Notes under the pieces: model-generated | The model's database searches: none | The model's input: the letters and a program-made list of their open reading frames with translations, nothing else | Told to the model about the DNA's origin: nothing | Origin: Bacteroidota bacterium | Lineage (GTDB): Bacteria > Bacteroidota > Bacteroidia > Bacteroidales > CAIXZF01 | Length of the DNA: 64,000 nt | Assembly (NCBI GenBank): GCA_026391855.1 | Contig: JAPLDE010000043.1 | Coordinates: forward strand, 11,505-75,504 | Direction of reading: 5' to 3' | Made by a program: the position numbers and the translations under genes | Shown here: piece by piece, positions 1-64,000 of the stretch | Numbering within the stretch: the first letter of the stretch is position 1 | How the letters are laid out: each line of letters begins with the position of its first letter

Positions 1-1
1 T

Positions 2-766
2 GCCTATTATACCTTTGATTCTGCGCATTTTAAGGCCTCCTCGAAGGACTTTCAACTATCCATCATGGGTAATAACTTCTCTGAAAATTCTCTTCAGCTG
101 GATTTGCCTGAAATAACTGGTCATCTTCAATTTGAGGGAATGATTCCCTGGCCTGTCCGCTGGTATTCGCCCGGTATCATGGGCCCGTATGCTTTTGTGC
201 CTTTCATGGAGTGTTATCATGGGATCGTCAGCATGGATCATTCAATTCAGGGTCAGTTGGAAATTCAGGGTAGCGAGATCGATTTTGACCAGGGTAGGGG
301 ATATACTGAAAAAGACTGGGGACGCTCATTTCCAAGTGCTTACCTCTGGTTACAATCCAACCACTTCAGCCGGCCGGGAATCTCAGTTAAAGCCTCTGTG
401 GCTAAAATACCCTGGATAAGATCCTCTTTTACCGGGTTCATTGCCGGTTTGTGGATTGATGATCACCTGGTAAGGTTCACCACTTATAATCAATCGGTTT
501 TGCGTAAATGCAACATCGATACCAATAAAGTTGAACTGATTATAGAAAACATGAATTACAGGCTGGAGATACTGGCATGGCGCGATGAAGCTACCTCACT
601 GGCATCACCTCTCCGGGGTATGATGGATGGACGGATCGAAGAAAGCATGGATGCTATGCTTGAAGTTAATCTGGTTGAAATTAAAACGCAACGATCTGTA
701 TTTCAGGATAAAGGACGAAATGCCGGACTGGAAGTAGCAGGGAACATCCGGGAAATCACGGTTTAA
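2..766 (+). CDS. tocopherol cyclase-like protein, 5' end outside window
   Basis: The frame is open from nt 2, with no stop upstream of the listed Met at 65. GYTEKDWGRSFPSAYLWLQSNHF resembles the EKNWG..FP..W.W.Q.N.F signature of the tocopherol cyclase (VTE1) family. Confidence 0.6.
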   Translation, partial: AYYTFDSAHFKASSKDFQLSIMGNNFSENSLQLDLPEITGHLQFEGMIPWPVRWYSPGIMGPYAFVPFMECYHGIVSMDHSIQGQLEIQGSEIDFDQGRGYTEKDWGRSFPSAYLWLQSNHFSRPGISVKASVAKIPWIRSSFTGFIAGLWIDDHLVRFTTYNQSVLRKCNIDTNKVELIIENMNYRLEILAWRDEATSLASPLRGMMDGRIEESMDAMLEVNLVEIKTQRSVFQDKGRNAGLEVAGNIREITV

Positions 767-781
767 GAATGTGATGAAATC

Positions 782-928
782 CTGACTGCTGATTGCTAAC
801 TGCATGGTAATGTGAACATCAGGACACGATGTATCGTGTCCCTACGAAATTATGCTGACTGCCGACTGCTGATTGCTAACTGCATGGTAATGTGAACGTT
901 AGGACATTATGTATCGTGTCCCTACGAA
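782..928. repeat. two tandem copies (782-848, 855-928) of a ~70 bp intergenic element with a hairpin core
   Basis: Both copies share tgctaactgcatggtaatgtgaac + aggacacgatgtatcgtgtcc + ctacgaa. The core GGACACGAT/ATCGTGTCC is a perfect inverted repeat at 822-841 and is degenerate in copy 2. A third copy lies at 2463-2517. Confidence 0.85.
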
Positions 929-949
929 TGTCGACTGCCGACTGCCGAC

Positions 950-1150
950 TCAATCCGTATCTTCCAGCGAAAACAGCTCATTGACCGTTTTACCAAAAAA
1001 CTGCGATAACCTGAGGGCCAGTATGGTGGAAGGTACATACTTGTTCAGTTCGATGGAATTGATCGCCTGTCGGGTCACCCCGATCTGCCTGGCCAGTTCT
1101 TCCTGGGTGATGTCTTTTATAGCCCTTTCCACTTTAAGATTATTTTTCAT
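950..1150 (-). CDS. XRE/Cro-type helix-turn-helix transcriptional regulator (66 aa)
   Basis: ITQEELARQIGVTRQAINSIELNKYVPS is a canonical HTH_3 motif. The size and layout resemble the YozG-like small regulators. Confidence 0.85.
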   Translation of the reverse strand: MKNNLKVERAIKDITQEELARQIGVTRQAINSIELNKYVPSTILALRLSQFFGKTVNELFSLEDTD

Positions 1151-1616
1151 GACCCAGGGATTTGTTGGTTTTGTATAGGATATAATAAAAACGGATGATG
1201 AAGAAGATCAGGATCGTAAACATGTTCAGTATCATTACCATCATGAATTCCAGGTTAAAAAAGAAAAGGAAACACAGGATCAGGATGGCATAATTCACAT
1301 AGGTGGCCCAAACCAGGGATTCCAGTCTTGTTCTGGCAATAAACTCATCTTCCTGCTTTTCCTTCGAAAAGGCTACCAGCAGAGCACCCATGATAAACAG
1401 TATTCCGACTATCGTGTTGGTGTAGTTGCCGTCAATACAACTCATCACTTTTGGTGAAGATAAAAACCCTGTGGAGTAAAGGGTGAACACTCTTGAATCG
1501 GGAATATTGAAGTCAGTTTTAAAAAAAAGAATGAGAACTCCGGCTATCAATGAAGGAACCAATAATATCCAACCAATTCTCTTAAATCGGTTCGGGAACA
1601 AAATACTTGCTTTCAT
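1140..1616 (-). CDS. small integral membrane protein co-transcribed with the HTH regulator
   Basis: 158 aa with about 4 hydrophobic helices. It overlaps the downstream HTH gene by 11 nt, consistent with an operon. No family is recognised. Confidence 0.55.
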   Translation of the reverse strand: MKASILFPNRFKRIGWILLVPSLIAGVLILFFKTDFNIPDSRVFTLYSTGFLSSPKVMSCIDGNYTNTIVGILFIMGALLVAFSKEKQEDEFIARTRLESLVWATYVNYAILILCFLFFFNLEFMMVMILNMFTILIFFIIRFYYILYKTNKSLGHEK

Positions 1617-1846
1617 GGCTTTAAGTTTTTATGATTACGCAACAAATGTAATGCATAATTTACTAAAAAGCAAGTAAAAGTTACAAAAAGTAATCTAATA
1701 ATTACATTTCAAAATATTTCTGTCAAAAATTTTCTATTTCAGGGTACAAAATGCATCTAATAATAGAAAAGGGGTGGAATATTTTGTGATAATGAATACC
1801 ACCCTCTTTAATTGTGTAATTTTGTAGTAATAAATGATTTAGAAAG

Positions 1847-2419
1847 ATGAAAGCAGGCAGGGCAAGTGAAGGGCTCACTTATGAGAAGGTTTTGAAAATG
1901 TTCGAGGAAACAGATAAGAAGTTCCAGGAAACAGATAAGAAGTTCCAGGAAACAGCCCAGCAGTTTAAAGAAACAGATAAAAAAATTGATAAACTCGAGG
2001 GCTTTTTTTCGAGTCAATGGGGGAAATTCATCGAATCACTGGTAGAAGGCGATCTTGTTAATTTGTTGAATGAAAGGAATATAAGTATACACTTCACATC
2101 CACCAACAATAAACTCCTGTATGAAGGCAAAGAATATGAATTTGATATTCTGGCAGTAAATTCTGACGAGGTAGTTGTAGTGGAAGTTAAAACCAGTCTG
2201 AAAGTGGAGGATGTCAAATGGTTTTTAGAAGAACTTTCCCTTTTTCGTAAAATGTTGAAAAAATACGAGTCTTGTCGTGTATATGGTGCCGTTGCCTATT
2301 TGAAAGCGAGTGAAGCAGCCGATAAATATGCATACAGGAATGGTCTTTTTGTCATTAAAGCTACCGGTAACAGTGCTATCATCACTAATGACAAAAAATT
2401 TGAGCCGAGGAGTTTTTAA
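1847..2419 (+). CDS. coiled-coil + PD-(D/E)xK nuclease-fold-like protein (DUF3782-like)
   Basis: The N-terminus carries the repeat ETDKKFQETDKKFQETAQQFKETDKKIDKL. It is followed by EFDILAVNSDEVVVVEVK, a D...E.K restriction-endonuclease-like core. Confidence 0.5.
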   Translation: MKAGRASEGLTYEKVLKMFEETDKKFQETDKKFQETAQQFKETDKKIDKLEGFFSSQWGKFIESLVEGDLVNLLNERNISIHFTSTNNKLLYEGKEYEFDILAVNSDEVVVVEVKTSLKVEDVKWFLEELSLFRKMLKKYESCRVYGAVAYLKASEAADKYAYRNGLFVIKATGNSAIITNDKKFEPRSF

Positions 2420-2462
2420 TTCTCCTTATAGCTTTCTTGTCATTCCAGCATTAAAAAGACCA

Positions 2463-2517
2463 CTGCTAACTGCTTGGTAATGTGAACATCAGGACACGAT
2501 ATATCGTGTCCCTACGA
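2463..2517. repeat. third copy of the hairpin element seen at 782-928
   Basis: ctgctaactgcttggtaatgtgaacatcaggacacgatatatcgtgtccctacga; the hairpin GGACACGAT..ATCGTGTCC lies at 2492-2511. Confidence 0.85.
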
Positions 2518-2528
2518 CTACGACTACG

Positions 2529-2632
<104 letters not shown>

Positions 2633-2634
2633 AA

Positions 2635-5052
2635 CTACCTGATCGAACTGACTTTGAAGATTTTACAGCCGTTGGAAGTAAAAATTCTGCAAAGGTAGAA
2701 TCCAGAAGGCAGATCAGTTTTTATTGTACCGGAGGAACCTGAATCCAATCCTGTGTATTGCCGGACCAACCTTCCTGAAGCATCGAGTATCTCGATCTTG
2801 TCAATTGCCGATATACAAGACCGAAAGTCGACGGTAACCAATCCATTGCAGGGATTTGGGTAGATCAGAACAGGGTAGGGGTCTTTATCCGGATCGCTGA
2901 TTCCTTCTCCGGGAATTAAAACACGGGTCCGGAAGGCGCTGTTGGTGTATGTTGATGCGACCAGGTTCCAGCCGGAACTTGTCTGAAACGGGCTTGACAG
3001 GGCCGACACCTGGACAGCCGGGAGTCCGTCATTGGAGGGATCCCAGCTATGTCCGCCATCGGTGGAGATCATCACACCGTCCTGGGAGGTGGCGGCATAG
3101 ATCACGTCTGAATTTTGAGGGCTGATGGCCATGTCGCATATCCTGGAATAGGTTCCGAGACTTAAGGATGACGGGCTCCAGGTGCTTCCGGTATCTTCAG
3201 AGATGAAGATCCTCCCATGATTGCCATAGCCTCCCAGTCCTGCCAGGAGAGTTGTCGGGTCGTCAGGGTTGCTGACCAGGGCACCGAACCATTTTTCATT
3301 GGAAGGTAACCCGCTGCTGATTGAATTCCAGGTCGTTCCGCCATCATTACTTTTCAGGATCCCGCCAAGAATTTCGTTTTTAAAACAAGCGTAAACCTGC
3401 TGGTCACCGGTTCCGGGGGCGATGAAAAGATACCTGAAACTTTCGGAATTGTCGGGGGAGCCCTGGTATACATTCACCCAGGTTTGACCGCCGTCGGTTG
3501 TCCGGTAGATCATCGAGGCCCATCCATTGTTGCCGAAGTTATTGCCGCCTATGAACAACAGGTTTGGGTTGGTCAGGGAGGCCGCCAGTGCCCAGATCTC
3601 CGTCTCAAAATAGTTTCCGATATTCGGGCCCATATTGTACCAGGTAAGTCCATTGTCCATCGACTTGTATAATCCTTCCTGCCCGATGGAGGTCGGGCCA
3701 TTGGACCAGGCGTACATTGTACCGTCTGATCCGAAGGTTACCTTGGAAAACCGGGTGGCAGGCAATCCGGCAATCAATGTCCAGGTAGTTCCTGTATCGG
3801 CCGACAGGTAACAACCTCCTGAATTTTCTGCTTCAAAACCAAGGATGATCCGGGAAGGGTCATTAACGTCGACCTCAATATCATCGATTGTAAGTGTGGC
3901 AATACCATTATTCGAATAAACCCAGGATGAACCGGCATCACTGCTTTTGCAAACGGCAATACTTAAAAACCCGGCGTAAATAATATCGGTCGAGCCTGGT
4001 CTGAAGAGCAGCGTACGGGCAGCTCCGTTATCACCGGCACCGGTGGCAGAATAATTCCATGTAACCCCTCCGTCTGAAGTGGAATAAATACCATCTCCTT
4101 CTGTAGCAACATACATCATATTATGATCTACAGGATTGATTAACAAAGCATTGGATACTTTATTGGGAAAGGAACCGGAAATATTTGACCACAATATACC
4201 CAGATTGGTGCTTTCGTAAACCCCCATATTCTGGCTACCATATAACTGTCCTCCGGCAACATACACCTTTCCGCCTGCCATCACGATGTGGTTATAGGGT
4301 TTTCCGACCGGCAGCCCGTAGCTCCGGTCCTCCCAGTTTCCCCCCCCGTCTGTGCTGCCAACGACCAGGGCATCACTGAACCCACTTCTTCCGATGGCAA
4401 AAACATACTGGCTGTTATCCGGGTCTACGCATATATCTACTACCGTATTGCCAACAGGTAGGGAGGCCGTCATGTCTATGGCTGTCCAGCTAAGCCCTCC
4501 ATCGGTCGATTTTACAATGACCCTGTTCGCAACAGAACCCAGGATGGATGTAAGTCCGACGTATATGGTATTCGTGTCATTAGGGTCCATGGCAACGCAG
4601 GTCCCGGTAGTATTAACAGGAATGTTGCGGGTTTGCCAGCTTATGCCGCCATCCGTTGACCTGAGTATTTTTCCGGCCAGTGCCGGGCTTGTGGCTATCA
4701 TCAGCCCATTGGAGGCGGATTCGATGGCATTTACAGAACTACTGCTAAGGGATGCCAGTGCGTTCAGTACGGTCCATGAGTTTCCACCGTCTTCACTGAC
4801 ATACGGAAAACCACCCACGGCAAAGATCCTGTCAGGGTTTATCGGATCCGCAGCCATATCGGTGATATCCCCTCCAAAAGGGCCGATTGGGTGCCAGCTG
4901 TTGCCGGCAGCAGGTAATTCAGTGTAAGAACCATTTCCATCTTTAACCAACCTAGGGCTACTTCCTTGATAATCAAGGATGTGATTGATTTTTTGGGCAA
5001 AACCTGCATGAATAAGCAGGAATCCGGCAAACATGATGATTAATTTCTTCAT
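2635..5052 (-). CDS. secreted BNR/Asp-box beta-propeller protein (sortilin/VPS10- or GH74-like) with T9SS type A C-terminal domain
   Basis: There is an N-terminal signal peptide and about 12 S/T-x-D-G-G-x-(S/T)-W Asp-box motifs ([24 protein letters not shown] and others). The C-terminus reads [15 protein letters not shown]...[12 protein letters not shown], like a Por secretion tail. Confidence 0.8.
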
Positions 5053-5300
5053 TTTGAGGTAGTTTCAATGAAAAGCAAACTGGGTTTCAATAGGGGAGTG
5101 CAATTTACAGGAATTTCAGGTAATTCCGAAAGCTTTTACCACAGACTAATAATTCTACAATCTAAAATCCAAAATCCAAAATCTGAAACTCGCCTACGAC
5201 CCATTGCCTTCTTTCAAAAGTGTTGCGATAGTTCCGGGTTGAACAAAAAGCAATATCAATATTAATTGAATTATAACAAAGACAGAGTAATTGATATATC

Positions 5301-6485
5301 CTAAAAAAGATCACCTGGATTGAATGACAGAAATTCGTTTAATGGAATCCCTGTTTTGCCGATCAGTAAGACCCGGTACGGCTGAAAACGCTTCTGAAAG
5401 GCTTCCATACCGGTTCGTTTATGGGTTTCACCTGAAGAAACTTCCAACCCGATCACTTTGTCATTTTTTTGAACCACAAAATCCACTTCATCATTCCGCT
5501 CCCGCCAGTAATTAACTGTGATCCTTTCGGTCAGGATATGGTTTGCCAAATGAGCGCCAACCGCTGATTCTACGAGCCAACCCCAATGAGCAGACTGATT
5601 TTTAATGTCATTAAAGGTCTCGTGACGCTGTGCAGCTATTAAAGCTGTGTTTAGAACCTGGAATTTGGGGCTTGAGGATCGCTGTCTCGCCTGGTTATTT
5701 GAGAATTTTTCTAATCCCGTAATTAATCCTGCCTGGCTGAGAAGATCCAGATAGTGCGAAAGTGTTGTTGTATTTCCGGCAGTAACTAACTGGCCCAGGA
5801 TTTTATTAAACGAAAATACCTGGCCCGAATAAGCACAGCCTAATTCAAACAAACGACGAAGCAGGGCTGGTTTTTCAATACGCGTAAGCATTAAGATATC
5901 TTTAGAGATACTTGTTTCAATAATCGAATCGCTGATGTACTGTTTCCACCTGACTTCCTGATCCATGATACCGGCAGAACCAGGATATCCCCCAAACCAT
6001 ACATATTGATTGATATCGATACCAAAGGCTGACCTCATTTCAGAAAATGACCAATGACTGGCATAAATCATTTCAAAACGACCGGTTAATGACTCAGATA
6101 ATCCTTGCTTTAATAAAAGTCGTGATGAGCCTGACAGAAGCACTTTAATCGGAATCCCATTCAGGGAATCTGCATCCCATTGGGTCTTAACCAGTTCACT
6201 CCAATTATCGATCTTCTGAATTTCATCAAAAATTAATAAAAAATCCGTGGATGGATTTTGAAACTGTTTGACACGGGCAATATCCCATTGTTCATTAATC
6301 CAGATATGCCCGGTTGGAACCAGGCCATCTGCTGTTGCATAATGCGACGGAAAAGGAAGTTCCTGCATTACTTGTGTTACGAGGGTAGTCTTTCCTACCT
6401 GCCTGGGACCTGCAAACACCTGAATAAACCTTCTGGGTTCAATTAGCCTCTCTCTAACTGTCTGAAATAAAGCTCTCTGATACAT
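5301..6485 (-). CDS. AAA-family ATPase with DUF4143-type C-terminal domain
   Basis: Walker A is GPRQVGKTT and Walker B is LLIFDEIQK. The 394 aa length and overall layout are typical of the AAA_14/DUF4143 ATP-binding proteins. Confidence 0.8.
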   Translation of the reverse strand: MYQRALFQTVRERLIEPRRFIQVFAGPRQVGKTTLVTQVMQELPFPSHYATADGLVPTGHIWINEQWDIARVKQFQNPSTDFLLIFDEIQKIDNWSELVKTQWDADSLNGIPIKVLLSGSSRLLLKQGLSESLTGRFEMIYASHWSFSEMRSAFGIDINQYVWFGGYPGSAGIMDQEVRWKQYISDSIIETSISKDILMLTRIEKPALLRRLFELGCAYSGQVFSFNKILGQLVTAGNTTTLSHYLDLLSQAGLITGLEKFSNNQARQRSSSPKFQVLNTALIAAQRHETFNDIKNQSAHWGWLVESAVGAHLANHILTERITVNYWRERNDEVDFVVQKNDKVIGLEVSSGETHKRTGMEAFQKRFQPYRVLLIGKTGIPLNEFLSFNPGDLF

Positions 6486-6843
6486 TAATTACCAATTACT
6501 CAAAATGGTGAGTAAAATTACTAGATTTTATTGAATAAAGCAATTAAAAGATGCGTTTATACAAATCGTAACCTTTCATACCTCACATCATCACCTTTAC
6601 ACAATTAACTAATTTCACCTAAACTATTGTATTTCAGTATTATAATTAGTTTTAACAATACCTTTTACTGTGTTATTGTATGTTAATCAATGTTAATCAG
6701 TGGTTAATATTACTTAAGCTGCAAGCTACTACAGCTTAAAGCTCCCCCGGGTCGAAAAAGCATTGATGTTGCGATTACAATTGCATTAATATTCCATGTG
6801 ACCATTGGAATCAAAATTATTTGCAGATGAAATGCCTTGTCTT

Positions 6844-7440
6844 TCAGTTCTTTAAACACCGAACACTGAAACAATACTTTTTGGGAACGGTGGTCCTGTT
6901 GGCATTAATAGTCTTTGCCCCAATATTCCTGATCCAGGCAGATGTTTCTGTATAAGCAGTCGAAGTCCAGAAATAAGCTTGCTGGTCAATAAAGCTAAAG
7001 GCCTGTATTTCAGGAAAATAATTCCCTCCAAAACAACGGATAAATCCTTCATTCTCATTTCCCTTCATGGCTTTTCCGGCCTGGTCGATCCCACCCAGAA
7101 AGTCGGTAAGCTGGGTCCATTCCTTATCGGTCGGAAGATGCCAGCCTTCGGGACAGATCCCCTGGCAGCCTACTTTATCGGAAGCATTCATGGCTACAGT
7201 CCAGGAATACAATTTCCCATATTTTTTACCATACTGGCTGTCGTTCATGTAGTTGAAGCATTCAACCGGTCTCCCGTCAGGGGCGTGGGTTATGCTGAGG
7301 TTGTCGGCCATCCAGGTCTGCTCCCCGATCTGTAAAATCCGGTATTTGTTACCTTCCCTGTCGATAAGGCTATCTTGGGAAATCGCTGAGAATGAAATGA
7401 TCAGCAGTGCAACTATTTGAATACATGAAAGATACCTCAT
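6844..7440 (-). CDS. FISUMP (Fibrobacter succinogenes major paralogous) domain protein, secreted
   Basis: A signal peptide is present. YGKLYSWTVAM...GICPEGWHLPTDKEWTQL...AYFWTST matches the FISUMP domain signature. Confidence 0.8.
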   Translation of the reverse strand: MRYLSCIQIVALLIISFSAISQDSLIDREGNKYRILQIGEQTWMADNLSITHAPDGRPVECFNYMNDSQYGKKYGKLYSWTVAMNASDKVGCQGICPEGWHLPTDKEWTQLTDFLGGIDQAGKAMKGNENEGFIRCFGGNYFPEIQAFSFIDQQAYFWTSTAYTETSAWIRNIGAKTINANRTTVPKKYCFSVRCLKN

Positions 7441-7472
7441 GGATTTATTTATTTGAATTTTTTTTAATAAAT

Positions 7473-7516
7473 AGTGATACTAATGCGCTTTATTGGTCGT
7501 TTTTGTTTTATCTTTG
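7473..7516 (+). promoter_or_regulatory. putative promoter: conserved upstream box AGTGATACTAATGCGCTTTA plus -7 box TATCTTTG
   Basis: The TAnnTTTG box is at 7509-7516. The 20-nt box starts exactly 36 nt upstream of it. The same box and spacing recur at 15713-15756. Confidence 0.45.
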
Positions 7517-7552
7517 CAAAAAAAAAATCGATCAAAATTAACAAACCCAATC

Positions 7553-8029
7553 ATGCAACGGATCAGGCTTTTTACTTTTATTTCAGTAAGTATCTTATTA
7601 TTAAACTGTAGCGGTAACGGAACTGCCGGTAAGGGAGATCCCGGCAAAGCAGGTTCAGTGGCCAATGCCCCCATTCAGATGACCAAAGCTGATTTTATAC
7701 AGAAAGTCTTTGATTATGAGAAGAATAAAGAATGGAAATACAAGGGGGATGTCCCATGTATCATTGACTTTTATGCTAACTGGTGTAAGCCCTGCAAGAT
7801 GATCAGTCCATACCTGGAGGAAATTGCCTCGACGTATGCCGGCAAACTGAGAGTTTATAAAATCAACATCGACGAAGAGAAAGAACTGGCCAACGCTTTT
7901 CAGATAGAGAGCATCCCTGCCGTTTTGTTTGTGCCGCTCAACGGGCAGCCGCAAATGAGTGTGGGGGCTTTGCCCAAAGAGGAATATGAGAAGGTAGTGA
8001 CTACAACCTTATTGGTTAACAAACAATAA
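7553..8029 (+). CDS. exported (possibly lipoprotein) thioredoxin-family protein
   Basis: The start is chosen at MQRIRLFTFISVSILLLNCSG, a signal peptide with Cys. The thioredoxin fold carries the active site WCKPCK. Confidence 0.85.
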   Translation: MQRIRLFTFISVSILLLNCSGNGTAGKGDPGKAGSVANAPIQMTKADFIQKVFDYEKNKEWKYKGDVPCIIDFYANWCKPCKMISPYLEEIASTYAGKLRVYKINIDEEKELANAFQIESIPAVLFVPLNGQPQMSVGALPKEEYEKVVTTTLLVNKQ

Positions 8030-8062
8030 GTTACTGATAATTATTAATAAAAATCAAATCAT

Positions 8063-8422
8063 ATGGAACATCTAACAAAGCAGACCTTCATCGATAAGGT
8101 CTTCAATTTTGAAGCAAATAAAGAATGGAAGTTTAAAGGAGAGCTTCCCTGTCTAATTGATTTCTATGCCGACTGGTGCGGACCCTGCAAAATGGTAGCC
8201 CCAATCCTGGAGGAACTTTCCAAAGAATTTGAAGGGAAGATCAACATTTATAAGATTGATACCGGGGAACAGCAGGAACTGGCCTCCGTCTTTGGCATCC
8301 GTAGTATTCCCTCCCTTTTATTCGTTCCCCTTGAAGGACAACCCCAGATGGCTATGGGCGCACTCCCCAAACAGTCGCTGCAAAGCGCCATCAATGAAAT
8401 CCTTTTAAACAACAAGAGTTAA
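8063..8422 (+). CDS. thioredoxin-family protein (cytoplasmic paralog of the preceding gene)
   Basis: The active site is WCGPCK. It is roughly 60 percent identical by eye to the mature part of the 7553-8029 product and has no signal peptide. Confidence 0.9.
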   Translation: MEHLTKQTFIDKVFNFEANKEWKFKGELPCLIDFYADWCGPCKMVAPILEELSKEFEGKINIYKIDTGEQQELASVFGIRSIPSLLFVPLEGQPQMAMGALPKQSLQSAINEILLNNKS

Positions 8423-8484
8423 TATACTTAAATCCTTAACCCTGCCAGGGTTTCAACCCCTGTCAGGGCTAATCCGTAACTCGT

Positions 8485-9186
8485 TTACCCTTTCAGGCTG
8501 ATCTGTTCCAGGAGGTCAGGGTTATTAATGGTGATTGATTTGCCTTTGATTGAGATAATGCCCTCATTTTTAAATTTGATGAGCACCCGTGTAGTACTTT
8601 CCCTGGATAACCCGATCAGGTCGGCAAACTCCCGTTGTGAAAACGGAAGGTCGAACCGGTCATTCTCAAAGACGATACCGGAAAAATACAAAATGGCATC
8701 GGCTACTCTCCCGTAGATCTTTTTGTGAGATTGCTTGATGAAACGGTTAAAGTTATTCAAGCTGTCTTTACAAACCGAGATCAGTATCTGCTGCGCAAAT
8801 TCTCCGTTTTGCCTGATCAGCCGGTTGAAAACATTGATGTCAATATAGCAGATATGGCTGTTTTCCAGGGCAGCATAGGAATAGTGATTGATCCTGTCGC
8901 TGAACAGGGAAGGCAGGCCTAAATAAGTATGCTGCTTTACGATCTGAAGGATCTGTTCCCGCCCGTTGGGCTGACGGATAAACTCTTTCACCAGTCCGGT
9001 CTTAAGGTAAATGATGTGAGAGGTCATCGATCCTTCATGCAGGATGATATCCCCCTTTTTTACTTCATTTTCAAGGCTGTTCATGTTTACCAGTTCCAGT
9101 TCACTGATCTTAAGAACCGCAGCAGCACAGGAGATGTCCTTGCAATCATGGCAACTGTTCAGTTTTCCGGGTATGGCTGTTATCAT
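8485..9186 (-). CDS. Crp/Fnr-family transcriptional regulator with FNR-like cysteine set
   Basis: It has a cNMP-binding-like beta-roll and a C-terminal HTH (FADLIGLSRESTTRVLIKF). Cys12-x2-Cys15-x4-Cys20 plus Cys113 (ALENSHICYIDINVF) parallel the E. coli FNR C20/C23/C29/C122 cluster ligands. Confidence 0.9.
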   Translation of the reverse strand: MITAIPGKLNSCHDCKDISCAAAVLKISELELVNMNSLENEVKKGDIILHEGSMTSHIIYLKTGLVKEFIRQPNGREQILQIVKQHTYLGLPSLFSDRINHYSYAALENSHICYIDINVFNRLIRQNGEFAQQILISVCKDSLNNFNRFIKQSHKKIYGRVADAILYFSGIVFENDRFDLPFSQREFADLIGLSRESTTRVLIKFKNEGIISIKGKSITINNPDLLEQISLKG

Positions 9187-9258
9187 TGCCTGGTGTATTA
9201 GTTCTCAATAAAATGAGTATGATGTTACATCAAAACACAAAATTAATCATAAAATAAA

Positions 9259-9274
9259 TGTGATAATTATCACA
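9259..9274. promoter_or_regulatory. perfect CRP-type palindrome TGTGATAATTATCACA
   Basis: Read directly. It lies in the divergent spacer between the crp/fnr gene (start 9186) and the nifX-like operon (start 9393). A second perfect palindrome, TCACAGCTGTGA, lies at 9292-9303. Confidence 0.65.
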
Positions 9275-9392
9275 AACCATAATAAAAAGTATCACAGCTG
9301 TGAATCCATCTGCCATTTTGAAACGACCTAATTTTGAATGACATAAACATTTCAATTCTTTGTTCACCGGATTGAACCTAATATCATAATAA

Positions 9393-9734
9393 ATGAAAGT
9401 GGCAATACCAACGGATGACGGACTTCATATTTCTCCAAACTGTGAGCGGGCAAAGGGTTTCATGGTGGCTTCCGTGGAAAACGGGCATATTACCGGAGAA
9501 GAGATGCGCTGGAATCCCAGCCCTGATCCGACAGACCCCAGAACGGCGGCCCTCGCGGTCATAGAGGATTGCAATGTCATTATAGCAGGCGACAAATGGC
9601 ACAATTGTGCTTATGTACATGAGGTCACCGATAAAGAGATCATTGTTGTCAGGGAGAACATCATCACCAATGTGCTGGTCGATTACCTGACCATGATGCT
9701 CATGCGGGATTCAAATACCTGTTGTTGCCCCTGA
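9393..9734 (+). CDS. NifB/NifX-type (dinitrogenase Fe-Mo cofactor biosynthesis domain) protein with C-terminal CCCP
   Basis: MKVAIPTDDGLHISPNCERAKGFMVASVENG matches the usual MKIAIPT..G..IS.HFG.A..F start of this domain family. It ends in ...SNTCCCP. Confidence 0.6.
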   Translation: MKVAIPTDDGLHISPNCERAKGFMVASVENGHITGEEMRWNPSPDPTDPRTAALAVIEDCNVIIAGDKWHNCAYVHEVTDKEIIVVRENIITNVLVDYLTMMLMRDSNTCCCP

Positions 9735-11206
9735 TGATGACTCTTGAGAAGTATTTTGAGAAGTTCAGACGGGATATTGTTGGCCTGGATCAGACGTATC
9801 GTACACCCTACGGAAAAATGAAAATACGCTATGCCGACTGGATAGCAAGCGGCAGGCTTTACGGGCCGATCGAACAGGTTTTACTGAGAGATATAGGACC
9901 TTTTGTAGCCAATACCCATACCGAGACCAGTGAGACCGGTAAACTGATGACCCTGGCATACCGCTATGCCCATCAAAAGATCAAATCCCACGTCAATGCC
10001 GGTATCGACGACGCCATTATTACCACAGGGTTTGGAATGACGGGCGCCATCGTCAAGTTTCAGCGTATCCTGGGATTAAAGGTCTGCGGGTTGGTCAGTG
10101 AGCAAACGTGTATGAAAGACACTGAAAGACCGGTGGTTTTCATTACCCATATGGAGCATCATTCCAACCAGACCTCCTGGTACGAAACCTATGCTGATGT
10201 TGTTGTTATAGAGCCTGGCCCTGATCTGCAGGTTGATCCGGTAATACTGGAAGAATCTCTTCAGAAATATAAATACAGAAAAAGAAAAATAGGGGCTTTT
10301 ACTGCCTGTTCCAATGTGACCGGTATCCGGACACCCTATCACCAGATGGCCCGCCTGATGCATGAATACGGAGGGGTAGCTTTTATCGATTTTGCCGCTT
10401 CCGCACCTTATGACCCTATTGATATGCATCCGGCTGATCCCATGGAAAAACTGGACGGGATATATTTCTCCCCCCATAAATTCCTTGGCGGACCCGGTTC
10501 TTCCGGGGTGCTGGTCTTCGATTCAACCCTTTACCACAGTAAAGTACCCGATCAGCCAGGCGGAGGCACAGTCGACTGGACCAACGCCTGGGGCGAGTAT
10601 AAATTCATCGATGATATAGAGATCCGCGAAGACGGGGGAACACCCGGTTTCTTGCAGGCTATCCGTACTGCCCTTGCCATTGAATTAAAAGAAAAGATGG
10701 GATTGGATAATATTCATCAGCGTGAAAATGAATTAGTTAAACTAGCCTTTAAATCCTTAAAAACAGTGCCGGGTATTCAAATACTCGCCGATAACGTCGA
10801 AGATCGTCTGGGTGTCATCTCCTTCTATATCGAATCTGTTCATTATAATTTGATTGTCAGGATTTTAAGCGACAGGTTCGGCATCCAGGTTAGAGGCGGA
10901 TGCGCCTGTGCCGGTACTTATGGCCACTACCTGCTCGATGTCAGCTACGAAAAGTCAAAACGGATCACCGAAAAGATCAATACCGGCGATCTGTCCGACA
11001 AACCAGGCTGGGTAAGGGTTTCACTTCATCCTACCATGAAAGACAAGGAGGTACTGTTTCTTGCCGATGCATTGAAACAGATCAGTCAACACCATACCGA
11101 ATGGATGAAGGACTATACCTATAACAAACATACCAACGAATTTCAGCACAGGGAAGACAGCCGAAGCCAGGAAAGGGTGGAGGAGTGGTTTAATTTGAAA
11201 ATTTGA
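9734..11206 (+). CDS. class V aminotransferase-fold PLP enzyme (cysteine desulfurase / selenocysteine lyase-like)
   Basis: SPHKFLGGPGSSGVLVF carries the PLP-lysine motif, and RGGCACAG supplies a Cys-containing loop. The ATG at 9734 overlaps the upstream stop (TGATG). Confidence 0.8.
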   Translation: MMTLEKYFEKFRRDIVGLDQTYRTPYGKMKIRYADWIASGRLYGPIEQVLLRDIGPFVANTHTETSETGKLMTLAYRYAHQKIKSHVNAGIDDAIITTGFGMTGAIVKFQRILGLKVCGLVSEQTCMKDTERPVVFITHMEHHSNQTSWYETYADVVVIEPGPDLQVDPVILEESLQKYKYRKRKIGAFTACSNVTGIRTPYHQMARLMHEYGGVAFIDFAASAPYDPIDMHPADPMEKLDGIYFSPHKFLGGPGSSGVLVFDSTLYHSKVPDQPGGGTVDWTNAWGEYKFIDDIEIREDGGTPGFLQAIRTALAIELKEKMGLDNIHQRENELVKLAFKSLKTVPGIQILADNVEDRLGVISFYIESVHYNLIVRILSDRFGIQVRGGCACAGTYGHYLLDVSYEKSKRITEKINTGDLSDKPGWVRVSLHPTMKDKEVLFLADALKQISQHHTEWMKDYTYNKHTNEFQHREDSRSQERVEEWFNLKI

Positions 11207-11280
11207 AAATTTGAAAATTTGAAAATTTGAAAATCTGAAAATCTGAAAATTTGAAAATGCAAAAATCTGAAAATGTGAAT
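11193..11280. repeat. octamer tandem array (ATYTGAAA) x11 filling an intercistronic spacer
   Basis: Read directly: 5x atttgaaa, 2x atctgaaa, atttgaaa, atgcaaaa, atctgaaa, atgtgaat. The array contains the stop codon of the upstream gene (11204-11206) and runs into the ATG at 11279. Confidence 0.95.
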
Positions 11281-11530
11281 GATGATGTGTCCAAATTATT
11301 TGAACTGCCAATTGATTCATTATAAGGGAATTGTACAGGATGAGGAGCAGAGACAGGCCTACATTGCTGGTTTCTGCACTCATGATGAAAAGAAATGGGA
11401 AGAATGTAAGAGATTCAAAACCAATGCTGTCCTGCATTTCTGTCCCGATTTTGTGCTTCCCGATACCTCTTTAAACCTGGAGGAGATTATGGATCGTTTT
11501 GATGTAGAAACAACCGATCAACAAAAATAA
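11279..11530 (+). CDS. small cysteine-containing protein of unknown function (83 aa)
   Basis: The ORF sits in an operon position and has 5 Cys (C4, C10, C33, C43, C55). No family is recognised. Confidence 0.4.
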   Translation: MMMCPNYLNCQLIHYKGIVQDEEQRQAYIAGFCTHDEKKWEECKRFKTNAVLHFCPDFVLPDTSLNLEEIMDRFDVETTDQQK

Positions 11531-11540
11531 CTCATGCACT

Positions 11541-11858
11541 ATGCCAACAATTGAAATCGAAGGAAGAACATTTGAAGTGGACGGGGATGGTTTTTTATCG
11601 GAACCGGGAGCCTGGAATGATGAAGTTGCAGAACTCTTCGGAAAGTTTGACGGGATTGCCCCGCTTACCGAGAAACACTGGGCCGTCATCCGTATCATCA
11701 GGAGGAATTTTGAAGAGAAGGGCATGGCGCCCATGATTCGCACCATTTGCCAGGAAACCGGCCTGAAACTGAGGGAGATATACGAATTGTTCCCATTGGG
11801 TCCTGCCAGGGGAGCCTGCAGGGTGGCGGGTCTTCCAAAACCGGACGGGTGCGTTTAG
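11541..11858 (+). CDS. dsrC: DsrC/TusE-family sulfur relay protein, two-cysteine DsrC type
   Basis: The 105 aa product aligns along its whole length to the DsrC pattern (...HW.VI...R.....G..P..R........LYELFP.GPA..AC..AGLPKP.GCV). The C-terminal arm is C93-x10-C104-V105. Confidence 0.9.
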   Translation: MPTIEIEGRTFEVDGDGFLSEPGAWNDEVAELFGKFDGIAPLTEKHWAVIRIIRRNFEEKGMAPMIRTICQETGLKLREIYELFPLGPARGACRVAGLPKPDGCV

Positions 11859-11872
11859 TTAAAACCAGTAAT

Positions 11873-12508
11873 ATGGAATGGTATTATTATGTTTCTTTAG
11901 TTTCGTTTTTCGTTTGTGTGATCACCTTGGGTTGTCATCTGACCCGCCTCATCAGGCTTGGGAAACCGGAAGATTTTGCCCTTCCGGCAGGCTCTCCGCT
12001 TAAAGGCATCCAATATTCGTTTACCAGGGCCATGAACCCTTTCAAAAAAGAGTCGGCCTATCTTCATCTTCCTACATACACGGCCGGGATCTTTTATCAC
12101 CTGGGTTCTTTCCTGTCAATGCTGCTTTTCTTTTTTATCTGGTTCGGAAGAATGCCGGTTAGCAGCACACTGGCTTATATACTGGCTGCCATTCTGATGC
12201 TTACCGGGGGTTGTGGCATAGCCATACTGATCAAACGAGTATCGAAACGTTTACTCCTGGATTTGTCGAACCCCGATGATTATCTCTCGAATGTCCTGGT
12301 TACCCTTTTTCAGGGGATGACAGCCTTGCTGTTGTCAACCGGAAAGTTTTTATCCCTGTATTTTATCGCAGCCAGTTTGTTAATGCTCTGGTTTCCGGTT
12401 GGTAAGCTCAGGCATGCCCTGTATTTTTTTTCAGCCAGGTACCACCTTGGTTTTTTCTATGGTTACAGAGGAGTATGGCCTCCCTGGAAATTGAATAAGT
12501 TTTTATGA
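11873..12508 (+). CDS. NarI/DsrM/HdrE-like membrane cytochrome b-type subunit
   Basis: Start is chosen at MEWYYY. About 5 TM helices carry His pairs in helices (HLPTYTAGIFYH; RHALYFFSARYH). It is translationally coupled (ATGA) to the DsrK-like gene. The family call rests on architecture and context. Confidence 0.55.
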   Translation: MEWYYYVSLVSFFVCVITLGCHLTRLIRLGKPEDFALPAGSPLKGIQYSFTRAMNPFKKESAYLHLPTYTAGIFYHLGSFLSMLLFFFIWFGRMPVSSTLAYILAAILMLTGGCGIAILIKRVSKRLLLDLSNPDDYLSNVLVTLFQGMTALLLSTGKFLSLYFIAASLLMLWFPVGKLRHALYFFSARYHLGFFYGYRGVWPPWKLNKFL

Positions 12509-13803
12509 CAGAAGGACTTACCAGTGAGCAGATTGATAAGGGACTTGAGGTGTTTCAGGGACTGGCTGACAGTAAACTTTTAACGAACCTGAACAGTTGT
12601 GTTCATTGCGGGTTATGTGCCGAAAGCTGTATCTATTACCTGACGACAGGGGATCCCAGGCTGATCCCGGCCCGTAAGGTCGATCTGGTTGCTTCCCTAT
12701 ACAAACGGTACAATACCTTCACAGGCAGGATGATGCCCGGGTTGACGGGAGCCAGGAATTTGGACAGCAAGACTGTGGACGAAATGACTGACCTGTTATT
12801 CGGAGCTTGTACCATGTGTGGCAGATGCACCTCCCATTGTTCTGTAGGTATTGACATTGCCTACCTGGTTAAAACAGGCCGTACCATGCTCTCGAACATG
12901 GGATTGGTGCCGGCCAGCCTGCAATCCACAGTAAATGCGGCACTGGAAACGGGAAATAACATGGGCATACCGGAGGATGAATTCCTGTCTACCCTTCAAT
13001 GGATGGAAGAAGAGCTGGCCGATGATCTGCAGCATCCTGATGCCCGAATTCCCGTCAATGAAACAGGGAAAAACGTGCTCTATACACTCAACCCCAGGGA
13101 ACCGAAATTTTTTCCCCTCTCCATCTCGGCCATGGCAAAGATCTTTTTTGCGGCCGGAGAAAGCTGGACTCTGTCTACCAAGATGTATGATGTGACTAAC
13201 TATGCATACTTCTCTGGTAATCAACAGGAAGCATCCGTTATTGCAAAAAGGTTGAGCGATGAAATAGACCACCTGAAAACCCAAACCCTCGTATTGGCCG
13301 AATGCGGCCACGGATCCAGGGCTTTCCGGTGGGAGGCCCCGAATTACTTAAAACAGTGTTTCCCTTTCAGGGTGATGACCTCTGTTGAACTTATTGCCGG
13401 ATATCTTCGGGAGGGAAGGATCAGGCTCGACCCGGCAAAGATAAAGGAAAGAGTTACCCTTCATGATCCCTGTAACCTCGTTCGGAACGGAGGAGTAATC
13501 CTGGAACAGCGATATATTCTTCACCAGTTTGTTAAAGATTTTGTCGAGATGGATCCTGCAGGGACCGATAATTACTGTTGCGGGGGCGGGGGTGGCCAGC
13601 TTGCTATGAGCGAATACAACGTCCGAAGAATTAAGATCGCCGGGATCAAAGCCGAACAGATCAGGAAAACCGGGGCCGGGATTGTGGTTACTCCTTGTCA
13701 CAATTGTGTAGACCAGCTTTCCCAGATTAATTTCCATTATAAAATGGGTATTCAGGTAAAAACACTGGCTGAAATTGTGGCCGATGCCCTCATACTGGAT
13801 TGA
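12505..13803 (+). CDS. DsrK/HdrD-like Fe-S oxidoreductase with CCG domains
   Basis: It has two ferredoxin-type motifs (CVHCGLCAESC, CTMCGRCTSHC) and C-terminal cysteine-rich CCG-type motifs (HDPCN, NYCCGGGGG, TPCHNC). Confidence 0.8.
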   Translation: MTEGLTSEQIDKGLEVFQGLADSKLLTNLNSCVHCGLCAESCIYYLTTGDPRLIPARKVDLVASLYKRYNTFTGRMMPGLTGARNLDSKTVDEMTDLLFGACTMCGRCTSHCSVGIDIAYLVKTGRTMLSNMGLVPASLQSTVNAALETGNNMGIPEDEFLSTLQWMEEELADDLQHPDARIPVNETGKNVLYTLNPREPKFFPLSISAMAKIFFAAGESWTLSTKMYDVTNYAYFSGNQQEASVIAKRLSDEIDHLKTQTLVLAECGHGSRAFRWEAPNYLKQCFPFRVMTSVELIAGYLREGRIRLDPAKIKERVTLHDPCNLVRNGGVILEQRYILHQFVKDFVEMDPAGTDNYCCGGGGGQLAMSEYNVRRIKIAGIKAEQIRKTGAGIVVTPCHNCVDQLSQINFHYKMGIQVKTLAEIVADALILD

Positions 13804-13841
13804 TAATACATTGATTGTCAAATATATAAAACTTCTCTGTT

Positions 13842-15038
13842 ATGAATAATTTGATTTACCTCGACAATTCTGCCACCACTTTTCCAAAACCGGATGTAGT
13901 GTATGATTTCATGACCAGCTTCTACCGTGAACATGGTGTTAATCCCGGCCGGTCGGGTTTCGATGCAGCCATCGAAACGGAAGAGGTGATCCAGGATACC
14001 AGGAAAATATTGACTGACCTCTTTCACGGTGAAGATCCCAACCGGTTGACATTCAGCTATAATGCCAGTGATTCGCTCAATATGATCCTGCAGGGACTGG
14101 CAGTACCAGGCGACCATGTGATTACCACCATGCTGGAACATAACTCGGTACTGCGACCCTTGTATCACTTGGGCCTGGAAAAAATTATTGAGGTCACCTA
14201 TCTTCCTTTTGACATTCATGGGTATCTGAATCCTGATGATGTTAAGAAAGCCATCAGAAAGAATACGAAAATGGTGGTGGTTAACCACTGTTCCAATGTG
14301 ATCGGTACGGTTCAGCCCCTGGCAGAAATAGGCAGGATCTGCAAAGAGGCCGGGGTGTATTTTGTGGTGGATGGCAGCCAGAGTGCCGGAATTATTCCTG
14401 TTGATATGCAACAGATGGGAATTGATGTTTTTGTGTTTACTGGTCACAAGTGTCTCATGGGACCCACGGGCATAGGTGGTTCCTATGTTATGCCCGGTGT
14501 ACCGGTCCGTTTTACCCGGTACGGAGGCACAGGGGTTCGTTCTGCCCAAAAGACCCATCTTGAAGAATTTCCTTACAGGCTCGAATGCGGTACGATAAAT
14601 ATAGTCGGGGTTGCCGGAATATACGCCGGAGTTAAATGGGTGCTGGAACAGGGGATGGATAAGCTGCATAACCAGGAAATGAAGCTGTGGGATAAACTGA
14701 GGAAAGGCGTTCAGAAGATGGATAACGTGGTAACTTATTGCGCCGAAAGTATTGAAAATCAAAATTCTGTATTAAGCCTTAACATTCAGGGCTTTGATTC
14801 CGGAGATGTTGGAACCATGCTGGATGTGGATTACAACATCGCCTGCCGTACCGGCCTGCAATGCGCCCCGTTGGTGCATACCCAACTGGGTACTGATAAA
14901 ATCCATGGTACAGTGAGGCTGAGCATCGGGCCGTTCAATACTGAAGAACATATTGATGCTGCCCTTTGCGCCATCGATGAAATTGCTTCTATCACCCGGC
15001 CGGAGATCCGAATTATGAATGCAAAAGCGCATGTCTGA
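13842..15038 (+). CDS. cysteine desulfurase family protein (class V aminotransferase fold)
   Basis: IYLDNSATTFPKP is a typical NifS/CsdA-like start, and FTGHKCLMGPTGIGG carries the PLP lysine. The length is 398 aa. Confidence 0.85.
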   Translation: MNNLIYLDNSATTFPKPDVVYDFMTSFYREHGVNPGRSGFDAAIETEEVIQDTRKILTDLFHGEDPNRLTFSYNASDSLNMILQGLAVPGDHVITTMLEHNSVLRPLYHLGLEKIIEVTYLPFDIHGYLNPDDVKKAIRKNTKMVVVNHCSNVIGTVQPLAEIGRICKEAGVYFVVDGSQSAGIIPVDMQQMGIDVFVFTGHKCLMGPTGIGGSYVMPGVPVRFTRYGGTGVRSAQKTHLEEFPYRLECGTINIVGVAGIYAGVKWVLEQGMDKLHNQEMKLWDKLRKGVQKMDNVVTYCAESIENQNSVLSLNIQGFDSGDVGTMLDVDYNIACRTGLQCAPLVHTQLGTDKIHGTVRLSIGPFNTEEHIDAALCAIDEIASITRPEIRIMNAKAHV

Positions 15039-15354
15039 CTACCAAAACCCGGCTACGCATAATTTACAGCAGTCGCTCGCCAAAGCAGGCCAGGCAGTTC
15101 GGCCTGTTCAGGTTTTAGAGGTCTGTAAACCAGCTTATTCCGGAAAAATCCTGGAAAAGAACCATGAAAGGATGGCCTCCGTTATGATGCCCTGCCGGAT
15201 CTCCGTTTATGAAAAGGAAGATGGACTGGCATATATTTCATTGCTCAATGCAGATGCGATGGCTGCGGCTTTGCCTGCCACCATTTCAGTGCCCATGAAG
15301 GCTGCCGCCGATGAAATCCTCGAAATAGTAGGGTCAGTGACAGGATTGTTTTAA
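15031..15354 (+). CDS. DUF302-like protein (short)
   Basis: VLEVCKPAYSGKILEKNHERMASVMMPCRISVYEKEDG resembles the DUF302 core (..CNP.......LLPC.V.VYE..G). It overlaps the upstream stop by 8 nt. The N-terminus looks shorter than usual. Confidence 0.55.
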   Translation: MSDYQNPATHNLQQSLAKAGQAVRPVQVLEVCKPAYSGKILEKNHERMASVMMPCRISVYEKEDGLAYISLLNADAMAAALPATISVPMKAAADEILEIVGSVTGLF

Positions 15355-15455
15355 ACGGTTTCAATGCTGAATGAACCAAGCGCCTGGGATAAGGTATAAG
15401 CAATAAGAGATTGTCCTTATCTCATAACAAGAAGAAAATCAGTAAGATACGAAAG

Positions 15456-15659
15456 TTATTTCTTCTTCCCGGTATTTAGCCCGAAAGGGATATAGAGCGG
15501 ACAGACGCCTATAATGCTGGTCAGTATAAAAATTCCTGCCAGTATCAACAGTATAATACCTAAAGTTCCGTGCACTACTTTGGTATAATAAAGAATAATG
15601 AAAATAATGGCCAGTAAAATCCTGATGGCCATGTCGGCGGTGCCCATGTTCTTTTTCAT
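15456..15659 (-). CDS. DUF2892 / YgaP-like small membrane protein
   Basis: The 67 aa product reads MGTADMAIRILLAI...ILTSIIGVCPLYIPFG, a two-TM hairpin with the conserved CP motif. Confidence 0.7.
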   Translation of the reverse strand: MKKNMGTADMAIRILLAIIFIILYYTKVVHGTLGIILLILAGIFILTSIIGVCPLYIPFGLNTGKKK

Positions 15660-15712
15660 ATTCGAATTATTAAAGTTTAAGGATTATTTTCTGCTGTATT
15701 AATATTAAGCAA

Positions 15713-15756
15713 AGTGATACCAATGCGATTTAAAACAAAAATTTTAAGTATATTTG
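15713..15756 (+). promoter_or_regulatory. putative promoter: AGTGATACCAATGCGATTTA box plus -7 box TATATTTG
   Basis: It has the same 20-nt box (18/20 identical) and the same 36-nt offset to a TAnnTTTG box (15749-15756) as at 7473-7516. Confidence 0.45.
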
Positions 15757-15800
15757 CAGGATATAAATCTACGACGAAAAATCGATAAACAATAAAAAAA

Positions 15801-16037
15801 ATGAATAGTTCCTGCAAAACAAAAATTGAGGATATTCCCTTGAAAGAAAGGATGAAGACCTGGGCTTTCTGGAAAGCAACCATAGCCGTTTTAGCCGGTG
15901 GAACAGGGGGATACCTGTATTACCATTTTATCGGGTGCTCCTCAGGGAGTTGTGCCATTACCGGAAACCCCTATATCAGTATCTTTTTCGGGGGGCTGGT
16001 GGGATATTTCCTGGTAAAAAGACCTTGCGGGTGCTGA
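15801..16037 (+). CDS. small membrane protein with GCSSGSC motif (DUF6132-like)
   Basis: The 78 aa product has two TM helices, the motif HFIGCSSGSCAITGNP and a C-terminal PCGC. Confidence 0.5.
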   Translation: MNSSCKTKIEDIPLKERMKTWAFWKATIAVLAGGTGGYLYYHFIGCSSGSCAITGNPYISIFFGGLVGYFLVKRPCGC

Positions 16038-16045
16038 TTCAGCTT

Positions 16046-17227
16046 CTATAGTTTATCCAATGCCTGGTCAAAGTCATCGATCAGGTCTTTCACATCTTCA
16101 ATTCCAACAGAAAGCCGGATCAGGTCATCGGTGATTCCTGCAGTCAGTTTATCTTCGGCCGAGACCTTTGAATGGGTCATGGAAGCCGGGTGCTGGATCA
16201 GGGTTTCCACTCCGCCGAGTGATACCGCCAACAAGGCCACCTGGAGGTTGTCAAGGAATTTCTTACCAGCTTCATAGCCTCCTTTCAGTCCGAAGCTGAT
16301 CACTGCTCCCGGACCCCGCATTTGTTCTTTAGCGAGCTGGTGCTGGGGATGGGAATGTAATCCGGGAAAGCGGACCCAGGCTACCTTGGGGTGATTTTCA
16401 AGATAAGTGGCCAGCTGGGAAGCATTTTCCTGCGATCTTTCCATACGTACACCCAGGGTCTTCAATCCCCTGATCACAAGGAAAGCCTGGTGGGGATCTA
16501 TGTTACAGCCCAGGTTGATCATCATGCTGCGCAACTGATCATACATGGCTTTCTCTTTGGTAACGATGATGCCACCAACGATATCGGCATGACCGTTGAT
16601 GAATTTTGTCATGGAATGGAAAACGATATCGGCTCCCAGGTCGAGCGGGTTCTGAAGATAAGGGCTGCAGAAGGTATTGTCGACAACGAGTATGATCCCG
16701 TGTTGCTTTGCAATTTCAGCACAGGCAACCAGGTCGGTGATCCCCATGGTCGGGTTGGCCGGGGTTTCAATATATAAGACCTTGGTATTGGGCCGGATAG
16801 CTTTTTTAATTGCTTCAATATCAGTAGTATCCACATAAGTTGAATGAAATCCGAAGCGGACCCACTGTTTTACCACTACATTCCGTGCCGGACCATACAC
16901 GGCATCCGTACTTACAATATGATCTCCCTGGCTCAGCAAGGATAAGTAAATGGTGTTGGCTGCTGCCATACCCGAACTTACGGCAATTCCGCCGTACCCA
17001 TTCTCCAGAATGGCAAGCTGTCGCTCGAGGGCATCAATGGTCGGGTTCCCGATACGGGTATAGATGTATCCGTCGCTTTCACCTGCAAAACATCTCGCCC
17101 CTTCATCGGCGCTTTCAAAAATAAAGGTGGAGGTTTGGTAGATAGGGACAGTGGCGCTTCCAAATTTGTCGCTGATGCTGCCGGCATGGATCAACCTGGT
17201 GTTGAATCCTGAGTTTTCTTTCTTCAT
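16046..17227 (-). CDS. Cys/Met-metabolism PLP enzyme, methionine gamma-lyase / O-acetylhomoserine sulfhydrylase family
   Basis: Start is chosen at MKKENSGFNTRLIHAG (Met30 of the listed ORF). HSMTKFINGH carries the PLP lysine motif. The family pattern holds along the whole length. Confidence 0.85.
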   Translation of the reverse strand: MKKENSGFNTRLIHAGSISDKFGSATVPIYQTSTFIFESADEGARCFAGESDGYIYTRIGNPTIDALERQLAILENGYGGIAVSSGMAAANTIYLSLLSQGDHIVSTDAVYGPARNVVVKQWVRFGFHSTYVDTTDIEAIKKAIRPNTKVLYIETPANPTMGITDLVACAEIAKQHGIILVVDNTFCSPYLQNPLDLGADIVFHSMTKFINGHADIVGGIIVTKEKAMYDQLRSMMINLGCNIDPHQAFLVIRGLKTLGVRMERSQENASQLATYLENHPKVAWVRFPGLHSHPQHQLAKEQMRGPGAVISFGLKGGYEAGKKFLDNLQVALLAVSLGGVETLIQHPASMTHSKVSAEDKLTAGITDDLIRLSVGIEDVKDLIDDFDQALDKL

Positions 17228-17610
17228 GAGTAGCTTTCTTAAATTTTTCGCAAAGGTAATGAAAGAGTTTAATGACAGGCTTCCAATATTGGTGTTAAAT
17301 CGCTGTAATTTCATTTCGATTGTGCCCTATTGTGACTATTGTGGTTCATATCTTGCTCAATAACAGTCAGTTCCGATCATTATGCACAATCATACTTGAT
17401 TATTTCTTGTCCCTCCTCCGACATTCCCTGGAAATCCACATATTTCCACTTTTAAACAATTTGATTTCAATGGACAAAGGGAACCAACATAATGTTATTC
17501 ATGGCGTGTTTGTGAGATCGAAGAATTTCATGTACGTTTGACATGCAGAAACCCGGGAAACGGGAACCTGGATGAATGAGCAACAAATTTTTCACTAATT
17601 TAAGTTAGTT

Positions 17611-18105
17611 ATAAAGACAATAGCCATAATAGGAACAGGAGGGGTGGGAGGATATTTTGGCGGGAAACTGGCCAGGGCCGGATACGATGTGACTTTTCTT
17701 GCCCGCGGAGAACATTTAAAGGCTATCCGGCAGAACGGACTGACAATCAAAAGTATTCAGGGTGATTTTAAGGTAGATCCGGTTAACGTAACTGACAAGA
17801 TAAAAGCTGTTGGATCAGCTGACTTGATCATTATCGCTGTGAAAGCATGGCAAATCAAAGAGGTCGCAAAGGATTTGGCAGACGTTACAAAAAAAGGTAA
17901 AACTGTCGCTTTCATTGATTCTTTTCCTTATGATTCAACTTCATCATTGACCCGTGACATTTGGGAAGGAAAACCATCGGAAATTGAATATCAAAACGGG
18001 ACAGTAGTAAAACTTGCTGAAAAATACGGGATCGAAACACCAGTCAATAAGTTTGTTTATCATTGTATTTTACCAATGGATATCAAAGCAAGAAAATCAC
18101 TATAA
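17611..18105 (+). pseudogene. ketopantoate reductase (ApbA/PanE)-like remnant
   Basis: The N-terminal Rossmann part (KTIAIIGTGGVGGYFGGKLARAGYDVTFLARG) is joined directly to the C-terminal tail (SSLTRDIWEGKPSEIEYQNGTVVKLAEKYGIETPVN). The expected middle ~150 aa are absent, and ATA occupies the expected ATG position (17611). Confidence 0.55.
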
Positions 18106-18185
18106 AACGTTAGGCGGCTGTGTTTTACAACAAGCAGTCCGTTTACTAATTAAAGGTTTCTAGTTATCACAATACTTTTAGCAAA

Positions 18186-18803
18186 ATGCCGACTAGTAAT
18201 TACATAAGCAATGAAAATGTCAGGACAAAAAATGAACCCATTCAATTGAAAGATTATTTTAACGATCCGGAATCGGCCTGTCATAAGAAACGAATTCCCT
18301 TATGGTTAGTACTGCTTGATAATCTGCCGACATTGGTACTGATCATTCTGGGTGCTCTGATAATATTTCGTCTTTCTACCATTGGAGCAGTGGGATATGT
18401 CATTTATTCATTATTAAGTATTGCCTGGTTCTGGGCAAAAATATGTCCTTTTTGTCATCATTATGGTACTTTTTCCTGTCCCTGCGGGTACGGAATAATT
18501 TCAGCCAGATTATTTAAAAAGCGTGAGGATAAATCATTCAGAAAAGTATTCAAGCAGAATATTGGGGTTGTATTTCCAACCTGGTTTGTGCCTTTTATCA
18601 TTGCTATTTATCTGTTGCTTACCGGATATACCCGGGAAGTACTAATTTTAACAATTACATTCAGTTTAACCGGATTTATTATCATCCCATTAATCTCCCG
18701 GTTTGTAGGATGTAAGAATTGTGATATAAAAGAAGATTGTCCCTGGATGAAGAAGAAAACGGATCAATTAAAAAAGGGACAGGGAATTGAAGTGCCGGTC
18801 TGA
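18186..18803 (+). CDS. polytopic membrane protein with two cysteine clusters, unknown function
   Basis: The 205 aa product has about 4 TM helices and the motifs CPFCHHYGTFSCPCGYG and GCKNCDIKEDCPW. Confidence 0.5.
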   Translation: MPTSNYISNENVRTKNEPIQLKDYFNDPESACHKKRIPLWLVLLDNLPTLVLIILGALIIFRLSTIGAVGYVIYSLLSIAWFWAKICPFCHHYGTFSCPCGYGIISARLFKKREDKSFRKVFKQNIGVVFPTWFVPFIIAIYLLLTGYTREVLILTITFSLTGFIIIPLISRFVGCKNCDIKEDCPWMKKKTDQLKKGQGIEVPV

Positions 18804-18919
18804 TTGTCCCTTTCTAAGGATTCAGGGACTCCATCCCGGGTTGACCTGATCCTGCAACTTTATTCTGAAAGAAAAGGTTTTTTTCATTGGTACTCTGGTA
18901 AACTGGAACACTGAGTTTC

Positions 18920-21601
18920 CTACCAAACAGGCAGCACGCAATTAGCAATTCTTTTCTGAAGCGTTTTTTGGAAATCATCCTGACTTTGGATCATGAGGGC
19001 AGCGTTTTCTTTATGACAGGTGAGGCAGGCGCCAACGGTGAGGATACGGTGTTGTTCTTCGATGCTGAAAGGTCTGATATTCAATCGGGTAGAGGAGATG
19101 TCCTTTCTTTCCTTTAAAAACGGGATCCAGGCATCTTCGGGAAGGCTGTCTGCTTTTTTGGCTGTAAAACGGGGTTCAAATTTCCAGCGGCCGGTTTTTC
19201 CGGTAACCTGGTAGGTGAGTATTCCTCTTCCGTAACCAATAGCCAGGGGATCGTTATGGCAGGATTTGCAGGAGCGGCCTTTTGCCAGGGTGGTATGGCC
19301 CGAAGCAGGGGCATACAGCCGGCGGTTGATGGTTTCAGGTTTACCGGTAAACGAACCTATATCGATACTCATGATCATTCCGGGCGTCATAGTAACGATC
19401 TTTTTCTCCCTGATACCCAACACCGGCTTGTCAGCCAGGAACTTATCCTTGTATTCCACCCAGCTTCCTTGTTCAGGGCGGCCTGTCAGCATGTTATCAC
19501 CCAAGGTTTCTTTTTCATAGGCATTGTGGCAGCCTATACATTGGGGAACCCACTCGGTGTGACAGGCTTCACAGGAAAGCCTGCTGTGGGCTTTCCCCTT
19601 TGTACAGGCAGCCGCCGGGGGTTTCATTTTCATTGTTTTACCAGTGGTTTTTCCCACCATCATCCAGGCACTGTCGCCCGCTAAACAGGTGTTTGACAGT
19701 GGTCTGTTTCCTTTTTCCGTTACGGCCATCTTTCTTTCATCCTCTTTCCAGCCGCGTAAGCCATAAATAAGCTGTGTTTCCCGGTCTGCCTCCCTGAGTT
19801 TTACAGTATTGCCTGTATCTTTACGGTGGCAGTCAATGCATTGTACCATAACAGCCTGCTCTTTGTGCCTGTATGCGTTTCCGTCTCCCATCAGCTCATA
19901 CGAGCCATGGCAGTCGATACAACCCATCCCTTTCTGATAATGGATATCAGAACCTGTATAGCTGAAAACCCGGCCATCCGGGAGAATTTTAAATCCTTTC
20001 AGGTTTTTAACTTCGTTGGGTTTCAGTAATGTTTCATGCCAGCCTTCGTAGCTGGTGGCGATGCGTCCGGAACGGCTGTGACAGCTCATACAGCGGTCGT
20101 TGGTTATGTTTAAGCTTATGGAAGGGTGATAGAGCGGCAGGACTCCTTGTTTTCCCCTTTGTTGTTCAAATTCAGCCCTGGCCTGTTTTTCATAACCCAG
20201 GTGACAGGCATTGCAGCCGCCACCCCTGTCGAGCCAGGCAGTTGGTCCGGGTTTCGTCTTCTCATTGCCGCTATGACATCCCACGCAAAGGTGCTGAAGG
20301 TGTCTGTCGGCCGCCGTGTTCCCAAGGTTGGCCAACCCTGCAACACCATCGGGGGTTTTGTTCTCCCCGAATGCAAAACGGTCGACACTGATCATGCCGG
20401 TAAGGGTAGCCATCAGGCTGCCGGGAATCCGGTCACAGATTCCGGGATGACATCCCGGTGAACCACATGTCATCCGCGCATTTGACAGGTTTCCGGGGAC
20501 CATTTCCATATGCCTGTGGGCCTGTGTTTTATCAAGGGTGAACGGATCTCCCCGGTGACAACTGAAACAACCGGTCTGATGCACATTATGGGATTCTGTA
20601 AGACCTTTCATCCCTCCATGACAAGCCACACAACCTTCCGCCCTTCCCAGAACGACGAAAACAGGTTTAACCGGGGTGTGAAAGGTAAGAGGTTTCCATC
20701 TCAGGGCGGTTTTCAGATGATAAGAGTGCTCCCATGGCCATTGCCACTTCCAGTTTTCTCCCCTGAAAAAGAAGGCAACAAGGGTAAGAATCAGGTAAAC
20801 GAATAAAAAACAAAACAGCAGGTACTTAACGACTTTTCTGATTGAAGGCCGGAACAGAGGGAGAAGAAAAATCACCGCAAGTACCAGAAAGGAAAAAACA
20901 AGCAGGTAAACAGGATGGCTGAAAAAATGCAGCATTTCCTGGAAACCGACAAAATACCAGGGCCCTTTTAAGATATTCTCATCCATGGTGGAGAGAGGTG
21001 CCCGGAAGAAGAAGCTTAGCAGCCCGATCATGAATAAGGTAATAAGGAGTGTTTTCAGACTTCCCCAAATCGTCCGTGCATGGTCATATATAACGATCAC
21101 CAACAGAAGCGTGGCTGTCGAAAGGTGATGAATATAAACCGGCTGGAAGTTTTTCTCATTTCCCATGAATGTCTGCTGTAATATTCTACCGCCAACAGGA
21201 AGTGATTCAAGCAATCCCGCCAGTATTCGTCTTGCCTGCAGGCTGTCGGGATCGGCTTTCAGGATAAACCCTGAAATCATGGCATATGCCGTAACAAGCA
21301 GCGAAAGGGTCACTCCCAGCCAGGTATAGCGGCTTTTTATGTTGTCTTCCGTAGATTGTTTCAGATGATCAACCAGGTGGATAAGGGTAAATACCAGGAA
21401 AAGCTGGGCACTCCAGTAATGCATGTTACGTATCAGTGAGGCATAGGGATTGGCTGTTACCATCAGGGTTACAGACAAGTAGGGAAGGCTAATATCATAA
21501 GGGATGGCCAGGAAAATGCCGGACAGTATGCACAAAAGCAGGGCTGCCGTGGCAATCCGGCCATAGGTATCAAAAAGAAGCAACCTCAGACAGTTCTTCA
21601 C
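18920..21601 (-). CDS. cytochrome b (b6 + subunit IV-like, complete) fused to a multihaem (11-12 haem) c-type cytochrome domain
   Basis: The N-terminal ~290 aa carry His61-x13-His75 (IRNMHYWSAQLFLVFTLIH), His159-x14-His174 and GPWYFVGFQEML at the PEWY position, followed by 3 more TM helices. The C-terminal ~570 aa carry 11 CxxCH motifs (CVACH, CFSCH, CVGCH, CNACH, CMSCH, CIDCH x2, CEACH, CIGCH, CKSCH, CLTCH) plus CGSPGCH. Confidence 0.85.
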   Translation of the reverse strand: MKNCLRLLLFDTYGRIATAALLLCILSGIFLAIPYDISLPYLSVTLMVTANPYASLIRNMHYWSAQLFLVFTLIHLVDHLKQSTEDNIKSRYTWLGVTLSLLVTAYAMISGFILKADPDSLQARRILAGLLESLPVGGRILQQTFMGNEKNFQPVYIHHLSTATLLLVIVIYDHARTIWGSLKTLLITLFMIGLLSFFFRAPLSTMDENILKGPWYFVGFQEMLHFFSHPVYLLVFSFLVLAVIFLLPLFRPSIRKVVKYLLFCFLFVYLILTLVAFFFRGENWKWQWPWEHSYHLKTALRWKPLTFHTPVKPVFVVLGRAEGCVACHGGMKGLTESHNVHQTGCFSCHRGDPFTLDKTQAHRHMEMVPGNLSNARMTCGSPGCHPGICDRIPGSLMATLTGMISVDRFAFGENKTPDGVAGLANLGNTAADRHLQHLCVGCHSGNEKTKPGPTAWLDRGGGCNACHLGYEKQARAEFEQQRGKQGVLPLYHPSISLNITNDRCMSCHSRSGRIATSYEGWHETLLKPNEVKNLKGFKILPDGRVFSYTGSDIHYQKGMGCIDCHGSYELMGDGNAYRHKEQAVMVQCIDCHRKDTGNTVKLREADRETQLIYGLRGWKEDERKMAVTEKGNRPLSNTCLAGDSAWMMVGKTTGKTMKMKPPAAACTKGKAHSRLSCEACHTEWVPQCIGCHNAYEKETLGDNMLTGRPEQGSWVEYKDKFLADKPVLGIREKKIVTMTPGMIMSIDIGSFTGKPETINRRLYAPASGHTTLAKGRSCKSCHNDPLAIGYGRGILTYQVTGKTGRWKFEPRFTAKKADSLPEDAWIPFLKERKDISSTRLNIRPFSIEEQHRILTVGACLTCHKENAALMIQSQDDFQKTLQKRIANCVLPVW

Positions 21602-21686
21602 CTTCGGAATTTACAGGGTAAAAATAGACAGGATTCCCATTGATCCTGAAAGAAAACAGCCGCAAATCTGAATATGGTTTACCAAA

Positions 21687-22076
21687 TTAGATTTTAACGG
21701 TAATGGTACCGGTTATTTGATCAAGGGAGAAGGGAAGGGGATGTAAGGATTCAAACGCAGGTCCTTTCAGCACCTTACCGGTAGTGGCATCGTAGCGGGA
21801 ACCATGGCACGGACAAAGCAGGATGTTGTTTTCCGACCGGGTGATCCGGCAGCCGGCGTGGGTGCAACGGCTGGAAAAAACCATCGTTTTACCGGGATTT
21901 CTGACAATGATCACCTCATCAAACAGGTTGATCCCGTCTGCCAGGTTCCTGAACTTTTTTTGAGAGACGCTGGCTGTCAGGTACTTATCCTGGGTTAATA
22001 TCATCCTACTCCACAACCAGCTAAGCGGAAGCAGCGAAGATACTCCTAAGATCCTGAGAAATGCCTGTCTGTTCAT
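21687..22076 (-). CDS. Rieske [2Fe-2S] protein
   Basis: CTHAGC and CPCHGS boxes are present, including the disulfide cysteines typical of bc-type Rieske proteins. There is an N-terminal anchor/signal ([16 protein letters not shown]). Confidence 0.9.
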
Positions 22077-22093
22077 GAAGGTTCAAACCTGGT

Positions 22094-22101
22094 CAAAACT
22101 A
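22094..22101 (-). promoter_or_regulatory. candidate -7 box (TAGTTTTG on the minus strand) for the Rieske/cyt b operon
   Basis: caaaacta on the plus strand is TAnnTTTG on the minus strand. It lies 59.5 nt from the centre of the TGTGA-N6-TCACA site. Confidence 0.35.
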
Positions 22102-22120
22102 AGTAAAATTGAAGATGGCA

Positions 22121-22138
22121 ATGACAAAATTCTGTCAT
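22121..22138. promoter_or_regulatory. inverted repeat ATGACA-N6-TGTCAT
   Basis: Read directly (atgacaaaattctgtcat). It is a candidate operator in the divergent promoter region. Confidence 0.35.
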
Positions 22139-22145
22139 ATTATTT

Positions 22146-22161
22146 TGTGACGGAAATCACA
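22146..22161. promoter_or_regulatory. perfect CRP-type site TGTGACGGAAATCACA
   Basis: Read directly. It lies between the divergent Rieske (22076) and molybdoenzyme (22252) starts. An extra half-site, TGTGATAATT, lies at 22168-22177. Confidence 0.65.
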
Positions 22162-22204
22162 ATATTGTGTGATAATTTTGGATAATGGACATTTTTTATT
22201 ATTA

Positions 22205-22232
22205 TATCTTTGTTTTGATAAGTAATTATCAA
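22205..22232 (+). promoter_or_regulatory. candidate -7 box TATCTTTG followed by palindrome TTGATAAgtaaTTATCAA
   Basis: The TAnnTTTG box is at 22205-22212, 58.5 nt from the CRP-type site centre. A 7-N4-7 inverted repeat lies at 22215-22232, just upstream of the ATG at 22252. Confidence 0.4.
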
Positions 22233-22251
22233 TCTTGTTAAGGATTTCGAT

Positions 22252-24498
22252 ATGAGTTCAAGGAGAGATTTTATTAAGATATCCGCGCTTGGAGTAGGAT
22301 CGACCACTGTGCTGGCGTCTGCAGCCAGGTTCGGTTTTGGATCACCACTGGAGGATATCCTGGGTTTGCCGAAGGATGAATTTCCCTCGTTTAAGCGTTA
22401 CCCGACTTATTGTGAGGTGTGTTTCTGGAAATGTGCCGGTTGGACTCATGTCGACATGGACGGCAGAATCAGGAAGATCACCGGCAACATTGAAGATCCT
22501 CAATGTAACGGGAGGTTATGCCCGAGAGGAACCGGAGGGGTAGGGATGTACAATGACAAGGACCGGCTGAAGAAGCCCCTGATCAGGGTGAGCAGGAATG
22601 GTGAACAAACCTACCGGGAGGCCAGCTGGGACGAAGCCCTTGATCTTGTCGCCGGAAAAATGAAAACACTGGCCAAAAAATATGGACCGGAAAGCATGGC
22701 TTTATTTAATCATGGATCGTCCGGTCATTACTTCACCCATTTATTGAATGCCTTTGGCTCCGGCAATATTGCCGCTCCGTCTTATGCCCAGTGTCGCGGA
22801 CCGAGGGAAGTAGGGTTTGAGACCACTTTCGGGGATTCTGTCGGAAGCCCTGAAGTTACCGATATCAGGGATACCCGCTGCCTGGTATTGATCGGTTCCC
22901 ATATCGGGGAGAACATGCATAACGGGCAGGTGCAGGAAATGTCTGATGCCATTGACAAAGGAGCTGTCATTATCACCGTTGATCCCCGCTTATCGACAGC
23001 AGCCAGCAAATCCAAGTTCTGGCTGCCCATCAAACCGGCCACGGATATTGCACTATTGTTGTCGTGGATCCATGTGCTGATCTATGACAATTTATACAAC
23101 AAGGCTTATGTTGAAAAATATACAGAAGGTTTCAGCCAGCTGAAGGATCATGTAAAGGACATGACACCGGAATGGGCCTATGGGATCACGACCATTGCAC
23201 CGGATGTCATCCGGGCAACGGCCCGTGAAATGGCCGATGCAGCCCCGTCGGTGATCGTTCATCCGGGTCGTCATGTGACCTGGTATGGGGATGATGTTCA
23301 GCGAAGCCGTGCCATCGCCATCCTGAATGCCTTGCTCGGTTCATGGGGACAGCGGGGTGGTTTCTTTTTCAGGGAAGGATTTAAACTTCCCGACTATCCC
23401 TGTCCGTCTTATCCAACACCTTCATGGTCGTGGAAAGAAACCCTGAACGGAAGGTACCCCCTGGCAAAGATGGCTGTGACCAATGCTTTTGTTGAATCGT
23501 CTATCCCTGAAACCGGAAAGGAACACATCATCAGGGGTTGGATAGTGTCAGGCACCAACCTGACCATCGCCATGCCCCTGAAGGAGTCGCTGATGAGGGC
23601 TGTACAATCGCTTGAATTACTGGTGGTTGTTGACACTATGCCCATGGAGATAACCGGTTTTGCCGATGTGGTCTTTCCGGAGTGCACCTACCTCGAACGG
23701 TATGACGATCTTCGCGATTCCCCTCATCGTGAACCTACCATCGCCTTAAGGATGCCTGCTGCTGAGCCTTCCTACGAGACCAAACCGGCATGGTGGATAG
23801 CCAGGCAGCTGGGTCTGAAACTCGGGTTAGACGCCTGGTTCAACTATAAAGACTATAAGGAAGTTCTCGACTGGCAGTTGCGCCAGGTAGGTTCATCACT
23901 GGAAGAAATGGAGAAAGTGGGTGTTAAAAGACTAAAACGGACGAAAGGGCCTTTATATATCGGAGAAGGAGAGGATTACTCTTTCAGGACACCCTCCGGT
24001 AAGATACAGCTATGGTCGAAAGAGCTGGCTGACGCCGGATTTGATGCCATCCCTTCATACACACCTCACCCTGAGCCTCCCGACGGATATTACCGCCTGA
24101 TATACGGAAGAGCTCCCATGCATACTTTCAGCCGTACGGCCAACAACCCCAACCTGGTGGCCCTGATGCCGGAAAATTCGGTGTGGGTCAACCCTAAGGT
24201 GGCTAAATTATGGGGACTGATCAAGGATCAGAAAGTATGGCTAAAAAACCAGGACGGAGTGATTTCCACCTTCCCCATTAAGGTCAGGATCACCGAAAGG
24301 ATAAGATGGGATTCGGTGTATATGGTCCATGGCTTCGGTCATCATCATAAACCATTGACCAATGCTTACGGCAGGGGAGTGAATGATACGGAAATGATCA
24401 CCCGGGTGATGACCGACCCGGTGATGGGTGGAACGGGTATGAGAGGAAACTTTATCACCTTTATTAAAGAAGATCCGCGAAAGGAGGCAATATCATGA
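22252..24498 (+). CDS. molybdopterin oxidoreductase catalytic subunit, PsrA/PhsA/SrrA-like, Tat-exported
   Basis: The signal SSRRDFIKISALGVG is twin-arginine type. The N-terminal FeS motif is CEVCFWKCAGW...CPRG. A Cys-containing AQCRGP segment is a possible Mo ligand. The length is 748 aa and the gene is followed by PsrB- and PsrC-type subunits. Confidence 0.85.
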   Translation: MSSRRDFIKISALGVGSTTVLASAARFGFGSPLEDILGLPKDEFPSFKRYPTYCEVCFWKCAGWTHVDMDGRIRKITGNIEDPQCNGRLCPRGTGGVGMYNDKDRLKKPLIRVSRNGEQTYREASWDEALDLVAGKMKTLAKKYGPESMALFNHGSSGHYFTHLLNAFGSGNIAAPSYAQCRGPREVGFETTFGDSVGSPEVTDIRDTRCLVLIGSHIGENMHNGQVQEMSDAIDKGAVIITVDPRLSTAASKSKFWLPIKPATDIALLLSWIHVLIYDNLYNKAYVEKYTEGFSQLKDHVKDMTPEWAYGITTIAPDVIRATAREMADAAPSVIVHPGRHVTWYGDDVQRSRAIAILNALLGSWGQRGGFFFREGFKLPDYPCPSYPTPSWSWKETLNGRYPLAKMAVTNAFVESSIPETGKEHIIRGWIVSGTNLTIAMPLKESLMRAVQSLELLVVVDTMPMEITGFADVVFPECTYLERYDDLRDSPHREPTIALRMPAAEPSYETKPAWWIARQLGLKLGLDAWFNYKDYKEVLDWQLRQVGSSLEEMEKVGVKRLKRTKGPLYIGEGEDYSFRTPSGKIQLWSKELADAGFDAIPSYTPHPEPPDGYYRLIYGRAPMHTFSRTANNPNLVALMPENSVWVNPKVAKLWGLIKDQKVWLKNQDGVISTFPIKVRITERIRWDSVYMVHGFGHHHKPLTNAYGRGVNDTEMITRVMTDPVMGGTGMRGNFITFIKEDPRKEAIS

Positions 24499-25028
24499 GA
24501 TATGCAATGGCTATCGATACAAGGAAGTGCGTGGGTTGCAGCGACTGTGTAGTGGCTTGCCAGACGGAGAATGATGTTCCCATCGGTTTTTGCCGTGACT
24601 GGGTGAGTGAGACGGTTGATGGCAGCTACCCCAATACCGTGATCGAATTGCGGTCGGAACGATGCAACCATTGTGAGTATGCACCTTGTGTCCGCTGCTG
24701 CCCTACCCATGCCAGTCATTACGAGGAAGGCGGTATCGTTGTAGTAACCCACCACAAATGCATCGGGTGCGGAGCCTGTATCCAGTCCTGTCCTTACGAA
24801 GCCCGCTATTCCCACCCCGAAGGATGGGTTGATAAGTGTACGTTTTGTATCCACCGGGTCAGAAAGGGGGAACAACCTGCGTGTGCAGCTGTATGCCCTA
24901 CCAAATGCATCTGTTTTGGTGACCTGGAGGATCCGAATTCAGAGGTTACCAATGTTCTTAAGAACAGAAAATACAAAGTGCTGGCCCCTGAAGCAGGCAC
25001 GAGACCCCAGATATTTTATCTTGTATAA
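24495..25028 (+). CDS. 4Fe-4S ferredoxin-type electron transfer subunit (PsrB/NrfC/DmsB-like)
   Basis: It has several CxxCxxCxxxCP-type motifs (CVGCSDCVVAC, CNHCEYAPCVRCCP, CIGCGACIQSCP, CTFC...C..VCP). It shows ATGA overlap with the catalytic subunit gene. Confidence 0.9.
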   Translation: MRYAMAIDTRKCVGCSDCVVACQTENDVPIGFCRDWVSETVDGSYPNTVIELRSERCNHCEYAPCVRCCPTHASHYEEGGIVVVTHHKCIGCGACIQSCPYEARYSHPEGWVDKCTFCIHRVRKGEQPACAAVCPTKCICFGDLEDPNSEVTNVLKNRKYKVLAPEAGTRPQIFYLV

Positions 25029-25052
25029 AACCAGTAACCAATAAGTTACATT

Positions 25053-25994
25053 ATGAAAGAAGAATTATTTGTCAGCGGAAGAAATATACCGGATATCGAT
25101 CCCTTTCTGAATATCTGGCATTGGCAGATTCCGCTGTATCTTTTCCTGGGCGGGCTGGCTGCCGGCATCCTTTTCTTTGCCGGTTTGTTTACTTTACTGG
25201 GAAAGGACAAGGAAATGCCGGCCACCGTTAAATGGGCTACGCTGATTACTCCTTTAGCCCTGATCCTTGGTCTTTTCTTTCTTTTCCTCGACCTCAAACA
25301 CAAATCTTACTTCTGGCAGCTTTACACGACCATGCGCTTCGAATCACCCATGTCGTGGGGTGCCTGGGTATTGCTGGCCATCACTCCTCTGTCAATGGTC
25401 TGGGTGGGAAGCTATATGAAAGAGATGTTTCCCGGCTGGTCATGGAAACTGGCCTTACTCGACAGGTTTGAGGCCTGGACCATTCGTTACCGGTTTTACC
25501 TGGCCTGGGTAATCGTCGTATTGTCGGTGGTGCTGGGCATTTATACCGGTATCCTTTTATCGGCCTTTAACGCCCGGCCATTGTGGAACAATTCCATTCT
25601 CGGTCCGTTGTTCCTGGTATCCGGAATGTCGACCGGTGCTGCCGTGATCATCCTGATGAGTAAGAGTCATTATGAGAAAACGATCATGTCGCGGATAGAT
25701 CTGTTGCTGATCGTGATTGAGATTTTTTTCATCTTCCACATGATCATGGGTTTCAGGGCGGGATCAGCAGTACAGATCGCAGCGGCCAACCTGTTTGTAG
25801 GCGGACCGTTTACCATCAATTTCTGGGTTTTTGTTGTTTTACTCGGGTTATTGTTCCCGGCTCTGCTGGAGACCCTGGAGTTGAGGGGTTTCCGCGTTCC
25901 GGCCGTCGTTCCGGCCATTCTCATCCTGATGGGCGGGTTTATGTTCCGCTTCATCATGGTTGAGGCCGGACAGATCACCAGGTATTTATATTGA
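25053..25994 (+). CDS. NrfD/PsrC-family integral membrane quinol-interacting subunit
   Basis: The 313 aa product has about 8 TM helices and occupies the third position of a Mo/FeS/membrane operon. Confidence 0.8.
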   Translation: MKEELFVSGRNIPDIDPFLNIWHWQIPLYLFLGGLAAGILFFAGLFTLLGKDKEMPATVKWATLITPLALILGLFFLFLDLKHKSYFWQLYTTMRFESPMSWGAWVLLAITPLSMVWVGSYMKEMFPGWSWKLALLDRFEAWTIRYRFYLAWVIVVLSVVLGIYTGILLSAFNARPLWNNSILGPLFLVSGMSTGAAVIILMSKSHYEKTIMSRIDLLLIVIEIFFIFHMIMGFRAGSAVQIAAANLFVGGPFTINFWVFVVLLGLLFPALLETLELRGFRVPAVVPAILILMGGFMFRFIMVEAGQITRYLY

Positions 25995-26014
25995 TCATCA
26001 TATATATTAAAAAA

Positions 26015-26557
26015 ATGGAAAAATCAGAAGAAAAGCCGGGTTGGCGGAAAGGTAACTTTTACGTGAATCCATACCTGGGAGGGCTGATGCTAGGATTGGT
26101 ACTGCTGGCAACTTTTTACATTACCGGCAGGGGACTGGGTGCCAGCGGTGCCGTGAAGAACACAGTGGTTACCACCGTGCATACCCTGGCACCGGCGCAT
26201 GCCGAATCCTCTCATTACTATAGTAAATTCCTCAGTACCAATACACAACCCATGAACAACTGGTTGGTTTTTGAGGTGTTGGGCGTACTGGCCGGGGCAT
26301 TCCTGTCGGGTTTAATATATAACAGGCTGAATTTCAGGATAGAACATTCACCAAAGATCACTTCCCGCCGTCGGCTTATTTTCGCTTTTGCCGGTGGAAT
26401 GTTGTTTGGATTCGGCTCGCAGCTGGCCAGGGGATGCACCAGTGGTGCCGCCCTGAGCGGAATGGCCGTACTGTCGGCTGCAGGTTTTATTACCATGATG
26501 GCGATCTTCGGAACAGCCTACGTTTTTGCTTACATTCTCAGAAAGAACTGGATCTAA
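26015..26557 (+). CDS. YeeE/YedE-family sulfur (thiosulfate/selenium)-compound transporter component, half 1
   Basis: The polytopic product carries the conserved GFGSQLARGCTSGAALSG cysteine motif. Start is chosen at MEKSEE. Confidence 0.8.
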   Translation: MEKSEEKPGWRKGNFYVNPYLGGLMLGLVLLATFYITGRGLGASGAVKNTVVTTVHTLAPAHAESSHYYSKFLSTNTQPMNNWLVFEVLGVLAGAFLSGLIYNRLNFRIEHSPKITSRRRLIFAFAGGMLFGFGSQLARGCTSGAALSGMAVLSAAGFITMMAIFGTAYVFAYILRKNWI

Positions 26558-26569
26558 AAAAATATCATT

Positions 26570-27163
26570 ATGACTGGACCATTGATTCCTTTAGGATATA
26601 TCCCCGAAGCATGGAATAACGTTTTTGCTGTTTTGCTGGGTATGGGATTCGGGTTTACCCTCGAATCCTCCGGGTTCTCTTCTTCCAGGAAGATCATGGG
26701 AACCTTTTACGGCTATGACTTCGTTGTGCTGAAAGTGTTCTTTACCGCAGCCATTACAGCGGTTGTAGGGCTTCTGTATCTCGATCAGATTGGCTGGGCT
26801 GACTTTTCAGCCATGTACGTATTGCCGACCTACATGGCTGCAGCCATCACCGGGGGAGTGATCATGGGAATGGGATTTGCTATGGGTGGCTATTGCCCGG
26901 GAACAAGTTTTTGTGCTGTTGCCATAGGGAAAATTGATGCCCTGCTTTTCTCAGCCGGTCTACTGGTTGGAATCTTCATCTTTTCAGAAGCCTTCCCGCT
27001 GATGGAAAAAATATATGAAAGCGGAAACCTGGGTGCGCTCCGGGTAAATGAAGCCCTGGGAATATCTGCCGGGTTGTTCACCTTTCTTCTCATACTCATA
27101 GCCCTCGGTATGTTCTGGGTCGCCACCATTGTACAAGGTAAGGTGAAAAAGGTTGAATATTAA
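26570..27163 (+). CDS. YeeE/YedE-family transporter component, half 2
   Basis: The polytopic product carries GFAMGGYCPGTSFCA. It is adjacent to half 1, as in split YeeE/YedE pairs. Confidence 0.8.
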   Translation: MTGPLIPLGYIPEAWNNVFAVLLGMGFGFTLESSGFSSSRKIMGTFYGYDFVVLKVFFTAAITAVVGLLYLDQIGWADFSAMYVLPTYMAAAITGGVIMGMGFAMGGYCPGTSFCAVAIGKIDALLFSAGLLVGIFIFSEAFPLMEKIYESGNLGALRVNEALGISAGLFTFLLILIALGMFWVATIVQGKVKKVEY

Positions 27164-27174
27164 GCACTTATCCT

Positions 27175-27825
27175 ATGAATAAAAGATATCTCATTCTTTC
27201 TGCCCTGTTGATCCTTGCCGGTATTGGCCTGGTTATCCTGCCGCAAAAATCGAAGAACAAGGAACTGACCCCGGAAGAGCTCCTGATGGCTATTAAAGAC
27301 CCTTCCCGCTTTGTGAGTACTGATCTTATTACTGATCGCATTATAAAGAAAGACCCTTCACTGGTCATTGTTGATGTGAGGCCGGCGAAAGAGTTCAAGA
27401 TTTTTTCACTGCCCGGGTCGGTCAATATCCCGATGGACTCTCTGTTAAGCGGAGCGTCAATGGCGATCCTTAAACCAGAGGGGAAGGATAAAGTTTTTTG
27501 TTCTGATGATGATATTTTGGCAGATCAAGCCTGGCAAATCTTTAAACGACTGAATATCAGCAATATATTTATTATGAAGACAGGAGTAAACGGGTGGATC
27601 AATACCATTATGAAGGATAATCCTCCGCTTCCGACCGAAGATTCAAGGGCCTATGATCTCTATTCATTCCGTAAAGCAGCCAGACAGTATTTTCAGGGGA
27701 AAGATGCCACTTCTTCTTCCAACCGGCAACAAAATGATAATAAAGACAATCCTGCTGTTCCGAAGAAGGAAAAACTTAACCTTCAGAAGTCAACTAATAC
27801 CAAACCAGCAGGGGGTGGCTGCTGA
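27175..27825 (+). CDS. membrane-anchored rhodanese-homology-domain protein
   Basis: There is an N-terminal TM helix. VIVDVRPAKEFKIFSLPGSVNIP is rhodanese-type. The candidate loop VFCSDDDILADQAW contains Cys but is acidic, so catalytic status is unclear. The C-terminal tail is low complexity and ends in GGGC. Confidence 0.7.
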   Translation: MNKRYLILSALLILAGIGLVILPQKSKNKELTPEELLMAIKDPSRFVSTDLITDRIIKKDPSLVIVDVRPAKEFKIFSLPGSVNIPMDSLLSGASMAILKPEGKDKVFCSDDDILADQAWQIFKRLNISNIFIMKTGVNGWINTIMKDNPPLPTEDSRAYDLYSFRKAARQYFQGKDATSSSNRQQNDNKDNPAVPKKEKLNLQKSTNTKPAGGGC

Positions 27826-27980
27826 TTCCCAATCCCAAATTTCATTTCCCTGTTCCCCGATCCCCGTTCCCCGGTCCCCAATTTCATTTCCCTGATCCCT
27901 GATCCCCGACCCCAAATTCATTTCCCTGTTCCCCGATCCCCGGTCCCCCGTTTCCCATTCCCGACCCCAGTTCCCCTTTT
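27826..27980. repeat. C-rich (minus strand G-rich) compound repeat, about 3 x 42 bp built from TCCCCGA-like units
   Basis: Read directly: aatttcatttccctgttccccgatccccgttccccggtcccc recurs three times with variation. More than 20 C3-5 runs fill the whole convergent spacer. Confidence 0.9.
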
Positions 27981-27993
27981 CGTTTACCACCCA

Positions 27994-28725
27994 TCACCCA
28001 TTTGGAAAAGCAATCAACTTCAAACTAACGATCAATAAAATAACACTCAGTGTGTACTTCAGGGCGACCGGAGTGAATTTCCGGCTTCCCGACCAGGCCC
28101 CGCCCATGGCTCCGAGAAATGCCATCCCTATCCAGGCATAATGCTGAACCGTTAAGTTGGCAAAGAAGGGAAGAATAGCCAATGATCCTGATAATGAATT
28201 AAGAAAGATAAATGCTGCTGAAATGGCTGCAGTTTCTTTGATCCCTGCCCATCTTCTGATCAGCAGTAAGGGAGAAAGGAAGACCCCGCCGCCTATTCCG
28301 ATGATCCCGGAAAGGAACCCGATCAGGACACCCCATCCGGCAGCTTCAAACACCCTGACCGGTTTTGCGACCGGTTCTTCATGAAACCTTACCAACAACC
28401 GGGTAGCAGCAAACAGTAAAGCAATTCCCAGCAGAATCTTGTAAACCAGCGGGTTGATCTGCAGACCCGAACCAAGGAAAGCCATGGGAAAAGAAGTGAT
28501 GGCAAAAGGAAGTAAAATTTTCAGTCTGAAATAACCTTTTGAGTAATAATGTAAAAAGGCGATCATCGAAACAAGGAGGTTCAAGACGAGGGCCGAGGGT
28601 CGCATAACTTCAGGAAGAAAGCCGTATACAGCCATCAGGGCGAGATAGCCCGTTGCACCTCCATGACCTACAGACGAATAAAAGAAAGCGATAATGAATA
28701 TCGCCAGCAGAAAAAACAGATCCAT
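27994..28725 (-). CDS. TauE/SafE (DUF81) family anion permease
   Basis: Start is chosen at MDLFFLLAIFIIAFFYSSVGHGGATGY, the typical family N-terminus. About 8 TM helices. AAAGGAG lies 7 nt upstream of this ATG. Confidence 0.85.
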   Translation of the reverse strand: MDLFFLLAIFIIAFFYSSVGHGGATGYLALMAVYGFLPEVMRPSALVLNLLVSMIAFLHYYSKGYFRLKILLPFAITSFPMAFLGSGLQINPLVYKILLGIALLFAATRLLVRFHEEPVAKPVRVFEAAGWGVLIGFLSGIIGIGGGVFLSPLLLIRRWAGIKETAAISAAFIFLNSLSGSLAILPFFANLTVQHYAWIGMAFLGAMGGAWSGSRKFTPVALKYTLSVILLIVSLKLIAFPNG

Positions 28726-28730
28726 TGTTG

Positions 28731-28840
28731 TCTCCTTTCCAATTTGGTTATTTACCGCGGGGGGCAGCACTGTTTCCGGTGCTACTCATCGGCCTTGCAT
28801 TCATAGGTTCTCACCGTTAGAAGGGAAGGCTCGGAGATTT
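28731..28840 (-). ncRNA. candidate Moco (molybdenum cofactor) riboswitch in the TauE-like leader
   Basis: The minus-strand RNA reads AAAUCUCCGAGCC...AAGGCC...AGCACCGGAAACAGUGCU...GGAAAGGAGA. UCUCC can pair with GGAGA, sequestering the SD-like AAAGGAG. Nested helices GCCUU/AAGGC, UUCU/AGAA and AGCAC/GUGCU are possible. CUCCGAGCC and AAAGGAG match my recollection of conserved Moco-motif blocks. This has not been verified by a covariance model. Confidence 0.4.
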
Positions 28841-28875
28841 AATTGACAATTGACAATTAATAATTAATAATTAAC
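28841..28875. repeat. heptamer tandem array (AATTGAC x2, AATTAAT x2, AATTAAC)
   Basis: Read directly. It lies between the mobA stop and the structured leader. Confidence 0.9.
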
Positions 28876-28889
28876 ATGTTTGGACAAAA

Positions 28890-29480
28890 TTAGATGGAAT
28901 TGCTTAATAAGGCAAGGTCTTCCGGAAAATTTATGCTTTTAAAATACAGGGGATGCCAGTCAGGAAAATCTTCACGGACCCTGAGTTTTTGAATGGGTAT
29001 TGAATGAAGTAAGTCGGGAAGCTTATAATTCTCATTATCAATGAATTCAGCCATTTTTTCAATCATACTCTTATGATAATATCCCACCAGTGGCTCGAAA
29101 TACATTTCGTCGAGAAAAGGGAGGGCCGCCGGATAATCATTGATCCTCTTTATCACATAGTCAAAGTAAGCAGTATCCACATAAATATTATCAACAGCCA
29201 TGACCAGGTTAAAGGCTGTTTGTGAGGCCAGCAGGCTGCTGTATAACCCCATCATCGGGCCTTTACCTCTTACCAGATCGGGTACCGGAATTGCACCGGA
29301 AAGCGGGTAGCCGGGGTTATTGGTGCTGATGAGGATAGTTCCGGTGAGCGGGCGCAAAACCTGTAATGCTCTCTCTGCCAGTGTGATGCCTTTATAAATC
29401 AGCAATCCTTTATCGGTCCCCAGGCGGCTGCTTTTCCCACCTGCCAGGATAATTCCGGTAAATAACTCTTTGCTGAACAT
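28890..29480 (-). CDS. mobA: molybdenum cofactor guanylyltransferase
   Basis: The N-terminus GIILAGGKSSRLGTDKGLL is the MobA nucleotide-binding signature. The length is 196 aa. Confidence 0.85.
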   Translation of the reverse strand: MFSKELFTGIILAGGKSSRLGTDKGLLIYKGITLAERALQVLRPLTGTILISTNNPGYPLSGAIPVPDLVRGKGPMMGLYSSLLASQTAFNLVMAVDNIYVDTAYFDYVIKRINDYPAALPFLDEMYFEPLVGYYHKSMIEKMAEFIDNENYKLPDLLHSIPIQKLRVREDFPDWHPLYFKSINFPEDLALLSNSI

Positions 29481-29556
29481 TCATCCCTTATTTCAGCAAA
29501 TCTACTTCGTTTAGTACAGGTACCATCATTTTGCATTATTTCTATTGTGCACTAGG

Positions 29557-29594
29557 TGCCTATTGTGGTTAAATAATTTTTACCACAATAGGCA
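29557..29594. repeat. 13-bp perfect inverted repeat TGCCTATTGTGGT-N12-ACCACAATAGGCA
   Basis: Read directly. It could be a hairpin (terminator or operator) in the 353-bp spacer between the GH65 operon end and the mobA start. Confidence 0.6.
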
Positions 29595-29833
29595 TATAAA
29601 ACACATGGAAAAGTTGATTGATTGTTTTAATTTGCATGGGAATTCTGGTTAAAAAATTAAATTCTATTGATTTTCAGACAATTATAATATCCTGAGGCAT
29701 TTTACTATTTTTGGCCGGGTTACCAGGTTCATACACTCTGTTTCCTTCGTTTTAAGGAAGGAAGCTTCGCGATGGATGATCGTCCACGAACATGAATCGT
29801 GGAAGAACAGTTAAGAATGGTATACACGGGTTA

Positions 29834-32800
29834 TCAGTACTGGATCACTGACTCGGTATCCGCCTGAAGATCAAATGATTTCCCGTTTACAGTGATGCTT
29901 GCGTTTTTATCAGCCGTTGCCGTGAGGGATTCCCCGGCTATTTTCAGCTGGTAGGCTACTCCCCTGAAGGTTAATTTGCAACTAATTGATTTCCAGGCAG
30001 GAGGAAGATTTGGAGATAAACTGAGGACAGGGCCATTCACGTTGATGCCGGCATAGGTCGATAAGGCGATCTGTATCGTTCCGCCCATGACCCCGGCGTG
30101 GATGCCTTCTGCCGTGGTTCCACCCTGGATATCGTAATAGTCGCTGGAAAGCGCTTCACAGTATAATTCCCAGCTCATGTCCATGTTGCCTGCGAGGGCT
30201 GCCAGGCGGGCGTGAACGATGCGGCTCAGGGTACTTCCATGAGAGGTGCGTTTGAAATAGTATTCGAGATTTCTTTGCAGATAATCTGCAGGTAGCTGGT
30301 AATCAAGTTGTTGTATTAAAGCATCGACGGTAGTTTTGTCGAGGTTGTAGAACACCATGAGCATATCAGCCTGTTTGGCAACTTTATATTCATCCGGGGA
30401 TTTACCTTCCGTTTTAAGGATACGGTCCATACGGTAGATATTACCGTATGTTTCACGGTAGTATTCCCAGTCAAGTTCTTTTAAGTCGAAATATCCCTCG
30501 TATTGGGCAATGATACCCTCTTTACTGAGGGAAAGCCCAAGTTTACGGGAGATTTTCATCCATTGATCAGTTTCTTCCTCAACCAGACCTATTCTTTCTG
30601 TTACTTCCAGCCTGTCATCCCCCAGTATTTCCAGTATATCCTTTGCCCGGGCAAAGGCCCAGGCAACCATGAGGTTGGTATATGCATTATTGGTTAGTCC
30701 TCCCTGAGCTGAGCCTGGATATTGTTCATGGAATTCATCGGGGCCCATCACTTCAGGTATGTCGTAGCGTCCTGATTTTTCATTCCACACGGTTTTACTG
30801 GCCCAGAAACGGCATATTTCAAGAAACAATTCTGCACCATAATCCTTCAGAAACTCTCCATCGTTGGTTATATGGAAGTATTGCCAGACATTGCAGGCGA
30901 TAGCCAGGGAGACATGGCGTTGCAGGCAGCTGTGGTCGGGGTCCCATAGTCCTGACAGGGGGTTGAGATGGATTACCTGGGTTTCCTCCCTTCCGTCAGA
31001 CCCGCTTTGCCAGGGAAACATGGCACCCAGGTAACCATTGGCCGCAGCATATTCCCTTGCCTTGTCCAGCCTGCGGTAACGGTACATCAGCATCGACCGG
31101 GCTACCTCAGGGAAATTCAGGTCATAAACCGGCAAAATGAAGATCTCATCCCAGAAGATATGGCCCCGGTAGGCTTCTCCATGAAGTCCGCGGGCAGTGA
31201 TACCGGCATCGATTCGGCAGTTGTTGGGCGACATTGAAACGATCAGGTGATACAGGTGAAGGCGAAGCAATTTCTGTGAGGATCGGTCATTCCCAACCCT
31301 GATATCCATTTTGTTCCACAATTCTTCCCAGTTGTTGTAGCTGATCTCACGGAAATCGACATAGTCGAAATGTCCTGATACTGCCTTGATGGCTGCTTCA
31401 AGCGGTTCAGGTTCATCATCCGGTTTTGAGGTATAGATCCCGACCCTTTTTATCATGGCGTATGAGATCCCCTGTCTGACCTCGAAGCTAAGCGTGCCAT
31501 AGACAGCATCCTCCTGAATTTCAGGCAGTAAGCTCATGGTGAAACGCAGGCCGTCCTTGTAAAAATAGTGATTGGAGGCCTCAGCGATCATTACCCCGGA
31601 CTGGCTGGTCACCACCACCAGTGAAAGAAGGTTTCCTTTGGCGTGGGCTTTAATAGGTACAATATGATGCTGGTTGAGTGATTTATATCGTTCTACATTT
31701 CCATTAACGACATTACCGTTCAAGCCGGTGCGGAAGGTAATTTTTCCGCTATAATTCAGCGGTGTGACCGAATACCTGAGGGCAGCCAGGTGAGGGTCGT
31801 TCATGGAAACCAGACGCTCGGAACTGATATGGGTTTCACGGCCTTTGTCGTCCCTGACCACCAGGTAACGCCTCAACAGACCGCTGTACAGGTTAAGCCG
31901 GCGTTCAACAGAAAGGATGGTGGTTGTGTTTATGTCGAACCAATCATCGTCATCTATTTTAAAAGTCAGGCAAAGCCAGTTGGGGATATTCACAAAATCT
32001 TCATTTTCCACGTCATGGCCGGCAACGGGTGTAATCAGCCTGTTATAGAGCCCGGCGATGTAGGTGCCCGGGTAGTTGATCCCGCTGGCATTGTTTTCTT
32101 CCATGGCTCCGCGGGTGCCGAGATAACCGTTTCCTACAGTCAGAAGGGCTTCACGGGTACCTTCTTTTTCGGGTTCATAGGAGTGGTAAGTGATCCACCA
32201 GTTTTCACGGTCCAGGTCTTTGGCGAACCAATGATTGATGCGGTCAAATCCCGAATCGATCATATCCGTAACCACATAGTCGGCACCATTGAGAAGCAGT
32301 TCGTGTGAATTTTCTTCGCGGGCGATACCGATCACCAGGCCGAAATTTCCTGAGTGTCCGGCAGCAACCCCTGAAACGGCGTCTTCCACCACAACGGACC
32401 GGGCCGGTTCGGAGTTCAGGTTATAACAGGCGGTAAGAAAGATATCGGGGGCTGGTTTGCCCTGAAGTCCTTTTTCAGCGGAAACAATACCATCCACAAT
32501 GGTTTCTACCAGGGGCATCAGCCCGGCAGCTTCAAGGACGGTCCGGCAATTCTTGCTTGAAGAAGCAACACCTATTCGAACGCCTTTCTTACGGAGGGTT
32601 TTCATCAGGGCTACCGTTGAATCATATACCTTAACGCCTTCCTGCCGGAGTACCTCGTTGAAAGCACTGTTTTTCCTGTTGCCCAGTCCGCAGATGGTTT
32701 CCTGTTTCTCTTCATCTGAGGGATCACCGAACGGAATATGAATTCCCCTTGATTCCAGGAAGGAGCTTACCCCGTCATAGCGGGGCTTACCGTCGACATA

Positions 32801-32980
32801 TTTCAGGTAATCCTGCTCATGCGAAAATTCCCGGAAAGGTTCTCCATGGCTGACTTCCCTTTTCCACAGGTAGCTGTCGAACATCTTTTTCCAGGCTTGG
32901 CTGTGTACCAGGGCAGTTTGAGTGATCACCCCATCCAGGTCGAAAATCACTGCATCAAATTGTGGTGTTGTTTCTTTCAT
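29834..32980 (-). CDS. fusion protein: beta-phosphoglucomutase (HAD) + glycoside hydrolase family 65 phosphorylase (maltose/kojibiose/trehalose type)
   Basis: The N-terminal HAD motifs are FDLDGVITQT, VASSS, GKPAPDIF and VEDAVSG. About 800 aa of GH65 architecture follow, with GHIFWDEIF at the catalytic acid region. Confidence 0.9.
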   Translation of the reverse strand: MKETTPQFDAVIFDLDGVITQTALVHSQAWKKMFDSYLWKREVSHGEPFREFSHEQDYLKYVDGKPRYDGVSSFLESRGIHIPFGDPSDEEKQETICGLGNRKNSAFNEVLRQEGVKVYDSTVALMKTLRKKGVRIGVASSSKNCRTVLEAAGLMPLVETIVDGIVSAEKGLQGKPAPDIFLTACYNLNSEPARSVVVEDAVSGVAAGHSGNFGLVIGIAREENSHELLLNGADYVVTDMIDSGFDRINHWFAKDLDRENWWITYHSYEPEKEGTREALLTVGNGYLGTRGAMEENNASGINYPGTYIAGLYNRLITPVAGHDVENEDFVNIPNWLCLTFKIDDDDWFDINTTTILSVERRLNLYSGLLRRYLVVRDDKGRETHISSERLVSMNDPHLAALRYSVTPLNYSGKITFRTGLNGNVVNGNVERYKSLNQHHIVPIKAHAKGNLLSLVVVTSQSGVMIAEASNHYFYKDGLRFTMSLLPEIQEDAVYGTLSFEVRQGISYAMIKRVGIYTSKPDDEPEPLEAAIKAVSGHFDYVDFREISYNNWEELWNKMDIRVGNDRSSQKLLRLHLYHLIVSMSPNNCRIDAGITARGLHGEAYRGHIFWDEIFILPVYDLNFPEVARSMLMYRYRRLDKAREYAAANGYLGAMFPWQSGSDGREETQVIHLNPLSGLWDPDHSCLQRHVSLAIACNVWQYFHITNDGEFLKDYGAELFLEICRFWASKTVWNEKSGRYDIPEVMGPDEFHEQYPGSAQGGLTNNAYTNLMVAWAFARAKDILEILGDDRLEVTERIGLVEEETDQWMKISRKLGLSLSKEGIIAQYEGYFDLKELDWEYYRETYGNIYRMDRILKTEGKSPDEYKVAKQADMLMVFYNLDKTTVDALIQQLDYQLPADYLQRNLEYYFKRTSHGSTLSRIVHARLAALAGNMDMSWELYCEALSSDYYDIQGGTTAEGIHAGVMGGTIQIALSTYAGINVNGPVLSLSPNLPPAWKSISCKLTFRGVAYQLKIAGESLTATADKNASITVNGKSFDLQADTESVIQY

Positions 32981-34668
32981 ATTTCAATCCATCTAAAACC
33001 GTAGGCTTCAATAGTTTTTACATTATCATGATCAAGGATCTCCCGTCCTGACAGGATTTCCGGCCGAAGATCCAGCGATATCGGCTGGCTGGTCATGTTA
33101 TGAATGATGATCAGTTTTTGATCTCCGTATTCACGGCGGAAGGCCAGCAATGATCCGCCGGAAGTGCCCTTCATCTCTCTGAAAGAGATTTTTCCCCGGC
33201 CAAAGACCTTATAAAGACTACGTGTACGAAGCATCTTTCTCAGTTTACCATAGACCTGGTTTTCAAGGCTGGACGGATTACTGAGCGCTTCCCCGACCTG
33301 TGACCAGTTTATCCGGCCTCTTACCAGGAAACGGGTGTCATCCTTGCCTGTCATCGTTATCATTTCATGGTAATAGGCTTCATCATTGGTTTTCCCGAAT
33401 TCATCCCCATAGTAGATCACTGGTGTTCCCGGTAAGGTAAGGATGATCGAGCAGGCGAGCAGTATCTTTCGCGGGTCGCGCTCCATCAGTTCCGAAAGCC
33501 GTGCTGAGATTCCTTCTCCCATCCTGAAATTCCATAAGGGCTGATGGCAGTATTGGTCATGGATATATTTTCTTTCTTCTTCCGAAACATACACCAGTTC
33601 CAGACTAAGTTCGTCGTGGCAGCGGAGGAAGGTGAACCACTGGCAGTTTTCCGGTATAGTTGGAGTGAAGTTCTCAGACAAGGTCTCTTCGATGGGTTTT
33701 CCGCTTTGCATGGCAATGGATTTGAAGATACGCGGCATGAGCGGGAAATGATAAGCGGCATGACATTCGTCGCCCTCACCGAGGTAGGAGACCACTTCTG
33801 CGGGTTTCTGGCAGGCCTCGGCCAGCAGCAATGTTCCGGGTTTGACATGATCGAGCAAAGCCCTGAAGAATTTCACTGCTACATGGGTGTTTGTAAGGTT
33901 CTCACAATCTGTATTCTCCTCCTTCCACAGGTAAGGTATGGCATCTGCACGGAAACCGTCCACTCCCATATGCTGCCAGTACAAGAGGTTACGGCACATC
34001 GAAAAGAGTACCTCCGGGTTATGGTAGTTCAGGTCGGGCTGGAAACTGAAAAAACGATGAAAGTAATATTCCTCTCCACAGGCTTCCCAGTTGGATGTTT
34101 CAATGCCTTTAAAGATGATGCGTGCCTTTTGATATAGTGTGGTATCTTTACTCCAGATATAATACTGCCGGTAAGGATTGGAGGTGGATTTTACTGCTTC
34201 CCGGAACCAGGGATGCTGGTCGGAGGTATGGTTGATGGCAATATCGAAGATAACCCTGATATTTCTCCGGTGTGCTTCTTCCAGAAAGGCAGGGAATGCT
34301 TCAGGAACTAATTCGGGCCTGATATCCAGGTAGTCTCTTATGTCGAAACCCGCATCGCGCATAGGGGAATCCAGCACAGGCAGCAGCCAGAGGCATGTCA
34401 CTCCCAGGTCCTCCAGATATTCCAGCTTGTTTGTCAGCCCGGGCAGGTCTTCATTAAACAGGTCCACGTAAAGCGAATACACTACCGCATCTTTATACCA
34501 GGTAACATCAGTTTTATCAGAAATTTCCGCGGAGTGAAGGAATTCAACGCTCTTCAGGAAATCGGTCAGGAGCCGGTTTGATACGTCCGGATAGAGTAGC
34601 TTCCAATATGCCAGTAATTTTTCTTTGTTTTCCACGAAGTCAAAAGTAAACAAAAGAAGCCGCCACAA
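32977..34668 (-). CDS. GH13 alpha-amylase-family enzyme, trehalose synthase/amylosucrase-like
   Basis: GH13 regions: I FDIAINHTS, II GVDGFRADAIPYLWK, III LLLAEA, IV FLRCHDELSLE. It shows ATGA overlap with the GH65 fusion gene. Confidence 0.8.
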   Translation of the reverse strand: MWRLLLFTFDFVENKEKLLAYWKLLYPDVSNRLLTDFLKSVEFLHSAEISDKTDVTWYKDAVVYSLYVDLFNEDLPGLTNKLEYLEDLGVTCLWLLPVLDSPMRDAGFDIRDYLDIRPELVPEAFPAFLEEAHRRNIRVIFDIAINHTSDQHPWFREAVKSTSNPYRQYYIWSKDTTLYQKARIIFKGIETSNWEACGEEYYFHRFFSFQPDLNYHNPEVLFSMCRNLLYWQHMGVDGFRADAIPYLWKEENTDCENLTNTHVAVKFFRALLDHVKPGTLLLAEACQKPAEVVSYLGEGDECHAAYHFPLMPRIFKSIAMQSGKPIEETLSENFTPTIPENCQWFTFLRCHDELSLELVYVSEEERKYIHDQYCHQPLWNFRMGEGISARLSELMERDPRKILLACSIILTLPGTPVIYYGDEFGKTNDEAYYHEMITMTGKDDTRFLVRGRINWSQVGEALSNPSSLENQVYGKLRKMLRTRSLYKVFGRGKISFREMKGTSGGSLLAFRREYGDQKLIIIHNMTSQPISLDLRPEILSGREILDHDNVKTIEAYGFRWIEI

Positions 34669-34710
34669 AAAATGAAGAGGCGGCTTCTTTCAATAAAAAA
34701 CGATCAAAAA

Positions 34711-36348
34711 CTACTTTTTCTTGGTAGTAATGGTGTAGGTCCAGTTTGCAGGATCCAGTTTCATCTTGATGTTAAATGTGCCTGCTGTAACGGCGATATT
34801 AGCTCCGTTATATTCCAGGGTACCGTTGGCTCCGTCGTCTCCGAAGTTGATACCCCAGTCGTCGTTGGCCCTGAACTTGATTTCTCCGGCAACCAGTGTC
34901 AGGTTCTGGAACTGCCAGGTATAGGGTTCAGCACTTCCGACCAGGGTCATATTGGTATCGCTGTTCCATCCGACAACGGGGACACCGCTGCCGATGATCC
35001 CCCAGTTGGTAACAATCGTAGTGAATGTGAGGGTATTGAAGTCGACGGTGATCCTATAGAAACCGTCAGCTGTCACGGGACAGTTTTCTTCATTATCCTG
35101 CAGCAATACTCCGGGGAAACCGGGTTTCTGGCCCCAGTCGCCATTCCAGCTGCCTTTGTTCGGCAGGAATTTATAACCGCCGCCTGCAGCATTTAAAGGT
35201 GCGTAGATCTGGAATATACCGGCCGACAACTTTGTAAAAGGGGCGGCAGCATTCTGGTCCCAGCCTACGGGTGTGGATCCTCCAACAAGGTAGAGGCTGT
35301 CGGGCGGGGCAAAGCTGGTCACTTTAAACTTTCCGGAGGTAAAATCAACATTAATCACATAATTACCGGTGGCGGCAACCGAAATGTTATTTCCTCCGGG
35401 GTTTAAGGCATATTCCTGGTCGAGATTGATGGGGTTGGTTTCAAAGGTTCCCCAGTTGACATCCCAGGATCCGATTTTCAACACAAATTTGAACCCTTTC
35501 GGACTTCCTTCGAGGGGCAAAGATTTGGTGAACTTATTTGGGCTGACATTATTCAGGGGCACAGGATTGTTGATATCCCAGCCGGCTGTAGTGGCATCAC
35601 CAAGTACATATAAAGTACTGATTTTATTGACTTTAACCTTGCCATCAACAGAAACATCCCCGCTGCTCGTTGTGATCACAAAAGAAAAATCATACGTTCC
35701 TTCGTTTACTGTGTTGGGAATGGTAACATGTTCGGTCACCAGGTAGGAATTCTTTGCAGCCGTGGTATCCGGGGCAAATTCATCAGGGTTGGCCATGTTG
35801 ACCGATCCCTCCTGAACCTCGGTAATATAATTGATCCTCAGCACGATACCTGTCGGAGGCTCCTTATAATTCAACCGCATTTTGAAGATACCGGTCAAAC
35901 CGGACAACAACGGATCGGTTATACCTGCAACCGGAGTAAGGATAAAGGCATTCAGTCCCTGAGCGATTTTGAAGGTCACTGTTTTTGTAACAGTCTGGTC
36001 ATCGAAATCGGTGGCAGTAACCGAACAGGTATACCCGTTCGGATCGATGGTGAGGTTTTCGGGGATAGTCACCGGGATACTAAAGGAAATTGAATTACCT
36101 GAACCGGTAATGAGGTAACTTTTATTCAGCACCACCAGGTTTCCGCTGTTAAATCCTTTTGGTGCGCTGATGACGCCGGTGAAAGTATAAACCACGCCGG
36201 TGGATACGATTTCACCACTGGCAGGTGCTGTGATTGTGATGGTTACAGGTCCCGAGGTCAGACCGGGGCCCTGCACTTCCAGTTCCTTCTTACAGCTATA
36301 TGCCAGTACGGCAAAAACTGCGAAAGCTATGAACAGTATTTTTTTCAT
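34711..36348 (-). CDS. SusE/SusF-like outer-membrane starch-binding lipoprotein
   Basis: The lipoprotein signal is MKKILFIAFAVFAVLAYSCKKE. Repeated C-terminal modules carry L(Y)(V/L)xGxxxxxGW(D/N) motifs (LYVLGDATTAGWD, LYLVGGSTPVGWD, WGIIGSGVPVVGWN). It sits downstream of susCD. Confidence 0.7.
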   Translation of the reverse strand: MKKILFIAFAVFAVLAYSCKKELEVQGPGLTSGPVTITITAPASGEIVSTGVVYTFTGVISAPKGFNSGNLVVLNKSYLITGSGNSISFSIPVTIPENLTIDPNGYTCSVTATDFDDQTVTKTVTFKIAQGLNAFILTPVAGITDPLLSGLTGIFKMRLNYKEPPTGIVLRINYITEVQEGSVNMANPDEFAPDTTAAKNSYLVTEHVTIPNTVNEGTYDFSFVITTSSGDVSVDGKVKVNKISTLYVLGDATTAGWDINNPVPLNNVSPNKFTKSLPLEGSPKGFKFVLKIGSWDVNWGTFETNPINLDQEYALNPGGNNISVAATGNYVINVDFTSGKFKVTSFAPPDSLYLVGGSTPVGWDQNAAAPFTKLSAGIFQIYAPLNAAGGGYKFLPNKGSWNGDWGQKPGFPGVLLQDNEENCPVTADGFYRITVDFNTLTFTTIVTNWGIIGSGVPVVGWNSDTNMTLVGSAEPYTWQFQNLTLVAGEIKFRANDDWGINFGDDGANGTLEYNGANIAVTAGTFNIKMKLDPANWTYTITTKKK

Positions 36349-36374
36349 ATTGAGAGATTTTACTTTTCAGTTAA

Positions 36375-37579
36375 TTAATCAGCCTTTAATATTTTATCAA
36401 TTTTGTACAGTTTGGGGTCCATATTTCCGAAAGGGCTAACCAAACCATCATAATTGACGAATTTGAAGAAGATCTTTTTAACTTCGACACCAGTTGGTAA
36501 TTCATTTTCAGTGAAGAGGTTACGTAAGATGAAGTGAAACTCGAACGTGCCATCGGCAAGATTTTGCATCTGAAGTCTGGACGTTTTCGTCAGGTCTCCA
36601 ATGGCGACAGGTATGAGGTTCCCGGTAGCAGTTTCGAATTCCATATAGATAAAGACCCGGTCGCTTCCGGTCAGTATACCCTGTGGAAGTCCGGAACCTA
36701 TGGTATCCAGTTTGGGATTATAATTTATATTGATCAGGTCAAGATCGGTAACTTTGGTTGGAAAAGGAGTAAAGGCACCCGAAGAAACACTACCTGTCTG
36801 TGGTTTGATCTTGAAATCGAAACCTGCAACATCCCGGGCTGTTAAATTCCAGGAACCATTGTTGAAGATAAAATCAAGTTCTTTAATGACGATTTCAGGT
36901 AAAGGGAAAACGTTTTTGGGCCAGAAGTCATACTGGGAAAGGTTTGTTTCATTGGGCACAGCGTTACATTTGGCATTGACGTCACCCAGAACATTGTACT
37001 GTGAACTGGGGCTCCATGAATTGGCACCCAGCCAGATGAAAACGTTCTGGCCGATGAGCTGACCCTGGGTTGAACCATCGCCCGACCAGGCCGTTGCCAG
37101 GTTGACCATAACGGAAATGGGTTTACCATAATACCGGCGTTCAAGGCATGATAATCAAAGAGTTCGAAGGCATTTCCATTGGCTTCTTTGAAGTCATCAG
37201 TTTGTTTTGTGCCATCTTCCGTTTTGATCAGTCCTTCGATTTTATACCCGAACAGGTCTGCCGTTATACCCCACAGGGTAGTTGGAACACAGGTCAGGGT
37301 ATATAACGCATCGTTGGTGGCATCTTTGGTAAGCAACGTATTGGGGGTGGGAGAGCCCCAGGGTTCTATTTCCTTGGGCGTCCAGGAGTAAAGATGCAGG
37401 TTGGTCATTCCTACCAGGCCGGTTCCGGTCAGGTCGAAATAAAAAGTGACCGTCTGGTCGGGTTTAAAGGCTGCCGGGCTGGAATAAACCGCATTTACGG
37501 CACCAACATTTTCGGCAAAAGTTTGCACCGAAAGTAAGATACACAGTATCAGTAAAATAGATTGCAATATTTTTTTCAT
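36375..37579 (-). pseudogene. SusE-like secreted protein gene interrupted by a frameshift (ORFs 36842-37579 and 36375-37109)
   Basis: The N-terminal ORF has a signal peptide and a plausible sequence up to ..ELFDYHALNAG, then turns into low-quality sequence. The second frame is open from about 37154 and continues plausibly (YYGKPISVMVNLATAWSGDGS...). The shift must lie at about 37110-37155. Confidence 0.55.
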
Positions 37580-37582
37580 GGC

Positions 37583-38074
37583 TTATTGTTTTTTCAGGTA
37601 ATACTGATAACCGATAATCTTGTTACCACCGGAATACCGGTCATATGAAATGGTAAATTGGTCGAATCCTTCTCTGGGAGGAGCAATGATTGCAAATTTA
37701 TCGGTAACAGTACCATTCGTCAGGTTGAGAAATTCGGGATAGTCGTTTGCATCGAAGCTCCAGCTTCCCGACGAAAGTTTGCAGAAATTATAACCGGCAC
37801 CAGTAATGGTGAAGGTGTTGTCAGTAAAAGTGAAGGTCAGGTTGGTGAACTGATTGTTAGCGGGAACATCGGCGGCAAAGCTTTTCTGGTAAACATCAGC
37901 AGCAGCGGCTTTGGCGACATAATCAACCTGGATCATCCTTGTAGGCACCCAGGTCCCTTTGATACCGGCAACCTTGGAGGGATAATCACCGACAGATCCA
38001 TAGTCTTTCTTGCAACTCTGGAAGGTGATCCCAATGGCAAGGAATATGGCGATAATGAATATGTATTTTTTCAT
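37583..38074 (-). CDS. small PUL-encoded lipoprotein, unknown function
   Basis: The lipoprotein signal is MKKYIFIIAIFLAIGITFQSCKKD. The 163 aa gene lies between susD and the SusE-like genes. Confidence 0.6.
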   Translation of the reverse strand: MKKYIFIIAIFLAIGITFQSCKKDYGSVGDYPSKVAGIKGTWVPTRMIQVDYVAKAAAADVYQKSFAADVPANNQFTNLTFTFTDNTFTITGAGYNFCKLSSGSWSFDANDYPEFLNLTNGTVTDKFAIIAPPREGFDQFTISYDRYSGGNKIIGYQYYLKKQ

Positions 38075-38085
38075 GGGATATTTTT

Positions 38086-39456
38086 TTAATTAAGAACGAT
38101 ATTGGGATTACCATTTTGCTCGAGGTCAGGGATCTGGAAGATCAGTTTGGGTGAATTCCAGCCCACACCACCATGGATATTACTGCTTTGCAGACGTTTA
38201 AGGTCGAAAAAGTACTTCCCTTCCAGGGCCAGTTCTTTCCTTCGCTCCAGCAGGATATTATCGGCTGTGGCAGCAGTTTGAGGGACACCGGCTCTGATCT
38301 GAATGGCGTTCAGGTCTGCATCAGGGGTTCCCTGGGTGGTAGCCAGACCGGCTTCGGCCCGGATAAGCAGGATCTCGTTATAACAGATCACCGGGGCAAC
38401 CATATACTCGTAGTTATATTTTGTGGAATACAGCCCGGAGGTATTGTTCTGACCGGCCTTATTAACCAGTTGGGTAGCCCGGATATCGGTATTGATAGTT
38501 TTCAGGATGGTTGCCAGGTTACTGCTCGGACCGAATCCCGGAGGATCTAATTTATTGGTACGGTAAGAATCAATATATCCGCTGCCTGAGTTATCCGAAG
38601 TAGCGCTGCTGGCCAGTCCGAAAATGACTTCGTGAGTAGTGCTGTCGAGACTGGCGCTGGCAAATTTAGCAAGCCAGTAGTTATCCAGGGAATATCTTCC
38701 CGTACTAACCACTTTATCAGCGTATTGAAAAGCTTTGGCCATATTTCCCATCTGCAGGTACACTTTGGCAAGGAAGGCAGTGGCGCCATCCATGGAGACA
38801 TGACCCGGCAGGGCAGGAGTAACAGGCAGGTTGGCTTCGGCAGCCTGGAGTTCGGTAAGGATGAACTGGTATACCTCTTCAGCGCTTGACCTGGGCACCT
38901 GTGTAGCTGCAAATTCATTTGTTAACACTGCTTCTGTCCTTAGGGGAACGCCCGGTTGGGTATTGCTGGCAGACGGATCATAAGGAAGGGAAAAGAACTG
39001 AAGCAGGTGGAAGTAGCACACTGCCCTGATAAACTGGGCTTCAGCTTTCCAGACTTTCTTTTGATCAGCAGAGACGGTAATTTTATCCTTATCCAGATAA
39101 TCGATGACCACATTGACCCTTTGAATGGTAAGATAGGAGTTTTTCCAAATATCCCTGCCAATGGGGTTGAAGAGATTCATATTAAGGGTTTTAATCTGAC
39201 CCCATTCAAATCCCGTACTGGCGGCATCGGTTTCCTGGGCCAGTACATCGGATGCGCAGAAAGCGGTACCACCCATAACGTGGGTGTTGCGGAAAACATC
39301 ATACGCACCGTTCAGATAAGCCTGCAGGTCAGCGGCAGTTTTAAGGCCTTCATCGACCCCGACCAGGTTGTCAGGTTTAACTTCAAGCAGTTTGCTACAT
39401 GATGAGATGCTGGCAATGACGAGGAATCCTAAAAGAATGGTTATTATTTTTTTCAT
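38086..39456 (-). CDS. susD: SusD/RagB-family nutrient-binding outer membrane lipoprotein
   Basis: The lipoprotein signal ends in ..ASISSCSK. The 456 aa gene lies immediately downstream of the SusC-type gene. It has a TPR-like helical N-terminal half typical of SusD homologs. Confidence 0.9.
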   Translation of the reverse strand: MKKIITILLGFLVIASISSCSKLLEVKPDNLVGVDEGLKTAADLQAYLNGAYDVFRNTHVMGGTAFCASDVLAQETDAASTGFEWGQIKTLNMNLFNPIGRDIWKNSYLTIQRVNVVIDYLDKDKITVSADQKKVWKAEAQFIRAVCYFHLLQFFSLPYDPSASNTQPGVPLRTEAVLTNEFAATQVPRSSAEEVYQFILTELQAAEANLPVTPALPGHVSMDGATAFLAKVYLQMGNMAKAFQYADKVVSTGRYSLDNYWLAKFASASLDSTTHEVIFGLASSATSDNSGSGYIDSYRTNKLDPPGFGPSSNLATILKTINTDIRATQLVNKAGQNNTSGLYSTKYNYEYMVAPVICYNEILLIRAEAGLATTQGTPDADLNAIQIRAGVPQTAATADNILLERRKELALEGKYFFDLKRLQSSNIHGGVGWNSPKLIFQIPDLEQNGNPNIVLN

Positions 39457-39468
39457 TGCTTTGCGGTA

Positions 39469-42400
39469 TTAAAATTGAACATTAACAGAGAGGGAGTAAG
39501 TACGGGCCTGGGGTGGTGTCAGGTAAGTAACATTTGCCGACAGGTTCCTTTGCTGTTGGTTTTCCATATCGCGGAAGATCTCGGGATCCATTCCGGGATA
39601 TTCGCTCCAGGTTAAGAGGTTAGTACCCACCAGGGCAATTCTGATCTTAGTGATACCCGGGATAAGGGTGGAGGGTAGGTTATATCCGATACTTAAGCTC
39701 TTCAGTCTCAGGTAAGAAGCATCATGCAGGTATCGGTCGGTATTACGGTTGGGAACATCGGCGTCCAGGGTCATACGGGGTATGTCGGTTACATCACCGG
39801 GCTGCTGCCAGCGGTCGAGAACATCTTTACGCAGGTTCCAGTTGCCAATGGCATTTAGCTGGTATTTTTCAGAGTCATCGTAGATACTTCCGCCAATCTG
39901 GAAGTTAAACATGAGAGAACAATCCCACCTTTTATAGCTGAAATTGTTGGTAAATGATCCGATCCAATCGGGCCAGGGACTACCACAGGGCTGACGATAG
40001 TCGGTACTGTAAGTAAAGGTTTTAAAGCGGCTGGTGATCTCACCCTTTTCATTTTTTGTAATTCCTTCATAGATAGGAGCACCGGTAGCGGGATCCACAC
40101 CCAGTTCTTTAACCAGGTAATTGACGCCAACAGCATAACCTACCAGTACGCGGGTATCCCCGGTTCCGGCAAAGGCATCCGGGCCGGCATGACCGGTATT
40201 GGTAACTTCATTTTTGTTATAAGCCAGGTTGAAATTGCTGGTCCAGGTGAAATCCTGTGTCTTGACATTGTTGGTATTGAGACTGAGTTCAACCCCTTTG
40301 TTCCATAGTTCTCCGACATTTAAGAGTACATGGTCCAGTCCGGAGGAAAACGGAACAGCAGCATTGAGGTAAAGGTCTTTTGTCTTTTTGTAATATACCT
40401 CGAAAGAGCCGTTGATCCTGTCTTTCAGTATGCCGAATTCAATCCCTCCGTCAAAGGCGTTGGTTGTTTCCCATTGAAGCGTGGGATTAGGCATCTGGGT
40501 GATGTAGCGTATCGGCTGACCTCCATACGTCTTGGTATCCAGGGTGTTCAGTTTTGAATACTGGGCATCATTGGGAATTTCAGCATTACCTGTTTTACCG
40601 TATCCCACTTTCAATTTCAGGAAGCTTAGGATTTTGTTGTTTTTCAGGAATTTCTCTTCTGAAAGGATCCAACCGACAGAAATGGCGGGGAATGTACCCC
40701 ATTTATTATCTTTTCCGAAACGGGAGGAAGCATCACGACGCAAGCTGACGTTCACAATGTACTTATCGAGATAAGAATAGAAAGCACGGCCAAAGAGGGA
40801 GACAAAACCATATTGAAGTCCTGTAATTCCCTGAGCATTAGTATATTCCCCATTATCAATCAGAGTTTGGGCAATGGTCGGGTCCTTATAGAAAGGTGCT
40901 CCTTCTTCTCCTGTCAGGAAGGTAACTGTTTTTGTCTGATCATAAGTGGTGTTATTGCTAAGAACTTCATCGCCGGCCATCAGTTTAAACCTGTGGACTT
41001 TATTGATATCGAAATCATAGTTCAGCAACATATTTCCCATCAGTGTCCTGGGTTTGGTGATGGTTTGTTTTGCCCAGGCCCGGGTAACGATGGTCGTATT
41101 TTTAAATTCATCGAAAGTACGGGAATAATAGTCGACACCACCTTCCAACCTCAGGGTGAGGGTTTTCCAGATCTTATAGTTGAGGTAGGCATTGGTGATG
41201 GTTCTTACATAATGTTCTCTCAACAGGCGGTTTTCCAGTTCAGCGACAGGGTTATAGGCGCCGTTCCATGCCTGTGGAAAGGTGTAATATTTATCAGTAT
41301 TTGTTTGATCATAAATAGGCCAGTAAGGTAGAGCGGTTGATCCGGCTTTACCCAGACCGCCGTCCCAGGAAACGGGAACCAGATGGTTTACCGAGTTGGC
41401 AAAACTGGCGTTTAATCCAACCTGCAGGTCTTCATTAATTTTATAATCCAGGTTCCACCTGGCGGAGAATAAATTAAAGGAATTATTATCCAGATAGCTT
41501 TCATCATTGTGATAACCCACGCTGAAGTAGCTGGCCAGGTTCTTGTTCCCATAGGTCATAGAGGCATCAAAGGCATGGCCAACTCCCACCCGGGTAACTT
41601 CTTTCTGCCAGTCGGTGGTTTTATAACCCTGTGCAGCGACAGTTCTGGGATCAAAACCTCCATAGAGCAGGGGAATATTGGGTTCACCGGTACCGGTAGC
41701 AGCGCCGTTGGCCACTCCGAATCTCTTGTCGTTTTCAAAAGCCTCTACATAAAGTTTAACATATTCCTCAGTATTAAGCAGATGATAAAGCTGAGTGGGT
41801 GTTGACAATGTAGTTCTGTAACCCACATCGAAAACCGGTTTTGGGTGAGCCGTGGTTGACGGACCAAGTTTTGCTCTTTTTGTTGTGATGATCACAACTC
41901 CGTTTGCTCCGCGCGAACCGTAGATGGCAGTAGCAGAAGCGTCCTTGAGAATATCGATGGATTCGATATCATCAGTGTTAATGGTATTCAGCGGGTTGGT
42001 ATTGACAGCTCCGATCCGGTCCCCGGTATTTTGAGGGATCACGATTCCGTCGATGACGTATAAAGGATCGCCACCGGAGGTAATCGAACCCACCCCCCTG
42101 ATCTTAACAGAGGAGCCTGCACCGGCGAGTCCTGAAGATTGAATAACCGTCACCCCAGGCGCTCTTCCCTGAAGACCTGCATCAAAGGATGGCACTGGTA
42201 ATGAGGCTATTTCATTCCCCTTAACCTTGTAAATGGACCCTGTTACATCATGCCTGTTCTGGGTACCATAACCCACAACCACTACCTGGTTCAACATGGT
42301 CTGTTTTTGTTTCATCTGGATGTTCATCGACTCTGTAGCCTGAATCTCAATGGGTTCATAACCTACAAAGGAAAACACCAGCAATGATCCTTTGGGTGCT

Positions 42401-42612
42401 GAAAGTTTAAAGGCACCGTTCAGGTCGGTAGTAGTACCGTTGGTGGTGCCTTTCTCCAGCACAGTTACACCGATCATCGTCTCTTTAGTGTCCGAATCGG
42501 TGACTTTGCCGCTTATCTGTATGCGTTGGGCCAGTATTACACCGGTTAGCCCCAGCATCATACTTACAGTCAGCAGCGTTCTTAAAAACAAGTAAAAGTG
42601 CTTCATAAGCAA
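39469..42612 (-). CDS. susC: SusC/RagA-family TonB-dependent outer membrane transporter
   Basis: It has a carboxypeptidase-regulatory-like N-domain (ISGKVTDSDTKETMIGVTVLEKGTTNGTTTDLNGAFKL) and a plug with VVVGYGTQNRHDVTGSI. The ~1047 aa barrel ends in a terminal Phe. Confidence 0.95.
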   Translation of the reverse strand: MLMKHFYLFLRTLLTVSMMLGLTGVILAQRIQISGKVTDSDTKETMIGVTVLEKGTTNGTTTDLNGAFKLSAPKGSLLVFSFVGYEPIEIQATESMNIQMKQKQTMLNQVVVVGYGTQNRHDVTGSIYKVKGNEIASLPVPSFDAGLQGRAPGVTVIQSSGLAGAGSSVKIRGVGSITSGGDPLYVIDGIVIPQNTGDRIGAVNTNPLNTINTDDIESIDILKDASATAIYGSRGANGVVIITTKRAKLGPSTTAHPKPVFDVGYRTTLSTPTQLYHLLNTEEYVKLYVEAFENDKRFGVANGAATGTGEPNIPLLYGGFDPRTVAAQGYKTTDWQKEVTRVGVGHAFDASMTYGNKNLASYFSVGYHNDESYLDNNSFNLFSARWNLDYKINEDLQVGLNASFANSVNHLVPVSWDGGLGKAGSTALPYWPIYDQTNTDKYYTFPQAWNGAYNPVAELENRLLREHYVRTITNAYLNYKIWKTLTLRLEGGVDYYSRTFDEFKNTTIVTRAWAKQTITKPRTLMGNMLLNYDFDINKVHRFKLMAGDEVLSNNTTYDQTKTVTFLTGEEGAPFYKDPTIAQTLIDNGEYTNAQGITGLQYGFVSLFGRAFYSYLDKYIVNVSLRRDASSRFGKDNKWGTFPAISVGWILSEEKFLKNNKILSFLKLKVGYGKTGNAEIPNDAQYSKLNTLDTKTYGGQPIRYITQMPNPTLQWETTNAFDGGIEFGILKDRINGSFEVYYKKTKDLYLNAAVPFSSGLDHVLLNVGELWNKGVELSLNTNNVKTQDFTWTSNFNLAYNKNEVTNTGHAGPDAFAGTGDTRVLVGYAVGVNYLVKELGVDPATGAPIYEGITKNEKGEITSRFKTFTYSTDYRQPCGSPWPDWIGSFTNNFSYKRWDCSLMFNFQIGGSIYDDSEKYQLNAIGNWNLRKDVLDRWQQPGDVTDIPRMTLDADVPNRNTDRYLHDASYLRLKSLSIGYNLPSTLIPGITKIRIALVGTNLLTWSEYPGMDPEIFRDMENQQQRNLSANVTYLTPPQARTYSLSVNVQF

Positions 42613-42785
42613 AAATTGTTTAATTAGGTTGGATAAATATGTTAATGATAGCTTTTTTGGTGTTCCGTCATTTCTGTTCCCGATTACTAAAATACTAAAT
42701 ACTAAGTAACAATTTTTAATAATTAGTTTAATGCGGTAAAATTTTAAAATTATTTTGTATGCAATTGATTAGCAAGCTTTTATTA

Positions 42786-45567
42786 TTAAAGAATAATAAA
42801 TTTTGCTGTTATGACCCGCTTTTCTGACTTCATTCTGACAACATACAAGCCTTTTTTACCCGGTGAGTAATGTATGATACATTCATTATTGATAATCAGG
42901 CCTGAAATTTCATCCACTTTTTGTCCCTGGGTATTATAAATTTCCAGGGTGTAATTCTTAGTATTGTTGGATAATACATTGATATTAACATAATTATCTG
43001 AAGGGTTGGGGTATATACTGATTACCGGTGAAGTAGGTTCCAGGTCCGGGATCCCGATAGGAGTGGCCAGCTTTTTCGAGGTATAGATTCTGAACTCACC
43101 CGGCTGAAGGGCGATCAGCGCATTGATGCTGTTGACGGTCAGTGAATCGCCTGAAAAATAATCATACCAGGTACCTGCATGGTAGAAATTGGGAATGATG
43201 GATGAAGCCTGAACGCCAAAATTGCCAAGGACGACCATGGACATATCATCTCCCTGGAGCCGGATCTTTTTCAGGGCATTCTGCAGGTCGTAATCGAAGT
43301 CGGCGGTTTCGAAAACAGGGTTATCCTTTTTCAGTTTGATCATTTCTGCCCACTGGAACAGCAGGTATCTTCGCTGCCAGTTTTCGAGATAGTCCCAGCG
43401 GGGTGGTTTGGCATCCATCCTGCAGGCTGAGGTCATACAGGGCCAGTTGATGGAATAATCATACCCTCTTTCTCCGAATTGCAGTATCATTTTGGGACCG
43501 GGAAGGGTAAAGAAAAAAGCCCCGTTCAGAGCCATACGGCGCAGGGCAGTCAGGGTGTCCCTGATGTTATACGATCCGCTGATGGTGCCGCTCTGGATGC
43601 AGTTGAACATCTGTCTCTCTTCATCATGGCTCTCCATATAGGTAACCAGGTTTGGCTTTGTCCATTGGCGGTTGGTATAGACACCCCAGCTCAGGTCCGA
43701 CAGGCTGTTGCCGGTAAAACCGCAGCCTGAATTTCTGTATGCACCGTTCATATTACCCCAAAGGAGCATTCCCTTGGTAGAAAGTTCCTTCTCCTCCGTA
43801 TTGTCGGCAAAATGTTCAAGGATGAGGCAGGCGGATGGTTTTACCTTTATAATGGTATCAAAATAGCCTGACAGTATTGCAATCCTGGAAGCATCATAGG
43901 CACCCCAGGCCGCGGTGTTGCCCAGGGTATTGGTCTGGGTAAAGCCTTTGGAAAGATCGAAACGGTAACCATCGAACCTGTACTTTGTAAGCCAGAACTT
44001 TAAAATGTTACTTATATAATATTTGGTGTCGGGGGATTCATGGTTAAAGTCATAACCGACATTGAAGTCATGTTTTGGAATGGGGTTATAGAAAGGACTA
44101 TTGGCGGCCGGACGGTTCAGGGTTTTGTCCCAGTATAGCATTACATAGGGAGAAGAACCGAATGAATGGTTGAGGACAATGTCGGAGATCACTGCTATTC
44201 CCAACTGGTGGCAGGTATCGATCAACTGCTGAAGGCGGAAAGCCGGGCCATAGTATTTATCTACAGCGAAATAAAAATCCGGGTTATACCCCCAGCTTAA
44301 GTTACCTTCGAACTCACTCACCGGCATTAGCTCTATTGCATTGATTCCCAGTTTTTTAAGATAACCGATTGTGTCCATCAGCGAGGTAAAGCTATGATCG
44401 TCGGTAAAGTCGCGTACCAGTAATTCATAGATGACCATGTCGGTTTTGGCAGGCGGGATAAAGCCGGAACTCTGCCAGGTATAATCGGGCTGTCCGGTCT
44501 GCAGCACCGTGGCCATGTACTGGGTTTTATCAAAAGGATAGGGGAGAATACCCGGATAGGTTGAAGGGCTGATGTACTGATCATTCCACGGGTCACTGAC
44601 TTTTTCGGCATATGGATCCCCGATCCGTATATTTCCATCGACAAGATACTGGTAGATATAGGGTTGCTGGGGGACAAGGCCGTTGATCTGCACCCAGTAA
44701 CGTTTTGTGTCCGATGATCTCTTCATATAGCCTGATTCAGCAGGGAGCCAGTTATTAAAATCACCGATGACAAAGGCAAATTCTGACTGAAGTGTCGCTC
44801 AGGTAATTTATTCCTTCTTTGGTCCCGACCGGGGGGTTAAGCGTTGTAACTGGTTGTCTGACAAACAGATAGAAAGAATCGGCGATCATTCCGGTATCAT
44901 TGGTGGCAATGGCTTTAATCAAAGTTGGTCCATAGTTTAGGGGTGTGGTGGAATAACTGAAGGTGGCCAGGGTAGTGAATGCCAGTAATTGGTTATCCTG
45001 ATAAAGGAAGGTGGTATCGGCAAAGCTGGAGTTGATAACCATGTTGACAGGAGTGCCAAGGGTAGTGATGACGATGTTGTCAGCAGGCAAGGAAAAGCCG
45101 ACGCTCAAACCGGAAGGCATGACATCCCAGAAGATATCTCCTCCCGAAGCTGTTTTTCCTTCCAGCCAGCTACCTCCAACCTGCACACCGCTTCGAAAAA
45201 CAAAAGCCAGTTTCAGGATCTGTTCACCGGCAGGAACACCATAGAACTGGCGGATATCGGGGCCTATTCCCAATTGCCAGAGGTCAATACCGATCTGGGT
45301 CAGTTTGCAGGCAGGGATATTCACTCCCCAGCCGGCTTTAACATACTTCCAGTCCGATTGGCTGGTGCTGAGGTTTGTGATGACCCCTGTGTGAGCATAT
45401 ACCTCTCCGGTATATCCGGCCAGTCCTCCATTTCCCAGGGTAGCATCAAAAACCACCGTAACTGTATCCTGGTCTGTTGGTTGAGCCGGTGTCACCGTAA
45501 TTTGAGCAAATATCTGTAATTGACAGAATATCAGGATGATAAATAAAATTCTAAACTTATTCTTCAT
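42786..45567 (-). pseudogene. T9SS-secreted GH13 alpha-amylase with N-terminal binding-type module, split by a frameshift (ORFs 44761-45567 and 42786-44726)
   Basis: The upstream ORF has a signal peptide and ends ..INYLSDTSVRICLCHR*. The downstream frame is open from 44798 and encodes ..EFAFVIGDFNNWLPAESGYMKR.., the GDFNNW E-set motif, before its first Met. GH13 regions follow (LNHSF, FDGYRFDLSKG, ILEHF, YMESHDEE) and then a T9SS CTD. Removing one nucleotide in agaattt (~44780-44785) gives the continuous sequence ..DTSVRFAFVIGDFNNW.. Confidence 0.6.
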
Positions 45568-45726
45568 AGTTAACCATTGAATAACAATCGTTTAACAAAT
45601 CATAATAAAACTAAATCTATAACTGTTTTGAAAATTAATGTAATGTATTTTAACTTTACTCACTTCAATCACCTCAATCACCCTTGTCGTCTTTTTCACT
45701 TCGAATATACATCAAAATCCCGAAAA

Positions 45727-47238
45727 ATGGCACAGCGACCCCGTCTTTCTTTTTGGCAGATCTGGAATATGAGTTTTGGTTTCTTTGGAATCCAGTTTGG
45801 TTTTGCGTTGCAGAATGCCAATGTAAGCCGCATTTTCGAGACCCTGGGGGCCAGGGTTGAAGACATCCCGATCCTGTGGGTGGCAGCTCCGCTTACGGGA
45901 CTGATCATTCAGCCCATCATCGGATACCTGAGCGACAATACCTGGGGAAAGTTTGGAAGACGTCGACCGTTTTTCTTCCTGGGTGCCTTACTGGCATCGA
46001 TGGCCCTGCTCATCATGCCCAATTCGCCCATTCTATGGGTTGCTGCCGGTATGCTTTGGATCATGGATGCCTCTATCAACATTTCCATGGAACCATTCAG
46101 GGCTTTTGTAGGTGATATGCTTCCTGCCCGTCAGCGGACCAGCGGTTTTGCCATGCAGAGTTTTTTTATTGGTGTCGGGGCTGTGATCGCTTCGGCCTTA
46201 CCCTATATACTGACCAATGTTTTCGGGGTAAAGAATGTGGCCCCGGAAGGCCAGGTGGTCGATTCAGTGAAATACTCCTTTTATTTTGGAGGTATTGTAT
46301 TCTTTATCAGTGTATTATGGACAGTTTTGAGTACGAAGGAGTACCCGCCGGAACAGTTGGCTGCTTTTGAGAAAGAAGAGCATCCTGAGCGATTCGGAGA
46401 AGGGGCAGGAAGGGTTGGCCAGGATCTCCTTCCTTCCGGCACTTTTATGAGAAGAGCAGCCATATGGACCCCGGTTGGACTGGTTATCTGTTTCTTTATC
46501 TGGTGGTTATCCCTGGAAAAAGAGCTATATATCCTTGGTGGCGGTCTAACTGCATTTGGAATTATGCAGCTGATATCCGGGCAACTGGCCAGGAACAGAA
46601 AGGCGGAAATGAACGGATTTTTGTGTGTTACCAATGATTTGAACAGTTTGCCCAAAGCTATGGCACAACTGGCAATAGTCCAGTTTTTTTCGTGGTTTGC
46701 CCTGTTCGCTATGTGGATCTATACCACTCCTGCTGTCACTTCCCATATTTACGGAACATCTGATACAGCTTCAGACCTCTTTAACAAGGGTGCCAACTGG
46801 GTTGGAATCATGTTTTCAGTCTATAACGGATTTGCAGCCTTAGTTGCTTTCCTGCTCCCGGTACTGGCGAAGTATACCAGTCGCAAGATCACCCATAGTA
46901 TTGCCCTTGTATGCGGCGGGCTGGGACTGGTATCCATCTTCTTCATCAAAGATCCTAACCTGCTCATTGTTTCAATGGTGGGTGTGGGATTTGCCTGGGC
47001 CAGCATCCTTTCTATGCCGTATGCCATTCTTACCGGCTCTCTGCCCCAAAACAAACTGGGTACTTATATGGGGATCTTCAACTTTTTTATTGTAATTCCC
47101 CAGCTACTGGCAGCAAGCATACTCGGTTTCTTTGTGAAAACCCTGTGCGGAGGTGAAGCCATTTATGCCCTTTTACTGGGTGGTGCATCTATGGTTGTGG
47201 CCGCAATGATGGTGGTTTTTGTTGAAGACAAGAATTAA
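45727..47238 (+). CDS. MFS sugar transporter (maltose/maltodextrin-type, GPH/SLC45-like)
   Basis: Start is chosen at MAQRPRLSFWQIWNMSFGFFGIQFGFALQ. It has 12 predicted TM helices with RRRPF in loop 2-3. PUL context supports the call. Confidence 0.85.
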   Translation: MAQRPRLSFWQIWNMSFGFFGIQFGFALQNANVSRIFETLGARVEDIPILWVAAPLTGLIIQPIIGYLSDNTWGKFGRRRPFFFLGALLASMALLIMPNSPILWVAAGMLWIMDASINISMEPFRAFVGDMLPARQRTSGFAMQSFFIGVGAVIASALPYILTNVFGVKNVAPEGQVVDSVKYSFYFGGIVFFISVLWTVLSTKEYPPEQLAAFEKEEHPERFGEGAGRVGQDLLPSGTFMRRAAIWTPVGLVICFFIWWLSLEKELYILGGGLTAFGIMQLISGQLARNRKAEMNGFLCVTNDLNSLPKAMAQLAIVQFFSWFALFAMWIYTTPAVTSHIYGTSDTASDLFNKGANWVGIMFSVYNGFAALVAFLLPVLAKYTSRKITHSIALVCGGLGLVSIFFIKDPNLLIVSMVGVGFAWASILSMPYAILTGSLPQNKLGTYMGIFNFFIVIPQLLAASILGFFVKTLCGGEAIYALLLGGASMVVAAMMVVFVEDKN

Positions 47239-47347
47239 CAGGATTTTTTCAAAAAGTATTCATTTTATTTCCATTCCGGGATGAATTTGCATCTATATAA
47301 ATAGTGGATCATAATTTTATCCACAACTTCAACCTAATAAGTGAAAA

Positions 47348-47881
47348 ATGGAAGCAAATTTAAACCTGTTACCAGAGGAAATTGTCCTTCGGAAAATTTT
47401 ACAAATAAGAGGCAAAAAAGTCTTGATTGACAGAGATTTAGCGGAATTATACGGAACTTCCGCAAAAAGACTCAATGAGCAGGTAAAGAGAAACCTGAAG
47501 CGGTTTCCAAATAATTTTATGTTTCAATTAACTGAAGATGAAAAAGATGAGGTGGTCGCAATTTGCGACCACCTATTTAAAATTAAATATTCTCCATATT
47601 TGCCATTTGCATTCACAGAATATGGGGTTTTAATGCTGGCTAATGTTTTAAACTCAGAGAAGGCAATACAAACAAGTATTCGGATCATCGAGATTTTTGG
47701 TAAACTCAGAGAAAGTTTGAAAATGCATGATGAAATAATTCAAATTATTGATAATCACGAGCATAAATTATCTGAACATGATGATGACATCCGGCAGATT
47801 TTTGAAACTCTGCGAACAATCCTTAATCCACCTCAATCACAACGTAAACAGATTGGGTTCAAGCAACAAAACAAAAATTAA
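47348..47881 (+). CDS. ORF6N (KilA-N-related) DNA-binding domain protein
   Basis: IRGKKVLIDRDLAELYGTSAKRLNEQVKRNLKRFPNNFMFQLTEDE matches the ORF6N domain pattern. The segment is AT-rich. Confidence 0.8.
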   Translation: MEANLNLLPEEIVLRKILQIRGKKVLIDRDLAELYGTSAKRLNEQVKRNLKRFPNNFMFQLTEDEKDEVVAICDHLFKIKYSPYLPFAFTEYGVLMLANVLNSEKAIQTSIRIIEIFGKLRESLKMHDEIIQIIDNHEHKLSEHDDDIRQIFETLRTILNPPQSQRKQIGFKQQNKN

Positions 47882-49242
47882 TCTTCACTCAAGGTGTAGA
47901 CCTTATAGCCCCAGGCGGTCAGCCGGAGCTTGGTGACCTCTCCCAGTGTTTCTTCCCTGTTTGAAAAGATTTCTTTGTATTTTCCCTGGATAGCTTTGGT
48001 TTTCGCCTCAACATACACCGGTTTTGGGCTCAGGTTGATCAAAACCACCACTTTTTCCTTGTCTTTCTGGCGGATAAAAGAAAGGACATGGGAAGGATCA
48101 TCGGTGATCAGCGGAATGAAGCTGCCTCCGAAAGGAGGGTTCCAGAGCGCTTTGCTGTTGTGTTTCAGCTTATTAAGCATCTGATAAAAAGGGAACAGCT
48201 CTTTGTTGCTCCAGTTGATGGTATCTTTCTCGAAAAACCTGAGCCGTTTATTGAGTCCTGCTTCCTGGCCTGAATAAAGGAGGGGCATACCCGGGAAGAC
48301 ATATGTCAGGAGGGCGAAGGCCTTGCTCCCTTCCCCGAATTTTTCGCTGACAGTACCATTCCAGGAGTTTTCATCATGGTTGGTCACGAAGTTCATTTTG
48401 ATGGCCCGTTCAGGAAAGGATTTCATATAAACCAGCTGGTAATTCATCAGGGTATCCGCCCCGGATTCCCCTTTGGCGATACGTGTCATCAGGTGGTGCA
48501 TTCTCCAGGCATAGTTCATGTCGAAGGCCTGGTCACAAAGGTTAGGTTTGTCTTCATCTTCAGCCAGCATAAACAGGTGCTTGGTCCGTGCCAGCGACAG
48601 CCTGGCTTCCACCCAGAAATCCACCGGTACCAACCCGGCTACGTCACATCTGAAACCATCAATATCACATGACTTTAACCAATACCTCATGGCTTCGATC
48701 ATGGCTTTCCTCAGGTCCTTGTTTTTATAATTCAGGTTAACGACATCTGTCCAGTCGAAAGGAGATACAAACTTTCCGGTTGAGTCTTTCTGGAACCAGT
48801 CGGGGTGGTCTTTCATCCACACATTGTCCCAGGCCGAATGGTTGGCCACCCAGTCGATGATTACCTTCATACCCAGTTTATGAGCAGATGCGACCAGGCT
48901 TTTCAGGTCCTCTTCCTTTCCGAACTCCGGATTTACCTTCTGGTAGTCCCGCACCGAGTAATAACTGCCTAGTTTGCCTTTCCGTTTCTCCATTCCGATA
49001 GGGTTGACGGGCATCAGCCAGAGAATGTCGACGCCCAGCTTTTTCAGCCGGGGCAGGTCATTTTCCACTCCTTTAAAGGTGCCTTCCGGAGTATGCTGTC
49101 TTACATTCACCTCATAGATGACAGCATTTCTGGCCCATTCAGGGTAGTTGGCCGCTTTTACATTGGCAGCCATCGGTTTTATTCCTGCCTGAAGCAATAC
49201 AGGGAAGAATAAGATCAGGGATAAGAGTTTCAGGGTTTTCAT
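47878..49242 (-). CDS. GH13 alpha-amylase-family enzyme (signal peptide, periplasmic/secreted)
   Basis: GH13 regions: I IIDWVANHSA, II DIDGFRCDVAG, III FMLAEDED, IV FVTNHDEN. Confidence 0.9.
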   Translation of the reverse strand: MKTLKLLSLILFFPVLLQAGIKPMAANVKAANYPEWARNAVIYEVNVRQHTPEGTFKGVENDLPRLKKLGVDILWLMPVNPIGMEKRKGKLGSYYSVRDYQKVNPEFGKEEDLKSLVASAHKLGMKVIIDWVANHSAWDNVWMKDHPDWFQKDSTGKFVSPFDWTDVVNLNYKNKDLRKAMIEAMRYWLKSCDIDGFRCDVAGLVPVDFWVEARLSLARTKHLFMLAEDEDKPNLCDQAFDMNYAWRMHHLMTRIAKGESGADTLMNYQLVYMKSFPERAIKMNFVTNHDENSWNGTVSEKFGEGSKAFALLTYVFPGMPLLYSGQEAGLNKRLRFFEKDTINWSNKELFPFYQMLNKLKHNSKALWNPPFGGSFIPLITDDPSHVLSFIRQKDKEKVVVLINLSPKPVYVEAKTKAIQGKYKEIFSNREETLGEVTKLRLTAWGYKVYTLSED

Positions 49243-49259
49243 TATTTGTTATTTTTAGG

Positions 49260-49343
49260 GTAGGGGCGCAATGCCTTGCGCCCCTACAGGGATATATGCG
49301 GTTGCGTGATCATGTGTGGGGGCGCAATGCCTTGCGCCCGTAC
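49260..49343. repeat. two REP-like GC-rich hairpins (49260-49287, 49316-49343)
   Basis: GTAGGGGCGCAAtgccTTGCGCCCCTAC has a perfect 12-bp stem. The second copy reads gtGGGGGCGCAAtgccTTGCGCCCgtac. Both lie between the GH31 stop and the GH13 start. Confidence 0.85.
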
Positions 49344-49348
49344 AAAGG

Positions 49349-52177
49349 TTAATTAATTATTTCAATTTTCACGGGTTTGCCATCCCAGGGGAAATGGATC
49401 TTTGTCCAATTGCCTGAAATATAATAGAATGTGCTGTCCATAATTGTAACTGTCTCAGTTTTTCCGGATGAGACAGGGATGCCATTCAGGGTAATTTCTT
49501 TTACCTTACCTGTATTCCAGACTTCCAGCATCACATCTCTTTGCCCGGGCATACCCTCCCATTGGCCTTTTTTATTAATGTTGATCCGGATGCCTTCTCT
49601 CTGCAAACTGGCCTCGTACCGGATGAGTTCATATTTGTTGTCCCTGGCTGCCAGGTTGTTCCACCCGTCATCTTCATATTGATTAAAGGAGCAATTGCCG
49701 GAAGGATAAATCCTGACGGTAAAATTATCCGAATGATAATTATCGGTAGAGCTGAGGGGCCTGGTCAGGGGAATAATGCTGCCTGCTTTGCAGAAAAGAG
49801 GCATATTTTCAAGGGTTAACGGTACTTCTGCAGTGGTTTTCCCGGGGTATTGCCTGTCGGTATAAAAATCGAACCAGTTTCCTTCTGGGAAGTAGACCTT
49901 TCTGGTGGTGGCACCCTTATCCAATACAGGGGCAACCAGAATATTTTCACCCCAGTAATATTCATCCTGGCAGCTGACGGCCTCTTTATCATCTGGATGA
50001 TAATAGAACAGCGGTCGCATCAGGGGAGAGCCGGTGGTGGAATTCTGCCAGGCCAGTGTGTAGTTGTAAGGCAGGAAACGGTAACGCAGGTTCATAGCAT
50101 TACGGACGATATCCTGTGTTTTTTCGCTGAAGAATACCGGTTCACTGGGTATTCCCGATCCATGCGGTCTGAAAATGGGCGTGAATACAGCAAACTGCAG
50201 CCACCGGATGTAAAGCTCCTCGTCTTTGACTCCCTGAGCAAACCCGCCGGCATCGGAATGGATATATCCCAGCCCGCAGATACTCATGGTAAGGAGTAGG
50301 GGGAGTTGTGCCCTGTACCCTCCCCAACTCCTGGACACGTCCCCTGTCCATGGAAAAGCTGAATAACGCTGGGAACCTGCAAATCCCGAACGCTGCAGAT
50401 GAAAAAGCCTGGTTTTTGGATAAAGTGAGGCATACTTTTCGAATAACATCCGGTCCCAGTAATGTCCATAAATGTTATGCACTTCGTCGGCTTTACCGTT
50501 AACGTGATAAAGATCAGCCGGATGGCTCTCCGGTTCGCCCAGGTCACCCCACCAGCCGGCCACCCCCTTTTTGATCTGCGCCTGGTACTTTTCCCAGAAC
50601 CAGTCGCAGGCCTGTGGCTTGAAAATGTCGATCAAACCACCCGGGCCGAAATAGAACTGGTGGTTCACATAAGCGTTGCCCAGGCTGTCGGTGGCCAGGA
50701 TCTTTTTCGCTGCGGCAATGTTGAAATTGGGTACCGAATCGATGATATAGGGTTCGGTGATCAAAATGGTCTTCACGCCTTTTTTTCTGAAATTCCTGAT
50801 CATCCCTTCCGGGTCGGGCCAGGCAGGCTTATACCAGTCGAGCCGACCCAGGTGACCCAGTATCGAATCACCAAACCAGTAGAAATCGAGGATAATGGCA
50901 TCGATGGGAAAGTTTTTTTTCTGCATCAGTGTAACGATGCTGTCCGTTTCCTTCTGGTTGCGGTATGCCATACGCGACTGCAGGTTGCCGAATGCCCAGC
51001 GGGGCGGGAGCGGCTGGCGGCCGGTGAGCCGGGTATAGGATTTCATCAGGTCAGCAAGGGAGACATCAGCCACAACAAAGTACCGTGCCGGGCCACCGAT
51101 GGCATTCCACTCCAACACTTCTGCTTCCGTTTTGCCGATATCGATCACTCCTTTTTGAGGATTATCGAACAATACGGCATACTTTTTCGATGAAAGCGTT
51201 AACGGAAGCGAATAATTGAGCATGGTAGCCCCGGTTTCATATCCGTAAAAGGGCCTGTTGTACAGCGGCAGTATAAATCCCTTTCGGTCCATGGGAATAG
51301 CCCTTTCCCCGGTGCCATAAATCTTTTCTCCGGCGGGAAGCCTGAACCTTACTCCGCTGTTGCCTGTCCGGTGATATAATCCGCATTCTTCCTTCAGGAG
51401 AGTGTCACCATTAAATATATAAGTCAGAAAGAATGGATCATGATGGGCCAGAATGGTCATTTTACCTGCACTCATCCGGGTTCCCTGACTGGTCTCCTCT
51501 ATCTTCATGGGAACAATGTCAGGTTTCAATATAACTGCATGGGACGAATCATCCCGGGTTTCACCCGATGGAAGGAACCATGCTCTGATAATATTGTCGG
51601 CATAAGGCATTACAAAAACAGTTCCCTTGTCAGTCTTAATTTTCCAGTACCTGTTAAGATTATCCTGTTCAATATTCAGTAATTTCTGCCATTGACGGTT
51701 TTCACCGGCTACTTCCCTTATGGGTGGTTTATACCCGTCTACCGGAACCAGGACATCCTCATTTTCACCGGTTTTTCCTACCAGGGTACCATCGGTATTC
51801 CTGAAAACAAAGGAAAGCTGGTTGGCTTTATCTTCGGGACGCAATCCATAAAAGGATTTAATGACCAGATTAAGGGTGTAAAGATCCTTTCCTATTCGTT
51901 TCATTTTCACCCTTTTATCATCTTTACCCCAATCACCCACCACGTATTTCCAGTCATGACCATCCAGGCTTTTGGAGGTGATAACCCCTGTATGCAGGTA
52001 AACATCCCCTGTATAGCCCATGAGTGCTTTATTCCCCTCAGCCGCATTGAAGAAGACGGTTACTGAGTCGTTAATGGAAGGACTGACAGGGTCAAGCCTG
52101 ACGATTTGAGCCTGAAGGCCTGACACCATACATAACCATAAGGTGCAGGCCATAAAAATAATTCGTATTGGTTTCAT
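49349..52177 (-). CDS. GH31 alpha-glucosidase with N-terminal accessory module
   Basis: GVAGWWGDLGEPE is in the nucleophile region and FPWTGDVSRSW is a GH31 signature. A signal peptide is present. The N-terminal ~120 aa module is shared with the amylase at 45147-45504. Confidence 0.85.
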   Translation of the reverse strand: MKPIRIIFMACTLWLCMVSGLQAQIVRLDPVSPSINDSVTVFFNAAEGNKALMGYTGDVYLHTGVITSKSLDGHDWKYVVGDWGKDDKRVKMKRIGKDLYTLNLVIKSFYGLRPEDKANQLSFVFRNTDGTLVGKTGENEDVLVPVDGYKPPIREVAGENRQWQKLLNIEQDNLNRYWKIKTDKGTVFVMPYADNIIRAWFLPSGETRDDSSHAVILKPDIVPMKIEETSQGTRMSAGKMTILAHHDPFFLTYIFNGDTLLKEECGLYHRTGNSGVRFRLPAGEKIYGTGERAIPMDRKGFILPLYNRPFYGYETGATMLNYSLPLTLSSKKYAVLFDNPQKGVIDIGKTEAEVLEWNAIGGPARYFVVADVSLADLMKSYTRLTGRQPLPPRWAFGNLQSRMAYRNQKETDSIVTLMQKKNFPIDAIILDFYWFGDSILGHLGRLDWYKPAWPDPEGMIRNFRKKGVKTILITEPYIIDSVPNFNIAAAKKILATDSLGNAYVNHQFYFGPGGLIDIFKPQACDWFWEKYQAQIKKGVAGWWGDLGEPESHPADLYHVNGKADEVHNIYGHYWDRMLFEKYASLYPKTRLFHLQRSGFAGSQRYSAFPWTGDVSRSWGGYRAQLPLLLTMSICGLGYIHSDAGGFAQGVKDEELYIRWLQFAVFTPIFRPHGSGIPSEPVFFSEKTQDIVRNAMNLRYRFLPYNYTLAWQNSTTGSPLMRPLFYYHPDDKEAVSCQDEYYWGENILVAPVLDKGATTRKVYFPEGNWFDFYTDRQYPGKTTAEVPLTLENMPLFCKAGSIIPLTRPLSSTDNYHSDNFTVRIYPSGNCSFNQYEDDGWNNLAARDNKYELIRYEASLQREGIRININKKGQWEGMPGQRDVMLEVWNTGKVKEITLNGIPVSSGKTETVTIMDSTFYYISGNWTKIHFPWDGKPVKIEIIN

Positions 52178-52179
52178 TA

Positions 52180-54021
52180 TCAGTACAGTTCAATAATAAC
52201 GGCCGATTTGGGAGGGATATCCAGGGAGGAAAAGTGATTGATCAGTTCACCGGTTAGAATGTTCTTTCCTGTGGAAAAGCCTTTCAGGTTGTCGCTGAAC
52301 CTTCCGGTTTTCAATACCCGGGCATCTTTATTATTGTTCAGAACCACCATGACAGATGATTTGTTCAGGGTTCTGAAATACACATAGATACCGTCTTCGG
52401 GAATGTAATGGATCAACTTGCCCTGCTGGACAGTGAGGTTGGTTTTTCTCCAGTTCAGGAGCTTTGCAAAGCTGGTCATTACGTCAGTTTGTTCAGTGGT
52501 AAGACCTTTACGGGTAAACGCGTTAACCGTGTCGCCTGCCCAGCCGCCGGGGAAATCGCGCCTTATCGTACCATGTCCTTCACCTGCCCATCCTTTCATC
52601 AGGATCTCAGACCCGTAATAAAACAAGGGGATACCGCGGGTGGTACATAAAAACGCAAGGGCCATGCTGACGTTTTCCGGTGATTTCAGCATTGACGCCA
52701 TCCGGTCGATATCGTGATTATCGGCAAAGATGACCAGGTCATTAGGCTGGGAATAAACGAAATCCAGGCTAAGTGTTTCATAAAGCCTGGTCATTCCGGT
52801 GCTCCAACCATCTGTCTCGGTAAACGCCTGCTGGATGGCAAACATCAGCGGGAAGTCGAAAGCATTGGTAAGAAAGGATTCGTCATGGGTTTTCCTGGGA
52901 GAGTCATGAAGCCAGTATGCCACCTGGGAAGGTGTATTCATCCAAACCTCCCCGACAACGGAGAACTGGGGATATTCCTCCCGTATCCGCTTCATCCAGT
53001 TCTTCATAAACTCTTTGTCGGAATAAGGATAAGTATCCATTCTTATTCCGTCCAAACCTGCCATTTCAACCCACCATATGCTATTTTGTATCAGATAGTT
53101 AGCAACAAAAGGGTTACGTTGGTCCAGGTCCGGCATTGTAACATCAAACCAGCCTTCAACCATTCGTTTGGTGTCATATCCGGAGGCATAGGGATCGGTA
53201 ACCACCCCGGCCCTGTAATTTGACCGGGTAAATTCAGGCCACTGGTGGACCCAGTCGGGAGTCGGCAGGTCGCTCATCCACCAGTATTGCGATCCGCAAT
53301 GATTGAACACCATGTCCATGATCACTTTCAGTCCTTTACTGTGACAAGCGGTTACCAGTCCGGCATAATCCTTATTGCTCCCAAACCTTGCATCAACCTT
53401 ATAAAAATCGGTGATGGCATATCCATGGTACGAATAGGCGGGCATGTTGTTTTCCAGGACAGGGTTGAGCCAGAGGGCCGTAAAACCTTCCCTGACAATA
53501 TAATCGAGGTGATCCAGTATGCCTTTTATATCGCCTCCATGCCGGCCATCAGGCTTTGACCGGTTGGCTTTTTCAGTCATAGACGGAAGGTTGTCATTAC
53601 TGGTATCGCCATTGGCAAACCGGTCTGGCATGACCAGGTAAATGGCATCGGAAGCGCTAAATCCCTGCCTGTCTTTCGATCCTTTTTCCCTTGATTTCAA
53701 TTCATAATCAACCTTTGCTGAAATCACTCCCTTTTCTTTAAAAATCAGGGTAAATTTTCCGGGTTTGGCATCAGCGGCCAGAAAAAGGTTGATAAAGAGG
53801 TAATTCAAACCGGCCGGTTTCACCGTTTTCACAGTGACACCCTGATAGTTAACTTCAACGCCGGATTTTCCAATCCCTTCCCCATGAATGAGCAATTGAA
53901 GGTTTTTGTTCTGCATACCGCACCACCAGAAAGGAGGATCAACATGATCGACGGAAATGCCGGCAATGGCCATAGAAGAAATTAATATAAAGAAAACCAG
54001 AAGGTTGTGCGTTTTTTTCAT
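52180..54021 (-). CDS. GH13 cyclomaltodextrinase/neopullulanase-like enzyme (SusA-like)
   Basis: The N-terminal VDHVDPPFWWCGMQN.LQLLIHG matches the cyclomaltodextrinase N-domain pattern. GH13 regions: DMVFNHCG, GLDGIRMDTYPY, VVGEVW, FADNHD. Confidence 0.9.
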   Translation of the reverse strand: MKKTHNLLVFFILISSMAIAGISVDHVDPPFWWCGMQNKNLQLLIHGEGIGKSGVEVNYQGVTVKTVKPAGLNYLFINLFLAADAKPGKFTLIFKEKGVISAKVDYELKSREKGSKDRQGFSASDAIYLVMPDRFANGDTSNDNLPSMTEKANRSKPDGRHGGDIKGILDHLDYIVREGFTALWLNPVLENNMPAYSYHGYAITDFYKVDARFGSNKDYAGLVTACHSKGLKVIMDMVFNHCGSQYWWMSDLPTPDWVHQWPEFTRSNYRAGVVTDPYASGYDTKRMVEGWFDVTMPDLDQRNPFVANYLIQNSIWWVEMAGLDGIRMDTYPYSDKEFMKNWMKRIREEYPQFSVVGEVWMNTPSQVAYWLHDSPRKTHDESFLTNAFDFPLMFAIQQAFTETDGWSTGMTRLYETLSLDFVYSQPNDLVIFADNHDIDRMASMLKSPENVSMALAFLCTTRGIPLFYYGSEILMKGWAGEGHGTIRRDFPGGWAGDTVNAFTRKGLTTEQTDVMTSFAKLLNWRKTNLTVQQGKLIHYIPEDGIYVYFRTLNKSSVMVVLNNNKDARVLKTGRFSDNLKGFSTGKNILTGELINHFSSLDIPPKSAVIIELY

Positions 54022-54197
54022 GGATGATCGGTTATGAGTGGTAAAGTTATAAAAAAGGTGATGAAGGTGATAAAGGTGATTGGGTTGGAAATTATCCGGT
54101 AAGTTAATTCAATGCTTATATTTGTCCAAGGCAATGGTAGTTTTTTTTCGGATTTGCAAGGTTGTCATTCCCGATTCTCATTTACTAAAAAAATCAA

Positions 54198-55268
54198 ATG
54201 AGAAATACTGATGTTAACTATCAGAATATCAAAGATGTAATAATTGGTTTGAAGAAAGGAGTGCCTTCGAAGGTATTGGCCATGCATTTAGAAAGGCGGC
54301 CTGACCTGGTGACTGTTTACACGGAAAGGATGAAGGGATTATATGTTGAGGATACTTCCTATACCATGTCTTTCCTGGCGGAAGCTGCAGGGACCAATCA
54401 GCCGGAACTTTTCACTGAGTATATTAACTGGGCAAAGACCTTCTTTGTGTCGATACATGTTCCACTTAAGGATGTAAGTGAAAGCCTTGAGATTATGCAG
54501 GAATGTATGCATGATCATTTTAAACAAGCTGAAAATGAGATAATTGCCAATATCATTGACAAGGGTATTTTTATCCTTGAGTCAACACAACCGGACACCT
54601 TACTGACTACTACCTTTCTGGATATACTTCCTGTTGCCCGCGATTACCTTGAATCGCTGCTGTCCGGTGACAGGCTGAAAGCGCAATTGCTTGTCAACCG
54701 GGAATATGAGAAGGGTGTCAGCGTTAAGGATATCTATCTCAATATATTCCAACCGGTGCAATATGAGATTGGTCGTTTGTGGCAGACAAATAGAATTAAT
54801 GTTGCCCAGGAGCATTACTGTTCTGCTGCCACCCAGGTGATCATGTCGCAGTTGCATCCTTATATTTTTAAGGGGAAGAGAAAGAAACGGAAGATGGTAG
54901 CCACTTGCATTCAGGGGGAGCTTCACGAGATCGGAGCGCGAATGGTTACCGACTTTTTTGAAATGGATGGATGGGATACGCATTACCTGGGGGCGAATAC
55001 CCCAACCGATGCCATCATTTATTACCTTAATTATGAGAAACCTGATTTACTGGCCATTTCCGCTACGATGACTTTCCATATCGGAGCAGTAGAAGAACTG
55101 GTCAGAAAAATAAAGCTTTCGCCCGAAGTACCTCAGAATATGAAGATTATTGTTGGGGGATATCCTTTTAAGATTGCGGGTGATCTCTGGAAAAAGATCG
55201 GGGCAGATGGTTATGCCATCAATGCCTCTGAAGCGTTGAAGATCGCATCGGATTTAGTGCATAAATAA
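54198..55268 (+). CDS. cobalamin (B12)-binding domain protein with unknown N-terminal helical domain, no DNA-binding domain seen
   Basis: The C-terminal half carries a B12-binding_2-like helix bundle (AQEHYCSAATQVIMSQL) and a Rossmann-like B12 domain with GELHEIG (E/DxHxxG), AISATM and IVGGYPF. Confidence 0.75.
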   Translation: MRNTDVNYQNIKDVIIGLKKGVPSKVLAMHLERRPDLVTVYTERMKGLYVEDTSYTMSFLAEAAGTNQPELFTEYINWAKTFFVSIHVPLKDVSESLEIMQECMHDHFKQAENEIIANIIDKGIFILESTQPDTLLTTTFLDILPVARDYLESLLSGDRLKAQLLVNREYEKGVSVKDIYLNIFQPVQYEIGRLWQTNRINVAQEHYCSAATQVIMSQLHPYIFKGKRKKRKMVATCIQGELHEIGARMVTDFFEMDGWDTHYLGANTPTDAIIYYLNYEKPDLLAISATMTFHIGAVEELVRKIKLSPEVPQNMKIIVGGYPFKIAGDLWKKIGADGYAINASEALKIASDLVHK

Positions 55269-55330
55269 TGCTGTATGAAGACGGACAGGAAGAAATTCAT
55301 GCTTCTTAGCACCAGGAAGGTGCGTCAGAA

Positions 55331-58300
55331 TTACTGGTCTGCCCCTGAAATAATCTTCTGCGTATTCACCACCAATGAGTTACCGTTCCTGATTGTTACC
55401 TTACACAGATACATTCCGGCCACCAGGTCCTGGTAAGGTATATTTATCTGATGAAAACCTGCCTCAAGGTCTTCACAGGTAATTCTTCGGATTTCCTGAC
55501 CGACCATATTTAACAGGCTGATTTCCAAATAACTGGCTTCCGGAAGGTTTAGTTTCACAGATGAATGGAGGGTCAACGGGTTGGGTGAAATCTTTCCAAT
55601 AATAATCCCACGGTCTGAGGTTACCAATTTTGGAATTTGAAGCCTTATTTCAGGAATGATAACTCCATTGGGGTCTGCCAGTTCTGTTTCTCCGTTGTCC
55701 GGCACCTTCCAGTTTCCTACGGCAAGATTATCAATTTCCACGCTGAGGGTCATCAGCATCTCATCTTTTACCAGGTGAACGGGTGTAATACTCACCCAGG
55801 ATAACCGAAGAATATTGTTAACTACCTGGTAAAGAAGCTCTTCATTTTCCCTGGTCCGGATCTGGCCGGAAATCATATCGATCTTTTTTATCTTTACCCC
55901 GGAAGGAATCTCCATTACAAGGGATATAGCACCCAGGTCCATTTCCTGTAAGGTCCTGATTTCTATATTGATATTATCACCTGCTATAACGGGCAATTCC
56001 TCCTGTTCAAGAATAGAAACATCAGATGAGATCCTGGCTACGGGCGAATAAGAAGCATTCAGGTCACCATAGCATAACCCTTTGATATCCTGAGTAATCA
56101 GCGATGAAGGAGAAAGAGTGATGACAGGGTTATCAAAAACCCAGTCACCGACAATAAAGGTTGTCTGAGGGTAAACGAATCGTTTCATGATGAGCAGGGC
56201 ATCGGTGGAATTGATTATGCCGGGTCCTTTCACATGGGCTGCTTTTTCTCTGATCCCCTGAAGGAATGACAGCCCGGCAAAGTGTTTCAGGGCAAGCAAT
56301 GCATCGGTGGTGTTGATTCCTCCAAATGTTTTATTACATTGAATTTCAAGTTGGTAGCTGCCAGATTCCAGGCAGTTGAATGAATAATATCCACCGGCAC
56401 CAGAAGAGGTAGTCCCTATCAGATCATTATTATGTTTTATTTTAACAGTAACATTTCCCAGGCCTGTTGAAGCCGCATTATCATAGGTGATGTAGCCCGA
56501 AACACCCGCTGGAATTCCTGAACCATCAATCTGTTGATTGCCAGTAACTAAGCAACCATCTGCATCATGGACTGTTACAGAATAATTTCCGGGAGAAAGC
56601 CCGTAAATGGAATCAGTTACAAAACCCTGGTTCCAAGAATAGGTATAGGGCGGGGTTCCGCCATTGGCAGTCGCTTTGATCCAGTTGCCCGTATTGGTGC
56701 AGTTACTGTTTCCTGAAAGGAATGAAACCGTGAATGGAGGAGGGGAGGTAATGGTGTCTGTTGAAAAGGTAGAACATGCATACGAATCGGTAACTGTAAC
56801 AAAATAGATACCGGGCATCAGATTTGTGATCATCGGCGAATTGCTGCCTGTATTCCAGTGAAATGAATAAGGGGGTGTCCCTCCGCCGGCGAAAACTATT
56901 GCTGATCCTCCCGGGGACCCGTAGCAGTAAACCGGTGTGGTCTGAATACCGGCCGTCAGAGCATCAGGTTCAAAAATGGAAGTACATTCATTAATCGAGA
57001 TTCCATTCCCATTGTTATCAGTGATGGTAACACAGTAAGAACCGGCTGCCAGGTTATTGAGGGTATCATAACCTGAGCTGTACACTACATGACCTGTGTT
57101 CCAGGTATATTTATAGGGTGCTATCCCCCCGGATACTATTGCTTTCACTTTCCCTGTATTACTGCCATAACATCTGACTTGTGTTTCCTGCAGGATAACC
57201 ATCAATACGCCTGGCTGTGTAAGACATTTGGTGGCAGAAGTGCTGCAATTGCCGGCATCGGTCACGGTAAGCGAATAACAACCTGCTGTGAGACCGGACA
57301 GATTCTGGGTTTGTTCCCCTGTATTCCAGTGAAAAGAATAAGGTTCAGACCCACCGTTTATCGTGGCATTGATAAATCCGTTACTGCCTCCAAAAAATGT
57401 AGGTCCCTGGCCATCCAGGCTTAAAGTGAGAAGGGGTGGCTGTGGTAAAGAAACGGATCCATATTGTTTACAACCGTCTGCATCTGTTACGGTTACAGCA
57501 TAGGTGTCGGCGACCAGCCCGGTTATCGTCTGACCGGTATAATTGCCAATACTCCAATGATAGGTGTAGGGAGGTGTCCCTCCGCCGGGAATCACAGTTG
57601 CAGTACCTCCAGAAGAGCCATAACAGGTGGTTGGGGTCGTCTGGAAACTGATGCTGAAGACAGGAGGTTCTGTAATGACCACACTGTCCGGGTAGTTACA
57701 TCCGTTAAAATCCATGATAGTAACATAGTAGGTGCCAGCTGAAAGGTTGGGATTAATTCCGGTCGAAAAACTCACCCCATTCGACCAAAGGTAAGCGTAA
57801 GGAGCCGATCCTCCCTCACCCCTGACTGCAGCCCAGCCGTCATTTCCTCCGTTACAATGCACATCAGAATGATCAATAATACCTGAAAGCCCTGTTATTA
57901 CTACCAGAGAATCATAGTTACAGGAATAATCATCGCTGATGGTCACCCTGTAGGATCCGGGAAGTAAGTTGTTGATAGTATCCCAGTTACCGGATCCGAA
58001 TGAACCATTGCTCCATTGAAAGCTGTAATCGTTTGGCGGAAACCCTGGCGTTCCACCGGTGGCATTTGCTTTTACCCAATAGGAACCATTGCAATTGCTT
58101 GAACCAACGGTAAAATTGATTCTGAAACGCATGGGTTCATAGATCTGTGCCCATGGAAATCCCGACTCCGTTATACAACCGTGGCTGTCAACTACTTTAA
58201 CTTTATATCGCCCGCTATGGACCAGAACGGTGTTGGAAGTTGTCACGATGGAGTCCATCGGGTAACCGCCTCCGGGAACAGCCCTTTTAAAAGTATAGGT

Positions 58301-60766
58301 ATATGGCGGAATGCCTCCGTTCGCAGTAGCAGTTAAGTGACCAGTGCTATCTCCTGCGCAAAGGATGAGCCCATAACCCAAAAGGCTTAAAGTTAGGCTG
58401 GCGGGTTGTGTAATGGTCCAGCTTCCCGCCGGACTCAACTGGCAACCATCTGTGTCTCTGATACTTAATGAATAAGTACCTGGAGAGAGGTTGTTAAACT
58501 GGTTAACGGTGGTGTATGGACCGCTGTTCAGACTATAATACAGGGTCCCGGTTCCGCCTGATGCCATTATAGTGAGTGATCCGTCGGAACTGCCGTTGCA
58601 GGAAACATTGATCGCCTGAACAGCGTTCAGGGTAATGGGTAGAGGCCCGGGTATCACATATGGTGAATCCTGTAACAGGCATCCATAGTAATCTTCCACT
58701 GCAAACCCATGAGGGCCGGCAGATTGGTTAGTAAACAGGTTGTTTTCCGACCAGTTTGTCCAGCCAAAAATATCCGAACCGGTACACCAGCAATAATAAG
58801 AACCGTATGTATTTGAATATTGGAGGGTTCCGGTTCCACCTGAGGCAAATATCCTGGCTTTTCCGTTCAGGTCGTACCCGCAGGGATGGATGGAGTCTGA
58901 ATAGATGGAGTCAATATGGATAGGAACATAACCCAATGAAAAAATCCAATTGGTATTTCCTCCTCCGTCAACTGACCGGGTTGCTGTATCCTGCAATGAA
59001 AGGGCATTCTGCCCGGTGATATCATGCAGTTCAACATAATCCAGGTTGAGTGGTAATGTTGAATATAGAATAGCCGGAGTACCTGGGTTATTGGAAACAA
59101 CCCGGGGATGATCGCATTGGAGAAGTCCGGTCAGCTCCAGATTGTCGGTGATGGTCTGTGTACTGTCCGATTCAAGGGTTAAAATATTCCGGTGAGGCGA
59201 CTTTCCAAAGCAGTCAACGCATTCTTCATAATTCCTGTTGAAGTGTATATTTCCGAAGGCATTAGAGCCCTGAAGCACCCAACCATCAGCATGGAATTCC
59301 CCCAGGTTGGCATAGTTCCTGGTACCGTAAATATGTCCTTCTCTATTGAAAATGAGGTTGTTGGATATGGTGTCATAATTTCCGGACAATTCACCGTCCT
59401 GCATCTGACCACAATAAGTACAACAGTACCCGCACCAATCCGGATGGCTTGAAAACAGCAGATCATGGAAAACGTTGTGGTTACCGTAAATTCTTCCCTG
59501 GTGACCAATTTCCACATCATTAAAAACATTGTCATTTACATTCCGGCTCTGGGGAGGAAGTGAATGATTCCCGATATATCCGTTAAAATTAATTATAACA
59601 TCGTGATACTGACTCTGTTTACCATTGATCATACCATTGCTGCCAACATAAATATCATAAAACAAGTTATTGTCCCCGTCGATCACCCCGTTCTGCTGGA
59701 TATTGATATTGTTTACCCGGGAATTGTTAAGGTATAATGAGTCATTCGAACCGGCATAAATATTATCAATATAGACATTTGAGCCGTAAAGGATGGTGCC
59801 ATTGGAATTTCTTCCCTTGTTGATAATCCCATTATAATCAAAAACCACATCGTAATCGCTTGGGTCACCGTTATATATGGAATCGTGATCAACTTCGAGT
59901 TTACCCAGGCCAACGTGAAAAAGAACACGGTCATACTTCAAACCTTCACCGGCATGCATGGTTGATCCATATACGGAATATACATTATCACCATAAAAAT
60001 GAATACTGGATTGATCATCTGTGGATAAATAAAAATTATGATTGGGATTCTTCACATCCCAGGATGACCAGTAACCATTTGGACCGGTATTTTCCTGCAT
60101 AACAAACACCGTTGAAGAGCCAAGGTTCAGATAACGGATATTATTGACAGAAGAAGACGAAAACCGGCTGCAACTGATAAAGTAATTGTTAGTATTAATC
60201 ATTCCTTTATCAAAATTGATGGAATAAGTTGTAATAAAATCACCCTGAAAATCCCAGCTTCCGTTACCATAAAAAAAGCAACTGCCAGGTATCCAATTTC
60301 CTCCCAGTGTGATGGTTTCGGTTTCATCAGATAAAAACCGGGTATCCCCGGCATATCTCACCTCCATTAAATTATTGGCTGAGGCGAATGTCAGGCTTCC
60401 GTAAATCCAAATTCCTCCTGGTCCTGTAAGATATACTTTTCGGTTTGAATGTGACCATACCATATCGTGAAAATTCACAGAAACTGGGATAACTACCTCA
60501 CTATCAGTTGGATTAAGAAAGGAATTATCGTCAAAGAAAACATTATCCAGAGATCCTGGTAAAATTACGGGATGGACCGACCCGCCGGAAGAAGTGGCCC
60601 AGTTCCCTAAATTTGTCCAGTTATGATCACTTTGACCCCCGACCCAGTAATAATCTGATTGTGAGTATCCGGAAAAAGTGGTAATGAAAGAGATAAAGAC
60701 CAGTAGCAAATGAAAAACCAATTTCGTTTTCATACAGTAAAATATTTGCAAATAATTGAATATCAA
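55331..60766 (-). CDS. giant T9SS cargo (1811 aa): beta-helix-like N-region, ~8-10 SprB repeats, dockerin-like and cohesin-like modules, type A CTD
   Basis: SprB-type repeats include CNGSSDGSLTIMASGGTGTLYYS, CYGSSGGTATVIPGGGTPPYTYHW and CYGSNTGKVKAIVSGGIAPYKYTW (nt ~56900-58850). The paired INTTDALLALKHF / INSTDALLIMKRF segments are dockerin-like (~56180-56330). The C-terminus ISPNPLTLHSSVKLNL...GMYLCKVTIRNG is a Por secretion tail. Confidence 0.85.
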   Translation of the reverse strand: MIFNYLQIFYCMKTKLVFHLLLVFISFITTFSGYSQSDYYWVGGQSDHNWTNLGNWATSSGGSVHPVILPGSLDNVFFDDNSFLNPTDSEVVIPVSVNFHDMVWSHSNRKVYLTGPGGIWIYGSLTFASANNLMEVRYAGDTRFLSDETETITLGGNWIPGSCFFYGNGSWDFQGDFITTYSINFDKGMINTNNYFISCSRFSSSSVNNIRYLNLGSSTVFVMQENTGPNGYWSSWDVKNPNHNFYLSTDDQSSIHFYGDNVYSVYGSTMHAGEGLKYDRVLFHVGLGKLEVDHDSIYNGDPSDYDVVFDYNGIINKGRNSNGTILYGSNVYIDNIYAGSNDSLYLNNSRVNNINIQQNGVIDGDNNLFYDIYVGSNGMINGKQSQYHDVIINFNGYIGNHSLPPQSRNVNDNVFNDVEIGHQGRIYGNHNVFHDLLFSSHPDWCGYCCTYCGQMQDGELSGNYDTISNNLIFNREGHIYGTRNYANLGEFHADGWVLQGSNAFGNIHFNRNYEECVDCFGKSPHRNILTLESDSTQTITDNLELTGLLQCDHPRVVSNNPGTPAILYSTLPLNLDYVELHDITGQNALSLQDTATRSVDGGGNTNWIFSLGYVPIHIDSIYSDSIHPCGYDLNGKARIFASGGTGTLQYSNTYGSYYCWCTGSDIFGWTNWSENNLFTNQSAGPHGFAVEDYYGCLLQDSPYVIPGPLPITLNAVQAINVSCNGSSDGSLTIMASGGTGTLYYSLNSGPYTTVNQFNNLSPGTYSLSIRDTDGCQLSPAGSWTITQPASLTLSLLGYGLILCAGDSTGHLTATANGGIPPYTYTFKRAVPGGGYPMDSIVTTSNTVLVHSGRYKVKVVDSHGCITESGFPWAQIYEPMRFRINFTVGSSNCNGSYWVKANATGGTPGFPPNDYSFQWSNGSFGSGNWDTINNLLPGSYRVTISDDYSCNYDSLVVITGLSGIIDHSDVHCNGGNDGWAAVRGEGGSAPYAYLWSNGVSFSTGINPNLSAGTYYVTIMDFNGCNYPDSVVITEPPVFSISFQTTPTTCYGSSGGTATVIPGGGTPPYTYHWSIGNYTGQTITGLVADTYAVTVTDADGCKQYGSVSLPQPPLLTLSLDGQGPTFFGGSNGFINATINGGSEPYSFHWNTGEQTQNLSGLTAGCYSLTVTDAGNCSTSATKCLTQPGVLMVILQETQVRCYGSNTGKVKAIVSGGIAPYKYTWNTGHVVYSSGYDTLNNLAAGSYCVTITDNNGNGISINECTSIFEPDALTAGIQTTPVYCYGSPGGSAIVFAGGGTPPYSFHWNTGSNSPMITNLMPGIYFVTVTDSYACSTFSTDTITSPPPFTVSFLSGNSNCTNTGNWIKATANGGTPPYTYSWNQGFVTDSIYGLSPGNYSVTVHDADGCLVTGNQQIDGSGIPAGVSGYITYDNAASTGLGNVTVKIKHNNDLIGTTSSGAGGYYSFNCLESGSYQLEIQCNKTFGGINTTDALLALKHFAGLSFLQGIREKAAHVKGPGIINSTDALLIMKRFVYPQTTFIVGDWVFDNPVITLSPSSLITQDIKGLCYGDLNASYSPVARISSDVSILEQEELPVIAGDNINIEIRTLQEMDLGAISLVMEIPSGVKIKKIDMISGQIRTRENEELLYQVVNNILRLSWVSITPVHLVKDEMLMTLSVEIDNLAVGNWKVPDNGETELADPNGVIIPEIRLQIPKLVTSDRGIIIGKISPNPLTLHSSVKLNLPEASYLEISLLNMVGQEIRRITCEDLEAGFHQINIPYQDLVAGMYLCKVTIRNGNSLVVNTQKIISGADQ

Positions 60767-60782
60767 TAATTAATGAACGAAA

Positions 60783-63700
60783 TCAGTCTTTTTTCAAAAG
60801 CATGAACCATCCTTTATAATCGTGTCTTTCACCCCACAAGTCCTTCACACGGATAAAATAGGTGTAAATACCAGTAGGCGCTATGATACTATGATTATCA
60901 TAATATCCGTCCCAGGGCTCATCAATACTATGGGAAGTGTACAGCAATTCACCCCAGCGGTTGTATATCATCATCAGGAACTGGTCCGGAAGAATATCCT
61001 CTCCCCTGGGACCGAATTTATCGTTCCGGCCGCTTCCGTCAGGAGTAAAGGCGTTGGGAATATATAAGGTCATTTCCGGATAGACATTGATCATCTTACT
61101 TATTGTATCCCAGCAAAGTGTAATGGGGTCAACAATACTGTCAATTACCTGATAATCACCTATTCCCGGATATTTGTGCCGGATAAGGCTGCCTTGCCCA
61201 TAAGCACCGTCACCCAGGTCCCAGTAAATGTCATAGCCGGGTGGATAAAAAGAACTGTCCTGCAGAAATACCCAGGGATTGATTTTCCCTATACTATATT
61301 GTGAGGCATAGAAGTTGGCAATGGGTTGTTCGTAAATTTTAACGATGTCTGTTAATGTTGCAGAAGATTTGCACCCCTGATCGGAAGTGGCAACAACAAT
61401 GACGGTATATTGGTCGATGCCATAGTACCAGGCGGTAATATTCCCTGTTGGCGAATTAACTACCGGACCTCCGCCACCAAAATCAAACAGGTAGTTCTCG
61501 ATATTACCGGTAGTAACAGTGGATGAGTCGATGAAGGTTACCATTACCGGGACGCCGCAATACCTGGACTGGTCAGTGGTGATGTCAATCGAGGGGATAG
61601 GGGCAATTTTTACTGGTTGAGTAAGGGTGTCGGCGCAACCGGAATCGCTGAGGGCAACAAGGGTTGTAAGGTACTGATCAGCATAAGGAGCGAAAACATG
61701 GGTTGGGTTTGTATCTTGTGAGACATGGGGCAGGTTCTGATCAAAGAAAGTCCAGTTGTAGGTAATCCCATTTGCACCGGCAAAGCTGGTTAAATTTTTG
61801 AAGTGGGTAGTGTCATTGAAACAGACGGTATCATTGGTAAAACCGGCGACCGGTGTCGGGTTGATAAGGATTGGTATGGAAAGGGTGTCATAATACCATA
61901 TATTAAAGATATTCACCGCAACAATCAGTATAACCGTATCCTTTCCAGCCTGGGTGTAAACATGTTCGACCGGGTTGACCGGGTTATCGGCCGGTATACT
62001 GTCAATAACCCCGTCACCATAATCCCATAACCAATAAGCTATGTTGCTGTTGCTTCCGACAATGGAGTGATCGTAGAAGTAAATCTCATATCCCTGGCAA
62101 CAGGGGAGGTCGGAAAATGTAAAATCCGCGCTGATGCAGGGACAACGGTAAACGGTCTCAAAAACCGTATCCATACACTGGTTGCTGTTGGTCACGATAA
62201 GTCCGGCCTGGTAAATGTTCTCATCCGGAAGGTAAAAATGGAAAGTATCGGAAGCGGAAACCATTGCCGGAGTCCATGACCCGGGTGACGGGTCTCCGAA
62301 ATTCCAGCTGTAGTTGAGGATGGAACCTGCATTGGCAACAGAGGTTGACGTGAAAACCGTAGAATCCAGGCAGCAGGCGTTGGTAGTAACAAAAGAGGCT
62401 TGTGGTAAAGGATAAATGGTGAAGGTATGAAAGGCCGTATCCACGCAGTTCTTTTCATTTGTTGCTACCAGTATGGATGTATAATTGCCCGGAGCGGCAT
62501 AGGTATGGAAGGTGACTGGCTGTGCAGCAGTGGTTGTGGTCCCATCCCCGAAATCCCATTGCCAGGGACCGTTGAAAAGCGGATCGGGACTGCTGCCGGC
62601 TGTAAAGATGGAAATATTGTTCAGACATTCATTGGCCGAATTGAAATCAACCGTAAACGGAGGTGGTACATACACATTCACACTTTTTGATTTTGTGCAA
62701 CCCTGGTCCGAAGTAACGGTCAGTGAAACAGGGTAATACGTTCCCTGGGGATAATAGGTGTAGTATGGGTCCTGATCAAAGGAATAATAATTCTGATCAA
62801 GCTGCCAGTACCATTTGACGATGGAATAGCCATTGCCTTCTGACAGGTCATGGAATTGGATCATACCCCCGTTGATACCGCTGACACAAGTATCCTGGTA
62901 AGAAAAGTCAGGGATAGGAAGGGAATCCACTAAAAGGGAACCCACAGAAAAAGCGGAACAGGTAAATTCATCGGTCACAGTGAACTTAACCATATGGAAA
63001 CCAGAGGAAAAAGGAAGTTGAAGGGTATCATCAGCGGCGCTGACCGGGTTTCCTCCGTCAAACTGCCATATCCTGCTTATAACAGAGGCGCCATGGGTAT
63101 CGCTCGTGTCGATCAGAGTAGTATTGAAACCGACACAAACTGTATCGGAAGTAAACCCTGGATGAGGGATAGGATGAACGATAAGCGTTTTGGTAAGGGT
63201 ATCCCAACATCCATATATATTTTCAACCCTCATTTTAACAAAGAACGTATCCGGTATTGGGTAATGATGAGAGGGTGTCGGAACGGAGGAAGAATTCCCG
63301 CCACCGGAATTTGGGTCACCGAAATTCCAAAGCCATTGGCAGGCACTTGACAGGCCTCCGTTCGGAATTGTTCCTGTCGTATCGAAGAGAGCAATTTCTC
63401 CTGCACAGAGGGGATCATTCCAGCTGAACTGTGGAACCGGTTTTGGGTAAACATCAATAGTATGTTTCACCGAATCAACACACCCATAAATATTGGTGAT
63501 GATGAGGGTGATCTCAAAAGTGCCTGAATTGCTGTAAGTTGTATATGCAAACTGGTTGGTATTGGAAAGAAAAGTATCCCCGTTCCCGAATTTCCAGTAA
63601 TAGCTGCCAACCGGTCCGATAGTAACTGATGCATCAAAACCTATCTGGTTTCCTACACAATAGGGTGGATTAGAAACAGTAAAAGAAGGTATTGGCTTGG

Positions 63701-64000
63701 GGTGGATTGTTATCATTTGTGTGGCGGAATTCATGCATTCATGGGAATCCCACACGGAATGGGTTACTGTATAATTGTTGGGGTCAGGATATTTAAATTT
63801 CGGATTGGGGTGATCGGAAAAAGGAGGAATACCAAAATCCCAGTGGTAAAATTTCAGGTATGCATCTCCAAGGGCAAGGTCGGTATTGGTGAACTGAACA
63901 GAATCGTCTTCACAAGCGGGGATTGAATAAGTAAACCCTGCCAGTGGCAATGGCCAGACATAAACCAGTCGTTTTACCGTATCTCCGCAGCCATGCAGAT
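60783..64000 (-). CDS. PKD-repeat protein with T9SS type B (gliding-motility-associated) C-terminal domain; 5' end outside window
   Basis: About a dozen PKD-like repeats (..F.D.S.......W.FGDG..S....P.H.Y...G.Y.V.L...). The C-terminus reads YIPNAFTPDGSGRNDKF...IYNRWGELLY...WDG. The frame stays open upstream of the listed start to nt 64000. Confidence 0.85.
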   Translation of the reverse strand, partial: LHGCGDTVKRLVYVWPLPLAGFTYSIPACEDDSVQFTNTDLALGDAYLKFYHWDFGIPPFSDHPNPKFKYPDPNNYTVTHSVWDSHECMNSATQMITIHPKPIPSFTVSNPPYCVGNQIGFDASVTIGPVGSYYWKFGNGDTFLSNTNQFAYTTYSNSGTFEITLIITNIYGCVDSVKHTIDVYPKPVPQFSWNDPLCAGEIALFDTTGTIPNGGLSSACQWLWNFGDPNSGGGNSSSVPTPSHHYPIPDTFFVKMRVENIYGCWDTLTKTLIVHPIPHPGFTSDTVCVGFNTTLIDTSDTHGASVISRIWQFDGGNPVSAADDTLQLPFSSGFHMVKFTVTDEFTCSAFSVGSLLVDSLPIPDFSYQDTCVSGINGGMIQFHDLSEGNGYSIVKWYWQLDQNYYSFDQDPYYTYYPQGTYYPVSLTVTSDQGCTKSKSVNVYVPPPFTVDFNSANECLNNISIFTAGSSPDPLFNGPWQWDFGDGTTTTAAQPVTFHTYAAPGNYTSILVATNEKNCVDTAFHTFTIYPLPQASFVTTNACCLDSTVFTSTSVANAGSILNYSWNFGDPSPGSWTPAMVSASDTFHFYLPDENIYQAGLIVTNSNQCMDTVFETVYRCPCISADFTFSDLPCCQGYEIYFYDHSIVGSNSNIAYWLWDYGDGVIDSIPADNPVNPVEHVYTQAGKDTVILIVAVNIFNIWYYDTLSIPILINPTPVAGFTNDTVCFNDTTHFKNLTSFAGANGITYNWTFFDQNLPHVSQDTNPTHVFAPYADQYLTTLVALSDSGCADTLTQPVKIAPIPSIDITTDQSRYCGVPVMVTFIDSSTVTTGNIENYLFDFGGGGPVVNSPTGNITAWYYGIDQYTVIVVATSDQGCKSSATLTDIVKIYEQPIANFYASQYSIGKINPWVFLQDSSFYPPGYDIYWDLGDGAYGQGSLIRHKYPGIGDYQVIDSIVDPITLCWDTISKMINVYPEMTLYIPNAFTPDGSGRNDKFGPRGEDILPDQFLMMIYNRWGELLYTSHSIDEPWDGYYDNHSIIAPTGIYTYFIRVKDLWGERHDYKGWFMLLKKD

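Follow-up and report, generated by a model that had tools for sequence, protein, structure and literature searches.

The regulator gene and its protein

In the window, that is, the whole 64-kb stretch of DNA analyzed, a gene for a regulator of the CRP/FNR superfamily was recognized beside a divergently oriented operon.

8485..9186, minus strand: regulator gene, 233 aa, CRP/FNR superfamily (open reading frame and Pfam)

The protein shows the domain arrangement of the superfamily, an N-terminal cNMP_binding beta-roll domain (PF00027, E = 1.1e-15) and a C-terminal Crp-type helix-turn-helix (PF13545 HTH_Crp_2, E = 1.1e-16, and PF00325), all above the Pfam cut-offs. The scores for the family models stay below their cut-offs: the FNR model NF008365, the best NCBIfam match, gives 66.4 bits against 228, and the CRP model NF008732 gives 48.9 bits against 266. 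The closest characterized relative is E. coli FNR (25% identity, E = 1e-19 with BLASTP). The AlphaFold2 model, built from a 33-sequence alignment, has a mean pLDDT of 66.6, with values below 50 over residues 1-21, which include the cysteine loop. All its Foldseek matches in the PDB are CRP/FNR structures with a TM score of about 0.45, a level at which FNR and CRP are not separated.

The protein contains cysteines at positions 12, 15, 20, 113, and 139. In the phmmer comparison with PDB sequences, C12-x2-C15-x4-C20 and C113 are aligned with the cluster ligands of Aliivibrio fischeri FNR, with one gap and a spacing of x4 instead of x5. Three N-terminal cysteines and one central cysteine are thus present, as is typical of FNR-type ligands. 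The x2/x4 spacing differs from the x2/x5 spacing of E. coli FNR and is counted against the model proposed below. Also counted against it are the low score for the FNR model and the dimer-switch residues, as I151 and D154 of FNR are opposite S142 and N145 in the phmmer alignment. The protein ends at residue 233 and lacks the C-terminal cysteines of the Bacillus-type Fnr set (C227, C230, C235, and Asp141). The cAMP contacts of CRP are not conserved either; E72, R82, and S83 correspond to L91, H101, and Y102, which are invariant across the family.

The recognition helix S-R-E-S-T-T-R (residues 194-200) is aligned with G-C-S-R-E-T-V-G-R of CRP, and R195-E196-x3-R200 corresponds to the R180/E181/R185 triad. 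The E-x-x-S-R helix and the TTGAT-N4-ATCAA boxes of FNR were not observed; the helix is R-E-S-T-T-R and the sites are TGTGAT-N4-ATCACA. In 120 of 120 homologs with 63-100% identity, seven residues never vary: C12, C15, C20, C113, R195, E196, and R200. The four cysteines and the R/E/R triad are kept in nearly all of 78 orthologs, down to 47% identity. The FNR-like cysteine set and the CRP-type helix had both been proposed in the initial annotation, and these alignments (phmmer and BLASTP for the cysteines) as well as the invariance support both. In the wider clade, 64 of 137 representative clusters keep CxxC and C113 without the third N-terminal cysteine, so the four-cysteine cluster ligation is not universal there.

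As judged from the protein and DNA sequences, the regulator is a conserved Bacteroidales factor predicted to combine FNR cluster cysteines with CRP-type site reading. It is typical of Bacteroidales, including Prolixibacteraceae, Draconibacterium, and related MAGs.

The main site and the promoter of the regulator gene

The intergenic features on the side of the regulator gene are as follows.

9259..9274, no strand: main predicted binding site TGTGATAATTATCACA, a perfect 16-bp palindrome common to the regulator gene and the divergent operon (best PWM match in the window, 27.5 bits)
9238..9245, minus strand: candidate -7 box TAATTTTG of the regulator gene, which would set the site center at about -33.5
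9231-9238: alternative -7 box GTGTTTTG of the regulator gene, which would set the site at about -40.5

The ATG at 9186 and the center of TGTGATAATTATCACA are 80 nt apart, and most of the 78 loci have an equivalent site ahead of the orthologous gene. In 35 of 54 orthologous regulator promoters, an nAnnTTTG box begins exactly 29.5 nt from the site center. The TAnnTTTG box occupies -12 to -5 (PMC9723704), and the 29.5-nt distance sets the site at about -41.5. This class-II-like position points to positive autoregulation. The best -7 box of the regulator gene in the window is 21.5 nt from the site center (about -33.5), unlike the 29.5 nt of the 35 orthologous promoters, and here the site could mediate autorepression.

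Exact TGTGA-N6-TCACA sequences occur three times in the window against 0.05 expected, and none of 100 shuffles reached three. The orthologous loci were taken as 20-kb stretches from 78 Bacteroidales-type genomes, and the regulon counts apply to these stretches. About 1.3 exact sites would be expected in them, and 77 were counted; of these, 69 fall between genes, in DNA that is 86% coding. An exact site is located just upstream of the regulator gene in about 42 of the 78 loci, and a one-mismatch version in about 15 more. The genes downstream of sites encode the regulator (40), DsrE-like proteins (27), NifX-like proteins (21), class-V aminotransferases (3), and SQR-like proteins (2); polysulfide-reductase and SQR-like operons have a site in front in a few cases. 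The sulfur-gene neighborhood around the regulator is conserved. The pairing of a CRP-type helix with TGTGAT-N4-ATCACA is thus demonstrated at the level of genome comparison.

The earlier claims about this spacer thus stand up well: the palindrome upstream of the start codon and the minus-strand box TAATTTTG (9245-9238) were located, the cysteine set and the main palindrome are kept in orthologous loci, CRP-like DNA specificity agrees with the invariant triad and the cognate palindromes, and autoregulation agrees with the fixed distance to the -7-type box.

The palindromes might instead be operators of a Rex-type NADH sensor (TTGTGAA-N4-TTCACAA) or of another CRP paralog, with the adjacency to the regulator gene being incidental. 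Rex sites do contain the TGTGA-N6-TCACA core, the TGTGAA...TTCACA form, which Rex also recognizes, is seen at some proximal DsrE sites, at the SQR sites, and at the Prolixibacter sites, and a second regulator-like gene adjoins in three loci. Against this, position 6 of the half-site is T in 99 of 138 cases and A in only 17, and the PWM shows no TT preference before TGTGA; with these base preferences at position 6 and the flanks, Rex is unlikely as the binding factor. The site also follows the regulator gene across genomes at 47-72% protein identity and at a fixed promoter distance. Moreover, the invariant R-E-x3-R helix predicts precisely a TGTGA-type half-site, a prediction founded on established CRP-DNA contacts and on FNR/CRP specificity-swap experiments. 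Recognition of these sites by another factor is therefore considered very improbable.

The divergent operon and phased half-sites

On the other side of the main site, the following features were recognized.

9393..15354, plus strand: predicted divergent target operon (Pfam and NCBIfam)
9393: NifX-like protein
9722: SufS-like class-V aminotransferase
11279: 83-aa Cys-rich protein
11541: DsrC
about 11873: HmcE/DsrM-like membrane protein
12505: HmcF/TmcB/DsrK-like protein
13842: cysteine desulfurase
15019: DUF302 protein
9281..9296, no strand: auxiliary half-site element, spaced 22 bp from the main site and matching in its TCACA half (9292-9296) only
9329..9336, plus strand: putative -7 box TAATTTTG for the NifX-like/DsrC operon, from which positions of about -74.5 (main site) and -52.5 (half-site) follow

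This gene order, divergent from the regulator gene, recurs in many of the 78 loci. Counted from the main site, GTGA half-sites are located at exactly 22, 44, 66, and 88 bp, each in 19-28 of 54 loci and always on the operon side, and they lead from the full site to the TAnnTTTG box. In the window, the -7 box at 9329 lies 62.5 nt from the center of the main site and 40.5 nt from that of the auxiliary element (9288.5). Both spacings recur in the DsrE promoters, where other sites precede a DsrE-TusA-Hdr-like operon; there, a 62.5-nt spacing is found in 19 cases and a 40.5-nt spacing in 6. The proposed control of the divergent DsrC operon is consistent with this layout, in which half-sites phased at 22 bp continue from a full site up to the TAnnTTTG box.

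A second palindrome, TCACAGCTGTGA, had also been pointed out. It is present at 9292-9303, but it is not a conserved element, as TCACA-N2-TGTGA was found in 0 of the 78 orthologous loci. Given this absence, and with 24 perfect 12-bp palindromes in the window, it was not retained as an operator in its own right. Its left half, TCACA, is the half-site at +22, and only that half fits.

The site between the psrABC and Rieske/cytochrome operons

A second strong site is located farther along the window, between two operons of respiratory type.

22146..22161, no strand: strong site TGTGACGGAAATCACA, located between the Rieske/cytochrome and psrABC operons (PWM 19.7 bits)
22168..22183, no strand: auxiliary half-site (TGTGA at 22168-22172), spaced 22 bp from the 22146 site and centered 29.5 nt ahead of the psrA -7 box
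22205..22212, plus strand: putative -7 box TATCTTTG for the psrA operon, from which positions of about -63.5 (full site) and -41.5 (half-site) follow
22094..22101, minus strand: putative -7 box TAGTTTTG for the Rieske/cytochrome operon, at a distance of 52.5 nt to the site center
22252..27825, plus strand: candidate target operon psrABC-yeeE-rhodanese
18920..22076, minus strand: candidate target operon on the opposite side, Rieske protein and cytochrome fusion

The plus-strand operon encodes a PsrA/PhsA-like molybdopterin oxidoreductase, a 4Fe-4S subunit, an NrfD-type membrane subunit, two YeeE/YedE-like sulfur-transport halves, and a rhodanese. The minus-strand operon encodes a Rieske protein (21687-22076) and an 893-aa fusion of cytochrome b and multiheme cytochrome c (18920-21601).

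The 22-bp tandem layout at 22146 matches that of the other promoters. A close relative (L080) has an exact site in the equivalent spacer, with a box 50.5 nt from its center, while no site was found in the equivalent spacer of the other closest relative (L079). Six more distant psrA loci beside the regulator gene have no site within 260 bp and show a different conserved upstream element instead, and control of psrA was therefore rejected as a conserved feature of the family. Control of the respiratory operons through this site, as originally suggested, is thus supported in part: the score of 19.7 bits, the tandem layout, the position in a spacer between divergent operons, and the site in L080 favor it in the window, but the absence from L079 and from the distant psrA loci does not allow it to be extended to the family.

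The third exact site of the window (19558-19573), which the initial annotation had not listed, was rejected as an operator. It lies inside the cytochrome open reading frame, where it is read in frame as C-E-A-C-H, the codons of a CxxCH heme motif, and it scores only 9.8 bits.

Proposed function and the nature of the signal

The reading preferred here, with a probability of roughly 0.6, is that an oxygen-labile [4Fe-4S] regulator with four cysteine ligands reads CRP-type sites and acts as a local switch of a sulfur island. The regulator would be a dimeric transcription factor of the CRP/FNR family, in which C12, C15, C20, and C113 most likely hold an oxygen-labile [4Fe-4S] cluster, so that it would be active only under anoxia. 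It is the four invariant cysteines aligned with the FNR ligands that suggest both Fe-S binding and oxygen or redox sensing. Because the triad R195/E196/R200 is present instead of E-x-x-S-R, TGTGAT-N4-ATCACA rather than TTGAT-N4-ATCAA would be read. The sites are placed ahead of the core promoter elements. At its own promoter, the site at about -41.5 would mediate positive autoregulation. At the NifX-like/desulfurase/DsrC/HmcEF-like and DsrE-TusA-MvhD-HdrA-like operons, binding would involve the full site and the 22-bp half-sites toward the promoter, with the proximal element at about -52.5. In the window, the shared 22146 site probably drives the psrABC-yeeE-rhodanese and Rieske/cytochrome operons. 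The regulator would therefore be a local switch for an island of sulfur-compound respiration and sulfur trafficking, and a wider regulon may exist beyond the 20 kb covered per genome.

With its narrow, sulfur-related range, the regulon seen here would suit oxygen and a sulfur species alike as the signal. With the same sites and regulon, the four cysteines could be a thiol/persulfide switch for sulfane sulfur, polysulfide, or sulfide, comparable to SqrR, CstR, and FisR, and the protein would then be a substrate sensor and not an oxygen sensor. All target classes handle sulfur (DsrE/TusA/Hdr-like, DsrC/HmcEF-like with desulfurases, SQR-like, and Psr with YeeE and rhodanese), most of the 78 genomes have the regulator gene inside the sulfur island, and the third N-terminal cysteine is missing from the 64 related clusters mentioned above. 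On the other hand, the four invariant cysteines match the [4Fe-4S] ligands of the solved FNR structure one to one, and known persulfide sensors work with a pair of cysteines and are members of different fold families. Such a switch is considered rather improbable. A broader form, in which the four-cysteine module reports reactive sulfur (polysulfide or persulfide) either by persulfidation or by cluster assembly fed from desulfurases and the sulfur relay, is equally doubtful. If it were true, the regulator would represent a new class of signal in the CRP/FNR superfamily, and the 22-bp half-site arrays would represent cooperative, filament-like loading of dimers, undescribed for the family.

Another possibility keeps the Fe-S cluster and replaces the signal with NO or the status of Fe-S or sulfur supply, as with NsrR, IscR, and Desulfovibrio HcpR2. 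The divergent operon encodes two enzymes of the cysteine-desulfurase type and a NifX-like cofactor-carrier domain, and HcpR2 has been proposed as an NO-responsive Fe-S protein of the CRP/FNR type in Desulfovibrio. However, the targets are respiratory and sulfur-relay operons, and neither suf/isc nor hcp or NO-detoxification genes were seen beside the sites. By their record titles, most of the source genomes come from habitats at the oxic-anoxic transition, such as the Lac Pavin water column, fens, and sediments. An NO or supply signal is hence quite unlikely.

The preferred reading, an oxygen-labile [4Fe-4S] regulator, would offer a testable account of when such Bacteroidales turn on sulfur-compound respiration. 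The family is abundant in Bacteroidales of anoxic freshwater, peat, and sediment, and it serves as a marker of a sulfur island that is conserved and largely unstudied (DsrC, DsrE, TusA, Hdr-like, HmcEF-like, and Psr). The regulator-operator pair is defined enough for direct biochemistry and for regulon prediction in metagenomes.

Comparison with known systems

No characterized FNR-type oxygen sensor from Bacteroidota, and thus no published counterpart from this phylum, was found in the literature searched. E. coli and A. fischeri FNR share the two-domain fold and the cysteines aligned to C20, C23, C29, and C122, and the autoregulatory position of about -41.5 is the classical class-II position of FNR. 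FNR differs in its helix V-E-T-I-S-R and its TTGAT-N4-ATCAA boxes, against R-E-S-T-T-R and TGTGA-N6-TCACA here. The positions of D154 and I151 are occupied by N and S in the regulator, the cysteine spacing is x2/x4, and the promoters are of the Bacteroidetes -7/-33 type. FNR controls a global anaerobic regulon, whereas a local sulfur island is seen here. Matsui et al. reported ExSR in all members of their four-cysteine group; the present family, with cluster cysteines of the E. coli type and predicted CRP-type DNA reading, would be a counter-example.

The Fnr proteins of Bacillus subtilis, B. cereus, and Paenibacillus are oxygen-sensing [4Fe-4S] proteins of the CRP/FNR type recognizing TGTGA-N6-TCACA (PMC12937710). 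They are a precedent for a [4Fe-4S] Fnr on CRP-type sites, but their cluster is held by three C-terminal cysteines (227, 230, and 235) and Asp141, whereas the regulator uses the N-terminal positions of the E. coli type. E. coli CRP shares the R180/E181/R185 triad, the TGTGA(T) half-site, and the 16-bp palindrome with a 6-bp spacer, and both the triad and such sites are found here. CRP differs in having no cysteine-bearing N-terminal extension, and its cAMP residues E72/R82/S83 are not present in the regulator.

HcpR1 of Desulfovibrio is also a CRP/FNR protein of an anaerobe, with an R-E-R helix and an autoregulatory TGTGA-N6-TCACA site, and HcpR2 is a proposed Fe-S sensor. Their targets are hcp, nap, and nitrosative-stress genes, while no hcp-like genes were found among the annotated site-associated genes here; HcpR1 is thought to be a heme sensor. 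The cysteine pattern of the regulator is that of FNR. CrpPg of Porphyromonas gingivalis (PG0396, PDB 2GAU), a cAMP-independent global regulator (PMC12040651), has no N-terminal cysteine segment and is aligned only from residue 25 onward. It is likewise from Bacteroidota and gives the best sequence match among solved structures (E = 1.7e-16).

Regulator Protein and Its Family

The CRP/FNR-family regulator has a cNMP-binding-type domain and a Crp-type helix-turn-helix (Pfam).

8485-9186, minus strand: regulator ORF, 233 residues, Cys at 12, 15, 20, 113, and 139

The initial annotation described an FNR-type Cys set combined with a CRP-type recognition helix, and the alignments bear this out. With HMMER against solved structures, C12, C15, C20, and C113 lie opposite all four [4Fe-4S] ligands of Aliivibrio fischeri FNR, with one gap in the Cys motif of the regulator because the third Cys comes after four residues, not five. 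In the same alignment, the helix G-L-S-R-E-S-T-T-R-V-L lies opposite G-L-T-V-E-T-I-S-R-L-L of FNR. By BLASTP, identity is 25% with E. coli FNR (E = 1e-19) and 20% with E. coli CRP (E = 6e-14), with R180, E181, and R185 of CRP matched by R195, E196, and R200; the FNR outcome is consistent with the PDB alignment. The CRP cAMP contacts E72, R82, and S83 are replaced by the invariant L91, H101, and Y102, and thus the regulator is not a cAMP receptor. The quality of the structure prediction was too poor to judge the cysteine geometry.

A protein search revealed 361 homologues. Among the best 120 (63-100% identity), C12, C15, C20, C113, R195, E196, and R200 are invariant, C139 is replaced by serine in 111, and the named ones are all from Bacteroidetes or Bacteroidales MAGs. 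An orthologue scan with one genome per species yielded 78 loci (47-72% regulator identity), including MAGs of Prolixibacteraceae, Draconibacterium, Marinilabiliaceae, and Lentimicrobiaceae, and the cultured species Prolixibacter bellariivorans and P. denitrificans. The Cys motif and the S-R-E-S-x-T-R helix are kept throughout these loci, except in Prolixibacter, which has R200K, and in locus L059, which has a probable defect.

In the two Prolixibacter loci (L066 and L067), the helix is S-R-E-S-V-S-K, and the palindrome TGTGAAATATTTCACA precedes the estimated start by only 15-18 nt. The surrounding genes differ from those elsewhere and are not related to sulfur. Helix and site may co-vary there.

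An exhaustive profile search (E <= 1e-30) yielded 283 representative clusters, from which 137 full-length best representatives were typed. CxxC, a third Cys 3-8 residues on, and C113 were found in 50 of them, and CxxC and C113 without the third N-terminal Cys in 64. The recognition helices vary as well (RExxxR, KExxxR, TExxxR, and VExxxR). Therefore, judged by its sequence, the regulator is a member of one subfamily in a large CRP/FNR clade, of which no member appears characterised.

TGTGA-N6-TCACA Sites and Their Putative Target Genes

Three exact TGTGA-N6-TCACA sites were observed in the window against 0.05 expected, and none of 100 shuffles reached three. The DNA fetched from related genomes (1.25 Mb) contains 77, against ~1.3 expected from base composition; 69 are intergenic, though 86% of this DNA is coding. 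An exact site lies ~55-80 nt from the regulator start codon in ~42 of the 78 loci, ~15 further loci have a one-mismatch site, and two-mismatch versions are recognisable in several others. The consensus is TGTGAT-N4-ATCACA. Among 138 half-sites, position 6 is T in 99 and A in 17, and there is no base preference 5' of TGTGA; the predicted operators are thus CRP-like rather than Rex-like. The genes 3' of intergenic sites belong to few classes.

Intergenic sites upstream of each gene class
Regulator gene itself: 40
DsrE/DsrF-like gene, heading an operon: 27
NifX-like gene, first in the divergent operon: 21
Class-V aminotransferase of operons without NifX: 3
SQR-like flavoprotein with DUF1641, DsrC, and DsrE: 2

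The DsrE/DsrF-like operon encodes TusA, an MvhD/FlpD-like protein, two HdrA-like flavoproteins, an Fe-S protein, and a NifX-like protein. On the gene map, a sulfur island surrounds the regulator gene in most genomes.

The DsrE-like/TusA/MvhD-FlpD-like operon adjoins the DsrC operon in L001, L004, L007, and ~25 other loci, and is preceded by one or two sites. It includes a 915-aa HdrA/GltD-like fusion, a 665-aa HdrA-like protein, and a 370-aa Fe-S protein. It was not found within the 64 kb of the window with tblastn. Two tandem thioredoxin genes (7493-8422), the first with an N-terminal hydrophobic segment, lie directly 3' of the regulator gene, in convergent orientation to it; thioredoxin genes are near the regulator in several other loci as well.

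With a PWM built from the sites of orthologous loci, strong matches in the window were only 9259 (27.5 bits) and 22146 (19.7 bits).

19558-19573: third exact TGTGA-N6-TCACA, inside the 893-aa cytochrome b/multihaem ORF (18920-21601, minus strand)

This third site encodes in frame C-E-A-C-H, a haem-binding CxxCH motif, and scores only 9.8 bits. It was rejected as an operator on these grounds, and is probably a coding coincidence.

The PWM scan also showed two identical 24-mers GTAATGTGAACATCAGGACACGAT and one variant (807-830, 887-910, and 2477-2500), and perfect 16-bp palindromes begin at 2494 and 30641. They possibly belong to a repeat family that has nothing to do with the regulator.

Promoter Architecture

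In Bacteroidetes promoters, the sigma-A box TAnnTTTG spans -12 to -5 (PMC9723704). Of 54 loci, 35 have an nAnnTTTG box towards the regulator gene (typically gCAACTTTGca) that starts exactly 29.5 nt away from the centre of the site. This puts the site at ~-41.5, where FNR and CRP classically bind as class-II activators. On the operon side, GTGA half-sites of uniform orientation follow the main site at distances of exactly 22, 44, 66, and 88 bp, each distance being seen in 19-28 of 54 loci; their second half is not conserved. From the last element to the TAnnTTTG box of the NifX operon is 40.5 nt. The 62.5/40.5 nt spacing recurs at DsrE promoters, with a half-site or a second full site.

9329-9336, plus strand: predicted -7 box TAATTTTG of the NifX operon

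This box is 62.5 nt from the centre of the main site of the window (9266.5; ~-74.5) and 40.5 nt from that of the half-site (9288.5; ~-52.5). The coordinates initially assigned to the palindromes and to a minus-strand TAATTTTG box were correct. From the 22-bp spacing, the second palindrome (9292-9303) contains the conserved +22 half-site TCACA (9292-9296), but none of the 78 loci has it as a palindrome. Perfect 12-bp palindromes number 24 in the window, and the second palindrome was rejected as an independent element.

The window regulator promoter is atypical, with TAATTTTG as its best box, 21.5 nt away from the site centre (~-33.5), unlike in most orthologous loci, and a weaker box GTGTTTTG at 28.5 nt. 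The sign of the putative autoregulation in this genome is therefore uncertain.

In L021, L052, and L078, a second regulator-like gene is convergent to the regulator. It may be a paralogue able to share the operator.

The 22146 Site

The palindrome 22146-22161 is flanked by two divergent operons.

Operon A: Rieske protein and a cytochrome b/multihaem cytochrome fusion
Operon B: PsrA/PhsA-like oxidoreductase, 4Fe-4S and NrfD subunits, two YeeE-type halves, and rhodanese

A TGTGA half-site is 22 bp downstream. A box TATCTTTG is separated from the full site by 51.5 nt and from the half-site by 29.5 nt, and an opposite-strand box TAGTTTTG is 52.5 nt from the full site. Among the psrA relatives retrieved, the closest two differ: L080 (83% PsrA identity, same divergent layout) has an exact TGTGATCATAATCACA 50.5 nt before a box, while L079 (84%) has no equivalent of the site. 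More distant psrA loci have half-sites only or another conserved element. The site is probably functional, and its distribution marks it as lineage-specific.

The psrA homologues of L015, L027, L029, L033, L039, and L044 share an upstream element, roughly TTTTACAAAACTAACAATTATTTTTTATGCACATTTGT, with no TGTGA palindrome within 260 bp upstream. This suggests that psr in these lineages is under another regulator or a special promoter.

Proposed Mechanism and Comparison with Known Systems

Across the loci, the predicted CRP/FNR protein with its invariant RExxxR helix was shown to co-occur with CRP-type palindromes, at fixed distances from the predicted promoters of the regulator gene and sulfur operons. 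This supports the CRP-like DNA specificity initially proposed. The sites are upstream of the core promoters, not covering them, and would activate transcription. The four cysteines would be ligands of an oxygen-labile [4Fe-4S] cluster, like those of FNR. From sequence, the DNA-binding side of the prediction is sound, and the sensor function is putative.

FNR switch positions D154/I151 are occupied by N145 and S142, and the FNR family model score is far under the model threshold. These features, the helix, the target box, and the Cys spacing argue against strict FNR identity. The four-Cys group of Matsui et al. has an ExSR helix in all its proteins (PMC3590769), a pattern broken in the regulator family. 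Fe-S Fnr of Bacillus and Paenibacillus likewise uses TGTGA-N6-TCACA, but its cluster is C-terminal. Desulfovibrio HcpR1 shares the box, with a presumed haem sensor. CrpPg (2GAU), the nearest solved Bacteroidota protein, is without the cysteine segment, and the literature search found no FNR-type sensor described from Bacteroidota.

Follow-up and report, generated by a model that had tools for sequence, protein, structure and literature searches.

The locus described here raises the question of why a permease gene of the TauE/SafE family, whose named members are sulfite or sulfonate exporters, should be preceded by an RNA resembling a Moco riboswitch. The window, by which we mean the whole 64-kb stretch of DNA analyzed, comes from a Bacteroidota MAG and contains the following genes around this RNA.

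22252 to 27825, plus strand: client operon, convergent with the TauE gene (profile matches), comprising the next five entries
22252 to 24498, plus strand: PhsA/PsrA-like Mo-bisPGD subunit
24495 to 25028, plus strand: 4Fe-4S subunit
25053 to 25994, plus strand: NrfD/PsrC
25991 to 27163, plus strand: two YeeE/YedE-type half transporters
27175 to 27825, plus strand: rhodanese
27994 to 28725, minus strand: TauE/SafE-family (TSUP) permease gene, 243 aa, candidate molybdate/tungstate importer (PF01925, E = 2.6e-27; ATG 28725-28723, stop TGA 27996-27994)
28716 to 28848, minus strand: RF01055 aptamer, model positions 1 to 135 (cmscan, 55.9 bits; custom P3-less model R1, 106.8 bits)
28890 to 29480, minus strand: mobA, encoding molybdenum cofactor guanylyltransferase, immediately upstream in the same orientation (profile matches)

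An initial annotation of this DNA had placed mobA directly upstream of the permease gene and a Mo-bisPGD enzyme operon nearby; both are borne out, the latter by the genes at 22252-25994 for a PhsA/PsrA-like enzyme and its Fe-S and NrfD partners. The TauE gene of the window is monocistronic, with the riboswitch in its 5′ leader, and a tblastn search of the 64 kb returned no moa, moe, or mod genes besides mobA. The order mobA, riboswitch, TauE is also found in loci L002, L029, L038, L082, and L083, and the gene set of the client operon adjoins riboswitch and TauE in L007, L012, L083, and L131.

The leader sequence quoted in the initial annotation, which had been likened to the Moco RNA motif, was found on the minus strand, and the covariance-model search suggested there was carried out blind, with cmscan and 4227 Rfam families, on the full 64-kb window. 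The stretch 28848-28716 (minus strand) is a full-length match to RF01055, the Moco/Tuco riboswitch, spanning model positions 1 to 135 of 135 at 55.9 bits (gathering threshold, 36); the E value of 1.1e-10 is well past chance expectation, and no other Rfam match in the window lies above gathering. Judged by its sequence, this RNA almost certainly belongs to the Moco/Tuco riboswitch class, of which, known since 2008, it is a fresh example. Its elements are as follows.

28833 to 28837, minus strand: 5′ strand of P1, UCUCC, with partner GGAGA 28735-28731 (Rfam alignment and orthologs; pairs nearly invariant)
28792 to 28830, minus strand: P2 hairpin, in which P2a pairs 28830-28820 with 28802-28792 and P2b pairs GGU 28815-28813 with ACC 28808-28806
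28788 to 28791, minus strand: J2/4 linker CGAU in place of P3 (model positions 59-73 deleted)
28762 to 28787, minus strand: P4 hairpin, 28787-28777 with 28772-28762, GAAA tetraloop 28776-28773; GTG 28770-28768 lies inside
28739 to 28761, minus strand: P5, CC 28761-28760 with GG 28740-28739, enclosing a small variable hairpin (GGU 28756-28754 with ACC 28748-28746)
28731 to 28740, minus strand: conserved core GGAAAGGAG 28740-28732 and 3′ strand of P1, GGAGA 28735-28731 (Rfam alignment and 15 orthologous leaders)

The aptamer thus consists of P1, P2 with an 11-nt-type tetraloop receptor, P4 with a GAAA tetraloop, and P5; stem P3, between P2 and P4, is missing, which places the window RNA outside the P3-containing Moco-type subgroup and inside the P3-lacking one. 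A GAAA tetraloop and its receptor are a feature of the Moco RNA family (Regulski et al., 2008), and both are found here, the loop on P4 and the receptor in the P2 bulge, where, by the definition of the same authors, its halves are CUAA 28820-28817 and UAUG 28805-28802. The junction blocks CUCCGAG (5′ side of P1/P2) and GGAAAGGAG (P5/P1) are present and nearly invariant in 15/15 orthologous leaders, whereas the inner hairpin of P5 varies in sequence and is kept as a hairpin in most orthologs. Most of the pairings drawn by eye in the initial annotation recur in the consensus: the UCUCC/GGAGA outer helix is P1 (28837-28833 with 28735-28731), GCCUU/AAGGC is the base of P2, AGCAC/GUGCU with its GAAA loop is P4, and the conserved blocks named there, CUCCGAGCC and AAAGGAG, are invariant junction nucleotides. 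The UUCU/AGAA helix was drawn in the wrong register, since the consensus pairs UUC 28822-28820 with GAA 28802-28800 and AGAA lies in the apical P2b hairpin. The GGAG of the strong SD-like AAAGGAG belongs to P1, the outer helix noted there, but AAAGGAG is a conserved element of the aptamer core and not an independent oddity.

Covariance-model searches located a homologous RNA directly 5′ of a TauE ortholog, on the same strand, at 20 of 80 genome loci and on 2 further contigs, and these 22 orthologous leaders come from Bacteroidales, Marinilabiliales-type, and Chlorobiota genomes. A strict motif regex had recovered only 5 loci, badly underestimating prevalence, and was replaced by these searches; the L012 aptamer falls below Rfam gathering, yet it scores 65.9 bits with a clade-specific model. 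No Moco motif, with P3 or of any other form, was found upstream of TauE in 60 negative loci with the custom model, or in a sample of 17 of them with Rfam at gathering. Among 80 independent metagenome loci examined for the RNA, 39 have a TauE homolog as the gene that immediately follows the aptamer.

Compensatory changes in orthologous leaders, another check proposed in the initial annotation, are plentiful, and the helices covary across the 22 leaders. In a MAFFT alignment of 15 sequences, made without reference to the structure, the paired fraction of cells was 86.9% (38 to 47% in register-shifted controls) and 21 of 34 pairs were compensatory; the covariation score was 0.489 versus at most 0.125, and none of 500 shuffles scored equally high. 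With 23 sequences the paired fraction was 87.5%, versus 37 to 47% in slid controls, and 24 of 34 pairs had changes on both sides. In P2, compensatory changes affect all 4 P2b pairs and all but one of the 11 P2a pairs. The single-sequence folding energy is unexceptional (z = -0.91), so that the support for the RNA comes from the covariance model and the comparative data, with no contribution from thermodynamics.

What the permease carries is suggested chiefly by its neighbors. It matches PF01925 at 96.5 bits (gathering, 32.6), residues 21 to 252 of the 258-aa GTG-start ORF covering profile positions 2 to 237 of 237. TauE is its sole Pfam match; there was no NCBIfam match, and no sequence homology to components of ModABC, TupABC, or WtpABC. 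The AF2 model is confident (pLDDT, 85) and describes a small all-helical membrane protein, but structure gave no functional clue: no solved structure is related by sequence, and none was significant by fold (best Foldseek E value, 0.036). In 69 of 81 loci, however, the orthologous permease gene lies within 4 kb of a Moco biosynthesis gene, with at least three such families present in 54. A recurrent operon in relatives runs riboswitch, TauE, MobB-like, MoeA, MoaA, MoaC, MOSC/MoaB, with TauE as the first gene. A gene for a regulator resembling the ModE N terminus lies beside TauE in 15 of 60 riboswitch-less loci versus none of 21 riboswitch loci (Fisher P = 0.009). Such ModE-like regulators accompany the TauE orthologs of Flavobacteriia, Chitinophagia, and Sphingobacteriia, which are mostly aerobic lineages, and in Pedobacter there is also a nitrate-reductase-like gene. 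TonB-dependent receptor genes occur within TauE clusters or directly under an aptamer of the same kind, and they sometimes adjoin TauE in the riboswitch-less lineages as well.

A genuine Moco riboswitch, together with the position of TauE within the cofactor-synthesis operons of relatives, makes this "sulfite exporter" more likely to be an unrecognized molybdate/tungstate uptake protein. We infer that the permease is, with fair likelihood, an inner-membrane importer of molybdate and/or tungstate; a molybdenum or tungsten role in preference to sulfite export had already been put forward in the initial annotation, and the comparative context (69/81 loci, Moco operons, ModE-like neighbors) backs it strongly. 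A broader proposal, to which we give slightly better than even odds, is that the TauE clade as a whole comprises unrecognized inner-membrane molybdate/tungstate importers, common across Bacteroidota, Chlorobiota, and some other phyla. These would be governed by interchangeable sensors of Mo status, a P3-less Moco-class riboswitch where the lineage seems to be anaerobic and a ModE-like repressor where it seems to be aerobic, and in some lineages they would have a dedicated TonB-dependent receptor in the outer membrane. A literature search found no prior report tying bacterial TauE/TSUP proteins to molybdenum, and the Price preprint makes no mention of it. A bacterial member of the family, TK06_RS10770 of P. 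fluorescens, functions in sulfate uptake (PMC11535334), and the rice member OsDISMO1 transports Mo (PMC12227400), which was shown only in 2025.

The layout of the leader suggests how the switch may work. The SD-like GGAG (28735-28732) lies within the 3′ strand of P1, a helix of only 5 bp, and the AUG is 6 nt further on, an arrangement that points to a ligand-dependent translational OFF switch; we consider that the aptamer probably acts in this way. When molybdopterin-type cofactor is abundant, it would bind the junction and lock P1 and P5, burying the ribosome-binding region and repressing translation; when cofactor is scarce, P1 would open and the permease would be made. Translation initiation in Bacteroidota does not, in general, depend on SD pairing, and the apparent SD sequestration may therefore be occlusion of the initiation region. 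The spacing from core to ATG is 5 to 6 nt in the window and in L002, L013, L082, and L083, whereas Chlorobiota relatives carry classical terminators 3′ of the aptamer; both layouts fit ligand-dependent repression. If the permease imports Mo or W, the switch would then be a feedback loop on the metal supply to cofactor synthesis, serving the neighboring MobA and the Psr/Phs-type molybdoenzyme. Taken as a whole, the reading that a P3-less Moco/Tuco switch represses a TauE Mo/W importer has, in our estimate, a probability of about 0.75.

The same arrangement is known from the E. coli moaA Moco riboswitch, which shares with the window RNA the RF01055 family, the junction nucleotides, the GAAA tetraloop with its receptor, and an RBS within the P1 3′ strand, which implies that expression is repressed at abundant cofactor. 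For the E. coli element, genetics show repression when Moco is made; the lability of Moco precludes routine in-line probing (Regulski et al., 2008). The two differ in that the E. coli riboswitch has P3 and controls moaABCDE, whereas the window element lacks P3 and controls a single TauE-family permease; moreover, Bacteroidota is absent from the phyla named in the 2008 description. ModE/ModABC of E. coli and the Moco-riboswitch modABC operons follow the same logic, with oxyanion uptake repressed at molybdate or cofactor sufficiency, and riboswitch-less relatives of the TauE locus often carry the ModE-N-terminal-like gene beside TauE. ModABC, however, is an ABC system, and the transporter of the window is a single polypeptide of secondary-carrier type with no sequence relationship to ModA, ModB, or ModC. 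The Cupriavidus TauE (sulfite export), TK06_RS10770, and OsDISMO1 share PF01925 with the window permease, a likeness at the level of the Pfam family, and the substrates of characterized TauE members are tetrahedral oxyanions or sulfonates. For none of these three does the gene follow a Moco riboswitch or form part of a Moco biosynthesis operon, unlike the window clade, which is linked to both and has neither an NCBIfam name nor a solved structural relative.

The leader could also be read as coding sequence that extends TauE at its N terminus from GTG 28770, the motif match being fortuitous, since a mechanical ORF call begins at this GTG and 3 database homologs are annotated with long N termini. 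Most of the 120 homologs listed, however, are 241 to 243 aa long, and 25 of 25 aligned begin at ATG 28725, which a separate gene call also picked. The GTG was rejected on these two grounds, and the start at ATG 28725-28723 disposes of the concern, raised in the initial annotation, that a GTG start would put the structure inside coding sequence. The long N termini are translations of the conserved aptamer (GKE corresponds to GGAAAGGAG), the GTG falls within helix P4, and the stretch from GTG to ATG carries RNA-type compensatory changes; given this base-pair evolution and an Rfam E value of 1e-10, a coding extension is effectively refuted. At 28786, where 21 of 23 aligned aptamers have G (21 G-C, 1 G-U), the window carries a unique G-to-A change, and the resulting A·C mismatch at the base of P4 accounts for an Rfam score among the lowest scanned (55.9 bits; only L074 is lower, at 55.7). 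The aptamer could be weakened by this change. The change might even be inactivating and expression constitutive, the aptamer having decayed, or control in the window might be transcriptional instead of translational, as the change in an almost invariant pair of the core, the terminators of relatives, and a terminator-like hairpin predicted at 28705-28687 would allow. We regard this as improbable: the remaining conserved positions, the tetraloop-receptor pair, and P1 and P5 are all intact, and the score is still 20 bits over gathering. The same sequence, with A at 28786, recurs in L001, an independent contig and assembly, and A·C mismatches adjoining G-C pairs are often tolerated in RNA. The terminator-like hairpin lies inside the ORF, and such sites are no commoner than in shuffled sequence (3 found, 2.4 expected).

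As to the permease, its Pfam placement among sulfite and sulfonate exporters would suit a protein that expels sulfite, thiosulfate, or anions derived from polysulfide in partnership with the Psr/Phs-YeeE-rhodanese module, with a riboswitch that does no more than match it to the supply of the enzyme's cofactor. In the window and in L083 it is encoded convergently with psr/phs-type genes, YeeE halves, and a rhodanese; in L007, L012, and L131 its gene adjoins such genes, and Moco motifs upstream of Moco-dependent enzyme genes were reported by Regulski et al. (2008). The partners that are kept, however, are Moco biosynthesis genes (69/81 loci), with Psr/Phs in only about five; at loci devoid of sulfur enzymes the gene is found with a ModE-like regulator and with TonB-dependent receptors, which serve uptake; and an OFF switch makes little sense for such an exporter, since it would be shut down at the very time when cofactor supply to the partner enzyme is at its best. 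Such an exporter is unlikely. A more plausible variant, still doubtful, refines the importer reading: the aptamer would sense Tuco, not Moco, and the permease would import tungstate for W-bis-MGD enzymes. P3 is missing, with a J2/4 linker of 2 to 4 nt, in 23/23 TauE-linked aptamers, and most of the lineages with the riboswitch (Bacteroidales/Marinilabiliales-type and Chlorobiota MAGs) seem to be anaerobic groups; W use is commoner in anaerobes. Regulski et al. (2008) found 58 of 176 motifs without P3, segregating almost perfectly with genes related to Tuco or for MPT biosynthesis, and proposed that this subgroup senses the tungsten cofactor. Their P3-lacking variants, from Clostridia and delta-Proteobacteria, share with ours the short P2-P4 linker and the association with molybdopterin biosynthesis genes and transporters. 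Against tungsten, those variants are tied to tupA/wtpA-type transporters or W enzymes, whereas neither the window nor the locus flanks examined held tupA, wtpA, or an AOR-type or other W-dependent enzyme gene; among the window ORFs there were no W-specific or mod genes, and the transporter regulated here belongs to an unrelated family, PF01925. The adjoining clients are bis-PGD enzymes of Psr/Phs type, which usually contain Mo, and the ModE-like regulators and the Pedobacter nitrate-reductase-like gene of the mostly aerobic orthologs point to molybdate. The P3/Tuco rule is itself a correlation, of which we found no biochemical test in the literature. Should Mo be what the adjacent enzymes and the aerobic orthologs use, the P3-less aptamers described here would contradict the rule that absence of P3 means tungsten cofactor. 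The initial annotation did not remark on the P3-lacking, proposed tungsten-cofactor subgroup.

Any Rfam-based annotation would flag the RNA at 28848-28716, which alone is a routine catch. The value of the locus lies in what the RNA regulates: a "sulfite exporter" heads riboswitch-controlled Moco operons in many Bacteroidota and Chlorobiota. A place in a Moco operon, with a ModE-like neighbor elsewhere, is the pattern by which comparative genomics has classically recognized a missing transporter, and the permease offers a concrete, testable candidate for molybdate/tungstate acquisition by both phyla. The 23 P3-less aptamers (and more than 100 metagenomic ones) tied to Psr/Phs-type enzymes likewise provide a natural test of the tungsten-cofactor proposal.

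One further element precedes the aptamer.

28885 to 28892, minus strand: candidate Bacteroidota -7 promoter box TAATTTTG (TAnnTTTG; from sequence), overlapping the mobA stop codon TAA 28892-28890

This box may act as a promoter for the leader; CTTG, a -33-like element, is found at 28916-28913, and the predicted transcription start would fall at about 28878, downstream of the box. A sigma-70 promoter scan is uninformative for Bacteroidota, and TAnnTTTG was searched for in its stead: of 21 riboswitch loci, 8 have a perfect copy in the 90 nt preceding P1, versus 4.7% of random 90-nt windows.

A blind covariance scan of the entire 64-kb window against 4227 Rfam families gave one match above gathering, the RF01055 Moco/Tuco riboswitch aptamer, at 28848-28716 (-) in the leader of TauE, the TauE/SafE-family permease gene downstream of mobA. 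The match was fully aligned over model positions 1-135, with a score of 55.9 bits (cut-off 36) and an E value of 1.1e-10. This search upholds, with refinements, the Moco riboswitch call of the initial annotation, whose quoted leader was found as written on the minus strand. Element coordinates, taken from the RF01055 alignment, were re-derived from the window sequence and then checked against it:

28837-28833 with 28735-28731 (-), P1, UCUCC paired with GGAGA
28830-28792 (-), P2, a long hairpin whose internal loop, CUAA plus UAUG, forms the tetraloop receptor halves
28791-28788 (-), P2-P4 joint, CGAU, in place of P3
28787-28762 (-), P4, with a GAAA cap at 28776-28773
28761-28760 with 28740-28739 (-), P5, CC paired with GG, enclosing a small hairpin

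The P3 hairpin is absent (model positions 59-73 are deleted). Three of the four helices proposed earlier were correct; UUCU/AGAA had been drawn in the wrong register. The folding energy of the aptamer alone is unremarkable (z = -0.91), and its centroid fold recovers P1, P2, P4, and the P5 hairpin. Judged by its sequence, the RNA has all the testable defining features of RF01055 and belongs to the P3-less subgroup; it is a further member of a riboswitch class already known, ordinary in kind. At 28786 (minus strand) the window has A where 21 of 23 aligned aptamers have G (21 G-C pairs, 1 G-U), leaving an A·C mismatch at the base of P4 in an otherwise nearly invariant core position. The same base recurs in an independent assembly (contig L001, which carries the identical permease gene), and an assembly error is thereby ruled out. 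Of the loci scanned, only L074 (55.7 bits) has an Rfam score below the window's; the G-to-A change may be the reason, and may weaken the ligand response.

A mechanical ORF call places the TauE start at GTG 28770, within the P4 3' strand, and the initial annotation had named such a start as grounds for abandoning the riboswitch. We rejected it on four counts: an independent gene call for the identical gene on another contig begins at ATG 28725 (243 aa), most of 120 listed homologs are 241 to 243 aa long, the N termini of 25 aligned homologs all fall at the Met of ATG 28725, and the few database entries with longer N termini are the aptamer translated, their "...GKE..." being encoded by GGAAAGGAG. 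The start is ATG 28725.

The same RNA was sought in 80 genomic loci encoding permease relatives. Of the first 17 loci scanned, 14 had an RF01055 match at Rfam gathering directly 5' of TauE and in the same orientation. With a clade-specific covariance model based on 15 aptamers, the window and 20 of the 80 loci scored positive for the element, and the remaining 60 did not; an Rfam scan of 17 loci (16 negatives) had no Moco match. Two more contigs, with permeases 77 to 80% identical, also carry the aptamer, and P3 is missing in all 23 TauE-linked aptamers. The aptamer at L012:3745-3885 is divergent (CUUCGGG for CUCCGAG, GGUGGA for GAUGGG); it falls below Rfam gathering, yet scores 65.9 bits by the clade-specific model, and Rfam therefore under-calls this clade. 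Neighbor-joining places the permeases with a riboswitch essentially in a single group.

Covariation in orthologous leaders, proposed earlier as a check, supports the helices. In a 15-sequence MAFFT alignment that was not fitted to the structure, 86.9% of cells were paired (slid controls, 38 to 47%), 21 of 34 pairs had compensatory changes, and the covariation score was 0.489 (controls, ≤0.125); none of 500 shuffles matched any observed measure. Aligning 23 sequences to the model gave 87.5% (37 to 47%), 24 of 34 pairs, and a score of 0.540 (≤0.134). P1 and P5 hardly vary, as expected of junction helices, and this is neutral as evidence.

The SD-like GGAG in the window comes from the invariant core GGAAAGGAG; with the next base it forms the P1 3' strand, and the AUG lies 6 nt further on. 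An ATG is also found 5 to 6 nt past the core in L002, L013, L082, and L083, and an in-frame ATG 5 nt past it in L029. The E. coli moaA leader has this layout, with the ribosome-binding site in P1, and was shown genetically to repress when Moco is made (Regulski et al. 2008). By analogy, bound cofactor would lock P1 and P5 and block initiation on the TauE mRNA. Three or more kinds of expression platform are found behind the aptamer: some loci have an AUG within or beside P1, others classical terminators, and others a spacer of ~90 nt. Textbook intrinsic terminators follow the aptamer in Chlorobiota loci and L015, and the terminator 5' arm in L016, L033, and L036 includes a UUUCC stretch with the potential to pair with the core GGAAA. 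The spacer occurs in a Bacteroidales group; it has no U-tract, and its conserved CUGUAUCC is complementary to the 3' region of P1. (The terminator/spacer comparison set was L016, L033, L036, L060, and L015 versus L004, L008, L009, L017, and L041.) P1 occlusion and terminators, the two interpretable platforms, would both fit an OFF switch.

The mobA stop codon is overlapped at 28892-28885 by a perfect Bacteroidota -7 box (TAnnTTTG). Of 21 loci, 8 have this motif in the 90 nt preceding P1, versus 4.7% of random windows, and a promoter belonging to the leader itself is therefore probable. Read-through from mobA may also reach the permease gene, as terminator prediction gave nothing between the two genes. 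Between the promoter-like box and P1, at 28842-28871, lie AT-rich tandem repeats (TTATTAA twice, then TTGTCAA twice), which on the plus strand read as TTGACA-type sigma-70 hexamers.

The TauE product is a 243-aa membrane protein and a bona fide member of PF01925 (E = 2.6e-27), with no named NCBIfam match. AF2 models it with confidence as an all-helical protein (pLDDT 85, pTM 0.83); sequence and fold searches of solved structures found no relative. ORFs were called across all loci and clustered, and cluster representatives were annotated.

Gene clusters found near TauE:
c1, MoaC, and a MOSC-MoaB/MogA fusion
c2, MoeA
c3, MobA/MocA
c4, MoaA
c5, MoeB
c6, MoaE
c7, ModE-N-terminal-like HTH protein, 108-125 aa
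c8, P-loop protein, weakly MobB-like

Of 81 loci, 69 have one or more Moco biosynthesis genes no further than 4 kb from the permease gene, and 54 have at least three families there. Where the riboswitch is present, the usual operon is riboswitch-TauE-c8-MoeA-MoaA-MoaC-MOSC/MoaB. The conserved c8 protein (~180 aa; L004:4728-5291, L041:4728-5276, L002:4725-5267) has a Walker A motif, GxGRNxGKT, a sub-threshold MobB match, and no NCBIfam name; its gene follows TauE or the riboswitch directly, always precedes MoeA, and is missing from the window. It is probably a divergent MobB-like factor. In riboswitch-less Flavobacteriia, Cytophagia, Chitinophagia, and Sphingobacteriia, TauE sits within MoaA-MoeA-(ModE-like)-TauE-MobA-MoeB-MoaE-MoaC/B clusters. 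A ModE-like gene (TIGR00637, 83.6 bits; Pfam HTH_1) flanks TauE in 15 of 60 riboswitch-less loci (L071:3663-3989, L032:3644-3976, L042:3648-3983, L026:3433-3783, and 11 more) versus 0 of 21 riboswitch loci (Fisher p = 0.009). In 11 it is immediately upstream on the same strand, often overlapping TauE, and it persists beside TauE in several Cytophagales loci without nearby moa genes. This looks like replacement of one regulator by another. TonB-dependent receptors occur in Moco/TauE clusters (L039:268-2814, L064:194-2791, and the moa-less Cytophagales loci L021:882-3458 and L081:4805-7366) and are the first gene past a P3-less aptamer on metagenome contigs L148 and L140, which suggests dedicated outer-membrane uptake of Mo/W or a chelated form.

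When metagenomes were scanned independently for a P3-less sequence pattern, more than 120 stretches were found, of which 80 were retrieved. In these the aptamer was followed first by a TauE homolog in 39, by a MobB-like gene heading MoeA-MoaA-MoaC operons in 19, and by MobA in 2; a TonB-dependent receptor, a small ECF-S-like membrane protein, or a TAT-exported Mo-bisPGD enzyme occurred occasionally. The small membrane proteins first past the aptamer in L111, L124, and L156 (195 to 253 aa; two of ~195 aa) have at best a weak ECF-S/ABC_cobalt-like Pfam match and could be another riboswitch-controlled transporter.

Moco biosynthesis depends on transport at one step only, the uptake of molybdate or tungstate, and control by a riboswitch or a ModE-like protein that represses when cofactor is sufficient is the known logic of modABC. 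Recent precedents within the TauE family are sulfate uptake by a bacterial member (PMC11535334) and Mo transport by a rice member (PMC12227400). On these grounds, together with the Moco gene company, the permease is most likely a molybdate/tungstate importer (probability about 0.6), in line with the role first suggested for it on the premise of Moco control. It is unrelated to ModABC, TupABC, and WtpABC, and may work like them without being a member. We found no report in the searchable literature tying bacterial TauE/TSUP/DUF81/YfcA proteins to molybdenum or RF01055; neither Bacteroidota nor Chlorobiota is among the phyla in the original riboswitch description, and the associated-domain list in its supplement has no DUF81/COG0730 entry (Regulski et al. 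2008). Moderate interest lies in a functional prediction for a widespread, misnamed transporter clade.

Whether tungsten is the metal turns on P3. Regulski et al. (2008) found that 58 of 176 motifs lack P3 and segregate with tungsten-related or molybdopterin biosynthesis genes, and proposed these as tungsten-cofactor sensors; they noted that the E. coli RNA simply became inactive once P3 was removed. A literature search found no later experimental test of the proposal. By that rule, a clade whose every aptamer is P3-less would sense Tuco and its permease would import tungstate. We consider this possible but less likely: the flanks examined show no W-specific gene, the adjoining enzymes are of types that normally use Mo, and permease orthologs in aerobic lineages are tied to ModE-like regulators. 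The clade is a ready-made test set for the P3/tungsten hypothesis.

A sulfur-anion role for the permease is less probable but is suggested by a recurring neighbor. In the window, which has no moa, moe, or mod gene besides mobA, TauE is convergent with an operon that encodes a PhsA/PsrA-like bis-PGD reductase, its NrfD and Fe-S subunits, a pair of YeeE/YedE-type half-transporters, and a rhodanese. L083 shows full synteny, and L007, L012, and L131 have the same reductase genes on the same strand as riboswitch-TauE; the reductase is, however, more simply read as the cofactor's principal client. The mobA-riboswitch-TauE order is shared with the closest relatives, L002, L029, L038, L082, and L083. 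The gene after TauE is convergent in the window, L029, L038, and L083, and there the switch therefore governs the permease alone; L002 and L082 have another same-strand gene downstream.

The two half-proteins (188 and 197 aa) are separate and lie with the rhodanese at 25991-27825, following the psr/phs-like ABC genes; L007, L012, L083, and L131 retain this split thiosulfate/sulfur-transporter module. At 18920-21601 (minus strand) an 893-aa fusion joins an N-terminal cytochrome b domain to multiheme cytochrome c motifs; a 51%-identical homolog adjoins TauE in L029 (L029:4859-7246) and L038, and L083 has a similar protein of 882 aa. The fusion may be the reductase's electron-transfer partner. 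The minus strand at 29834-34668 encodes a 1048-aa protein in which a beta-phosphoglucomutase-type HAD domain is fused to a GH65 phosphorylase; next come a TreS-like GH13 enzyme and a SusE/F-like protein. Together these form a maltose/trehalose/kojibiose utilization module unrelated to the riboswitch. Another oxyanion theme appears in several relatives, where mobA-riboswitch-TauE is closely preceded by genes for an arsenate reductase (LMWPc/ArsC) and an ACR3-type (SBF family) arsenite carrier (L002:471-1938, L082:7067-8559, L074:936-3249).
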